DNA of 64,000 bases, from positions 4,475-68,474 of the forward strand of contig MQRK01199219.1 in the NCBI GenBank assembly GCA_001938485.1. The letters are read 5' to 3'. The DNA is from Girardia tigrina. Its lineage: Eukaryota. Made by a program: the position numbers and the translations under genes. How positions within the stretch are numbered: position 1 is the stretch's first letter; each line of letters begins with the position of its first letter. The notes beneath the pieces are model-generated. The model was not told the DNA's origin. It did not search any database and worked only from the letters and a program-made list of their open reading frames with translations. Positions 1 through 64,000 of the stretch are shown here, piece after piece.

Positions 1-112
1 GTGTGTTGACAACATGGGGGGATATTTTGATTAAAAATAAAATGTTATTATTTAAAAAAAATCGATTTACATTTTACTTTAATTTTGACCCGTTTCATAT
101 CGAACAACCTAA
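1..112 (+). mobile_element. 3' end of a mariner element (transposase C-terminus plus right TIR)
   Basis: Reads CVDNMGGYFD* at the window start, then ends ...cgaacaacctaa|TA, typical of mariner termini. Confidence 0.6.
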
Positions 113-282
113 TACTTGACTGAACAATATAAAATTTAGCATTTGATGTTAACCGACGAGTATATGATATGTTTTATTTGGATAACTTTCATTGTACTCT
201 TGAAATATACTTTAAATCTACATAAGCATCTATTTTTCAATCGAAGGAAAGTCTTAAAGCAAATAAAAGATAAATTGAATTA

Positions 283-1437
283 TGTTGTGCGTTCAATAAG
301 TATCCAGTCTAACAAAGAACAAACTAATTCCGAAAATGGCCATTTTATAACACAACAAATTTACCATATGTAGGCATCATTTTTCAAAATAATGTTCATT
401 TCGAGCCATACACTTCCACCCACGAATAATCAAGTTTAAAATGCCATTTTGAAAATTTCTAGGGTTCAACCGTCCAGGAAATCATCCTTGTCAACTTTCA
501 AATCATCTTTCGATCAAAGCTGGATGCCTCTAAAATACTTCTTTAGGTATCTAAAGAAGGAAAAATCGCTCGGTTCCAAATCTTTGATGTATGGCGGATG
601 ATCCACAAGCACTAGTCCAGTACCTTCAATTGTGGCCATAAAAATGCGCACTGTGTGCACTGGGCATTGTTGTTGAGACACCATAGTGGCGTGTTCTTCT
701 GCTTCCGTATATTCTTTCTGGAGTATGCCACCAGTTGGATGTAATATGCAACGTAGTTGATGATGCATTTGTCCACGAGTTCCATGAGAATAACAACTTT
801 ATGATCCCAGAATATGGTAAGCATGGTCTATGTCGTGAACCATTCGCATCTTCAAAAATAGCTTCCCAATAGGCAGTTTCAACTCTACTATCTGACTCTT
901 TGTTTCCGGCAAATACATACAGAAAGATGTTTCACCCTTCGAAATTAAATTTGCCAGAAAAGTTTCTCCATTCTGTTCTCACAGGTTCAATTTGTTCCGA
1001 CTGAACATCAAGGGGCTTGACAACATTTCATCATTCAAGAAGCGGGGTTCGAATCTAGAGCACAGTTTTCTGATACCCATGGATTTCACTTTTGCGTGGG
1101 CTGTAAAAAGACTAATGTTGAGCTTCCCTGACAGCATTTTCATGGTAATTCAACGCTCTTCTTGGACTATCTTCTCCAATTTTTCATCAACTGTGTCAAA
1201 AATTTATTTTGGCCGACCTGATATTTCTTGATCAAAAATGTAGGTTCTAACACCGTTCAACTCTCTGATCTCAATATTTAACAGTTGTCAGAGATGGAGA
1301 GTCATGTAGATAAGTTAACTGCAAGAATCATACTTACTGAAGATAAAGATGTTATTAATATTTGAAAATCATCAACATCACCATTATCAAATCAGACGCT
1401 CTTGATCAATACAATAGATAACCAAGATGGCCCCTAA
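283..1437 (-). mobile_element. Degenerate mariner (DD34D-type) element, possibly irritans-like
   Basis: Frameshifted ORF pieces MLTIFWDHKVVILM and HPPYIKDLEPSDFSFFRYLKKYFRG match mariner WD and [13 protein letters not shown] motifs. TIR-like tgttgtgcgttcaataagtatccag at 283. Right boundary approximate. Confidence 0.75.
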
Positions 1438-2119
1438 TACATATTTGTTTATTACATTATGAAAACAAACAGAAACCTAAATAAAATAAGACAAAATCGT
1501 ATTGTGGTTTGCGTATAGAAAACAGGAGAACATTTAAAATCTTATTTTAGAGTCAACCTTAGTTAAATTTATTTTTCGAGACGATCAATGAGTATTCCTA
1601 ATTCTACAACTGAGAATTAATTCTTTGAAATCCTCTGTTTCATAACAATTTTTAAGGTTTATAAAACAAATAAGAATACATTCTCAATAATGTGTTCTTC
1701 TACCAATGTCAAAACGCGAATGTGACTACCACTTCCAGCGATATCGCATCCTTTTAATCAAATAATGATAATATAAATAATTCTACTTAGTAATGCATGA
1801 AAAGTTAAGAAATAATCGCTATTTAATCTAATTAACAAAGATCAGTGTTGAAAAGTTGTTCTGCGCTTTCTTAATTTAGCGACAGAACCATGACCAGAAG
1901 TCTTTACTAATCTTCAGAAGTCATCCGTGTCAAACTGAGTCAGCGCGGCGATAACTACAATTTGATTACACATAATTACTTGCAACACTGAACTATTCGG
2001 TTGAAAGACTGTGGCAATGAAAAGAATTTGTATATAATATCATATTAAATCGAATATATTTCAAGTAATTCTACAAACAATACATTAAAGAAACAAATTG
2101 TCATGTATATAAATTAGGA

Positions 2120-2400
2120 GTCTGATTGATAAATAATCTCGTCTGTTGATGAATTTTGTTATTTGTTTATTACGGAAGTCAAAATGTCTCACCACATCTT
2201 CGGTTATGTAAAACTACAATTCTATTTGTAGAACCAGATATACAAACATCTCTGTCAAGCACAATACGCATTTATTGTACACAAGAAGTATTACAATGTA
2301 GTGAAAGCTTAAAAAAGTGATCATAAGTTTACTTGGTAATCATTTTATTTAATCAACCTTCAGTGTCAGAAAGATAAAAGACATTTCATTTAAATGAGAT
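2120..2400 (-). pseudogene. Possible highly decayed Penelope-like GIY-YIG C-terminus
   Basis: Minus strand reads NKCVLCLTEMFVY ... KFINRRD, resembling the CxLCLxEK...LNKRSE motif of some PLE endonucleases. Weak. Confidence 0.25.
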
Positions 2401-2460
2401 CAAACAATTTGTTACTTCCGTCGGAGTTTTGATTGTCTCTGAAAATGTGTATTAGATTAA

Positions 2461-2672
2461 CACATTGAATGCTGAGTACGAGATATCTTGTACTTCAATA
2501 TTCATTAGTTAGACGCTAAGTACGAGATATCTCGTACTTTGGCTTACATTACTAAGACACTAAGTACGAGATATCTGCTGCGCGCATGAGATATGCCTGC
2601 CGCGCGACAGTAAACTTTTTTGTCCCACGCGTAGCAGACGTTCGGTGCATGATGTCAACAGCAGTCAATGTG
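2461..2672. mobile_element. piggyBac-type MITE
   Basis: TTAA on both sides; TIR cacattgaatgctg / cagcagtcaatgtg (13/14 match); three internal copies of the palindrome agtacgagatatctcgtact (one perfect, one with a mismatch, one truncated). Confidence 0.8.
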
Positions 2673-2763
2673 TTAATATTTCAAGACAGTATTGTTTCGA
2701 AAATAAGGATAGTTTATTTACTAGTTGCATTTCATTTAAGAAGTAAATATTCATCTTTTATAA

Positions 2764-2990
2764 CAATGTCGGGTAACCGGTGCACCGCGAACATTTTTAT
2801 AAAATATTTAAAATCGTTAAAGTAATTGAACTTGTTATTGAAGTAACGATTAGTCATAATTTTGCATCGTTGTAAAACACACAGTAATTGTAATTACATA
2901 CAAGTAAATTTATAGTGAGTCGCACAGGTGCGCCGCAAAAAAAGTTTTAAGCTTAGTGCACCGCAACTCGAAAAAGGTTACCCGACACTG
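2764..2990. mobile_element. hAT-type MITE
   Basis: TIR caatgtcgggtaacc / ggttacccgacactg; 8-bp TSD ttttataa / tttcataa (7/8); subterminal gtgcaccgc repeats. Confidence 0.8.
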
Positions 2991-4194
2991 TTTCATAATA
3001 ATATTGTAGTAACACAGTTTTGTGAAAAAAATCATTTACGAAATCACAAAATTCAATTATCATATTTGTTAAATTCAATAAAAATATTTATTAACTCACA
3101 GGCTATATCAAAATCATTGGACTAGGAAAGCAACATTATTATTTTGATCAATCAATGTCCAGTTTTAATTTATTGCAAGAATTTAGTTTTCCCAAATTCT
3201 TTTTTATAACAGTATAATTTTTTATGCTATAGTAAAACTTTTTTTAATTATATAAAAATTATTTTTAAAAAATATGTTGTAATTTTTTGATGTGATAGAA
3301 ATATGTTTAATCGAACGTTTCCATTTTAATTTAACGTTTTTCATCCGATATGAAACTCACATCAAATATGTAAATGATTCATGTAAAATATGTAAATATG
3401 TAAAATGTCGCAAAATAAGTTTTCATAAAATATCACAAAATTATTTGATCAAGATCAATTTTAATTATTTTTTGTTTTTCGGGCATTGATTTTCAATCTT
3501 TATGTGACTGAGGCACCCGAAGGAGCACTCTGATCTTGTTGTCGGGCGAAACAACCTGGACACCTAAGTAAAACATAAATCAGGGGTCTTTGAATACTTT
3601 ATGAGCTCATTATACGTACTTGCTAATAAAAATAAAAATGTATTTTTTAAAAAAATCTTTGTCTGTATTGTTTATCCATCAAATTAAATAATCAAAATTT
3701 TTATAAAACTTTTTTAACATGAAATGAACTATTATAATATGTAATTCGCGGTATAATCTCATACCGCTCAATTTATTTTCTCTTTCAAAGATCAATGGTC
3801 AGTGTATAAATTTTTTATTGTCTATATTGTATGTGATTTTAATTTCCTTTTTGGATCTTTTAGTTATTGTAACGGGCAAATATTTGTAGTTTTATTTGTG
3901 ACTCATTTTTTTATTGTAAAGTGATCTGCAGTGCGTTTTTGTTTTATTTCTTTTATTCGTTTTTTTACGTCAGACAATTTACAAGTTGACTATTGAAGGA
4001 AAGATTGTTTTTTTATAAAGGGCTAATTTAACGAAAGACTGAAAGAAATGAAGAACAGATTATTTAAAAAAGAGAAAGAAATTATATTTTAAATTATAAT
4101 GATTTAAATAAAATCATATAATTAAATTTAAGAATTGAAATTTAAAAATTAAAATTTAAAATGAAAATTCAATAATCAATATATTTACCTGACG

Positions 4195-4410
4195 ACGAAA
4201 ATATTATTTCGCTTGAATATATTACTTTTCTTGAAAATATTATCTCGCCAGAAAACATTGTTTCGCCTGAAGATATTATTTCGCCTGAAAACATTATTTC
4301 GCCTGAAAATATTGTGTTGAAAATATTATTTCGCCTGAAAATATTATATTGTCCGAAAATATTATTTCCCCCGAATATATTATATTGTCTTACAATTTTA
4401 TTTCGTTTGG
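4195..4410. repeat. 18-bp minisatellite (consensus gaaaatattatttcgcct), about 11 degenerate units
   Basis: Direct reading. It explains the repetitive ORFs 4169..4486 and 4314..4580. May be the modular subterminal array of a MULE/foldback end. Confidence 0.85.
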
Positions 4411-5221
4411 CAAAAAAATTGTTTAGTGGGCCAATATTTGAAAAGACAAGAATCCAACCGATTTTTTGTGTTAACTTTCGATACATAAAAAATTTATCAT
4501 CAATTAAGTATATCAGTATTGGGATCAGTCATTTCGGTATATCATCATACTATCTTGTAAGTGTTTTGTTATTCGATTAAGATTTTAATAGTAGAAACCT
4601 AGATTCTCTTTTTATAGATTATTATTTTATTTTTATTTTTATTTGTTTTTTTATATATAACTAAACTCATCAAGGACTACCCTTTGATTAGTTTAGTTGT
4701 TGCTTCATTATATATTTGTTTATAGTAAAAAATAGACGATTCGTCTCAATAACGCCGGAATATCGAATCTTTTATTTTTTACAGTCAGGTCCTGGGAATT
4801 CGGATTGTTAAATGGTTATAATTTGTGTTTGATGTTGTTTACTTAGACTTCTTTTTAATAAGGTTCTTGTGTGAATCATAACCTCCGCAGAGAACATCTA
4901 AAATATCTAGCGTATATTACGTGATGAGGAAAATTTTAATGGTTGATAAACTAATGTAGTGTAACAAAACTAATTAATTTAATTAGCTGAAATCATTTTT
5001 TATAAAATTTATAAAGAATTAAAATAGAATGAGCAAATCCATAATAAATTCATTCACAAAATCTCCTATCCGTAATAATCTTAAAACATAAGAAAGCTCA
5101 ATGATGGGTGACACGATACTATCGAAATGAGAACAAAACAACAGAAATATCAACAAAACTAGAAGTGACATAAATCAGAAAGAAGTACAGAAACTTACAA
5201 GCAAGACAGACCAACAATTAA

Positions 5222-6915
5222 CAGTGCTTTCTTTCAGTAGGAACTCATGGGAACTCAGTTCCCATACCTGTTTTTGCCAGATTAGTTTATATTTATATAA
5301 AATAATCGGCGCTTTACTTACTGTCAGTCCTTTTTACAGTGGGGACTCACGGGAACGACATAAATTACGGTTTACAAATAAACAACAAGCTATATAAATG
5401 TACCAAGTAGCAAATGCTGTTATTCTCTAATATTTAATATGATATCTATGGCATAGCCTTTTCAGGGGCGTGGTCATATTGATTAAATTATTTGGTAAAT
5501 AATTATTCGATGTCATTTTAGATTTTACAGTCTTAAAATTAATAATAATTAAACAAACAAAAAAGCCTTGAAATGAAGAAAATCTCAAGTTTTTTTCCCA
5601 GCTGCTGCTTCGATAAGCAAACAATTGAAACAAGAACTTGCGGAAGGTAATGATATTCAAACGACAGTCTCAGAACAAACGTGTGTAGGCGATGTAGACA
5701 TAGACTCGGACAATGATCAGCCAAGTTGTTGGACATTGGAGCAAAAATTAGACTTCTGCGGAAGATATGAATGACTGTGCGTTAGAAGAAAAAAGCTCGG
5801 CTGTACAGTCTGCCAAAAGGTTGGAACACTTGGTATATAAGCAAAAATGGGTATGAATATATCGAAAGAATGGACTGATGGCGAAGTATCTTGTTACGGA
5901 GATGAAAAAAAGAAACAGCCGAATTCACTCCGAAAGAAAATTTTGCTTCACAAGGAATCTGCTGGATATCAAACTGCTGTAAAGATACTAACAGAAGCAG
6001 AAAAGGAAAAGCTTGAAAACGTAATTTTAAAGTCACGTGAGAAAACAGTGACGGCTAAAATCTTTCGCACTGCATACAAAGTTGTGAAAGGAAATCAGTC
6101 ATATAATAACTTTGAAATAGAAATTGATTTACAAGAAATTAACGGGATAGACATAGGTCGCATTCTATATTCGACAAATGCATACATTAATATTGTGAAC
6201 CATATAAGGACTGAAATGAGACAGAAGCTGGTCAAAGAAGTGGTTAAATCCAAAAGTAAAATGTCACTGATGATTGATGAGTCTACGACATTGAGTGGAA
6301 AATCAACCCTTAAAGTGTACTTGCGAAGTTGTATAGAAGGCACTGAAATGAAAGAAGCAGTAAATTTATTTCTGGACTTAATCGAACTTCAAAGTGTCAC
6401 AGCCAACGGAATCTTTACTGCATTACTAGACTGTCTTAAATATTACAGGATGGGTGAAGAAAACTTTAAGAACTATTAATTAAGAACTATTTAGTTTCTG
6501 TTACATGTGATGGTGCATCTGTCATGTTGGGATGCAGAAGTGGAGTAAAGAAGCTACTTACTGATAAATTTCCATCGGTGATATTCTGGCACTGTGCTAA
6601 TCGCAGACTGAACTATCAGTAGTAGATACCGTAAAGGACTTTTCAGGAGTCAATAGATTTAAATCATTCCTTGATAAGCTATACGTAATAAACCATGCTT
6701 CTCAAAGAAATAGTAGAGAACTGCATTCATGTGCTAAATTACTTGAAGTAGAGTTATTAAAAATTGGACGGGTTTTAAGTACGCGATGGGTTTCGTCAAG
6801 TTTCCATGCAGTGTTTGCAGTGTGGAATAATTATGGTAAATCATTTCGAAGAAGCAATGACTGAAGAAGTAACAATGAGAAATGTACATATGAAGGGTTG
6901 AAGAAGAAAATAGCA
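5222..6915 (+). mobile_element. Decayed, 3'-truncated hAT transposon (KIAA1586/ZNF862-like transposase)
   Basis: 5' end cagtgctttctttcagtaggaactc with ggaactc repeats. ORF 5847..6479 has SLMIDESTT and LFLDLIELQSVTANGI; downstream frames give VTCDGASVMLGCRSGV, FPSVIFWHCAN and GRVLSTRWVSS. Stops and frameshifts present. Confidence 0.85.
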
Positions 6916-8179
6916 TCGTTAGAGGAAGACTGACGATCACGTAGAATGCCTATCGGGGAATACTATTCTCTTTTTAGTTGAGGTGGACCTTAGTCGCAAT
7001 ACAACGTAAAAAAGAATTAAAAGAACATTACACTATAATGAGGAATTAAATCAAGAGAAAGTCAAAATAAAATGTATAAGAAATTTTTATTAAAAGTGAA
7101 TAGAATTAAATGAAAATTATGTACAAAAGAGATATTATCTTTGGTTGTTAGAAAAGAAAAATGTAAATTTGTTAGAGAAATTGCTGTTTTAATTTTTTTT
7201 ATAAAATAGCTATACTGTTGAATTCAAAGAAGTCAATCTCAAGAGCAGCATAAAAATCACTTATGCTTTTGCCTGGATAACACGTGTTATGGACGCGGGA
7301 GTTGTACAATAAATCAGAAGAGTATGGATAGATAATGAATAGGAGAAGGCTGAAGATCACGTGGAAAAAAAGATCAAGGACTTTTTCTGGAGGAGAGTGT
7401 TGTGTTTTAATTTTTGTAAATTATTTTTATTGTTCAGCTTTGTTTTTTTTGTTGGTTGTACATTGAAAATTATGTAATTTTTTTGTGTAAATTTTTATGT
7501 AAAAAAGGAATTATCAGATTTGATGGAAAATGTCATTTTCAAATACTTATTTTAGATACAAATTTAAAGCTTGGGATGAATTAATATTTTAATTTAGTAT
7601 TTTTTTTATCAACTTGTAAAAATCTTTTAACAACGTTTTCAATTTATTTTAAAACATTAAATTTTCAGGGTTTTTGTTGACTGAAATTTATTCTATATGT
7701 AATATTTTATTTATTATTTTATGTTAGGTTTGTTTTATTGACAGAAAAAATTGTTTTACTGAACTTTTCGATAAAAAATAAAACTTTTTGAATTTGGAGT
7801 TATTTTGATGTTACGAGTTTATTTCTTGATTTATAACGATAACAAGATAAATTAATCAATTAATATGGGTTGTGGAGCTACTAAATTATCAACTGTTGAG
7901 AGCAAAGCAGATCAATCAATAAATATACAATGCCCACAGATAATCGCCATGTTAATCGGATCCATCAGTTGTGTTTAACATATTCCTCAAGTGATTAATT
8001 CGGATGCTGAGAAAATTCAGGAGAAAATATCGAAAGGAAAGAAAGAGCCGACGACTGTTAAAAAGACTGAACAAACTCCTCCAAAAGAGAATATGAACGA
8101 TCAATCGATTATCTCTGAAAAAGACGTACCCTCACAAATCCCACAGAGAGCGACAGAAATACTTGGTAAAAGACCGTGA

Positions 8180-8420
8180 TCAATAGAAGAGACCAACAAG
8201 AGAAGGAAGCTGAAATACTACGGACATCAGATAAGAAAACAAGCATTAGAAAGGTTATACTTGCAGGAAGAGTGGAAGGAGAAAGACCAAAGAGATAATG
8301 GACAGACGATTTGAAAGAATGTAGGTGATTGAACATGGAATATCTGAGAAGCTTGTGGATAATTAGGTGCCTCCACGGCCCAACAGCGAAGGTCCAAAAT
8401 AAAGAAAGGAGAATTGGAAA
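8180..8420 (+). mobile_element. 5'-truncated RTE-clade LINE 3' fragment
   Basis: Reads KRRKLKYYGHQIRK ... KVILAGRVEGERPKR*WTDDLKE, matching the RTE/BovB-like C-terminal pattern RRKL.YFGH..R / IL.G.VEG.R / W.D.IK. Confidence 0.75.
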
Positions 8421-9811
8421 TCAAAATCTAAAGTAAATGTATTAGTGAAAATTAAGAAAAGTTTAGAAGAATTGTGTATGGAATTTGAATGTAGATAAAG
8501 AATATTTTAAAAATTGACTAATATAATTCAAGTAAATGTAAATGCTAGTTGTAAAAGAGTGTTATTGATAATTTTCAATTTTCTAAAATAAAGTGCTTCA
8601 TAAATTTTGGGTGTTTTAAAATGTCGATTTATAAATTTAAAAATTATCGGACATAAAAAATCAAAGAAGACAAAGCATTGAGTATGTTTTAATAAATGTT
8701 GAGAGTATTAGTGTCTTCTTTAATTTAGAAAATGGAATTAAATACTCAACCTAACACTTTTGAAAGATTGCAAGAGTGCAATCACATAGAAATTGTTTTG
8801 GTTTTAATTTTGCTAATTTTGATTGAAAATTGAATAGATCTAAAATGGATAATTCAAATTCATTCCAAAATAGAAGAACTAAATAATTACTGAAATATTG
8901 TTTGAGATTTGGATCCTTCGAATGAGACATCTTCAAACAAAAAAAGGAGTGTTGTTACCGGCATCTATAACCGCCCTCGTCTGCTTTCATATTCAGTGAT
9001 TGTGAAAAACCGCGATTTTAATCAAAATTTCAGTTATATTTGGGTCCTTATAAAATATATCAAATTTATCTGGTGTACAGCCCATACCTCGCACATTAAA
9101 ATCTATATATTCATAGATGACCTTTTCAACAGTAAGATTACATAAAGAAATGAACGACGTCAAAGTAGACTTGCTCAGAATTTGGCCTTTATCGTTAAGG
9201 TGCTTCATAAAAATCCAATATTTTTACAATTTAATCAAGAACAAACTCACCTTGACAAGGTTACTTCTTTCCATGTCATCTTGAATGGAAACAACACCTT
9301 TATACTCATGCGTAGATACATTAATGTTATGTAAACATCATATCATACTAAAGCCGTTGATTTAGGTTTTTAAAACATTTATAAATACAAGGAATGATAA
9401 GAAAGAAAATGGTAAAAGCAAGTGATACAAAGTTGAAGTTAAAAGACCTTTATTTGGGGAAACTACAATTTCTAATGTATTCCGACAGTCTCATCAAAAG
9501 ACAGTGAAAACATTTCTGCGGCTGGAATTTTTATATCTAATAAACCACCGACTTTATCTAACAAATTTAATTGTTCTCTCTGTTTTATCTCCATATTTTG
9601 TAATAAAATTTATGTGATAAATATTTAATTATTGTAAATGTTCTTTACTAAGAGTCGTGAGTACCTGGAAACAATTTGTTATTGTTATTATATTATTATT
9701 TTATTTTTATTATTTTCTCATAACACTAATTACTTTCTCTTTAACGATATTTTGACCAAAATTTTGTTACCCCAAAATGTACCATTATAATCGAGTGACC
9801 TTCATAATATA

Positions 9812-10562
9812 CCGCGTTTTCCCGAAATTAAGCCCTAGCGAAATTTTAAAAAAATCAATCATTAATTAAATGAACTGGCTTCACGAATAAATGAAACAGA
9901 AACTTTCAACTTTAAAGATAATAGTGACGATCTAGAAGAAGATGATATTGTTACTGTGAGGAATATGCGGTGTGTTGATGTTTTTGTGTAGTGTTTGCAT
10001 GTTTAAATGTTGTGTGTTGATTTGGGATTGTGCCTCTCCGAATCAGATGGATGATTAATATTTTAATTCTTATAATCTGAAACTAATTTATTTAAATTTA
10101 GATTTAATATTCACATTTTTTATTTCTATTATTGTAAATTTTAAATAATTTTATTCATTTTATTTTTGTAAATTTTTAAATAATTAAAATCAAATTTATG
10201 TTTAAAAATGATTATAAAAAGTAATTTTATTTAGCCTATAAAATTTAAATTAAATATTTAAAATAAAATAATTTTCTTCAAGTTAGTTCAGATTGGAATG
10301 AAAAGTATTAAACATTGAGTGATGGATACAAGTGAAGGCAACACTAGTAATTGTCATAAAGATGATCAAAATTGTGGATGTAATAAATGTTCTATCAAAT
10401 GTGTGAGTTCTCTTAACAGTTATTATTGAATAAAATTTGATGTCTGAATTTTTATATTATATTTTTTTCTTAAATATTATAAATATCCAGAAATTAAGCC
10501 ATAGTTTCATTTTTTTTACAAAATATAAATAGAAGATAAGGTCTTAATTTCGGGGAAAAAAG
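9812..10562. mobile_element. pogo/Tigger-like MITE interrupted by a solo-LTR-like element
   Basis: TA|ccgcgttttcccgaaattaagcc ... ggtcttaatttcggggaaaaaag|TA; internal repeat cagaaattaagccatag near 10490. Confidence 0.65.
9955..10418 (+). mobile_element. Solo-LTR-like element, TGTGAGG family
   Basis: TGTGAGGAATAT ... CTCTTAACA termini; 5-bp TSD gttac/gttat; motif ctctccgaatcagatgg at 10034-10050; AATAAA about 35 nt before the end. Confidence 0.8.
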
Positions 10563-12044
10563 TAAAACTTAAAATTGATTATTTTAGATTCAATAACGTC
10601 ATTAAAATATCAAATTTTATTAAATATTTTTTAATGTTTCATTTGATTTTCTGCCATCTCCAGACATAATTAACAACAATTAGTTGTATTATATACATTA
10701 AAATAAAGATTATATAACTAACTTAAATAGCAATTATTAATGACAGTTTTTAACGGTTTCTGGAATTTCGTCAAAATTCACATTCTTTTTGTGGCAGTTT
10801 TATATATTGGGTCTTAGATTATATTGTTAAATGATTATGACATTAAAAACTGAAAATAATTAGATTGAAGCAAGAGACGAAACTTTTAATAACAAATATA
10901 AAATGCCTATCATTGTGGCAATTACTTGTTAGCCAGGTCTGTTTACCGTACCATCTTGTTTTTAACATTCGACTTTTTGTAAAAGAAAGCCGTTAAAAAA
11001 CTTTCCTTATTAACTCCTCTGACATAACCATCTCCTCCGTAACAAACGATCTGCACAAAAAATGTTATTTATATAAAGTGATGGTTGCGTGGTCATTATT
11101 ATTGAACCTTTCGAAAGTTAATTTTCTGATCAAAATATCAGTGACGTATAATAATTTATGTCATTCGATATTGCTAATACCCGATCTTCAAGAATCGATC
11201 TCAATTTTTGTTTGATTCTATTTCTCGTGAGAGGGGACTGGATTGCCGTCTCAGCCTGTTCGGAAAAACTGACCGAATGGATGATTGTTTTTTTAATTTG
11301 TAAATAAGTCAATATTGAAAGTATTTTATTAGAATTGGTTTAACCTTTACGTAATTTTATGGCTTGTATGGTTATATTTTGTTTTATGTTTTTTTGTCAT
11401 TGTAGTGCTCGAAAATTGTGAAAATCATAAATAAAAAACTGCTTATTGTTTTAATGATTCAATGAATAAAAAAATGAATTCAATTTTAAACTAAAAAATG
11501 TCAATTGTCGTAAAAAATAAAAGTTTATTTTTTTCGTTTTTTATCCGTTATCATGGACCTTATATTACAAATTCATGCGGTGCTCGCGTAACTATACCGC
11601 CTTGTGGCAAAACAAGCCGGTTATATTAAAGCCGGTGCTGTTATGCTCGAGTCGACCGCGCATCCCTGGCCGACTTGATCTTACCAGTCGGACAAACCGA
11701 CGTCGAGGGAACGGAGCGATCGCACAGCTCTCCGCTTCTGGTTAGACTACTCGACGGAGAACTGCTATGAATCATTTGCAGGACGGATACATATCGATGA
11801 TTCGGCCTGTGTCTGCCAAGGCAATGTTTTAAAATAGTAACTGGGCACCCAAATGGATGCCCAGTCATTGATTATTAGATGAAGTGGTGTAGCTCCATCT
11901 TCTTCCACCTCCAGGTGTAACTGGTTTATCGGATAAATAAACTTTAGAGATAAACTTTATCCTTCTTTATCACTCTCTCCCCATTTTGACTCTTACTCTT
12001 TGCAGCACGGCAAATAAACTGATTCATAAACTCATTATTATAAT

Positions 12045-12574
12045 TATTAAGAACACCCACATGGGTTTTCGAACTTTTATTTTCAATACAATCAGAATTG
12101 TCTTTTGGACAACTCTCAGCAAAACTCTCGTAATTCGACATCGTTCTAAATTGATAACTTTTGGTTAATGTTTGTTAATAAACAATTATTCGAACAAATT
12201 TTTCATTATTTTCAGATTTTATTTTTAAAGTTCAATTTTGTAGTTTTAGTATTAATTTTTATTTACATATTAATTTTATTTAAAAAATGATTTTATGTAA
12301 AGAATGAACATTTATTTAATTCAAAACTTAGTTAAAACTATTTATTTTATTTAAATTTTAATATGAAAATTTGAAACGATTTAATATTTTTAATGTTTTT
12401 ACATATCTTATGCTGTACTTTAAAATGTCAATTATACTCGAATAATTATCTATCGTGAACATCTAAAATATCAATTTTCCACCTGGGTGGGAGAAACACA
12501 TTTCCAAATACTAAACTCTACATACAAATTCAGCAAACCAATTTCAACATACCAAATTTAAAATATTCCTCACA
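12045..12574 (-). mobile_element. Solo-LTR-like element, TGTGAGG family
   Basis: Minus strand TGTGAGGAATATT ... GTGTTCTTAATA; perfect 5-bp TSD ATAAT (12040-12044 / 12575-12579); motif ttctcccacccaggtgg. Confidence 0.85.
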
Positions 12575-14529
12575 ATAATGATGATCAAAGTTCCATTTCT
12601 ATAGATCAAGTTGTGACTGTGCGCGTGTACAGTGGTCAATCAGAGTTCTTCATTGAAGGGTATCAATACTAAAAGTTATTTCCCGTATAGTTTGAAAAAG
12701 ATGCATTTCAGAAAATTTGGTTTCATTTTCACGACATTGTCAGAAAGTAGGTGCCCAGTAAAAAACTGTTAAAATATGACTTGGTCTGCAGGACTCAAGC
12801 GGTACACTGCTACTGCCAGGTCGCTGTGTCGAGCTCTTCGGGTACAAACTTACCGTACATTAAAGGGATGCAGGTCACCACAACTGGACCCAGTGGCTGG
12901 AACCTTAACTTGATTCGTGTTTTAAAATGAAAATAAATATTTATATTACATAACAAATATAGAATAATTTAAAATTGAGAAATAATGATTTTTAAAACCA
13001 GTTTTTTTGTTATTGATATTGCGAAATATTAAAATTTGAAATGGGTGAACTATTTTCAAATGCAACATGAGTAAATGCGGATTTTATGAATTATCTAGAG
13101 GAAATTTTTGGTTTTGAAAATGCATATGTCCATTAACTGTTCTTTGAATTGCTGACGACGTATTAGGAAATAGATGAAAGATAAATATCGTCTCCGAAAT
13201 TACTAAAGTGGTTTTATGGACTCTTTGATATAGAAGATATAATAGAATGAGAACCGGCCCTCTTTATGACCATAAATAATGATTGTGTGATTCTTACAAA
13301 ACAAGAAAGATGGTAGTCTGGAATCATATTTTCACGAAGGGTAGGAGTACATAAAATTAGCCACAATCTGAGATACATACCACCGAGGACAGAATGTAAC
13401 GGCTGCGCTGCATGGATCACTCTTCGATTACCAGATATAATCTTACCTATATTAAAATCCTTATTTTAATTTATATCTGTTCCATTTCCTCATTCATCCT
13501 AATATAATAAACAAGTATATTGCAGGATAGATATGTGAATAATATTTTTTTATAATTTTACCCAAAAATACATAAACTATGTGGTGATGTCATTCCTCAC
13601 CACATTCAATAATATCGAAGTCCAATGATGTCACATCTCATAATATCACTAAAGCTCAAGTTCCGGTGATTTTATGTCATTACATCACCGGAATATGCAA
13701 TTGTAAGGTCAGATTCAATTGCATGAAATGACTCATGGCATATTATATAATATTGTCTTCGTATAAAAGGACGAGGATTTTCATTTGTAATGGGTTATTG
13801 AACACCACTTGTATTTCAATAAAATTTATCTTTCAATTCGTGTTCTTTACAAATTTATTACTTTGCTGCTCCCAACAAGATGAGCCTGTGTCAGATCCAC
13901 TGATCCACTCCAAAGACACAATTGTTAAGTGGACGGTAAGCAGAAACATTATGTAACAATAAAAATAATTTTACACAAATAAATGTCGATACAATAAAAT
14001 GTTAACAAATAAAATTAAACAATAAAATTTATTTATTAATCCTTAAGTTAATGTTGTGGCTGCATCCCCGTAAGTAATCGATTGATTTGTGATTCTCATA
14101 GTTCAATCACGTGGAAGGAGTAGTTTTTATTTTTTTATTTATTTTGTTATTTTTTAATTGTTCTTTTTCGAACAAATTTTGATTATTATTTTTTTTTACT
14201 TTTATTTTTAGATTGGAAAGTTTTAAAATTTGAATTTTTAATATTTTTAATTTCCAAATTTTTAATAAAATTCTCTTTTGTATTTAAACACCGGTTTGTA
14301 AAATTTGTTTAAATTTTGGATTATAAATTCTAATTTCATTAGATAATTACTTTTTGCCAATCTCAGAATTATTTTGGTTCTTTTTCTCTTAATTTTTGAA
14401 AATATTTCCAAAAATTTCTTTTTTATTTTTTAAATTTTTTTATAAAAACTTTCATTCTTATAATTAAAAATATTTTCTTCGTTAAATTTGCTATTTCTAT
14501 TTTTAATATTTTCATTTTTATAATTAAGG

Positions 14530-14563
14530 AAATAATTGTCCTTCGACGAATTGTCCTAGAGCC
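14530..14563. mobile_element. Isolated MULE-like terminal repeat fragment
   Basis: aattgtccttcgacgaattgtcctagagcc has the same repeated ggaca-ttcg architecture as the ends of the 26474 element. Partner end not found. Confidence 0.35.
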
Positions 14564-14759
14564 TATGTGAACACATTGGGAACAGTAAATAATATTCAAA
14601 TTCATAAATTCATTCAAATAGGAACATCAAAAATAAAAACCTTAGACAAAAAGAAAAAAACAATTTTATTCACATTTTTTGCATCTCCACAAAAGACCTG
14701 CTGTAAATCGTAAGCATAATTCGACAGATTCCCGAATTTATGAAATCTTAAGTGGATCC

Positions 14760-15207
14760 TGTTTCATGCATCACAATTTGAATGCAAACATTTATTGAAC
14801 ACACAAACAAATTCTTCACAACAATTTTCATTGGTCATCTTTCTTTGATTGATATAGTTTTTGATTAAATATTCAAATATGAAAAACAATGAATGGAAAA
14901 GTTTAATAATAAATTTTAATTTCTCATAATTTTATTGAGTAAAAATACATTATGTGATTTTTTAAATAAACATTAATTTTTAAAATATATTAAATTTACT
15001 AAGTTAAAATCGTTTACTGAAAATATAATTAAATTTCATAATTATCAAACTTAAATTAATTAGTACTTAAAATTAATATCATTAGATTAATTTCATTAGA
15101 TTCAAATAATCAATCAATAAACATATCAATCCCATCTGAGTAGGAGAGTCACAAATCTAAACAGCATACAAACAATAAACTACCAATATTCCAAATTATC
15201 CCTCACA
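14760..15207 (-). mobile_element. Solo-LTR-like element, TGTGAGG family (same subfamily as 57720 and 30592)
   Basis: Aligns by eye over about 440 bp to the reverse complement of 57720-58160; TG...CA ends; no matching TSD seen. Confidence 0.8.
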
Positions 15208-15448
15208 AAAACCTTATATCGAACCCCGAGAAACGTTTTACAGGACAGCATGGACTATCGACACCAACTACTAGCATAAATAACGAGCTCAAAGCGTAAA
15301 ATAAAAAAGTCAGAATAAATCATAGAGGATTCATCTTGAAAAATCTTTCCATCCAAAATTTTAATTTAAAACGAAAAAATAAAGTCTATGATAATTTAGA
15401 TAGGATAAATATTCAGACTGGCCCCTTTAACCTGAGCTTTTTTAAATA

Positions 15449-16722
15449 TTGGGTTGACCAAAAAGTCATTGCGTTTTTTACTAAAATATTTATTATCAAA
15501 AAATGACATGGATGCACAAATATTTTTACACGATATACTGTACATTATTTTCAATCACTTTCTTCCTCCTTTCCGATAGCTTCATTATTCCTGATTAATA
15601 AAAACCTTTGCCTTTGTCAGCAAAAAAGCCATCTAGGAACAATTTGATGTCATCATCACTGGCGAATGTTTTTCTGTTTAAGGAATTTTGCAGTGATCTA
15701 AATAAGTGAAAGTCCGATGAGGCCAAATCTGGAGAAAACGGTGGGTGCGGCAAAACCTCCCAACCCAGTGATAAGAGTTTCTGGCGAGTGGTCAAACTTG
15801 TATGCGGACTTGCGTTATCATGCTGAATTACAACTTCTTTTCAATTTGCAAATTCAGGACGTTCCTGTTGAATTGAATGAGCCAATTTCTCCAGCTGACC
15901 ACAATTTCTGTCTGAATTGATGGTTTCATTCCTCAGAAGGAGTTCAAAAAACACAATTCCTTTAAAATCCCACCAGACGGAAAGCATAACCTTCTTTTGG
16001 TGAATTTCTGCTTTTGGGATCGTTTTTGCAGGCTCACCACGTTTTGTCCATGATCGTCGGTGTTTCACATTGTTGTAAACAATCCATTTTGCGTCACTCG
16101 TAATCAAGCGCTTCAAAAATGGATCACTTTGTTCTCGCTTCAAAAGGGAATCGAAAATGTCTATACGTTTCACCAAATGAATTTCATTCAGTTCATGTGG
16201 TAACCACATATCGAGTTTACTGACAAATCCAAGTTTCTTTAAATGACTTCCAACACTTGATTTTGATATTTCCAGAGTCTCTGCAACTTCTCTTGTCGTC
16301 ATATGNNNNNNNNNNNNNNNNNNNNNNNNNNNNNNNNNNNNNNNNNNNNNNNNNNNNNNNNNNNNNNNNNNNNNNNNNNNNNNNNNNNNNNNNNNNNNNN
16401 NNNNNNNNNNNNNNNNNNNNNNNNNNNNNNNNNNNNNNNNNNNNNNNNNNNNNNNTATCTTCTTATGAGCTTGCACAGCGGTTTTCCCTTTGCGAAAATA
16501 ATGCAACAAAACATGACGAATATGCTCATTTTGATTTTCCATTTCGAATTGACGGTAAAGTAATAAATTAAAATGAAATCCATTAATATTTTGCATAAAC
16601 ATAGTCTGGAAATTAAGGTTTCAGAATATATAATTGAATTTAAATTTTATCAAATCGTTTTATATTTTCAAGCTTTTTATTAGGACGTACTCAAAAACGC
16701 AATGATTTTTTGGCCAACCCAA
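15449..16722 (-). mobile_element. Mariner, mellifera-subfamily-like, full length, inactivated
   Basis: About 30-bp TIRs ttgggttgaccaaaaagtcattgcgttttt, TA TSD. Transposase MENQNEHIRHVLLHYFRKGK ... HPPFSPDLASSDF with in-frame stops at 15841 and 15595; 150-N gap. Confidence 0.95.
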
Positions 16723-16864
16723 TAGTTTTTTACTAATGGAAGGAGGTTAATTTTTTTAATATTAAATTATATTTTTTTATTAGTTAGTTTTTTATTTAAC
16801 CTTTGTTTTTGAAATTTTAAAAAATAAAAATGTCTACCAAAGCATCCATAGAAATTATTCAATT

Positions 16865-17190
16865 TGTCAGTTGGCCAACTGCCATATTCAAGGCAAAGTT
16901 GACAAGTTTTGGTTGCATAAGGATGGTGCTCTATCCCATAGGACTGAAGAACTATTCGTTTTCATATCTGAATATTTTGGAACATGGATCATTTTTTCAT
17001 TTTTATTCCCTATTCACTGTATCTCAATTCCGTGGACTTTTTCTGTGATATTTCTTAAAAGACAGCGTCTTCAAAAATGCTCCAAAAACAATTTCAGACC
17101 TTCATAACAAGGTTGATTGATGAAATTTCGACTTCTTTTTAAAGGCGATTGATGCAGATTTGAGAGTTGATTATAGGACACGGTTACATT
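16865..17190 (+). pseudogene. Tc1/mariner-superfamily transposase fragment (QQDGA-type, DD37D/DD41D-like)
   Basis: FWLHKDGALSHRT...SEYFG, then frameshifted LNSVDFF ... FLKDSVFKNAPKT, matching WFQQDGAPPH / DLNPCDFFLWGYLK. Confidence 0.6.
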
Positions 17191-17214
17191 TATCTCCAAA
17201 ATGTGTTATTTTTA

Positions 17215-17960
17215 TTGAAGTTGGTCAACTCGACCGATTTATCTACCATTAACTGCATAGGACTCTGATTGTCTGCAAGCAGTACAAGGTCATCGGCGTA
17301 TGCTAAGCAACTCACACGGTGATTAGCTATTATCATACCGCCATAAGATTGTTGGTCCAGTTCTAACAAGAACGGGTTTATGGCGATATTAAATAACTGC
17401 ATTGAGAGTGGACAACCCTGCCGCACCCCCACCAAAATCGGGATCTGACCCGTCACCGTGTTGTCACATTTGTACGCCGATGAACAGTCCTTGTACAACT
17501 GTCTTATCAGGTCACATGAGTCGTCTCCTACACCCATTCTGCTCAGCAGTTTCAGAATGATTTCCACCGACACTGAGCCAAATGCATCAGCATTGTCTAA
17601 CATTGTCGCGTGGAACTCAGTTCCTACTAACTGAGAGTAGTACTTGTCCAGGATCGCCATAATGAGAAATTTGTGCTCAGCACAACCATCATGCGGTCCC
17701 AGACTTTTCTGCAATGGGTGCAGGAGTTCGTTAGCTACTATCCACCTGTTCAGTTGATCTCTTAGAAGTGTAGCCAATATTTTATAGGCACATTCTAAGA
17801 GAACTATCGGTCTCCATGATGAGATCTCACTTTAGTGGCCTTGCTTTCCCGGTTTTGGAAGAAGTGTTGTGAAGAACTCCTTCCAACTTTCCGGGATCAC
17901 TCGACTATTAATAACCCTATTGTACAACTTGGTGTACATTGCTCCCACCGGGTCATAATA
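17215..17960 (-). mobile_element. Non-LTR retrotransposon RT fragment, RLE-bearing type (NeSL/Utopia/R2-like)
   Basis: SSWRPIVLLECAYKILATLL, HDGCAEH, LDNADAFGSV, GVRQGCPLS, LAYADDLVL. The GCAEH and AFGSV motifs are typical of early-branching RLE clades. Truncated on both sides. Confidence 0.85.
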
Positions 17961-18554
17961 TAACATATCTTCAATTCAAACAACCTTTTGGTAGGAAAAA
18001 GATTCAATTCTGAAGATTCCGTAAAAATGGTAATCTAGGAATTTATAGATTATCATCCACCAAATTTTTATTCAAATGGCCTCTACAAGCAAAAAAGTAG
18101 AATGGCAAAAAAATGGCAAAAGTATGTCGATAATATGAGTGCAATGCATTGTTTGTCAATAAACTTTAAATTATCAATAAACTTTTACTTTAGTTCTACA
18201 AACTTCCTACTTGACGACCTAATATTATTTTAATTAATGTTGCCAAAAGTAACTTTAAACAATTATAAATTTTAGTTTGTTATTTATATTTTGAGTTAAA
18301 AAAAAGATAATTTTGAGTTATTATTTATTATCTCAGAAAAATAGAAAAGAGGAAAATAATTATATTTCTTGTAACGTTTTTTTAATAAATATTCATTAAT
18401 TCAATTTTGGGCGGTCGAAATCCTTAGTTAAAATACATTTTAATTGGATTAATATTTGTTTTATTGTATAATAAATTAAATTACAATTTTCATAGAATAT
18501 AATTTACAAATATTTTTTTATTTTTGTTAAAAACAAGTTATTATTATTGTTATT

Positions 18555-18592
<38 letters not shown>

Positions 18593-19299
18593 CTGAAAAT
18601 TGTTTTTAGAATTAAACCCGCAAATATCTCTACCGATAGATATGTAAAATTACCACACGTATATTCGATGCGGAGCTCAATACATGAGCTTGATTCTACA
18701 ATCGCGGTGTGTAGGTGTGTGGTGTGTTGCGGGTGAGTGTGTGCACGTTGTGTGTGTATACTTGATGATGCCGCGCTACAGTAAACATAGGTATGATCCA
18801 TCAATCATCAAACAGTTGATAAAAGTCTTTGAACAGGCCGCTCTCGCTATGAACTCAACCGATTTATTGTTAATGAAGTGGTAATTGAGTGTTATTAAAT
18901 CTCTTTGACCAGATAAGCTCGGTCGTGTCAATTTAAATGTATAAATGAAATATTTGTTCATAAATTCTCGACTGACATGTCACATTAATGTGACGTTTGA
19001 AAATGATAAATGACCGTGTCAATACACTTTATTATTATTATTATTATTATCATTATTATTTTTGTCGTTGTGTATCATTCACTTTTATCTCATTTTATCA
19101 GTTGTAGTTCCTTCAAACATTTTATTCCTTTAATGTTTTTATATTTTCCTTTCTAAATTTTGAGTTTATTTTAATTGGATTTGTTTTTTTTCGGTTGTAC
19201 GATTTTTTATTTTTTCATTAATAAAATAGTTTTAATAATTCAATTAAAATATGTAACGAAAAATTTCTTGTTACGAAATTCGATGAGGGTCCCGTCATA

Positions 19300-19870
19300 A
19301 TTAACAGATCAGATTACATGAATGACGTTTTAGGTACAGATAAATTTACTAAATTAAGTCTTAAAGAAAGTAGTAAAAATAATGAAGATAAAAGTATTAA
19401 TCACAAATTTGAGAAACTATTGGCATGTAAGAATTCACAACCGGCTGAATTATAATGGCTAACCAGATTACATGAAGCTGGCCATCCGCTCTGCCATGTA
19501 CTATCAAGGATTGACCCATGTTCTTGGTTCATTATTGAGTCTAATAAATTGCAGACCAAGGATAGGTTTGAATTCAAAGATATCCTTTTGGATCTGATAC
19601 CTAAAGGAGATTCTGATTTATGATCTCATTTGATGTTTATTTACCAATGTGTCTATCGTCGAAACAATTGATTTCTGGGGAAATTAATGGAATCATAATT
19701 CTAATTCTGTAAATATGTTTATATAAAATAGTCAATGAAAGAACTTCTTAAATTTCCTGCCAAATAATATATCATTTCTTTTTTCTTACTCAGAAAGATG
19801 GAGTTGCAATGGGTTCCCGATTACCACCAACGTTAGCCTCAATTCTTAAGAAGTATTTTGAGGATAAAAT
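19300..19870 (+). pseudogene. Decayed Penelope-like reverse transcriptase fragment
   Basis: PAEL*WLTRLHEAGHPLCHVLS (cf. PxLYGLPKIHKxxxPLRPIVS) and QKDGVAMGSRLPPTLASIL (cf. QxxGVAMGSPLSPxLAN). Cut at 19871 by a hAT end. Confidence 0.8.
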
Positions 19871-21690
19871 CAGTGGCGGTACGCGGACAAAACATTTGGG
19901 AGGGCTCCGAAGACATGTAGAACGACATTTATTGAATATCGATACTAACCAAAATTTTGCTACAATTATTTCGTATTTTTGTCAATATTGGCCATCGAAA
20001 AATATCATAACACACGTGTTTTAAACAAACGGCATACATTTATTTCAAATAATAAAAGCATTTCTCCTTAACTAAATGATAAAATTAAATTTTAACGTCT
20101 TTCTGTAAAGTTATTCCAGAAATGTGTTGCTGCACGATTTGATTCCACCTCATTAACCATTAAATTTAAAAGTCGATCTTGTGTCATAACTGTACGAAGG
20201 TGATTCTTCACTAATGTGAGTGCAGATGAAAACCGTTCACTGGACGCTGAGGTGACCGGTAATGTTAGCACCAGATGATAAAGTGTAGCCAGATGGGGAT
20301 AGATTGGGGTAAGGCCACGATTAACCATGTAGAGGAATGCAGAATGGATGATACCCTTCTCAAATATCTCACGTGACAACAACCGATACTCAGTCCGAGC
20401 ATTGGTCCTCTCAGGAAAAGGTCATAAAAGTTTCTAGTTGGTATAGATGAGATATGTTGAGAGAACCTAAGCATTCAAGGTATGACAACAAGGGAAGGAC
20501 ATTTGGATCAAAATGGCTTGCCAGTGCTGACAACAAAATGTCAATAGTTCTATAGAAAAAGTAACATCTGTATCTCTGTCATACATAGATACATAGAATA
20601 TATAATATAATATTGATATTTATTCCATTACCTGTGATTTACATTGATCATCAATGTGTTTGGATATTTTTCGTGGCAGTGGCTCTTCATATTAAACGTC
20701 AATAGCGACAGCAATTTGTTCAGCTTTTCTCCACATCAGATCAGAATCCTTTTCAGAATATTGCTCTTTGATTGCACTAATCAGTGAGTTCACTTGTGAT
20801 GACACGGCTGATGTATTGGTGTCTTTTTTTGTAGAGCCTTAGAAAGAATATTAAAGAGCTCTAAGATTTCACTCATGACTGTAAGACAGAAGTAGAATTC
20901 AAAATCAATTACCTTTAAGATTGATGTTGCATCAACGGCTGTATCACGATCAAACGAGGCATCCAAAATTACATTTGTAATTGTAGTGACTATTACGAGA
21001 AATGTTTTCAATAACACATCAAGTTATCTGCACGGCTGTTGCACCGCGTTTTACTCAAAGATCGAAGAGTATGACGACCGGATGTTAAAGTGACTGTGTC
21101 CTTGGAACTTATTAAGTTCTCAAAAAGACCATGACGCTTTGTGGAACATTCTATAAAACCATAAAGTTTTGTAAAGAAATACCTCGTCGTAATATTTTCA
21201 CAGCACAAGTCGAAGATTACCAGATTTAAACGATGTGAAAGACAATGAAAAAAGTATGCTGAGGAAGAAATGTTGCGAAATCTTCCTTGTACACCAGTAT
21301 ACTGGCCTCTCATGTTGGAACAGCCATCGTTGCCTTCTCCGTGAATATTTGTCATAGATTATTCATGCCTTTTGAGAGCAGCTCAGCGCATCGAATATAT
21401 TCAAAACCGCGCAGTTTTTGAAATTCAGCATATCCAGCAATGCCTCAGCAATGTATCCAGATTGACTAACATATCGAACAATAAAAGAAAGTTGATCTTT
21501 CTTACTAAGGTCAGGTGAAGTATCCAAATATATGGGAAAAAAACTTCTCAAGCTGGAATTTCACTTCAGAGGCTATTGATTGAAGAAATAATGACAGTCA
21601 TTGTCTGTTGGATTAACTCAGTATGTCTGTAGCTTACAATAATAAGGAAATTGTCTTCCTTTGTTTAAATGTGTGCTAAAGGATCTAGTT
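19871..21690 (-). mobile_element. Decayed hAT transposon (ZMYM1/Tip100-like: DUF4371-type region plus hAT dimerisation domain)
   Basis: Terminal cagtggcggtacg at 19871; ORF pieces LDTSPDLSKKDQLSFIVRYV, DGCSNMRGQYTGVQ, HCLSHRLNLV, LSKTRC, TLPVTSASSERFSSAL...RTVMTQDRL. Confidence 0.9.
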
Positions 21691-21842
21691 ATTTTTATTA
21701 AAAGGTCCTTGAGTACACTTTAAACGTAAGAATAAAAATAAATAAAGAAATAATAAGTTTCAATTCAGATTTTCCAATTTAATTTTTTAACTTTTATTTT
21801 TATTTTATTAGTTATATTAAAATTGTTTAATCGTTTAATATC

Positions 21843-23820
21843 AATGGATTGCAAACCGAGTTTACCGGTTTTGAAAAAAACCGGTTTTTTTCATTGTTTT
21901 GTAACCTCAGAAACCCGGTTTTCTGATTTATAAAACCCGGTTTTCGTAATTTTATTAAAAATCTTTACATTTTTAATATTTGCATTATTATTTTCTATTT
22001 TTAATTCTCGTAATTCCAATAAAATACATTACTTTATTTATAATTGTTTAAATATTTATTTTATATTTATTTTTTATTAAAGAAATTATTATTCAGTACC
22101 AAGTAAAAGTAAAGAAAATTATAGATATGTGACCTTTAAATCCATTTTTAATAATTGTTTTTTTTAGAATTATGGATTACAAATTCGAGGAATACAAGAA
22201 AGTTATTGAAAATGACAAATCACTTTGGGCATATTTTCTTCGAGAGAGAAATGGTCAAGTGGCAAAATGCAAAACATGTTCAAAAGTAATGAAATGCTTA
22301 GGTGGATCAACTGGTGCACTTCATTCGCATTTGCAAACAGTACACAAAATTACTGCTCTGAAACGAGGATTTAAAGATTGGTGGAAGCAGTGAAACGTCC
22401 GCAAATTTATCCACGCCACCAACCAAAATTTCCTTATCTAAAAAGCAAATTACAGGATATTTCCATAAGAAAAGTGACGATGGCAGTTTTATCATTGGCA
22501 TACTTTGGCAGCGGTTTTATCACGTATGACCGCGAAAGACGGTATGGCCTTTTCTTTATTCTGTACATCATCCGATCTAAGATCGCTACTTGAATCGAAG
22601 GGATTTCGAGATATACCAAAATCGTCAAATACAATTCGGAAAATGGTGTTAAATTATGGTCAAAATATTTGCGATGTAATTAGAAAAAACCTCTCAGACA
22701 TGAAAAAGCGAAGTTTTGGTTTTAGTTTGACTTTCGATGAGTGGACGTCAATATCAAATTTTCGTTATTTAAACATCAACATTCATACTAAACAACAATT
22801 TTGGAATATTGGATTAATTCGTATTATTGGAAGTTTTCCAGCTGAAAAATGTATTCAGATCTTAGAAGAAAAGCTAATGATGTTTCATATTAGTCTGTCA
22901 AGTGACATCGTTTGCGTAACTACAGATGGTGCGTCAGTAATGAAAAACATTGGAAGACTAATTGAAGCTGAACAATAACTTTGCTTTGTACACTCAATCC
23001 ACTTGACTATTTTAAACGTGTTATATTTTAAAGAAAAATCTTCTAGCTCTAATATTTCTATTGAATTTGAACAGACAAAAAATAAGGATATGAAAGATTC
23101 CGACATCGATGACGACGACTTGTTGATAAATTCAATAAATCCTGACCAAATTAATTTTAGTGTTTCGAATGATGAATATAATCATCAAAAAGTTACTCAT
23201 AAAGGATTATTACCTCTTACACATAAGATACGAAAAGTTGTAAAACTTTTTTGAAATTCACCAGTGAAAAACGACGATATTCTCCAAAAATATATTGTAT
23301 CAGAATTTGGAAAAGAAAAAATAGTCTTGGACAGTAAGACACGATGGAACAGTTTACTTTTCATGTTCGAGCGTTTTTATGAATTACCAACATGCGTTCA
23401 AAAATCGTAAATCGATATGAAATCATCATATTCTTTTTCAGATGCTGAATTTAAACTTCTATCAGAAACTATTGCTGTTCTTTTACCCATAAAATTTGGA
23501 ATCGAGTCACTTTGTCGGCAAGATGCAAACCTTTTGACTACAGATGCGACTTTCAAATTTATACTTTCACATTTAGACAAAAGTAGGGGCCAGCTGGCAT
23601 TTGATATGAAAATGGAGCTATTATATCGATTTAAAGAAAGGCAAAAAGATTTATCTAGCTTACTTCATTATCTTCATAACAAATACCAGGTTGTCGATGC
23701 CGAAAATAATTCACATGCTGATATTTTCTCCGGACTTTCAAAAGCATCGATTCTTAAACTTATTGTTCAAATTCTTAATAGAATGACTAATAAATCGAAT
23801 CATGAAGAAATCTCGACAAG
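21843..23820 (+). mobile_element. Decayed, 3'-truncated hAT transposon with BED zinc finger (Ac/hobo/ZBED-like)
   Basis: Subterminal aaaccgg repeats 21850-21945; BED finger LWAYF...AKCKTC...STGALHSHLQTVH; FSLTFDEWTS, VTTDGASVMK, CFVHSIHL, DSKTRWNSL; several stops and frameshifts. Confidence 0.9.
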
Positions 23821-23824
23821 ATAT

Positions 23825-24341
23825 GTGTTATTACACTGGGTGTCACCAGTGTCAAACCTGGTACAGTTGAGAGAACACAACTTTCTTTCAGATTTCCATT
23901 TGGTCAGACATTTCAGTCAAATTGCATCGATGAGACTTCGGATTGTTTTGGATTTTATGGGAAGGCTAAAATTGAGTTGATTGCATTGAGTGCGAGAAGT
24001 TTAACTTTTAACTTAAAGATTAATTTTAAAGATTAACTTTTGGTGTGTTGTTAGTTGTCATCTTTATCATATGTCTCCGTTACCTTGTAAAGTACGGAAC
24101 GATAGAGAAAACATATCGTTTTCTGAAATGGCAATTGATAGCTGCCAATGGTTGGTTTGCGAGAATGGAATTAATTGCATTTAGTGCATTTCTCTTAGTT
24201 TTAAGGAAAAGTGAAATAAATTTATTTTCATCCAATAATTTATTGGATAAATTTTATTTATTTTCGGCAAGCTACCATATAGTGTAATTGCTTAGTGCAT
24301 TTTGTGACCTGATGATGGGATTATTATCTCGAAATGCGTCG

Positions 24342-24346
<5 letters not shown>
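23825..24346 (+). mobile_element. 5'-truncated Penelope-like element (decayed endonuclease remnant plus pLTR with hammerhead)
   Basis: Frameshifted YTG-VTSVKPGT-LREH ... LVRHF resembles GIY-YIG YIGxTxxxLxxRxxEH; ends in an intact hammerhead followed by (TA)n. Confidence 0.6.
24303..24346 (+). ncRNA. Minimal type-I hammerhead ribozyme
   Basis: tgac-CTGATGA-t-gggat[tatt]atctc-GAAA-tgcg-TC-gtta: both core boxes intact, 5-bp stem II (one G-U), helix I 4-6 bp, predicted cleavage after GUC at 24340. Confidence 0.85.
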
Positions 24347-24372
<26 letters not shown>

Positions 24373-24376
<4 letters not shown>

Positions 24377-25664
24377 TTCGTACCAGAAAGAGTGAGAATG
24401 ATGTAATATTTCTATGTTTGTGATCTGTAAAGGCGGAAATTACTTGCGCAGTATATAGTAACATATAAAGAGTAAAAATATGTAATAGTTAAAAAAATAT
24501 TGACAGAAAATATTTATTGGATGATTTATTTGTCTGTATGATGGCGGAAAATCGAAAAAATCTTCGTTTCTATACCTTCTCCCGTTATTCACTCGGCATA
24601 ACGATAAGTGAAATTTATCAGGAAATTATCTCTGTTCATGGTGCTGACAGTGTTGGAGAATCTACAGTGTATCGGTGGATAACTGAATTTGACAATGGCA
24701 AGACTTCTTTTGCTTGGGAAAACTGCGGGAGAAAATCAACAAAAACAACCCCTGAAAACATTCTGTTGGTCTCTGGAATTATTAACGCCAATGGTGCAGT
24801 GACCATTGATGAAATTGAAGGTGAGACATCCCTTAGCCATGGAACCATTCAGCGTATTGTGAGTGACCATTTGGGATTTCGGTATGTTGTCTGTAAGTGG
24901 CCTCCTCATGCATTGTCAAATGATCAAAATGTTAATCGTGTCACTGCTGCAAAAGAATGGTTGAAAATTTTGAAAAGCAAACACCAACATGAACATATTG
25001 TGATGGTGGATGAGAAGTTGTTTTACATGAGAACTATTTGCAAGAAAAGAAGCAACCGTTGCTGGGTCTCGCTGATGGTGATCACAGTGAACTCATTCAT
25101 GTCATGAAGCGTAACCAGTTTGACAGAAAAATCATGACTGTCATTGCAGTGTGCTTCACTGGAAAGTTTCGTTACGAACTGCTACAGGAGAGAGAAAGCA
25201 TGAATAACGAGCTTTATGTTACTTTTCTTGTTAATATGGAGAAGAAGTTTAGTCGACATGTGTTTCCACTCAACTGGTGAAACATGATTTTCGTGCATGA
25301 CAAAGCGAGGCCTCATGTTTCCAAAGTGACGTCCATGTTTCTCGCAAACAGGAATGCTACCTTGCTCCGTCAATCCCCATATTCCCCAGATTATAACATC
25401 TTGGATCGCTTTATTCACCCTTACTTGGAAGACCAGCGACACAAAACCAATTTTCAATCTGCAGATGAGTTACATCAATTCATTACATCAGAACTGAAAA
25501 ATATTTCTGCTGATCGATGGTCATCTGAGATGGAAAACTGATACAATGCCTCTCTAATGTTATAAAGAAGAATGGTGATTATGAATGTTTACACAGGGTT
25601 GTTGTTTTACATTGCTCGTTAAAAATGATATTGACATTTCAAACGTCTTTCTTTCTGGTATGAA

Positions 25665-25668
<4 letters not shown>
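24373..25668 (+). mobile_element. Divergent DD34D mariner, full length, inactivated, inserted in a (TA)n tract
   Basis: TIR ttggttcgtaccagaaag / ctttctggtatgaactaa; (TA)n on both flanks. VDEK ... HDKARPH ... QSPYSPDYNILD has 34 residues between the second and third D; frameshifts and a stop at 25278. Confidence 0.92.
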
Positions 25669-25703
<35 letters not shown>

Positions 25704-26473
25704 TTATGTAATATTCCAAAAATAATATAAAAAATAAAATGCGTTTGATTTATTATATTTACAATAAAATTAAATAATTAATATTAATATTTCACTTCCC
25801 CTATCTCGTTTTTAAAAATAATATAAACGAAGTAATATTATCCCAATTATCTGCCGTATATCCTTATTCTAATCCTCAAATATGTTATCGGCAGCTTTCC
25901 TTATATTCTCGCAACAAAAGATCATTATAAAAAATATACAAAAAACAAAGACTTCAAAGGATTCCATCGAGACAAAACCGATATATAAATAAAGATAAAT
26001 ATTTTATTTAGTTGATTATTACTAAACATTAGATTTTTTTCTGGATAAGTCAAAACAATTGAATGAATTTTACAACACGAATGGGGAAAACCCTGCTTAG
26101 ATAAATAACAGGCGAACAATGGAAATTCCTATGAAAAAAACGAAAAAAAATAAATAAATTGATCAACAGTTTTAATGGTTCTTAAATTTTCATTATTAAC
26201 TTTTATCTCATTCCGCTAAATAGTTTATAATCACGAAATATAATATTTACACCTTTACCAAATGACCATGACACCGGGCTTGGAATTTAATTCATTTTAT
26301 AACTTTACCAATAAATATATTTAATTAAAACAAAACGACAACTCCAGTAATAAAAAATAATTTAACTGAAAACAATTTTGAGTAATAATTTAGTTTTTTT
26401 CAGACTATTTAACAACATATTCCTAAATCTGATTAAATTGGGCTTGAAACCCGTTGACTCATATGCTTGGAAT

Positions 26474-27176
26474 GGGTACGGGACATTTCGACGCGGGGAC
26501 ATTTCGACGCCAGAAATTAGGATTTAAATGAAATAGGAATAAAATGAAATAATTGGTTATTAATTAGGTATTTTAGGATTAAAATGAAATAATTTGTTAT
26601 TAATTAACATTTTTGGGAAAAAATGAAATAATTTGTTACTAATTAGGATTTTGGGGCATAAAATGAAAGAATTTGTTACTAATTAGGAAGTATATTTTCT
26701 AAACTATTTTGTGTTTATATTAAAAATAATATTGAAGTAGTTATTTATATATATTAATAATTATTTATAATTTTTAATCAAAATTTTACATTATATGTGG
26801 ATGGATCAATAGGTCTGTGACATGTTCCGTTTCCAACGTTTTAACGATAATTGCAATTCTATTCACATAAACAAACTTCTATAAATATACATTTTATTCC
26901 CAAAATTCCTAATTAATAACCAATTAATTCATTTCATTCCCAAAAATCCTAATTAATAACAAATTATTTTATTTTATTCCCAAAATTTCTAATTAATAAC
27001 AAATTATTTAATATTTTTCCTAAAATTCCTAATTAATAACCAATTAATTCATTTTATTCCCAAAAATCCTAATTAATAACAAATTATTTAATTTTATTCC
27101 TATTTCATTTAAATCCTAATTTCTGGCGTCGAAATGTCCCCGCGTCGAAACGGCGGTGTCGAGATGTCCTGCTTCG
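26474..27176. mobile_element. Non-autonomous MULE/foldback element
   Basis: Perfect 9-bp TSD GCTTGGAAT (26465-26473 / 27177-27185); long inverted arms starting with ggacatttcgacg repeats and built of ~39-bp tandem units. Confidence 0.9.
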
Positions 27177-27809
27177 GCTTGGAATACGTCTTAAGGAACA
27201 TCCTCAATTAAAAACTCACAATAAAGTTGTAGAGAGTGCAGTTTGGATGTGAATTTTAGAACACAAATATAACATGTGGCTTTTTGAACATTAATCTTGC
27301 AACCATAAATAAATTTACAATTTATTTTAAAAATAATAGATAGTAAAAGCAATTCACCATGAAGAAGAATACATTGAAATTGTAAAATGGAAACTAAATT
27401 AAATAAAATTTCAATTTTAAATTAAAAAATAAATATTGAATATCAAAAATTTTAAATAAAAAGATTAATTGCAAGACTTATTAAAGTTCGAAAAAGCCTA
27501 CAAATAATATATTTGACAAAAAATAATACCGTAAATGATCAAAAATTTTTAAAAGGTTTTAAAATTTTTAAATTAAATTGCTCTTAAATGACAAAACCTC
27601 AAAAAAAACATCTATCAGATATTAAGATGGTAGACACATTACTCTAAGTGGCATATAATTTATATTCTTTATTTAGAAAATTATGCTTTTGGTTTGGAAA
27701 TTATACTATTGACTTGGAAATGGTATACAAAGATACTTTTAACTATTTTATAGAGAATGTAAAAAAAAAACGATTGCATGTTATAATCTTTTTTTATATT
27801 CTTGATTAA

Positions 27810-28420
27810 AAAAACTGAACGCAATCTTCAGACTAAATTAACAATAGTTTTTGCAGCTCATATAAATGAAAATGATAATTGTGCAATTAATTATTTAAAA
27901 GTCTCTATTTGAAAATGTTTAACAGAGAAGTAGAGTGTGAAGCTTTAATATTAATTTTTGTATCCATGGATCTTCTTTCATTTCACAGCAGGCATGACAC
28001 GTTACTCTCTCCCAATAATTTCTAAATCGATTACACAGAATTTAAAAATCATTTTCTTCGATTTTCTTTTTATATTTTAAACTATGTTCCGCGAGGATTG
28101 GTCCCATTATCCGATTGATTTAAAAAGAAAATCGAAGAAAATGATTTTCAAATTCTATGTAATCGATTTAAAAATTACGGGTAGAGTAACGTGAAACACC
28201 TTATTTATAAGATCCATCGATCCGAAAATTAATATTCAAACTTCACACTCAACTTCTCTGTTAAACATTTTCAAATAAGACATTTATTACATAATTAATT
28301 ACATAATCATCATTTTCATATATATGCTGTAAAAACTAGTGTTAATTTATTCTGAAAATGGCGGGTAATCTGTAGAAATTTATAACAATAAATTTTACAA
28401 AATGGTATTCAGTTTTCATT
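27810..28420. mobile_element. Two Penelope-like 3' ends joined head-to-head (inverted repeat, ~280-bp arms)
   Basis: Both arms match 39520-39850; the right arm encodes IEENDFQILCNRFKNY ... IRSIDPKINIQTSHSTSLLNIFK* (GIY-YIG C-terminus); decayed hammerhead at 28352. Confidence 0.85.
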
Positions 28421-30591
28421 TAAAAGGATTAAAATAATTTTCTTTAAAAACAATATTTTATCAAAATTGTCTCTATGAAATCAGTTTAGTTGAATTTTTT
28501 AGTTTAGATTTTAAATAATTTTATTCAGTTTCCTTCATGATGAATTATTTTATTATCGATTATGTTTAAAATTAATTTTGAAAGGGTATTAGTGATTACA
28601 ATAATGTTAATAATGATTTAAACAGTTTTAATCGTCACTCTCTTTCAATAATTCTTAACTAAAGTACGCCTAAGTTTCGAGAATTTATACCATACAATGT
28701 TTTCTATACCTAGCAATATTACGTCTCCTTCATTACGATTGTGCTATCGGATTCTTTACAGAGATTATGTGAAATATCTCCTATACATAACGTTTCACGC
28801 CAACGACATGAATGATTAATTGTTGAATATACTTCTTATGTATTTTGAGTATGTGATATTATTTATTAATTTATCGCATTATTTGGAATTTTTACTATTT
28901 TAAACCCTTTTGGATATGACACAGTTAAAACTTATCAAATTGCTAAACAGATATTATTAATGTCACAAGTTTAATCGTGATCTTGAACATCTGAAGATTT
29001 TTTATTAAATGTTTAATTAAAGCTTGTTTATTTATGGTTATTTTGTTAAGGTTCTTTTCAGTTTTTGAATGAAGGATTCTAACGCACAGGGCCAATTGGG
29101 AAGCAACTACAGCTATAATTATTGCCATTTATGATATTCCTACATCTCTTCTTTCATCGTCAACGGGCAAATTGAATCGAAAAATTTGTTTAAATAAAAT
29201 CGTGCCCACTTTATTTTTGACATCGTCTACATCAGTATATATCAGTAAAATCGGCATATCCTGATTCTAAAATGATTTTTAATTTCACTTTTTTTATTTA
29301 ACAAACTTCAGTAATCAATAATCTAGAGAATATTCCTGTCGATTTCTTTACAATTTCGCTTTGGATTCGTCATTAAGGAGTTGCTAGAAATCTTCCATTT
29401 AAATTGATATTGTGTCATAAAATTCAATAATCAATGACGATAAATTTTAAAAAAATACTCGATCAATATCCAAATTTCATTTAGACTAAGCAAACGTTGA
29501 TAGGAAAAGATTTCAACAAAAAAAATAAAATAAGAATTTTATCGTCCACACAAAAATTTCATTTTAGTACAAAAATTTTATAATTAAAAAGCATATTTCT
29601 TTTATTATTCAATATGAAACAGTTAAATTTGTTAATTAACAAAGTGTGGTAGAAGAAGTCATTGCAGTTCATAATTTTTGTAACAAGCTTCCTTTAGCTT
29701 TGCTCCTGACTTTTAGAAACAATGAACCCAGAATTTGATAAATCAGGAAGTATTATACTTATATTTTTTTACTTTTTACATTCTTATTAGAAAAATGTAT
29801 TAAATTGATTCAGTCCTAGGGTTCATATATACCAACCTCTGCACAAAGTTGTTCATAGGTATAAATTGTGTGTATGACTTACAATTTAACTGACAAAAAT
29901 GATTCTTTTTATCGTTTTGTTCGTAACCAAACTTTATATTCATGTATCGTGCGTATTCAAGCCATACACTATTTTTCTTCCAACCCTTATTGTCTTTTTT
30001 TATCACTTTTACTTTTTTAATGATAATGTCTCTATTTCATTGTACCCAGAGGGTTTCATCAGTAATCCCATATTGGAAATATTCCCTTAGAACTCTGAAC
30101 GCATGCTACAACATCACGGACCTCATACAAATAAAATCTTTCGATATAATTATTTATCCAATTTGATAAAGTTTATCTCATTCATTTAACTCATTCTACA
30201 TTTACAGATTGTTGTTTTCACCATAAATAATCTTGAAACTACAGAAAAGAAGTATAGGCGTAAATGGAAGATTCCACATGTGTATGATTACAAGTTAAGG
30301 GAGAAGATATGGTTTTATAAATAATTTCTTTTATCAAAATTAATGGGTTCTTAAAAAATTGTAAATCGAGAAATTGTTTTGCAATTATATAATTTATTTT
30401 TGTTGAAACAAGTTATTGTATTTATATAAAGTTTATAGAATCTAACAGTTCCTGGCCCGGGTTGATCACTTTAAATTTGCTTCTTCGATTGAATTTTCTC
30501 AACCTAAAATAAGATTTCTTGGTCAAACTAAATTGTTTTGTTGACGTCGACTTCGAATATATTATTTATTTATCTATAATGTTTTTGTTCT

Positions 30592-30850
30592 TGTGAGGGA
30601 AAAATCTGAATGTTGTAAGTTTGTTGCTTGTATGCTGTTTAGATTTGTGACTCTCCTACTCAGATGGGATTGATATGTTATTGATTAATTATATAAATCT
30701 AATGATATTAATTTAATCAGATTAATGTTCAAATACTAATTAATTAAAAGTTTTATTATTATAAATTCTCGTAATATTTTTTAGTAAAACTATTTTAACT
30801 TATTAAATTTTAGATATTTTCGAAATTCATCCATTTAAAAATATATTTCA
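30592..30850 (+). mobile_element. Solo-LTR-like element, TGTGAGG family, 3'-truncated at a Penelope remnant
   Basis: tgtgagggaaaaat ... gactctcctactcagatgggattgatatg, nearly identical to the 57720 copy; similarity stops near 30850. Confidence 0.8.
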
Positions 30851-31100
30851 AGACAATATATTTCGACGGATGTACCGTCATCTTCAGGTCACTAATTAAT
30901 AATCAATTCACCTGTATATAAATACAAAAATGATGATTATGCACTCTCATTCTCAATAAGCTGGTTGAGACTGCCGATTGAGCATTTATTTTAGGGCAAT
31001 GTGACCTAATTTACAATGCTTCACATGACACTCTCTCTCAATAACTGTCGAATTGGGGCTTAAATTGGACATCAATCCATACAGCGATGACAAATTCCAA
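30845..31100 (-). mobile_element. Penelope-like 3' remnant (GIY-YIG C-terminus plus pLTR)
   Basis: Minus strand FDSY*ERVSCEAL*IRSHCPKINAQSAVSTSLL, homologous to the C-termini at 39600 and 44671; followed by a hammerhead. Confidence 0.8.
30852..30890 (-). ncRNA. Minimal type-I hammerhead ribozyme
   Basis: gac-CTGAAGA-t-gacgg[tacat]ccgtc-GAAA-tata-TT-gtc: perfect 5-bp stem II, 3-bp helix I, AUU cleavage triplet. Confidence 0.88.
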
Positions 31101-34100
31101 TACCAGATTAAAAATGACGAAATACTTAGTAAAGCTACAAACATTATCATGAATATATTAGCTTCTGATAATTCAAACGTATATGTTGTTTCTTTATATG
31201 CTGATCTCCTTTGCCTACTTTTTCCTTTTGCTTCTAGTCACAATATTGTGAGAAAATGTCTGGAAAAACTTTGTATTTAGTTCAGTATGTTTGAGTCTCT
31301 AGATCCTAATTGTCCTCAATATATGCAATGGCGCCAATTAAACAAAAATTGTGGTGTTTGGATTTTAAGGATCTTTAGAGATTTTGATTTTTTAATTACT
31401 TCATATCTTTTTGAAAATATTTTTGGTTATTATTACGGACTGGGTTGTAATACGAGTAATATTTGAATTTCGGCAATTTGCCAAAATCGATTACATAACA
31501 GTAGGTGCTGTTCTTCTGATCACTGCAATGCTCCAAACGAAACAGAATTGGCCTACATGATGAAAGAAGTGATTTATTATAATCCGATTCTTGAAGAAAA
31601 TAACAATCAATATTATTTGATTTTCATTATTGTTATTGTGATTATTCTTTTCTTTTTGGCTTGTGAACTGATTCGAAGGAAACACTGATCAGTGAGATTT
31701 GAACCGATCAAAAAAAACGAACTGAAGATTCGATATCTGCGGCGCTCCAACGTCCCAAAAGCCGGCAGCAAGGTCCGGGTATGCTAATTTATTTTTCCTC
31801 CCCCGACCAAATTTTTTCCCTCTTTCGCCAGCGTGCAGCGGCCGCAAAACCGCTACGCCCGCTCTAGCACCAGTTAATCATCGTGAAACTAAAATATTAT
31901 TATTATTTATATTTAATTTTTTTATCAATATTTATATTATTTTATATTGTTATAATGTTTCACAAATTAAATTTATTGTATTAATCAATAATTAGCCATT
32001 TTCTGCAAAATTATTCTGTGATTATCCACAAATATCTTAATAAATTAAAAAAATTAAATTTGAATTTGTGTTCCTCTTTGATTTGTCATAATACCATATA
32101 TTTTTGATATATTTTCGTATTAAGTATATTTATAGACTCCTTACTAATTATAGTTCATTTGATTAAATCATTGTCATGAGAAATTTTCTAAAAAACTACC
32201 GATTTTCTGGACCCGGTTTATATCACTCTTTCCGATAATTTTTCCGCCATAAAAATAACATTTTGGTGGTTTTAGGTATAAAAAAGCCTTAAAGACTTGA
32301 CTATTCAAATCAGCTATGGATACTAACTATTCGGTCTAAAATTTTCAATCCAGAAAAGCAGCTCAAGATTCCGCCATGATCATGAGGTTGGACCGTACCG
32401 AAACATACACCAGTGACCAAGAATTCCCATCAAAATCCTAATTCAATTAAAAAAAACTTTCAAACAATAGCAAATTAATTATAGAAATTTTAAAAACAAA
32501 TTTAGTAATAAATAAAAATACAATCTTAATCAAGTTTGGTCCCAATCGTATTGCTCTCACGTCATTTGATATAAAAAAATAAGTTGAACTATAAAAAAAC
32601 TTTGTTTGAATAAACAGTAAATGAGAAATTAAAAGTGTGATGTTCAAAAACAAGTCGAAAAGTATGAAAATGTAGAGATTTATGTCTATTAACAAAAAAA
32701 ACTTTGTTTATTATTCATGATGTTCTGTTTTATTCGATGGAATTTATATGTCTCGACCGATCTTTATATTGTCTAGTAGGCAGTATGGAGTTCGAGTCTC
32801 ACACACATAAATACTCCCCTTAACTTGCTCGTCATTTTTCCATCCGAGCTTCTCGATCTGGCCACTACATCTCGATTCTGAATCTTTAAAACTGAGAAAG
32901 TGTGCTCAAAAAATATGTATAGTCCTCACGATTATGAAATCTCACTTCAAATGACATTCTGATTTGAAAAAGAAGCTGCAGAATTCCATCCCGGAAAGTT
33001 TCAGTCGATCGTTGTGGTTTCCGTAATATTTTACTGTTAAATCATTGATAATATAAGAGTGGTTTAAAAAAAGTATTTTATTAATTGACTCCTTTCATAT
33101 TTGAACAAAATATTTTTATTGTGTAAACAGAACATTTTTGGCGTCCAAATTTCAAACTTTAGAGCATGTTACAATATTTGAGAAAAAGAGACTTAAAATA
33201 TTTTAATTTACTTAAGAAAAAAATTTAGAAAGTCTAACTTCAAATAAAAAAGTTTTGAGGAAATATGATATGTATCAGACTTCTTTCCGGAAACAAAAGT
33301 CAATGTGCACTCATGAAATTAGAAAGCTCAAAATTTTTGTTCATTGAAAATAAACTCAGTTCATATATTTTACAAAATAATTGAAAAGAAAAGAAAAATT
33401 AATTCTGATAATATTATATTATTAAAAATATTTAAAGTATATAATTTGAGAAGACATCTTAATTGATGTTAAGGCTTAAAATTTTGACATAAATGATAAA
33501 TCAAATTTTCTCATAAAAATGTTCTGTTCTCTCTGTTTCTTTTTAAAAGTATATATATATAAATAATTTAAAATTCCTTTAAAAAAATCAAAATTTTTAA
33601 AATTATTTAAAAAAATTTTAGGAACCCGTCCCAAATATGTATGACGTTTGCATCTATATACCGAGATGCATATTGAACCAAAGATCAAATTCTTGATCTC
33701 AATATTTAAGAACAACTTTAACTTTTAAACCTGTATTCAGGGTAAATGTCTCTATAAAATACTTACAAGATTTACGAGATACAAAAAATGAATTTGGTAT
33801 TCCTATTTTTTTGGTCATTTAGGATTTTTAAATGTTATACATTTTATATTCATTCAATAAAAAACTCCAGTATAATTATTAATAAATCGACCAATTATCC
33901 AAAATAAGAATAAATTGATTATTTAATAGTCAAAATTTGGATTAAACACATATCAACATGAAAGCATTAAAAAACAATCGAATAAATTCTGTATTAATGG
34001 ACAAATATTTTGAAAAATAAATAAATATTATTATTTATTGTTAAAATTGTTGTGAAAGAGAATATTTAACTAAGAAAAATATATTTGAATTAAAATTTAC

Positions 34101-34301
34101 AATACTGATTATTAAAATAACACACATTCCAAAACATTAATATTTACATAATTATTCCACAAAAATGATGAATAAATTTATCCTAAGTTTTAAATTTAAT
34201 ATAATTAAATTAAATTTTGAAAAATATCAAAATTATTCAGGTCATTTGTTAATGTCTTAATCATTTAAAAGTATTTTTGAAAAAAAATAATAATTGGAGA
34301 T

Positions 34302-35900
34302 TGTGAGGAATATTTTCGAATAGTATTTCTTGTATGTTGTGTTTGGAATGTTGTTTGTATGATTTTGTTTCTTTCATCTATTGGGTTGGCCAAAAAGTCA
34401 TTGCGTTTTTTACTAAAATATTTATTATCAAAAAATGACATGGATGCACAAATATTTTTACACGATATACTGTCCATTATTTTCAATCACTTTCTTCCAC
34501 CTTTCCGGTAGCTTCATTATTCCTGATTCATAAAAACCTTTGCCTTTGTCAGCAAAAAAGCCGTCTATGAACGATTTGATGTCATCATCACTTGCGATTG
34601 TTTTTCTGTTTAAGGAATTCTGCAGTGATCTAAATAAATGAAAATCCGATGGGGCCAAGTCTGGAGAAAACGGTGGGTGCGGCAAAACCTCCCAACCCAG
34701 TGATAAGAGTTTCTGGCGAGTGGTCAAACTTGTATGTGGTCTTGTGTTATCATGCTGAATTATAACTCCTTTTCGATTTGCCAATTCAGGACGTTCCTGT
34801 AGAATTGAATGAGCCAATTTCTCCAGCTGACCACAGTATCTGTCTGAATTGATAGTTTCATTCCTCAGAAGAAGTTCAAAAAACACAATTCCTTTAAAAT
34901 CCCACCAGACGAAAAGCATAACTTCTTTTGGTGAATTTCTGCTTTTTGAATCGTTTTGGTAGGCTCACCACGTTTTTTCCATGATCGTTTCCACATTGTT
35001 GTAAACAATCCATTTTTCGTCACCCGTAATCAAGCGCTTCAAAAATGGATCACTTTGTTCTCGATTCAAAAGGGAATCGCAAATGTCTATACATTTCACT
35101 AAATGCATTTCTTTTAGTTCATGTGGTAACCACATATCGAGTTTACTGACGAATCCAAGTTTCTTTAAATGACTTCCAACACTTGATTTTGATATTTCCA
35201 GAGTCTCTGCAACTTCTCTTGTCTTCATATGTGGTTTAGATTTGATCAGTGCTGTTATTTTGTCGCCATCAACTTCAACTGGTCGACCGGAGCGTGGCGC
35301 ATCTTTCAGATGAAATTTTTCAGAACGAAATTTAGAAAACCAGTATTGACACTGTCGAAGTTTTAAGGAGTCACTACCATATACAAAACATATCTTCTTA
35401 TGAGCTTGCACAGCGGTTTTCCCTTTGCGAAAATAATGCAACAAAACATGACGAATATGCTCATTTTGATTTTCCAGTTCGAATTGACGGTAAAGTAATA
35501 AATTAAAACAAAATCAATTAATATTTTGTATAAACATAGTCTGAAAATTAAGGTTTCAGAATATATAATTGAATTTAAACTTTATCACATCGTTTTATAT
35601 TTTCAAGCTTTTTATTAGGACGTACTCAAAAACGCAATGAATTTTTGGCCAACCCAATAGTTGGAAGATTGATGTTTTGAATGTTTTGAACCATCGGATT
35701 ATTTGGACAAGTTTGAAATGTAAATATCAATTTTAAAATTAAATTAAGATATTTTAATCAATAAATATATAATAATATTTTAATCAAAACTTTTAAAATA
35801 TATTTGAAACTGATTTTAATCCTGACGAAGGTATTTAAAAATTTAAAAAAAATTAAAAATCAAATAGACTTAAAATTCATCAAAAACTTTTAGAAAACTA
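34302..35900 (+). mobile_element. Solo-LTR-like element, TGTGAGG family, split by a mariner
   Basis: 34302-34380 joined to 35660 onward aligns with the reverse complement of 59700-59992; 3' end not resolved. Confidence 0.7.
34381..35657 (-). mobile_element. Mariner, mellifera-subfamily-like, full length (1277 bp), inactivated; same family as 15449
   Basis: TIR ttgggttggccaaaaagtcattgcgttttt, TA TSD; [28 protein letters not shown] (DD34D); start codon mutated to CTG; frameshifts near 34920-34990. Confidence 0.96.
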
Positions 35901-37059
35901 AAATGATGAAATATTTTTCAAACAAATTTGTATCATCAGATAAAAAATGTATTAATTTTTGTCTTTTTCCTTTGAAAAAGACAGTTGTTCGGTACTGGAG
36001 AATCGAGGTTATCATTGATTGAAAGATGTGCTCACGAAATGAAGGTTGTAAATGTACCCTCAGTAAACTAAATTTCGTTAGTTGATTGAGGATTATTTTT
36101 ACTAAACAAATAATAAACTATTTTAGATAGACCAAATGTAATAATCAAAACAAATTAAGAACAATTAACGGAAGGGTAAAGACGAGGTAGAATTGTTTTT
36201 TTAATTATTAACACCAACGAGAAACAGAGATTATTGAGAATCGAACTTTATTCAAGTTAGACTTACGGCTCTGCTGAATATCGCTTCTTTAATTTCGAAT
36301 GTGACGAGTGAGTGAGGATATTGAACAACGCGAGAATTGTTGTTACCGAGGGTCGATGAATATATGATATAAATGTACGGAAGTTGATTGCTTTGCTATT
36401 CGATATAATATGGCTATCTTCCTTGATGAACGAGATATTTTGGAGATTGTAATTGTATGTATAAAAATTTTTAAATTTTCCAAGTATTTATATTATTCAT
36501 CTGGACTTAACATTTATCATTTGCGTTTAATCAAATTTTGAACTTAATTAGACTTAGTTAAGCTAGGATCTTTTAAGGGTTCTAAATTCTAGAGGGAATA
36601 AATAAACCTAGAAGAACGTTTTATGAACGGGATTAGTCAACAGAAGGAGATTTTTTTCAGCATGACAATGTAAAACCTCGTGCTTAAAGTTCTCATATTG
36701 AAGGTATGGATGGATTCTAGGAGGTTATAAACAATTACAACTTAACTTTATTAAGAATTTTTTGATTAAAATTATGGTGAAGCTCAACAATTTATATTAT
36801 TTCATAAAATTATTTTCAAATGATTATTGTATAATAATTAATATAAAATTAATTTTAATAATTTTTACTATAAATTCAAATATTATTCTAATTCTTTATT
36901 TTTTATTAAATATTTTAAGTTAACAAAATAATTCACTCAATAATTCAGATTTTACACATAATTATATTTTTGAGTTATATAATAACAAAAATAATAATAA
37001 ATTTAATTTCTTTAAATCAAATGGTAATTTTGTCATTAAACAAAAATAACACCATTTTA

Positions 37060-37350
37060 ATTTTACATTTTTATTGAAAACATGTTTCGCCACTTTTGTG
37101 GCATCTTCAGTTCTGTATTTAATTAGAAAGTTATTGTTTATATAGAAAGATGACCATTACGTCACAGTGCATTACGTCAAAATACTCTAATATGATTGGA
37201 CGAATCACTTTGTACATTTAGACTAGGTTTACAAAATTTTATCAAGAGTGTTTCAGTAATTGTCATTTCATAATTGTGATCAAAGTTACTAATCAAAACC
37301 CGAAAATCATTTCATTTAATTTACGGGTTTGACTATGTAACTTTTGTAAA
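37060..37350 (-). mobile_element. Penelope-like 3' remnant (GIY-YIG C-terminus plus pLTR)
   Basis: Minus strand NDFRVLISNFDHNYEMTITETLLIKFCKPSLNVQSDSSNHIRVF*, then two TGACGTAA, TATATAAA, a hammerhead and AATAAA. Confidence 0.85.
37076..37113 (-). ncRNA. Minimal type-I hammerhead ribozyme
   Basis: gaa-CTGAAGA-t-gccac[aaaa]gtggc-GAAA-catg-TT-ttc: perfect 5-bp stem II, palindromic ACATGT helix III, GUU triplet. Confidence 0.9.
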
Positions 37351-38149
37351 TAATCACTCTTAAAGCATTTTAAAACATAAGAAACACAAAAACGAAAATA
37401 ATCAATACCAACTATGTTAAACAACAACAATCTTACTCTATATAGCTCTTCCTAAATGATCTTTCGGGTTCTTCTTTCATTTTCAATTGATCTTCTTAAA
37501 AGCTTCTTTTTAAACTTTGAACTGTCTTCACCCAGAAATAACGAATGAATTTTTACATTATGGATGAATTTCGGTACCATATTTTCATTCTGCATATCAA
37601 TAAAAAATTTATTTTTTTATTTTAAATTAAAATAATAATAATTAATTAATTATTCTGTAAAAATCTTATTATTATTTATGAATAATAATAATTATTAATT
37701 ATTAATAAAATGTGAATTTTTCAAAAATTTATAACAGGTTTCATCTCGAAACACAAAAAAACATAATTTTCAATAAAACCTCATGCGACATTGTTTTATC
37801 CACGTAAATATTCATTTAAAACACTTGTCAATAAATTAAAACAAACAATGAAGATTTATAAAATAAAACTGGAAATTTTTTCACTTTTTTTTCTCCAAAC
37901 AAAACGAATTTTTGCTTTTAACTTTTATTGGTAAACTTTTGTTCTCTTGAAACAAAAGAAAAAAAATACAAATTCAACAAGTGATAAAATTAAAACAATT
38001 TTTTATAAATTATTGAAAGTATTTCAAACATATTTTAACACCTTAAATAAGCATAAAAACATTAAAAAAAATTTGAAATAATAAAAAAATATTATTAATT
38101 TTTAAAAATTATTATAAATAATATAATCATACCAAAAAAAAATTTTGGG

Positions 38150-38498
38150 TACAAGCTTTTATAATTTGTCATAAGTTAGCGGTTTTTATTTTTTTCTGTA
38201 TCTATTTCACCCACTTCCCACATTTTTTTGACTGAATTATCAAAGTCTACGAGGCGAAAACCCGCTTTCTATTTGGATTTAGATGTAGCAAATTTCAAAG
38301 CCTACTACTGAAGAAAACAATTACTTTTTTTTGGCCAAACTAAAGGCGGTAGATGAGCAGTGACAGTGAAAAAGTGTATTGTCACCTAGAATACATCGGT
38401 CATGAAAGTTTCATGTGAACGGGAAGTGGGTGAATTTTCGATCGCAAGATTTGATGCATCCAGACAGACAAACAAATGAAACGTAATAAAAGCTTGTA
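38150..38498. mobile_element. Non-autonomous DNA element (MITE or Helentron-associated HINE/DINE-like)
   Basis: TIR tacaagcttttat / ataaaagcttgta; inner IR ttcacccacttccc / gggaagtgggtgaa; short (CAGA)n near the right end. Confidence 0.65.
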
Positions 38499-38581
38499 AA
38501 AAAGACTTTCATTTACTTATGGAAAAAAACAAGAAAGAAAAAATGATTAAAATAATCAAAAAACTTTTGTCACTAGTTTGC

Positions 38582-39035
38582 TGTTAAGAGCATTTAGACA
38601 ATTATTATTAGAACATTTATTAGTATCACATTTAGACTCATCGCATCTCTCGGAAGATCGTTCACAGTTTGACATAATTCTAATGGATTTTATTTCTATC
38701 TTTATAGTAATGATTATTCGAACAATTTTTATAAATCTTTCTAAAATATTTAATATATTTTAATTTTTAAAAATATTTAATTTTTTTCTTATAAGAACTT
38801 TAAATAAAAATATTTTATAAAATTGTAAAATGATTAAGCATGATTTAAATTGTTAAATTCAAAAATTTACACTTATCAGATTATTATCATTTCGTTATTT
38901 TTATTTTAATTATGTCTCAATATTCCATCGCCATAAATACCAAAAATGAACCACCAATTTCCATCTGGGGGGCGGAGAATCACCATTCTAGTTTCAACAT
39001 ATTCAAAACATATTGTATCCCATACAATTTCAAAT
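38582..39035 (-). mobile_element. Solo-LTR-like element, TGTGAGG family, 5' end lost
   Basis: Motif gattctccgccccccagatggaaattgg (38956-38983); 3' end AATAAA...ctcttaaca; closest to the 55483 copy. Confidence 0.7.
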
Positions 39036-39464
39036 GTCCATGTTGAAATTAAAACTTTAATGAAATCAGAGATATAATAGATTTAATTACAAATTGTCAC
39101 CACCAGACGATATAATTTTTCCTAGGTCATCTCGTATTTCTTTTGATTTCACGAGTTAGTTTATAACATGTTTGCTTATATTTAACAAATTATATATACT
39201 GATGATTGAATATGAAAATTCAAAACATGTCCAATAATCAATTTCTTAAAAAAGCTTTATTTAATAATAAGTCACGCACTCCTCTCCGTTTGTGCTCGGA
39301 TCATGTTTATGAATAAACTTATAATTGGTGTAACGCCAATTATGCAAAAGCAAAAGGACATTTCCAGTGCCCATTCAGAGGATGTTACGCGTCCACCGTA
39401 ACCGCCAAAGGTATGTGGACCCTCTAAAGAGCCTTATGCTCAATACCATTGAAAGAGATGGGAG

Positions 39465-39850
39465 GCCCACATTGGAGAGACATCTCATCGTCTCTGCAAA
39501 CGGATCAAAGAGCATAATCGATTGGATTATGGTACCAATCTTGCTGGCGAGATAATTTAAAATGTAAAAATATCGAAGAAAATGATTTTCAAATTCTATG
39601 TAATCGATTTAAAAATTATTGGGAGAGAGTAACGTGTGAGGCCTTATTAATAAGATCCATCAATCCGAAAATTAATATTTAAACTTCAGACTCAACTTCT
39701 CTGTTAAACATTTTCAAATAAAGCATTTATGACATGATTAAATGCATGATCATATAAGCTGCAAAAACTAATGTTAATTTAGTCTGACAACAGCGAGTAA
39801 TCCGCTGAAATTAATAACCATACATTTTAAAAAATGGTGTTCAGTTTTTT
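39465..39850 (+). mobile_element. Penelope-like 3' remnant (GIY-YIG endonuclease plus pLTR with decayed hammerhead)
   Basis: HIGETSHRLCKRIKEH ... IEENDFQILCNRFKNYWERVTCEALLIRSINPKINI*; hammerhead-like CTGACAA...GAAA-ttaa-TA at 39784-39816. Confidence 0.85.
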
Positions 39851-41021
39851 GAACTAAATTATTTTTTAATTAAATAATTATTATTATTTTTAAAAATTAT
39901 TATAAAAAAGGACTTACATTTTCTTATCGAAAAAAAACAAGAAAGAAAAAGAAAGAAATAAAATAGTCATTTTGACAAATTGTCAAACAACACAAGCAAA
40001 CTTCAATTAGAAGAATGTTAAACCAAAAGATTATTGTGACATTTTTGTTTTGTTTTTCAACTGAAAGTACAACAAAATTTTTCAAAACAATTTTGCTTTC
40101 AAAATTGTTTTTCATTTTTTCATTCATTTTCTTTTGTTCTTTTATCATTTCTTTTTCATAATCTTAGCAAAAAGAAGAAAACCTTTTTGAATGTGATTTA
40201 TTAAAAAAAGAATCAAAAGAACTCGTTTCAACAATGTCATTTCGTTGACATTTCTGGCACTTATCAAAGAATAAAATTATTTAAATTTCAATTAAAAATT
40301 TGATAAATAAATTAATTAATCCAAAAAAATTATGACTAAAATTATTCTTAGACTCAGAGTTTTGGATTTCACGTTTCCTTGTGTTGAAAAATATGTATTT
40401 TGTTAATTTTTAATAAATAAAATTTGATATGGAAGTGGCCTTTTAAAACCCGTAGAGCGGAGGTTTTGTCCAAAAGATGTTTCAAAAGATTTCATTCGGA
40501 AAGGTTTAATGTTAAGAAACTTTTCATCGACCTCAATAATGACTTCAACCTTGATCAAGTTTCAAATGAAAGGACCTATTGAAAACATAACGAGATAATT
40601 ATAATAATGAAAAATCCGTGGGTGAAGGTTATTATTTGTGTTATTTTAGACGAAAAAAGGCTCAAATATCACTGGTAAAGATTCTTCGGTGACTGACGAC
40701 CGACCTAAGGCAAGAGTAGCAGTACCAAGAAGGACTTTCGAATGGTATTCGTTATATTGCTGGAGGAATGAATGTTGTGTACAATATTATTATATATTCT
40801 TAATCAATCACATATTTTATTAATTTATGAATTTCTTATTTTTGTATGAAAAAGGTATCAGAAAAATGACTCAATATAATTTAATCAAATATATTTAAAC
40901 ATTTTTATGGCGTAATGGTTATTTTTTTATAGTTTTTGTGAAAAGTAAAAAGAGGTGTTTTAAAATTATCAATTTTTATAATAATAATTAAATTTAGTGA
41001 GCCAATCAAAATTTATTATAG

Positions 41022-41062
41022 AGTTTATTAATTTCGACAGTTTGACCGTCATCCTCAGAACT
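41022..41062 (-). ncRNA. Minimal type-I hammerhead ribozyme
   Basis: agtt-CTGAGGA-t-gacgg[tcaaa]ctgtc-GAAA-ttaa-TA-aact: 5-bp stem II (one G-U), 4-bp helix I, palindromic ATTAAT helix III, AUA triplet; AATAAA downstream. Confidence 0.88.
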
Positions 41063-41434
41063 ATTATTTTGTATTTTATTTTTTTCTTATTTATATTTGT
41101 TTACATACTTTGTAAAACTTATAAAATTTGTATAGAGTACTTTCTCATATTTGATATGTGCCACACTCAAGAAGTAGTGGCGCTATCAAAGAAAACGTAA
41201 CCCGACTTTTCAAATAAAATTTATTTTTCATAAGAAGCAAGTAATTTCGGTATCGATTCTCGGGGAAATCTCCATTTACATAAACAAATATTTCGCAGCC
41301 CGAATAATTGTTCTTAAAGGATTTTTCAAAGCTTTTCTGCGGCTGTTGAGCAAACAAATATGAGACTACATTATTTTAATTTTTTAGTAGTGAAATGTTG
41401 ATCATTGAGAACTGACTTAAAATGGTTAAATATA

Positions 41435-42510
41435 TTAGGGGTACCCAAATGTTATGTCGTTTTTTTGATATATTTTTCTAAATCGTTTAACTGCCGCCTA
41501 CATTATTTTGACTCTACCATTTTTATTTATTAATTTCAGTTAGTGNNNNNNNNNNNNNNNNNNNNNNNNNNNNNNNNNNNNNNNNNNNNNNNNNNNNNNN
41601 NNNNNNNNNNNNNNNNNNNNNNNNNNNNNNNNNNNNNNNNNNNNNNNNNNNNNNNNNNNNNNNNNNNNNNNNNNNNNNNNNNNNNNNNNNNNNNNNNNNN
41701 NNNNNNNNNNNNNNNNNNNNNNNNNNNNNNNNNNNNNNNNNNNNNNNNNNNNNNNNNNNNNNNNNNNNNNNNNNNNNNNNNNNNNNNNNNNNNNNNNNNN
41801 NNNNNNNNNNNNNNNNNNNNNNNNNNNNNNNNNNNNNNNNNNNNNNNNNNNNNNNNNNNNNNNNNNNNNNNNNNNNNNNNNNNNNNNNNNNNNNNNNNNN
41901 NNNNNNNNNNNNNNNNNNNNNNNNNNNNNNNNNNNNNNNNNNNNNNNNNNNNNNNNNNNNNNNNNNNNNNNNNNNNNNNNNNNNNNNNNNNNNNNNNNNN
42001 NNNNNNNNNNNNNNNNNNNNNNNNNNNNNNNNNNNNNNNNNNNNNNNNNNNNNNNNNNNNNNNATTAAACCGCTTGAGAGACGCAATGACTACTAAATGC
42101 CCGGGATTGCTCAACAGAAATCGCGTTATCCTACAGCATGATAACGCTAGACCACATGCTGCAAAGAAAACACAGCAAAATTTGAAAGAATTGGGATGGG
42201 AAGTTCTACCTCATCCGGCATACTCTCCTGACTTGGCCCCTTCGGATTACCATCTCTTTAGATNTTTGCAACATTATCTTCAGGGTAAAAAATTCCTATC
42301 AATGGATGATGTCCAAAATGGACTGGTGAAGTTTTTCGAATCCAAGGACGAATCCTTTTTTTCTAATGGCATAGAAAAACTTATATCACGTTGGGAACAG
42401 GTCATCGATTGCGATGGGGACTATTTTTCTGATTAAATAAATGTTTTATACGGTTTTATTTTTGTTTCTAAAAATCAATAAAAAACGACATAAAATTTGG
42501 GTACCCCTAA
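41435..42510 (+). mobile_element. Mariner (DD34D); 5' part of transposase in a 518-N gap
   Basis: TIR ttaggggtacccaaatgttatgtcgttttt / aaaaacgacataaaatttgggtacccctaa, TA TSD; QHDNARPH ... [16 protein letters not shown] open to the stop at 42436. Confidence 0.95.
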
Positions 42511-43825
42511 TAAAAACATCTTTTTGTGACCATCAAAACTTCCTAAAAAACCATGTATATCATAAAAAAGACTGACATTTAAGTCCATATTTTTCATTTC
42601 ATGAACAGAACACTAATGACGTTTCGATATTGGGCATGTGACGTAGATATTTTTAAAATTCAAAGCTTTGTACAACAAGAAAAATTAATTTATTAAAATG
42701 TATCTAATAAAAGATGCCACTTTATAAATTTGTTGGGGTCATGTAAATATAAACATTTTTTGTGTATTCTGTTATTTAATTTCGTTTTATTATGAAAATA
42801 TTTTTGTGTTATTTTCGTCTTATTATGAAAATATTATGAATTTTATTTTTGATTAATTTGATCAATTATAGCCTTGTTTTTATTCGGTTTGTAAATTTTG
42901 TTGTTTGTGTATTGCCTTAGTTATATTTATTATTTATAATTTTATTTAAAATAAATTTAATTTTTATATATACATTTACTTATTTTATAAATAAAATTAT
43001 GCATCATGCGCCCTTGTTACGCATGATGCGTCTTCATTTTGCGGTGGCCACACGTTTTTTCATTATTTTTTAAGCCACGCACAATTTCGCATTCACTAAG
43101 CTACGCGCATTTCATCTTCGCATTCTTCATTTCATTTAAACAATAGATCGCACGATTCATACGCGAACCACACTCTTTTCTAGAAATATAAAAGGGCAAA
43201 AAAGAAACAACAGTGCGATATTTCTTTATTCTTTACACAGGTAATTATAATCGTTAGCGACATTTTTTTATTCTTTACACAGATCTCGAACCGTCAAGAA
43301 AGTCGATTTTCGGAGCCGATTGATTGTCCTTGGATTCAATTGAGGACTGATTACAGAGCCAATTAATTCACCTTAAATTCAATCCAATTACCGCGAGATT
43401 AGTTTCCAGATCTGACTATTTCATCTTCGAATTTGAGAGATAAAATCCAGTTGTGAATTCGATTCCTGAGCCTCGTCAAGGATTAATAATTTTTGTATCG
43501 GTGAGGCGCTATATTATATTTCTTCTGTAAAATTTCCCTTAAAAAAATCTCATATCTAAAATCAAATAAACTTATAATTGTTAATATAATAAATTAATAA
43601 TTTTTATTTACACGCTTTAAAATCAACTGTGACTGGAGAACGGTGATTCCCAGTTACATAAATATTCACAAGTGATACAGGGATATTATTTTATATTTTC
43701 TTTATAAAAATTGTATTTTGTGTATATTTTTATAAATATTTTAATAAAAATATTGTTGAAAACTTTGTTTTCTTAGTTGAAGTATGATTTTCAGTCTCTT
43801 CTAGGCCGATGAAAGGTAATTTCTT

Positions 43826-44436
43826 GTGGGAAATTCGGCATACGTTGATGTCCCGGCAGCACATACAAGAAACATTTCAGTATTAGCTTCAATAAATAAA
43901 AATAAAATGATTTTCAACAAATTGTGTGCACTTAATGTCGAAAATTTTAAATCTTGTTTGGTAGATTTTAAAATTGCCTGTATGGAAAAGGGAGAAACCA
44001 CGCCGGTATTTATAATGGACAATGCAAGAATACATCATCATTCTGGTCTAAACTCTGTTATAAATGAGTTGGGTCTTTTGATTAAGCATTTACGCCCATA
44101 TTCTCCTTTTCTCAATCCTATCGAGAATTGTTTCGCAAAATGGAAAGGGTCTGTATTAAGGAAATGTGCACGAAAGGAAACAGACCTTATTTTATTGACT
44201 CTGGATTTGATGAAGTTACTTCGAGTGATTGTGATGGATTTTATGGTAAGATGCTTAGGTATGTGATCCGCAGTGATCGAAGGGAAGAAATTTTAGAATA
44301 AAATAGTTGTTTTTCTTTTTTATTAAAATTACTTTAAATTTTCTTTTTATGTAAAACTAAAATTGATTGCAACAATGTGAAAATCGGTTGAAAGAATGTG
44401 AAAATAGATCGAAAAACCCTGTAATTGAAGCCTATA
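43826..44436 (+). mobile_element. Tc1-type (DD34E) transposase 3' fragment and right end
   Basis: RNISVLASI ... FIMDNARIHH ... RPYSPFLNPIE with 34 residues between D and E; subterminal aatgtgaaaat repeats. Right boundary approximate. Confidence 0.85.
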
Positions 44437-44670
44437 AACAATAGTGTAATATTTTCTAGAATACCATGTATACTTTTAATGAAAGTGCATGGAAACTTTT
44501 AAATAACTTTATTAATACGCAATATATAGAAAAACGATTGAAGTAAGTTACATTTATTTTATATTACGAGTATTATTAAATAATTAAAATGTTAATTAAC
44601 ATTAAAAACTTGTTATAAGAGTAATGTTTTTAATATAAAATCTACAGATATCCTGAGGAAAAACCCAATT

Positions 44671-45120
44671 TTATTTGTTCAAAATCGACACAAATTCACT
44701 TTGAACATTTAAGCATGGTTTTAAATGCTTTATTAATAATGCCTCAGTGATTATCCTCTCATGATATGTGTCAAAATTTTTCTTCAAAACTGTAAATTCA
44801 GTTTCATAGTTAACTTTATCTCTATTTCTGCATTTTTTAATGTGATCTAGAATCGAGCTATTCCTACTCAATTGGGTGTGTTCAGCTATTCTAGTGCGGA
44901 GATGACGATTTGTTTCTCCAATGTACAAGGATTCACACTGTAAATTTAAATTGATATACTAGATTAGCTTGGACACCCGATGGAGTTTTTGATTTATTTG
45001 AGAAATATCTCGATAGTTTATTAGTTATAAAGATCACCCGCAAATTAAAACCCGAAAGAACCTTTTTCATTAAGCCTTTCCTGAAATCAGACGCGCCTTC
45101 AGAAAATGGTAATTTTAAAT
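44671..45120 (-). mobile_element. Penelope-like fragment: RT C-terminal linker plus GIY-YIG endonuclease
   Basis: KLPFS ... VIFITNKLSRYFSNKSKTP ... NLVYQF, frameshift, then CESLYIGETNRHLRTRIAEH ... ERIITEALLIKHLKPCLNVQ. Confidence 0.9.
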
Positions 45121-46024
45121 TTATTGATTTTATTACATTACTGCTATCATTATTTATAATGTTTTCATTTTTATTTTATTATTATTATTATCATTTTTAT
45201 TATTTTATATATACATACATATATATAATTAATTGGTATTAACAATACAGTAACGATAATTGAATCCAGAACAAGGATTATGTTTTCTATGATCGATGTT
45301 TGTAGTGACATTAATGTGAAAATTCTGACATTCTAACAAGGCAAATTCCTGTCTTTTTATTATCTTATTTTTTTAATTATTCTAATGAAATTCAGGTTGG
45401 ACTAGCGAAATAAATCAGAATCCAATTTACTTAATTTTGATTTTAAGAACTAATTCAATTGGAATATGATGAAACAATTCTTGTTTATATCTTCAGTATT
45501 TTTGAATTTCATGAAATTTTTATGTGAATAAATTTTTGAAGAAATATTTGTCGTTTTTCTTCACTATTAATTTTTTATCTGTAATGGATTTATCTCCTGA
45601 GTCGAGTGCTTCGCCAAATGATAACCGCTACAATGTTGTTCAAGTTAAATAAAATTTTGACTAAAAATATTTATTTTAGTGTATTTAAGTAACATAATAT
45701 CTCTCCTTTTGACGTCTCCTGTCTTTTTTGACTTCCTATGTGTCCACCCATTGGTAATTAAAAAAATTTAAATTATTAATTTTTAAAAATTTTGTATCTC
45801 GAACATTCTCAAGAGACATACTTATTATTGCTTAATGGTTATTGGTATTAACAATATAGTAACGATAATTGAATCCCGTACAAGGATTATGTTTTTATTA
45901 TTAAAGGATCTTTCCGTGAAACCCGAAAACACCGAAAAATATCCGAAAATTTTAGGTGACCCTAACCGAATTAATGAAAATCCACCCGTTTGAAAACTTT
46001 AACCGAAATTGTCAGTGATAACTA

Positions 46025-47237
46025 CAGGGTGCGGCAGCTATTTGAAAACACGTAATATAGACACCATATCTTTTTGTGTGTTATAATTACATAATTTTAT
46101 TTTTGCTGGTAGACATGGCAGAAGCTACTCTTACGAATGAANNNNNNNNNNNNNNNNNNNNNNNNNNNNNNNNNNNNNNNNNNNNNNNNNNNNNNNNNNN
46201 NNNNNNNNNNNNNNNNNNNNNNNNNNNNNNNNNNNNNNNNNNNNNNNNNNNNNNNNNNNNNNNNNNNNNNNNNNNNNNNNNNNNNNNNNNNNNNNNNNNN
46301 NNNNNNNNNNNNNNNNNNNNNNNNNNNNNNNNNNNNNNNNNNNNNNNNNNNNNNNNNNNNNNNNNNNNNNNNNNNNNNNNNNNNNNNNNNNNNNNNNNNN
46401 NNNNNNNNNNNNNNNNNNNNNNNNNNNNNNNNNNNNNNNNNNNNNNNNNNNNNNNNNNNNNNNNNNNNNNNNNNNNNNNNNNNNNNNNNNNNNNNNNNNN
46501 NNNNNNNNNNNNNNNNNNNNNNNNNNNNNNNNNNNNNNNNNNNNNNNNNNNNNNNNNNNNNNNNNNNNNNNNNNNNNNNNNNNNNNNNNNNNNNNNNNNN
46601 NNNNNNNNNNNNNNNNNNNNNNNNNNNNNNNNNNNNNNNNNNNNNNNNNNNNNNNNNNNNNNNNNNNNNNNNNNNNNNNNNNNNNNNNNNNNNNNNNNNN
46701 NNNNNNNNNNNNNNNNNNNNNNNNNNNNNNNNNNNNNNNNNNNNNNNNNNNNNNNNNNNNNNNNNNNNNNNNNNNNNNNNNNNNNNNNNNNNNNNNNNNN
46801 NNNNNNNNNNNNNNNNNNNNNNNNNNNNNNNNNNNNNNNNNNNNNNNNNNNNNNNNNNNNNNNNNNNNNNNNNNNNNNNNNNNNNNNNNNNNNNNNNNNN
46901 NNNNNNNNNNNNNNNNNNNNNNNNNNNNNNNNNNNNNNNNNNNNNNNNNNNNNNNNNNNNNNNNNNNNNNNNNNNNNNNNNNNNNNNNNNNNNNNNNNNN
47001 NNNNNNNNNNNNNNNNNNNNNNNNNNNNNNNNNNNNNNNNNNNNNNNNNNNNNNNNNNNNNNNNNNNNNNNNNNNNNNNNNNNNNNNNNNNNNNNNNNNN
47101 NNNNNNNNNNNNNNNNNNNNNNNNNNGTACGTGTTAATATATGTAAAATTTTAAATTGTAATAAATGTTATTTTTCTGTTGTATATTCATTTTTTGAACT
47201 TTATGTCATTTTGTTCTCAAATAGCTGCCGCACCCTG
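46025..47237 (+). mobile_element. Tc1/mariner element, probably DD37D/maT-like; interior in a 985-N gap
   Basis: TIR cagggtgcggcagctatttga(a/g)aaca with TA TSD; ORF starts MAEATLTNE; ends nearly identical to the 51571 copy. Confidence 0.85.
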
Positions 47238-48978
47238 TATTAGGATTGTGGGAAGCTCAATTAAATTTAAGAATTTTAAAATTTATCAAAGAATTTTTTT
47301 AAACATTAAAAAGTATTCCGTCAATTAAAATATTGAGAAAGAAATTTTACAGTTTAATAAATTATATCACTGGAAAATTTTAGAGTTAAAAATATTTTAA
47401 ATTAAAGTGTAAAGTAAGAATTTTATTTTTGAATCATCAATATAAAAAATGAAAATTTATTAAGATGATTTTCTAATGTTTTAATCTATATATTAAGTTA
47501 TCATTTGTTTGAAAAAGGTTTTTGGGACGCACTCCTCTGAAGAAGAAGAGTCGGTCACCATTTTCCTTTATTCTGTTATTTTGTCATGAGGAACATCAGA
47601 TTAAAAAACGTAAATCCAATAAATTAAGCATTCTAAAGTACAACACGCGTCCGTATATATTTTATTCATAATCTCGAGACTAAAACTTGCTTATCTATAA
47701 CCGGAGTATTCAAGTAAAAAAATAATTTTTAAAACGTAAATGTTAAATATTCGAAGCTTGTCTAACATTGTAATTGTCGCGTGTTTCTATTTTCTCCATT
47801 CTTCCTTCACGTTCATTCCTATCCAGAAATTCGGTAAGCATCCTTATGAGATCTTCAAGGGGTGCTGTTCAACCATCCATATTATACCTACAATTATCCT
47901 GCAAATCTGTTTACTAGTGAAAACTCTATCTGAATTTACTGTTGCTAAATATCTCAACAGAAATTCGTAGTTTCCTTTTTAATTAGTGAAACAGAAAGTG
48001 GTTTTGCTTTCCCAACAAATGGGCACAAATTGCTGCCATTTACTTTTGTCAATTACTTCTTCAAGGGGTTCATGATTAATTTTCCAGATAATTACTCCAC
48101 AAATAACAATTCAGTGAAACTATTGTCGAAGAGGAAGTGTTAGAGTGAACATTGAGAAGGAATATAACGAGAGTAAAATGGAAACTAATTAAAGTTTATA
48201 ATGGAATAGTATTGTCATTATTCACTCACTCTTAAAAAAGTTTTCTGAACTCCTCAAGTAAGTCTTAAGAAAGACTTAATATTTCAAAAATTACAATTGA
48301 AATTTTTAATTTAAATGAAACAAAATTATATCAAATAAATAACCATATTCCATTTAATAATATTAAATATCTTCAATATTTAACCTAAAGTAATCCAAAT
48401 ATATATACAAAACCAAATCTAGCTAGTCCTTTTCGAACCTCGAGTGTTGCTGAAGAACCCTTTCATGATTGTAAAAGAGGATCCAAAAGAAACGGCGTCT
48501 TTTCTTATATATTAAATTTTTTCACATGTTTGAGAAAGATCCAAAACGTCCACGTAAGAATTAAAACTTTAATGAAATCAAAGATATAATTGATGTAATT
48601 ACAAATAAATTTGCGATCTCACCAGTTCGCATATAATGGATTTGCTTACTCAAGAACTCTGTCAAAAATGTTTCACTTCCTCAGTCATGTTGAAGGTTTG
48701 CTGTCTTTATGTTTTCCGTGGTAGGTTTCATATTTACAATCAGTATAGAAACTAAAAAAATACTATTACAATAACATCAATTTAAAAAAATAAATTATAA
48801 AATCAATAAATCAAATATCTAATCAAATTCAATGTTTATAGCACAAATCAAACACGAAAATTAATACATTAACTATCACATAAATATTAAATATTTCAAT
48901 GTTTTAAAAACGCCATTTTCTGAGTCCCTACATAATTTGTAATTGAAACAAGTTAATAAAAAGTCTAGTGACAATTTA

Positions 48979-49610
48979 AGCGCAATTTCCTTATGTTATT
49001 CGGTGCCCAAATATTAAAACGTTTATATCAGTATTTGACTATGATTAATTTTTTGTGACCGAACGAAANNNNNNNNNNNNNNNNNNNNNNNNNNNNNNNN
49101 NNNNNNNNNNNNNNNNNNNNNNNNNNNNNNNNNNNNNNNNNNNNNNNATATAAAATTAATTAAAATTAATTAATTAATCCATATGAAATTAATAATTGTC
49201 TATTAATTATTAAAACGTTTATATCAGTATTTGACTATGATTAATTTTTTGTGACCGAACGAAAGGATATTTTGAAAACTTTCTTCGGCAATATTGTTCT
49301 AAATTATTGCATGAATCGATTAGTAAATGTTTCAAGTCGCTAAATGGTATGGTTGCCGAGATATAGGCCAAAAACTGCATTTTTTCGAGGTTTTTTGGCT
49401 TTTCCGGGAAATCCAGGAAGGAATTCCGGGAATTTTTTTGGCCCACAATCATCCTCCGAACTTGCTTAACATATTTGCTTTTGGAACTAGCCCTCGATAT
49501 TGCTTCATTGAGGAGGAGATACGACTTAAAGCTGCGGACACACATCCATCCATCCATCCACACAGAAATAACCAATTTATAATCGCAATTGTCAGTATGG
49601 AAATTGCGCT
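48979..49610 (+). mobile_element. Helentron-associated (HINE/DINE-1-like) non-autonomous element
   Basis: 12-bp IR agcgcaatttcc / ggaaattgcgct; 3' hairpin cgcaatt...aattgcg (49584-49609); (CATC)n just upstream; ends in an A-run. Confidence 0.6.
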
Positions 49611-51570
49611 AAAAAATGTTTAAAGATAAATGTAAAAGAATATTTAGTTAAAGGTTTATTTATTTATAATTATTAAAAGGAAAACATTTATAATTTGTAA
49701 AAGATTTACTACTGACTGAGGGAAGAATATTTCCATGTGTTATCTAAAAAATAATTTTTAACAGGAGCACCTCAGCTATTCTGGTGGTCATACGGCAATT
49801 TATATAATATAAGATTTAAATTCTTAAAGAAATTTACAATTTAAAAAAATTATTAATAAGCAGACTCTTATAACTGTTCTTATTAAAGTATGAACAAGCT
49901 TTTATTGTAAAAAACCTTAACTTTTGAACACCTTTCAAACAGTCAATACAAAATAGTAAAAAAAATAAGTAACAAGAAAGTTTTTGGAAAGAAATAAATG
50001 TGTAAAAAATTACTGGTTTTTTACGAGGTCCCAAGGTACTTTAAATTAAATAATTAATTATACCTTATTGAAATGTTATTGGTTGATGAATGACATCCAA
50101 AGTTCAAAGCTTCCTCTCAAATAAATCGAAAATGATTTATGAATTGCTTATCTGGTTTATAAATTTAATTGCCACAGGTGTAAAAAATGATACATTGGAG
50201 AGACAAATCGTCATCTCAAAATCTGCATTAGTGAGCATTCACAATCAAGTCGACCGAGGAAGGTTCTTGATCATTGGTTACATTGTAAAAATAGAATCAT
50301 GTCTTTTTCAAAGTAAAGCAGTCTAAATTCTTAATATCGTCAATTAAAATAAAAAAATAATATTTACTGATAAATTGTCCCATTACTTAACATTTTATTA
50401 TCTCGCACATTACATTATAATTGATGATGATGGAAAATGAATTTCAAAACATTTACAATAATCAATTTCCTTAAAAATCTTTAACAAAATTATTCTTCAA
50501 AAGAAGTACATTAATGACTTACTCTAAATTCATTCGAATTCATTTCCTACTCAAACTTTTGAAGTCTCCACACAAAACTTTGTTTTTTTAACCGACTTTT
50601 ATGTGACTCATCTTACAACATAAAATAAAAATAATGTTACTAGTGAATAATATTAGTCCAAACAAAAATTGAAGTTTCCCTGTACCGGTAGACATTGATT
50701 AGCAACTTCCAAGGATGCGCTAAGCAACACTTTTCCTTCGTGTTCGGCTAAATAAAGATTATTAGCTTGTTACATCCTCTTAGAAACCACATGTTCGACA
50801 TTCCTACTGTGCAGTCTCCCTATGAACCAGTCCCTGGGTGCCTTCCCAACATTACCCCAAACACAAATTAAGTCGGCTTATTTCTTTCTAATCTCAATTC
50901 GATCGGGAGTAAATCTATTTTTTAACAAATTTATTAAGTGTAAAGTCCAATTTCTCAATTTTAATGAAGAATATTAAAAAGTTTGTTCTTTAAATGAATT
51001 TTAGAGTTTAAATAAATAAAATTTTGATCCGGTTTAACAATTAGACGGACAAAAAGACGAAAAATAGAGAAAAATAATTTTAATTTATTTAAATTATTTT
51101 CTTTTCTATCAATTTGTAAACATTATTAATCATATCGATCTTATTTATATTTTATACAAAATAATAATCAGTTTTAATTAAAAGACGAATAGAGAAATTA
51201 AATAATTAATTAATTACAAAAAAATTCAATTAATTATTTTATATTTTTTTAAATAGAATTTTTTACACTAATTTAAACATTTATATAATTACAAAATATT
51301 TTAATTATATATTAATTTATATAATGTAATAGAAACAAATAATTCTTCTTTTCTTACGAAGCAACACTGTTCCATTGAGCAATACCTTCAACTTTTCATT
51401 ATCTTCATGTAAACCTATAAGTCTTATTTGTGACTTTTGCCTTAGCTTTGTACTTTACTTCATATCTATTACATTTTTGCGAATAATAGGTTTTGAGAAC
51501 AGGTAAATCAAGTAAGTAAAGGAAATAGAAAACGACCATCATGTACTAAGGCGTAAAGCTTGTTATTGTA

Positions 51571-52845
51571 CAGGGTGCGGCAGCTATTTGAGAACAAAAT
51601 GACATAAAGTTCAAAAAATGAATATACAACAGAAAAATAACATTTATTACAATTTGAAATTTTACATATATTAACACGTACATAAAGGACTACATCATTN
51701 NNNNNNNNNNNNNNNNNNNNNNNNNNNNNNNNNNNNNNNNNNNNNNNNNNNNNNNNNNNNNNNNNNNNNNNNNNNNNNNNNNNNNNNNNNNNNNNNNNNN
51801 NNNNNNNNNNNNNNNNNNNNNNNNNNNNNNNNNNNNNNNNNNNNNNNNNNNNNNNNNNNNNNNNNNNNNNNNNNNNNNNNNNNNNNNNNNNNNNNNNNNN
51901 NNNNNNNNNNNNNNNNNNNNNNNNNNNNNNNNNNNNNNNNNNNNNNNNNNNNNNNNNNNNNNNNNNNNNNNNNNNNNNNNNNNNNNNNNNNNNNNNNNNN
52001 NNNNNNNNNNNNNNNNNNNNNNNNNNNNNNNNNNNNNNNNNNNNNNNNNNNNNNNNNNNNNNNNNNNNNNNNNNNNNNNNNNNNNNNNNNNNNNNNNNNN
52101 NNNNNNNNNNNNNNNNNNNNNNNNNNNNNNNNNNNNNNNNNNNNNNNNNNNNNNNNNNNNNNNNNNNNNNNNNNNNNNNNNNNNNNNNNNNNNNNNNNNN
52201 NNNNNNNNNNNNNNNNNNNNNNNNNNNNNNNNNNNNNNNNNNNNNNNNNNNNNNNNNNNNNNNNNNNNNNNNNNNNNNNNNNNNNNNNNNNNNNNNNNNN
52301 NNNNNNNNNNNNNNNNNNNNNNNNNNNNNNNNNNNNNNNNNNNNNNNNNNNNNNNNNNNNNNNNNNNNNNNNNNNNNNNNNNNNNNNNNNNNNNNNNNNN
52401 NNNNNNNNNNNNNNNNNNNNNNNNNNNNNNNNNNNNNNNNNNNNNNNNNNNNNNNNNNNNNNNNNNNNNNNNNNNNNNNNNNNNNNNNNNNNNNNNNNNN
52501 NNNNNNNNNNNNNNNNNNNNNNNNNNNNNNNNNNNNNNNNNNNNNNNNNNNNNNNNNNCGAACGTCTACAAACTTGTTTCCGTTGCGAAGCTTCAGCCCC
52601 ATCACCCTTCGCAGCTCCTAATTCTGTACGAACTTTAAAAACAAACGACCGGGCGACTTTCAAAAATGTAGCAATTCTGAATCGGTGTGTCCTGCAGCTA
52701 ATGACACAATAACTGCATGCCTTTTCATTTCATTCGTAAGAGTAGCTTCTGCCATGACTACCAGCAAAAATAAAATTATGTAATTATAACACACAAAAAG
52801 ATATGGTGTCTATATTACGTGTTCTCAAATAGCTGCCGCACCCTG
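51571..52845 (-). mobile_element. Second copy of the DD37D/maT-like element; 859-N gap
   Basis: Perfect ~26-bp TIR cagggtgcggcagctatttgagaaca, TA TSD; N-terminus MAEATLTNEMKRHAVIVSLAAGHTDSE-(frameshift)-ATFLKVARSFVFKVRTEL. The catalytic domain is hidden, so the family call is inferred. Confidence 0.85.
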
Positions 52846-53065
52846 TACATGTTCGAGAATCGAAGTGATTTGAGATGTTAATTGCCTCTTTCTTTCTTTC
52901 TTTTTTTCTTGTATGAATCCGTTTCTGGACACTGTGGACGAGGTCCATTTCACCTAGCGCTGGAGGTGACCAAACGATTTGATTGTCATATTGTTGACAT
53001 TTGCGCATGTATTATAAATTATTTTCTTTGTATTACTTTAGTCTATTTTTATCGATTGTAAATAT

Positions 53066-53445
53066 CAGAGGCGTAGTAAGGAAAAATTGCGCCATGTGCG
53101 AAGTTCAAATCTGGCGCCCCCAGCGCGAAAAAGATTTACTACTACAAATTATGCCTTAAAATAATTAAATTGACTTTGGACGTTCGTATTCACATGCTCT
53201 ATGACGCAGCATTGACGCTTAAGCCTTGCATCGCGTAGCTATAAGAAAACATCAATTTATTAAGATAAATTCATGAATCCTTTGCCATTAAACAAAAAAG
53301 ACTGCTATAATTATTATTATGAAATTTTGTTTTATAACTTTTCAACTTTAATATATAATAAAAACAAACAAAATTAAAATTGGTCATTTTGCGATTTTGG
53401 CGCCCATGCGCCCGGTACGACCGCACAGCCCTCACTACGGCTCTG
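53066..53445. mobile_element. hAT-type MITE
   Basis: TIR cagaggcgtagt / actacggctctg; perfect 8-bp TSD GTAAATAT; subterminal ggcgccc motifs. Confidence 0.9.
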
Positions 53446-54438
53446 GTAAATATGGTTTAATGTAAACTTTTATGATTAATTTTATGTATTTAATTATGTA
53501 TATTTGTACTTAGTGTTTATCAGAAATTTGATTATTTTTCATAGGTAATAAATTACAAATTTGTTAAAAAAATAAATAGTAAAAATTTAGAAATCTTTTA
53601 TGGTTTTGTTTCAATGTTTTGTTGAGCCGAAAATGTTTTCGTTTTGAATAAAACGTATAAGCGTAGTTTTGTGTTTTGAATTGTTATTGTTAGAGATTGT
53701 TTTATTTGAGCGATAGTCACAGACATCAGCAAATTGACTTCCAAAACTTTCATGGAAATGCTTGATAAAAGCAATATTTGGCTGGTTTAGATTGCTAGAG
53801 AATTGAATTTTTAAGCAAAAATGATTTTTTATTTGAATCCATCGACTGTACATAATTTAACGTGGCGACATTGACAAAATTGACTTTAATAAAATCAATA
53901 TGGGTTTGAGGATGACAGTAAAATGACGAATTTTGAAATTGAATAAATTTTTCTTGATTTTTACTAAGATAAAAATGCGAAAGCGGGATTTCCCGATTCC
54001 CTAACTGGACAGATCGGTGCTAGAAGGAAGGCTCCATAAGGAAGTTTTGGGCTGCAGTTGTCTCGGGGAGTAGGATCAGATTGAGGAAACAGAGTGGGAA
54101 GAATGTTCCTTTTTCATAATTCCCAGAGGCACGGATAGGTGATAGCTGCGGAGGAACGTCTCAATGGTGGTACAACATTCACGCTGTGATTAATACAAAC
54201 CTTTCTCTTGGAAAATACAATGTTTCTACTTTCATTGTCATTTGAGGATTGAGATCTGCAGACCATTGAATCAGAAGTATTTCAAAAAAATTAATGGTAA
54301 AAAATTTATTATTTTCAGTAATAAAAAAATACTATCAGGATTCTACAACATTGCGAATAATACTACAGGTTTATGATGGTTGAGAACCACTGATCTAGAA
54401 AATACATTAATCTGCGTTTTTAAACTAATTTTTGGAAT

Positions 54439-55109
54439 TGAGAAGAATATTTAAAATTTAGTATTTTGCAATGTGTTTTTCCCACCCAAATGAGAAATTA
54501 GTATTTTAGATGTTCGTGATTTCAAATTTTTTAGTTTGATTTAAATTTTAAATCTTATCATAATATATTTAAAAACTTAATCTGTTAAAATAAAATTTTG
54601 TTAAAATAAAAATGTTTAAACTATTTTTTAACCGATTGAATAAAAGTTTTTAAATAAAAATCATTTAAGTAGTTTTTAAGTAAAAGTTAAGATGAAATTA
54701 TTAAATTGATTACCGTAAATTCCGGACTATAAGCCGCACTTAAAAACCTGAAATGAGTCATACTATAAGAGTTGCGGCTTATACGTTTTTATAATTTTTT
54801 AATTTGTTTTATAGTGTTTATAATGTTTTTTTATATAATGTCATAGTTTATAATGTTTTTTTTGCTTATAATACGGAAATTACGGTAATTAGAATTTTGA
54901 AAAATGAAATCGTTTAAATCAATTTAAATGTGTTAAATGGAAATCATTGTTCGAAAAATTATTTTAAAACGATTATTATAAAATCTTATTAATTAATTTC
55001 GATGTCAACTGACGAAAGTTTTGTTGTTAGACAATTAGACAATTAAGTCCATGAGACAATTAGAATTGTTTTACTAATAAAAATATTTAGTCATATAGTG
55101 TTCTTAAAA
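54439..55109 (+). mobile_element. Solo-LTR-like element, TGTGAGG family, carrying a MITE
   Basis: TGAGAAGAATATT ... GTGTTCTTAAAA; perfect 5-bp TSD GGAAT; motif tttcccacccaaatga; 3' block cgatgtc...acgaaagttttg shared with the 12045 and 59519 copies. Confidence 0.8.
54713..54885. mobile_element. pogo/Tigger-like MITE
   Basis: TA|ccgtaaattccggactataag ... cttataatacggaaattacgg|TA; inner IR tataagccgca / tgcggcttata. Confidence 0.8.
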
Positions 55110-55482
55110 GGAATATTTTAATGTAATCTTAATAATCGATATTTTTGACTTTAAATATCAGATAGGAAATACTTATCGAAATTCATTTTAACTCAAGATC
55201 ACTTAAGAAAGAATAGATAAGTAAAACATATTTTTATTTTTTTTACATTTTAACATCTAAATATTGATTTCTTTCAATTGTTTTTTCGTTTTTGGTGGAA
55301 ACTAAAAAAAATTAAAAAATGTATATATTATTTTACAATTTTTTATTTAAATTATTCTTAGAAAACATGCACGAAGTTGCTATTGTTGTGGTCTTTGAAA
55401 GACAAATACTATGTTTTTGATACTTGAAACCCAATACTTTCAATTGCATATCAGATTTTATAAACGATCCTTTAGTTATAGT

Positions 55483-55964
55483 CGTTAAGAGTTGTTAATG
55501 ATGATTATTTGAACAATTTTTTTAGATCTTTCTAAAATATTTTTTATCTTTTAATTTCCAAAAATATTTATTTAAATTAATAATTTTAACTATTACATTA
55601 TAAGAACTCTAAATAAATTAAAATTTTTGATCATATTGTACAAAATGAATTTAAATTTAAATTTCATTATATTAAACTTTCTAGACACAAATATATTATA
55701 AAAGCTCTACTTTAAAATTTTCTAAACTTATAAAAATATCTTTTAATTAAAATATTTAAATTCGATTTTAATTGCTAATTTCAAAATTTTAAACTTATTA
55801 TTATCATTATTATTATTTTATGTTCGAATAGTCAATCGCCATAAACACAAAAGAATACCAATTTCCATCTGGGTGGGAGAATCACCATTTAAGTTCAACA
55901 TACTCTTATCAACATACATCATTCATACATTCACACATTCATACAATTTAAAATATTCTTCACA
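55483..55964 (-). mobile_element. Solo-LTR-like element, TGTGAGG family
   Basis: Minus strand TGTGAAGAATATT ... gattctcccacccagatggaaattgg ... ctcttaacg; TSD only 3/5 (atagt/actgt), so the 3' end is tentative. Confidence 0.7.
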
Positions 55965-57299
55965 ACTGTAAAGCTTAAAGAATACTTCTTCGAAGATTAA
56001 ACTATTACGATCTAAGGATGTTTGAGGAGGAAAGAGAGACGAAAGTTTTTAATGATTATTGTCAAACCTACATCTTCTTCTCTAAAGTACCCTCCCTGTT
56101 TCTATTCTTCACTGGATTCTAAAACAGATAAAAGAATAATTTTCTTGATGAATTCGTTTATCTTCATTAATTTATCTTAATTAATTAATTTTTATTTAAT
56201 TAGTTTTAAATATTGATTCGATTCATATTGATTAATTGTTGTTGTAAAATCTCAAAGTTAATTTGTTAATAAATTTCTCTGTTTAAATGTCAAAAGCAAA
56301 AAGATCAAAGAAAATATGTTATAAAATGTTGTAATAAAAGAATGTTAATCAGTTAATTAATAATTTTTATTTAAATGAATAAAATAAAATCAAAAATCGT
56401 ATAAAACTAATTAATTAAGAATTTTTTTGGTTTGAAAACAATTCCTAAATTTATTAAAAAAATCATTTTTAATTAATTAAAAAAACCATTAACAAGCTTT
56501 TTTCGTAAATTATTTTTAATATTTTATATTTTTCAAAAGAAAATTATTCTTTTTAAAAGCCTGAAAAGAGGATTAAGTGGAATACGAAATTTAACCGGAA
56601 CCGGAAATTAAAAGTTACAGAATAATATTTAACAGAACTAAATCATAAAAAAATGCTAGAAGGGAAGTGTTATATTTTTTTGATAGAGAATATTAGAAAT
56701 TTTTAAATAATTAAAAAATTTAAATTATTTTGCATATACATGAGAATTTTAAATAAATTTTTGATAAAGCAAGTTATAAAAAAATATTTTAGGACATATT
56801 TCAATTATTTATTTATTGTATTTTATTATTTATTTTAATTTGAAATTTTTGGATTATGAAAATAAAAAAAATATTTTTTATAAAGGTAGTTTAACTTTTC
56901 CAATTTTGAATATTAATTATAAATAAAACCAAAAATTAATATTAATATAATTAATTAAAAGGAAAAAGTAAAATGATTTCTATATTAAATATTTTAATTA
57001 TTTTTTTGATTTTTTTTCATTCCAAAATTAAATTAAATCTCATTTAACTTTATATTCATTATATAAAATTGATAAAAAGTTTAATTGAGGTATTTGGAAA
57101 ATATAAACATAGTATATCTTCTGATGTTTTTAATATAAAATTAAATAAATATAAATAATTAAAAATATTAAAAATAAAATTAAAGTAAATTATTATTGTA
57201 TTATAACGGGAAAAGTACTTTTTTAAATGTTATAAGAATTAAGTCGGCTTTACTTTCCAAATTTTGAAAAATTATTTTTGGAGAATGTCTAATCAATAG

Positions 57300-58850
57300 A
57301 GATTCTCAGACATTGCTCACGTAATGTGAATCATAACTTTTTGGTAAAATATATCACTCAACTTTTGAAATGGATGAGATTCTATTGGTACACCATAATT
57401 GTTTTTAAGTGCGTTGTCCCATTGACTCAATAATGTAGATTTGTGGGAGCAAGATTTGTTTTCCTAATGCACGAGTTTTGAAAATGTTAACATTTACTTT
57501 TACATAGCAGATTAGCTTGCAATCCACAAACAGTTTCGATTTATTTGAGTGGAGACCTTACACTTTGGATGTGATTGAAACTATTTTGGCACTACTTACT
57601 TTTCAGTAGATACTGTTTTAGTTTATCTAAACCTGTATTTATCAATAAAGATGCTATCGCACATGGGCGATGTTTTGAATGAATGAAAAGAATGGGGTAA
57701 TTTGGGATATCAATGTGACTGTGAGGGATAATTTGGAATGTTGTAAGTTTGTTGTTTGTATGCTGTTTAGATTTGTGACTCTCCTACTCAGATGGGATTG
57801 ATATGTTTATTGAATGATTATTTGAATCTAATGAAATTAATTTAATGATATTAATTTTAAGTAATAATTAATTAAAGTTTGATAATTATGAATTTTATTA
57901 ATATTTTCAGTAAACGATTTTAACTTATTAAATTTAATATATTTTAAAAATTAATGTTTATTTAAAAAATTACATAATGTATTTTTACCCAATAAAATTA
58001 TGAGAAATTAAAATGTAATATTAAAATTTCCCATTTATTGATTTTTTCATATTTGAATATTTAATCAAAAACTATATCAATCAAAGAAAGATGCTCTCTG
58101 AAAATTGTTGTGAAGAATCTGTTTGTGTTGTAAATAAATGTTTGCATTCAAATTGTGATGTTGTTAATAGTGGCAATGTAGGGACTGCATTATAATTTTA
58201 ATAGCTATTATAAATGTAAGTGATCAATCATTTAGCATTTACTTCAGAAACATATCCCAGTCAAAAAGCTCTACAGCAACCATTACTTACTATCGACACA
58301 CTCTGACAAAGAGGACATTTACAAAGAGTATTTCAAAGCTTTTCTGGAAGATCACAATAGGCGCTATTTCCTGTCTGGATCCCTTATAGCACTGGGTTGT
58401 AAATGTTTTATGTCCTAATTTTCATACTTCTTTCAAAATCATCACCCGAGACGTTGAAAAATCAGAACAAACGGTAAAATTTTTCATTGCGTTTGGCAAC
58501 TATAGTAATAAAACATTCCACCATCATTTGCCACCACACGCAAGTACGCTTATTGTCGTCCTACGGCATCATGTTACTGTCCGAAAATGAGGGGGCCTTA
58601 CTTTCTTCTAGAGATTGATTAGTATTCAGATGCATGACTACTATCTGGCCGACATCTAACGAAAATCGCATGTACTGAATTTGTCATTGAAAGTAGCACA
58701 GTTACCCTTAAGAACGGGAAAAAGCCGTCACTTTCTTAGTTAAAAAAGGTTTTCTTCACAAAACTCGATATCCGTGACAGAAATGACCTGCATATTGTTT
58801 TACCAGCCTCAAATCACGCATCACGACCGTTACTAGTGAGCATCAGGACT
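57300..58850 (-). pseudogene. Possible heavily decayed Merlin/ISXO2-like transposase split by a solo LTR
   Basis: Faint motifs on the minus strand (IIESM cf. TIESLW; SFSDSN cf. SFFxxSN) on both sides of the 57720 LTR. Many stops. Confidence 0.25.
57720..58169 (+). mobile_element. Solo-LTR-like element, TGTGAGG family
   Basis: TGTGAGGGATAAT ... AATAAA ... TTGTTAATA; 5-bp TSD gtgac/gtggc; motif gactctcctactcagatgg. Confidence 0.85.
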
Positions 58851-59518
58851 GAAGGTCCAAATATGATCAGAAATTCTCTTGGAACTAATTGTCCATGTTG
58901 AAATTTTAATAGAACGGAAATATAATTTTTGTCGACTTCTGTTGATGGTCACAAATTCATTTAATAAAGAAAAATATTTTTATTTATCTTAATTAATTAT
59001 TTATACATGTTAATATCGGTGACCTGATGATAAATATGATATAAATTGGTTGTGGGTCGCTAATAAATTTTACAATTATAAATATCGGTCAGGTTGATGT
59101 TCGAAAAAGAGGTTAAGTTTCAATGGTATATAGGATATCTTAGTGATGTATATGCCATATTTAATGATTTATTCTTTATATCATTTCTCGACCTGGCTTT
59201 GTGTACATAATTTGTTCGATCTAACCTTACTGGTGTACCTATTTGTTGGTTTGTATCGTTAGGTGCGCTCTCAAAATAAAAAAAACGAATTCTAAACATT
59301 GTGAATTTGTTCTTTTATCATAACATCTATAACTCTTTGGTGCTTTAACCTTTATGTTTTACCTTTCTCTATACTCTCGTTGTATATCCTTAAGTCATTC
59401 TAGTGAAAAGAATGTCAACAAAAATATATTTATTATTTAATTTCAATTCTGTAGAAAATATGCAGTCAACATCTCTTAAGCAACACCGGTCTTTTGACAG
59501 AATATTTATCAATATGAT

Positions 59519-59992
59519 TATTAAGAACACTACTGTGATTTCCAATACTTTTATTGACATCACAACTCCAGTCACCTCCAGACAATCTTCTCCACAAAAC
59601 TTTCGTAGTTGGACATCACTCTTGATTGATAAATTTTTAAATCCATTTCTAAATCTCTAATTATTCGAGCAAATTTAAATTACGATTCCTTACTAAAATA
59701 TTTTCAAATTATTTTTAAATAAATTTTAAATACCTTATTGATGATTAAATCAATCTTTACGTTATAATCCACTATTAAAATATTTAAAATCCCTTTCAAT
59801 TGGATTTAAAAGTTTTGATTAAAATATATTAAATTAATTTTAAAATTTTGATTTACATTTCAAACTTTTCCGAATAATTCGACGTTACAAACCATTCAAA
59901 ACATCAATCTTTCTTCTGGTGGAGAATCACAATCCTAAAACAACATACCAAACACAACATACAATAAACACTTTACGAAAATATTTCTCACG
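59519..59992 (-). mobile_element. Solo-LTR-like element, TGTGAGG family
   Basis: Minus strand CGTGAGAAATATT ... GTGTTCTTAATA; perfect 5-bp TSD ATGAT; motif gattctccaccagaag. Confidence 0.82.
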
Positions 59993-60719
59993 ATGATCTT
60001 CGACGGATTCCGTAAAAGTTGAAACAAAAGATAATACCACATTTAAAATTTATAATGGATCATATAAATTTTAATTTGGGCATGTTAGAAATTATTTGTA
60101 TAAATTTAATAAAATTTAATCATATAACATATAATATAACGTCATATATTCGATGAGTCTTAAGCATTTATTTAAATCCGTTCTTAACACTTGTAATATA
60201 TTTGATATATAAATATTAATTTATGATCCATTAATCACATTTAAATGCTTTTCTAATCATAATTAATACATCAAACAATATGTCATCGGCTAACTGAAAG
60301 CTTTTATGTTGTACTTATATGTTATTAGTTCTTGAAACGATGTTTAACTACCCTTGACCGATTATATGTCACCATATTTTATTGTTTATGAACGCTAACG
60401 TGTCGGTGACACGACGAGCAATAAAACAGTAACAGGAAAACAATTTTTTGCAAAGGTTTCATACTCTCCTTCTCATGCGAGACAGTGAGAAAAAGAATAT
60501 TCTCTTACCATGGACAGACATTTCTTAGTTCTATTTTATCGACTGTTAAATCAAATATAAATTCATTCTTCTTTCGAAATGTTTGAGAAACCTGACCTTT
60601 TACAGATGAAACGTTTTGTTTCTACGTCACTATCGTCATCATCAAGTTGAGTAGTTGATTGTGAATTAAAAAACAAACTTTTATATATTAGATCATCAAG
60701 TATGAAATTTGTAGAACTA

Positions 60720-61947
60720 AAGTCAAATATAAATATTTATGTCATTCATCAAAGTATGCACTAATATTATCGACATTCTTTAAACATTTCGGTGGCATCT
60801 TGGTGAGGTATTTTGAATAAAAATTTGATGGACGAAAATCTATTAATTCCTTGAAGGCCATTTTAATGGCATCTTCAGATTTAAATTTGTTTCATATCAA
60901 AAAGTTCATCAAATTGAGAAATAAATTAAAGTCAGTTGACGCTTAGTCTGGGAAGTATGAAGAAGGATGCAGAACTTCCAACTTAAGTGGAGTCAACCTG
61001 TAGTCTTGTCAAGGTCTTCAGTGCAGTCCGTGGTTTTGCATTATCGTAAAGCAAGATGTGAGTCAACCTGTTTACGAAGCGCGGCTGTTTTTCTTTACGT
61101 TTCCTCATCATATATTCATATTCGTTGCAGTGGACATCTACTATGAGCTAGGTTTCATGAAATCATAATGGATTACACCTATGACAGAACAAAAAAATAC
61201 CCACCATCAGCCTTTTTCGATTAAAGTTTGGATTTGAACTGTTTTGGTGCTTCATTCATGTCCATCTAACTTGCTGAACGTTTGTTATTATCATATTCAA
61301 TCCATATTTCATCACAAGTGATTATTCGATTCAAAAGTGATTACATTTATAATGAGAAAGCATCACCAAGCAAGGATCCAAACGCTTTTGTTTTTCCTTT
61401 TCATTCAACTCATGTCGAATCTACTTATCCAACATTTTCATTTTACCAATTTTAGCCAAGTGATTCTATATTGTTTGTTTTATAACAACAAACTTTATGA
61501 ATAAATTATGAGTAAAATATAATGGATCCGACTCCACAGTTACCTTCAGTTCACCATTATCTACCTTTGCTCTTGGATGACCCTGAGATTCATTATTGAG
61601 GTCAAAATTGCCTTTCATGAATTTCCTAAACTAATGTGAGACTATTTACTGCATAGTAGCATTTTATCCGAATACACAATTGATGCTTCGCATAGTTTCT
61701 TATGCTAAGGTTCCACATAGGAACTTAGACTTCATAATAGTTAAAATTTCTGTTTTTTTCAATTTTTAAAATACTGCTTATTAAAACAAGTTATCAATAA
61801 TTTTAATTAATTTTTACTGATGTATTCAATAGCCAAGATATGTAGCAATGAAAAAAAACTGAGCAATAAAATGTTAAGTCATTGTTAAATTGTAACTATT
61901 TGAATTTATTGTAATCATGCCTACAATTATCGTACTTGACGCCCTAA
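60720..61947 (-). mobile_element. Highly degenerate mariner
   Basis: Minus-strand remnants IITCDEIW, ILLYDNAKPRT, EVLHPS..PD*ASTDF; TIR-like end ...gacgccctaa|TA at 61947. Left boundary approximate. Confidence 0.75.
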
Positions 61948-62980
61948 TACATTAATGCAAAGTGCTGTGTAATCATTATGTCATCAAGGTTGTCGCTAAA
62001 TCGCTTCGTATGTTTATCTTCTTCTAATGAGATCAATTAAGAATTAATCAAATTTCTTCTTTATAGAGCTATAGACAAAATAAATGGAAGAGAGCACAAA
62101 TTTATTAAAATTGAACAAAAATGTTTATTTACAATCAAAAGTTTAACACAAAACACTCTCATAACACAACTGGAAAGCAAGTATGGATTTTAATTTATAT
62201 CAATGATATTTAAGCTAATCTTTAAGCTAAACTCTAAACAAAATCGATTAAGGTTATTATAGGATACTTGGATGATGGTAAATCATTTTCTCTTAACAAT
62301 TTGCCATGTGTTTTCTATGAGTATCAGCTCATAAGAATTTCCAGGGAAAATTTCGTGAAAAGTCATACGCATATACAATGTACTTTTTATGCTGTCAAGG
62401 TTACCTTTATCGTTGACATACAATCAGGGCAAAAGTGTCTCATTTATCGAAATTCACAGTAACAGGTTATGAAAATATAAACACTTTTTATGGAGAAACG
62501 TTAATAAATAATAGTTGACTAAGAAGGAGGTTACGCAACAAAATAACCCACATGGTTTATTGGAATCTTTTAAAAGAATATCGTAAGCATCTCTAGATGA
62601 CTTAACATTGTAATACTATTATTTCAATCGTTTTGTCCACAGATGCAAATGGCATTTTACATAGCTTTTATGGTTGGGTCTTTTTGAATTTGCAATTTTT
62701 ATATAAAAATTCTTTAGAGTGACTTTTATGAAAAATGAAATTTTCGTTAAATAAAAAAGAAATTTTTTACATTGCGATTATTGTCTTATCATTCTTGTAT
62801 CTATAGAGAGTTACGTTACCGGTACCGGGTTGACTTTGCAAAATGTTCATGAAAAACAGTTTGTGAAAGCTAAAATTACATGATCGGTCGACAAATGTGT
62901 AAGATAAAATATGACTGTAGCTGCTGTTTTGAAAACCAAGTATCATAATATTGTTTATAATTATTTAAACATTATCTTGG

Positions 62981-63017
<37 letters not shown>

Positions 63018-63229
63018 GGATCTTGGTACGTACGCAGAAAAATATTTCGGGGATATAATATTACGTAATATTTTCTACTTAATTGACTTTTATTTTGAGA
63101 GTTGAAAAAATCAAAATTTATTATTATTAAAATAATAAAATTTATAATACCATCGAAATTCCACATTTAATAACTTTTAGAAATAAAATTACATACATTT
63201 AAACAATAATTACAGAAGCATAAGTCTTC

Positions 63230-63700
63230 TTGGATTCTTCACTAAAGTATCAAAACTTCGTCAGTCTCTAAGAAAGCTCCTACTTCCTAGTGAATATTTA
63301 TAATAGCTGAGCCATTCAATCTCCGATTTGATGTCGTGTTTCATAAGTAAGTCTTGATTCTGCGTAATGTAGAAAAAAGTCGTTCAGATGTGGCTGTTGT
63401 TACTGGTAAAGTTGCAAATATTCAAGCGATGGATGAAGTCCATTGAAATATATTTTTGATTAATGCAATGATCCCTCCACATCGTCACTTCGCCAAAAAA
63501 GACTTCCTTAGTGCAATTAATATCACTTGGTTATTTTTCATTACTGGCTTCTATAGATACGAGAATTTCGTTATCTGCTGCATGTTTAATATTTTGAGGA
63601 AGAAAAATGTCTATGTTCTGCAAAATTAATATTCATTTAAAAAACGTAGAGGTGATTAAGATCATAAATAAAATTTTTCAGATGGGATTTTCTTAAATTT
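63230..63700 (-). pseudogene. hAT transposase C-terminal dimerisation-domain remnant
   Basis: IFATLPVTTATSERLFSTLRRIKTYL*NTTSNRRLNG matches the hAT dimerisation consensus. Confidence 0.85.
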
Positions 63701-63765
63701 GCAAAAAATAATTATTTTGAACAGTTCATATTTTAAACTTTAATATTTGAACTTATTCTTATTAA

Positions 63766-63982
63766 CCCTTTGAACCCTAAGACTTTCATTGTATTAGTTA
63801 CGAATGTATATAAAATTATTAGCACATCAGCAGACATCAACTCTGACCTAGCGACACCATCGAACTGAGTTCATGTTCAAGCAAGTTCTTGGTTATAGCG
63901 ATAGATATGGAGGCCGGTAAATCGGCCATTAGCGTATATGTCTCGCCAAATCTGGCCCATTTATCGGCCAGGGTTCAAAGGG
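63766..63982. mobile_element. piggyBac-type MITE
   Basis: TTAA|ccctttgaaccct ... agggttcaaaggg: perfect 13-bp TIR; right TSD degenerate (taat). Confidence 0.75.
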
Positions 63983-64000
63983 TAATTATGCAGTTGTTTA

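Follow-up and report, generated by a model that had tools for sequence, protein, structure and literature searches.

Four minimal hammerhead motifs in the window

The window analyzed here, a stretch of 64,000 nt of the Girardia tigrina genome (contig MQRK01199219.1), contains four motifs with a complete hammerhead core, H1 to H4, located at 24309 on the plus strand and at 30887, 37110, and 41058 on the minus strand, respectively. The core C3-U4-G5-A6-N7-G8-A9 ... G12-A13-A14-A15.1 ... U16.1-H17 is exact at all four sites, with H17 being C, U, U, and A in H1, H2, H3, and H4. Every motif carries a bulged U after A9, which is an additional unpaired residue preceding position 10.1, a stem II of 5–6 bp closed by G10.1-C11.1, and a helix III consisting of a single base pair (A15.1-U16.1) and a 4 nt loop. 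The 5′ and 3′ flanks pair into a helix I of 3–5 bp, which is the type-I topology.

H1 (24301..24348, plus strand; 51 bits in a model search) is composed of a helix I strand, CUGAUGA, the bulged U, stem II GGGAU/AUCUC, GAAA, the loop UGCG, and UC, with cleavage predicted after 24340. H2 (30847..30895, minus strand; 59.9 bits) has stem II GACGG/CCGUC, the loop UAUA, and UU with predicted cleavage after 30855, and differs from the abundant form of its family in one base of loop 2. H3 (37071..37118, minus strand; 45.2 bits), which has stem II GCCAC/GUGGC, the loop CAUG, UU, and a predicted cleavage site after 37079, is identical to the form of its family on other contigs. H4 (41018..41066, minus strand; 52 bits) has stem II GACGG(U)/(A)CUGUC including one G-U pair, the loop UUAA, and UA, with cleavage predicted after 41026. 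On the basis of their sequences, the four motifs are predicted minimal hammerheads, and their cleavage sites are likewise predictions. The helix-III hexamers are AUGCGU in H1, AUAUAU in H2, ACAUGU in H3, and AUUAAU in H4; three of the four loops are perfect palindromes, and the UGCG loop of H1 self-pairs via G-U.

No hammerhead family of Rfam matched the whole window at the gathering threshold, and no hammerhead match was obtained between 23000 and 42500 even at E values up to 10. The Rfam models probably miss these motifs because the loop-closed helix III is just 1 bp, and the negative result is no argument against the hammerhead fold. The sole Rfam matches were weak and microRNA-like and fell on a long inverted repeat (28029–28164).

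Abundance and covariation in the genome

One alternative would be that a short descriptor finds such motifs by chance in AT-rich DNA, and with looser settings three additional chance matches, which are unpaired, are indeed obtained in the window. However, the pattern CTGANGA-T, 13–18 nt, GAAA-NNNN-TH, in which pairing is not demanded, matched only the four sites in the window as compared to 0.15 matches expected from 100 dinucleotide shuffles, none of which reached four, and all four sites have paired stems. The preliminary description of this DNA had reported four motifs of this architecture, which are present where it had placed them, and had pointed to shuffled sequence matching at a similar rate as evidence against them, which is not the case. 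The genome harbors 45,321 descriptor matches in 1.428 Gb as compared to 651 control matches (~1.4%), among them thousands of near-identical copies. The shuffle counts, the genome counts, and the strong covariation described below refute a chance origin, to which we assign practically no probability.

Covariation over helix I, stem II, and the palindrome scored 0.80 as compared to 0.26 in shuffled data, and none of 500 shuffles reached this score, which confirms the earlier claim that stem II differs between the motifs and yet stays paired. In helix I, the three core-adjacent pairs covary over 24 sequences (C-G, U-A, A-U, and G-C), although the descriptor does not demand these pairs. Of 23 distinct stems for which pairing was not demanded, 20 are closed by G10.1-C11.1, and 29 of 34 unbiased matches have palindromic loops against 6% by chance.

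The genome density is ~1 match per 31 kb, so ~2 are expected per 64-kb window, and the probability of at least four per window is ~0.15 by our own Poisson estimate; thus, the occurrence of four motifs in 17 kb, as stated in the preliminary description, is not exceptional. Y..R loops were present in 91% of the genome matches. With a looser spacing of 11–24 nt, the loop counts were 12,816 for UAUA, 12,816 for UUAA, 12,479 for CAUG, and 4,493 for CGCG. A first look for GIY-YIG endonucleases gave 2,832 candidates genome-wide, and one element (L038) contains both RVT_1 and GIY-YIG. In most copies in which a hammerhead was found past the endonuclease match, the two are separated by 70–157 nt, and a few copies have spacings as long as 296 nt. 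Genome copies retain 25–65 nt past the cleavage site.

The motifs lie near the 3′ ends of truncated insertions

H1 is carried by a 5′-truncated element copy (24090..24374, plus strand) with 76–90% identity to the copies at L018, L063, L058, and L003. Similarity among the H1 relatives starts at −219 to −20 nt from the ribozyme in a copy-dependent manner and ends ~30–35 nt past it, and the H1 copy is terminated by a (TA)n run (24345–24374). The sampled copies of this family extend no more than about 440 nt, and instead of a Penelope-like element (PLE) proper, the family may represent a short element that is non-autonomous.

H2 lies in an element stub (30823..31055, minus strand) with 94–96% identity to L011 and L019. 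The C-terminal remnant of a GIY-YIG endonuclease ORF is located 72 nt upstream of the ribozyme and shows 47% amino-acid identity to the C-terminus of the L046 endonuclease. H3 belongs to a 5′-truncated PLE copy (37037..37598, minus strand) with 96% identity to L029, in which an endonuclease ORF remnant (37180–37598; endonuclease HMM E 5.5e-18) ends 69 nt before the ribozyme. The tail of this copy extends ~40 nt beyond the cleavage site, and its relatives end at the position equivalent to ~37037, beside (TA)n.

H4 lies in a stub of ~110 bp (40963..41073, minus strand) with 81–90% identity to genome copies (query positions 228–343 of 401), whose similarity starts just 3–15 nt ahead of the core and continues for 40–63 nt past the ribozyme. 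The endonuclease HMM, built from the PLE ORFs of this genome, gave no match beside H1 or H4, and neither PLE protein similarity nor an endonuclease remnant was found there. The ORFs flanking these two motifs had been candidates for PLE genes and proved to be remnants of mariner/Mos1 and hAT/zf-BED elements. H1 and H4 are therefore putatively assigned to PLE-type elements from their ribozyme type, 5′-truncation pattern, and (TA)n end. The four intact copies are single, lie 4–6 kb apart on different strands, and represent four families; a model search detected no tandem arrays in the window.

Decayed relics in the same window

The model search also revealed at least six decayed hammerhead relics in the window that were absent from the preliminary description. 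The relic at 39776..39824 (plus strand; 22.7 bits), located downstream of an endonuclease remnant (39206–39727), has the core CUGACAA, in which G8 is changed to A, and keeps the loop UUAA. At 39191..39239 (plus strand; 19.3 bits), G12 is lost (AAAA for GAAA) and the loop CAUG is kept, and the relic at 28344..28392 (plus strand; 18.3 bits) has the core CUGAAAA, again with G8 to A, and the loop UUUA. The relic at 27790..27839 (minus strand) is cut off past the first 12 nt of the ribozyme and has an upstream flank in common with the relic at 39.8 kb. C3, G12, and the loop are all mutated at 50416..50463 (plus strand; 16.4 bits), downstream of an endonuclease remnant (50146–50313). The relic at 60817..60886 (minus strand; 25.3 bits) has extra bases and has lost the A before the loop, with CUGAAGA-U and stem II intact.

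These relics bear on the earlier suggestion that selection may have kept the cores cleaner than the adjacent stop-ridden ORFs; they were used for this question because the loci sampled elsewhere in the genome had mostly been picked by an exact ribozyme match and are biased accordingly. Those ORFs are mostly mariner and hAT remnants unrelated to PLE genes, two of the intact copies are young (94–96% identity to their relatives), and at least six relics with dead cores indicate that the cores are not specially protected. The suggestion is thus not borne out; the intact look of the window copies would be explained by their small size and, for two of them, also by their youth. Recruitment of the ribozymes by the host at these four loci was also considered, and nothing was found in its support.

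Probable origin from the 3′ ends of Penelope-like elements

The kind of element found here is already known: minimal PLE hammerheads, their copy numbers, the palindromic helix III, and the dimer model were in print in 2014–2017 (Cervera and de la Peña, 2014, PMC4209133; Lünse, Weinberg and Breaker, 2017, as summarized in PMC6765202). The anatomy of the four motifs matches every hallmark of the minimal type-I hammerheads of PLEs described in PMC4209133, namely the CUGANGA...GAAA...UH core with an open helix I of 3–5 bp, the unpaired nucleotide between A9 and G10.1 next to G10.1-C11.1, and the 1-bp helix III with a palindromic tetraloop, which upholds their earlier classification. In both cases, a genome contains many covarying consensus families, the copies are mostly solitary and tied to truncated PLEs, and the ribozyme is positioned toward the 3′ terminus of an RT/GIY-YIG element, here in H2, H3, and sister copies. 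No structural difference separates the PLE hammerheads from our motifs, but stem II is 4–6 bp here versus 7–8 bp in the Schistosoma families, and the copy number is at least 45,000 in 1.43 Gb versus a maximum of ~9,000 in Xenopus tropicalis (PMC4209133). We consider it very probable that the four motifs are the 3′-terminal hammerheads of PLEs or of PLE-dependent short elements, belonging to four families and left as isolated 5′-truncated stubs of ~110–560 bp.

Metazoan non-LTR retrozymes (Cervera and de la Peña, 2020, PMC7229834) resemble the present copies in having type-I hammerheads in AT-rich animal repeats. The amphibian forms also have a palindromic tetraloop and a weak helix III, and these forms cleave best as dimers (PMC7229834). 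It is argued in a 2026 preprint that the pLTRs of PLEs gave rise to animal retrozymes, and dependence on the PLE machinery is probable for them as well. The four motifs could accordingly belong to retrozyme-like short non-autonomous repeats that are transcribed, self-cleave, circularize, and are mobilized by PLE proteins, rather than to truncated PLEs, and the H1 family, which has no upstream coding similarity and no sampled copy longer than ~440 nt, would fit such repeats. Retrozymes, however, form tandem arrays of 170–400 nt units in which loops 1 and 2 make canonical contacts, whereas the window has no such arrays and its copies are single, 4–6 kb apart, and 5′-truncated, with a minimal helix I lacking loop 1. 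Moreover, the endonuclease ORF remnants of H2 and H3 mark these two as truncated PLEs, the 5′ ends are ragged across copies unlike those of unit-length repeats, and all copies keep 25–65 nt past the cleavage site, which indicates a template RNA uncut at this ribozyme. We therefore regard a retrozyme origin as unlikely.

The double hammerheads known from newt satellite RNA and from ASBVd RNA (Forster et al., 1988, as cited in PMC4209133) likewise have a short self-complementary helix III that is stable just between two copies; they differ in being tandem satellite or viroid RNAs, whereas the hammerheads here are dispersed retroelement ends.

In this genome, the ribozyme is placed ~70–125 nt past the GIY-YIG endonuclease ORF and 25–65 nt short of the 3′ end of the copy. 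Given this position near the 3′ end, any 5′-truncated insertion would carry a ribozyme, which would account for the ~45,000 copies. According to the literature, the ribozyme of active elements would have almost no helix III of its own, and two copies on one tandem/pLTR transcript would be activated by pairing their A-NNNN-U palindromes into a shared 6-bp helix III, probably aided by the protein of the element. PLEs are known for complex inverted and tandem layouts, a tail of 30–40 bp, and (TA)n targets (PMC8557442). The tails of 25–65 nt past the cleavage site imply that the copies were made from RNA uncut at this ribozyme. They fit a finding from 2024, in which uncleaved RNA was reportedly the main insertion substrate.

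The four window copies themselves are most likely inert relics, as no same-family partner lies nearby, their palindromes are mismatched with one another, and they are on different strands. Among assembled Logan contigs of public runs, which were mostly tiny and of uncertain type, those of two leaf-litter metatranscriptomes continue across the H3 cleavage site without a cut; contigs cannot show RNA ends, and these prove neither transcription nor the absence of cleavage.

Helix-III palindromes follow descent

The main palindromes UAUA, UUAA, CAUG, and CGCG make up nearly all genome copies and, together with a rarer fifth, CUAG, are common to at least 15 stem-II families: UAUA, UUAA, and CAUG each occur in at least four families and CGCG in two. 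The two endonuclease clades differ in the outer loop pair (C-G versus U-A), and the inner pair has been flipped between sister families by compensated double changes. The variety of palindromes reflects descent, and the compensated switches provide clean comparative support for the known dimer model. Of the four distinct self-complementary hexamers reported earlier, three are genuine palindromes and the fourth self-pairs through G-U, but AUGCGU of H1 is the ACGCGU of its family after CpG-to-TpG decay in an old copy (76–90% identity).

The preliminary description had proposed that the hexamers act as a pairing code, by which dimer activation would be confined to one family. On this reading, selection would keep the helix-III palindromes distinct, and no ribozyme would be activated except by a same-family partner. 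Each narrow family is indeed nearly uniform for one palindrome, and the hexamers are orthogonal by nearest-neighbor energies: ACGCGU and ACAUGU pair with themselves at −7.5 and −4.6 kcal/mol, and cross-pairs are at ~−0.8 kcal/mol or weaker. Sister families with nearly the same stem II differ in the inner pair (GCCG..UGGU with CGCG, GCCG..UGGC with CAUG, and GCCA..UGGC with CUAG), and GACGG-UUAAA-CCGUC occurs with either UAUA or UUAA. These energies are for the hexamer duplexes, which alone were used from the cofold work; whole-motif cofolds gave alternative pairings and not the textbook double hammerhead.

Tabulation of hexamer against family, however, revealed no one-to-one relation: with four palindromes over at least 15 stem-II families, the hexamer does not name the family, and flank clusters mix hexamers. 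The outer pair tracks the endonuclease clade as predicted by descent alone, and the self-duplexes of AUAUAU (~−0.8 kcal/mol) and AUUAAU (~−0.2 kcal/mol) are too weak for pairing in trans. Two transitions each have produced the minor palindromes out of the abundant ones (CGCG to UGCG to UGCA; UUAA to UCGA), a pattern that resembles compensated drift. In the accepted model, a ribozyme pairs with another copy located on its own transcript, which renders a code superfluous (PMC4209133, PMC6765202). A pairing code is thus very unlikely. By way of analogy only, retroviral dimer-initiation sites contain a 6 nt self-complementary sequence, variants of which could restrict RNA pairing. In contrast to such sites, the hexamers here are common to many families, and there is no evidence for a kissing loop, packaging, or partner choice.

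Implications

The G. tigrina genome represents an extreme case of PLE hammerhead amplification, with at least 45,000 copies of a motif that is invisible to the Rfam hammerhead models and is therefore missed by standard annotation. Sister families in the CGCG/CAUG/CUAG group and in the UAUA/UUAA group combine near-identical stem II sequences with different inner loop pairs. This hints at a possibly faster divergence of the intermolecular helices, namely helix I and the palindrome of helix III, than of the intramolecular stem II in sister PLE lineages, as would be expected if selection favored ribozymes and RNAs pairing exclusively within their lineage, in the manner of retroviral dimer-initiation sites. 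We regard this as a long shot, and drift with compensation fits the palindrome data equally well. If true, the five palindromes would keep PLE lineages residing in one genome coarsely incompatible with each other. The copy number makes this genome a good natural data set for tracing the evolution of intermolecular helices in a dimeric ribozyme.

Hammerhead motifs in the window belong to a known class

Direct reading of all four sites confirmed the architecture given in the preliminary description. Each motif opens with a short helix I segment (5′ strand) and CUGANGA; a single additional U leads into stem II, which has 5-6 bp and the closing pair G10.1-C11.1, and GAAA, a 4 nt loop and UH then precede the 3′ helix I strand. 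A strict pattern, which fixed the core bases, the additional U and the spacing but did not require pairing, matched exactly four sites in the 64 kb window: 24309-24340 (+; H1), 30855-30887 (-; H2), 37079-37110 (-; H3) and 41026-41058 (-; H4). Dinucleotide shuffles gave 0.15 expected matches, and no shuffle contained four. The loop hexamers are AUGCGU in H1, AUAUAU in H2, ACAUGU in H3 and AUUAAU in H4. A looser pattern gave three further matches, which have no paired stem and were regarded as chance.

Four features of the minimal hammerheads of Penelope-like elements (PLEs) emerged from the searches by Cervera and de la Peña, namely many covarying consensus families within one genome, an additional nucleotide between A9 and 10.1, a conserved G10.1-C11.1 pair, and palindromic 15.2-16.2 and loop 3 (PMC4209133). 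The last three are present in all the window motifs, and the multiplicity of families is likewise seen in this genome. The defining features of the class were found in the four motifs and linkage to a PLE in two copies, H2 and H3; the motifs belong to the minimal type-I hammerheads already known from PLEs, with cleavage as a prediction from sequence. No Rfam hammerhead family reached the gathering score in the whole window, nor an E-value up to 10 in positions 23000-42500, which we attribute to a helix III of just one base pair. The missed detection exposes a blind spot in standard annotation and is no argument against the hammerhead fold. Retrozyme arrays were rejected because the window has no tandem units.

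Abundance and loop types in the genome

The assembly (1.43 Gb, AT-rich, 255,254 contigs) contains 45,321 matches to the strict pattern versus 651 for a reversed control pattern. At this density, with a match every 31 kb or so, about 2 would be expected in each window, and the presence of four is therefore unremarkable. The loop after GAAA was of the form Y..R in 41,385 of the 45,321 matches (91%). With looser spacing (11-24 nt), UAUA and UUAA each gave 12,816 matches, CAUG 12,479 and CGCG 4,493. When the bulged U was kept with a 12-23 nt stem II segment, CYRG loops, mainly CUAG among the matches listed, numbered 1,461, and UCGA and UGCA together with the non-palindromic UCCA/UGGA numbered 145. 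CUAG is a fifth palindrome genome-wide, mainly in a family with stem II GCCA-AUA-UGGC. In an unbiased sample of 34 (the window motifs and the first 30 loci), perfect palindromes were found in 29 loops versus 6% expected, and all five closing positions were paired in 26 stems, pairing not having been demanded.

Many short contigs start or stop 5-50 nt upstream of the hammerhead (for example those of loci L003, L011, L019, L021, L022, L059-L062, L068-L070, L075-L077, L080 and L082). The assembler apparently breaks just inside the high-copy, near-identical element ends, and the true copy numbers are therefore probably undercounted.

Linkage to PLEs and shape of the copies

A GIY-YIG profile search of the genome yielded 2,832 first-look candidates. 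One locus (L038) encodes an RVT_1 domain followed by GIY-YIG, and several others carry ORFs of 290-390 aa with GIY-YIG at the end. At loci selected by the endonuclease alone, a hammerhead usually lies downstream in the same orientation; its distance from the end of the endonuclease match is mostly 70-157 nt but reaches up to 296 nt in a few copies. In the window, an endonuclease ORF remnant (37180-37598, -) ends 69 nt upstream of H3 and a weaker C-terminal remnant lies 72 nt upstream of H2, while no coding remnant adjoins H1 or H4. The 250 nt downstream of the best-preserved endonuclease remnant in the window (44674-45175, -; HMM E 2e-40) contain no recognisable hammerhead; this PLE copy is 3′-truncated or disrupted. 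The 2 kb stretch 46001-48000 has 14% G+C, the window minimum.

The H4 copy is about 110 bp long, and its similarity to other genome copies (81-90% identity) extends from 3-15 nt before the core to 40-63 nt past the ribozyme. In pairwise comparisons, the 5′ ends of the H1 family are ragged (-20 to -219 nt), and the family shares a 3′ end about 30-40 nt past the ribozyme, often adjoining (TA)n; the window copy ends in (TA)15 (24345-24374). Variable 5′ ends combined with a constant 3′ end are the hallmark of target-primed reverse transcription accompanied by 5′ truncation. Contigs from other samples that carry the H3 family end in (TA)n at the element position matching window position 37037. Stubs adjoining the (TA)n microsatellite fit the target preference of some PLE clades. 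A 30-40 bp tail, (TA)n targets, inverted or tandem layouts and assembly breaks have been described for PLEs (PMC8557442).

The family with stem II GCCG-AAA-UGGU often forms head-to-head inverted pairs, in which endonuclease-plus-hammerhead units are 0.3-1.4 kb apart, as in L043 (4656-4684, -; 6125-6153, +), L047 (2565-2593, -; 3924-3952, +), L078 (1126-1154, -; 1462-1490, +) and L066 (86-114, -; 791-819, +). Both L043 copies have the loop UUCG in place of the family's expected CGCG. In the window, a long near-perfect inverted repeat (28029-28164, both strands) hit Rfam plant microRNA precursor models below threshold (48 bits versus a gathering score of 90). A microRNA gene is disfavoured here since the repeat sits between oppositely oriented PLE 3′ fragments, one an endonuclease remnant (27961-28104, -) and the other its mirror copy (28139-28335, +); the repeat most likely marks the point where two PLE copies meet head to head in inverted orientation.

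Each window copy is solitary, and no two share a family. Their closest intact hammerhead neighbours lie 4-6 kb away and have non-matching palindromes, and H1 is on the strand opposite to H2, H3 and H4. The four copies would form no active dimers and are presumably inert. Family sequence continues 25-65 nt beyond the predicted cleavage site in every copy, which indicates that the reverse-transcribed RNA was uncut at this ribozyme, in agreement with unprocessed RNA reported as the main insertion substrate (PMC11167929). The H3 cleavage site is spanned by contigs from two leaf-litter metatranscriptomes, which are unable to show transcription or RNA ends; the same contigs end adjoining (TA)n.

Decay and age of the ribozymes

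The window was scanned with filters off using a covariance model (R1) built from an alignment of 24 ribozymes of about a dozen families (A2). H1-H4, which are included in the training set, scored 45-60 bits. Seven relics scored lower: 60817-60886 (-, 25.3 bits; extra bases and loss of an A before the loop), 39776-39824 (+, 22.7 bits; G8 to A), 39191-39239 (+, 19.3 bits; G12 lost), 28344-28392 (+, 18.3 bits; G8 to A), 50416-50463 (+, 16.4 bits; several core changes), 63419-63462 (+, 13.3 bits; 5′ half lost) and 27790-27839 (-, 10.9 bits; truncated after 12 nt). Of the hammerheads still recognisable in the window, about a third to 40% are intact. H2 and H3 are young, with flanks 94-96% identical to relatives. 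The other two are older: in H1, the loop CpG and 3 nt of loop 2 are already gone, and H4 has three changes relative to the most frequent form within the stem II family that it most resembles.

The cores had been described as cleaner than adjacent stop-ridden ORFs, as a possible sign of selection on the ribozymes or only of small target size. These ORFs are mostly not PLE genes, and a comparison of their decay with that of the cores is uninformative about such selection. They comprise three mariner/Mos1 transposase remnants at 24517-25541 (+), 34458-35444 (-) and 41543-42436 (+), with HTH_48, Transposase_1 and DDE_3 hits among the three together, and an ORF with a Pfam BED zinc finger match (22172-22393, +). 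The mariner copy spanning 34775-35544 shares 92% identity with a copy on a different contig (L052). The same-strand ORFs after the BED match, up to 23980, look by eye like a hAT-type transposase tail, with no supporting Pfam hit; the whole stretch 22172-23980 (+), which immediately precedes the H1 stub, has no relationship to that stub. With relics in the same window and two young copies among the intact ones, the pattern fits small target size and age, and gives no indication of purifying selection on the genomic copies.

Palindromes follow descent rather than a family-level code

The preliminary description proposed that different helix III palindromes in co-resident families would confine dimer activation to each family. 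Narrow families are indeed nearly uniform for one palindrome, which ties the hexamers to families, but the hexamers are not private to families. Among the matches listed, UAUA occurs alongside four or more stem II types (GACGG-UAGAU-CCGUC, GACGG-UUAAA-CCGUC, GGUGG-AAAAU-CCACC and GACGG-AUAUU-CCGUC), UUAA and CAUG with at least five each, and CGCG with two. Clustering by 400 nt upstream flanks mixes CGCG with CAUG and UAUA with UUAA. A family-level pairing code is thus not supported.

By endonuclease similarity, the elements fall into two clades, one with C..G loops (CGCG and CAUG, with CUAG placed by stem similarity) and the other with U..A loops (UAUA and UUAA), and therefore the outer loop pair follows descent, the inner pair having flipped inside clades. 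Each minor palindrome differs from a major one by two transitions, for example CGCG via UGCG to UGCA in old H1-family copies, or UUAA to UCGA; the rare UCGA and UGCA loops sit in families that normally have UUAA and CGCG, respectively. Thus, AUGCGU in the window represents an intermediate stage of decay rather than a design.

In A2, 91.6% of cells were paired and the covariation score was 0.80, compared with 0.26 for shuffled controls (0/500 as high) and at most 0.21 for slid partners, which bears out the stem II covariation noted earlier. Helix I, stem II and the two variable palindrome pairs all show both-side changes. These results give the dimer model, already in print, good comparative support. 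By nearest-neighbour calculation, self-duplex energies were -7.5 kcal/mol for ACGCGU, -4.6 for ACAUGU, -0.8 for AUAUAU and -0.2 for AUUAAU, and duplexes between the hexamers of different families reached about -0.8 kcal/mol or weaker. By these energies, different hexamers would not cross-pair, and since the AU-only self-duplexes are marginal, pairing in trans is implausible without a shared transcript or protein. The dimer partner has been placed on the same tandem or pLTR (PLE terminal repeat) transcript (PMC4209133, PMC6765202), and protein-assisted cleavage has been reported for one PLE (PMC11167929). A coarse, selected incompatibility among lineages is unlikely. The useful remainder is the very high copy number of these ribozymes, their non-detection by Rfam and a clean series of compensated palindrome switches.
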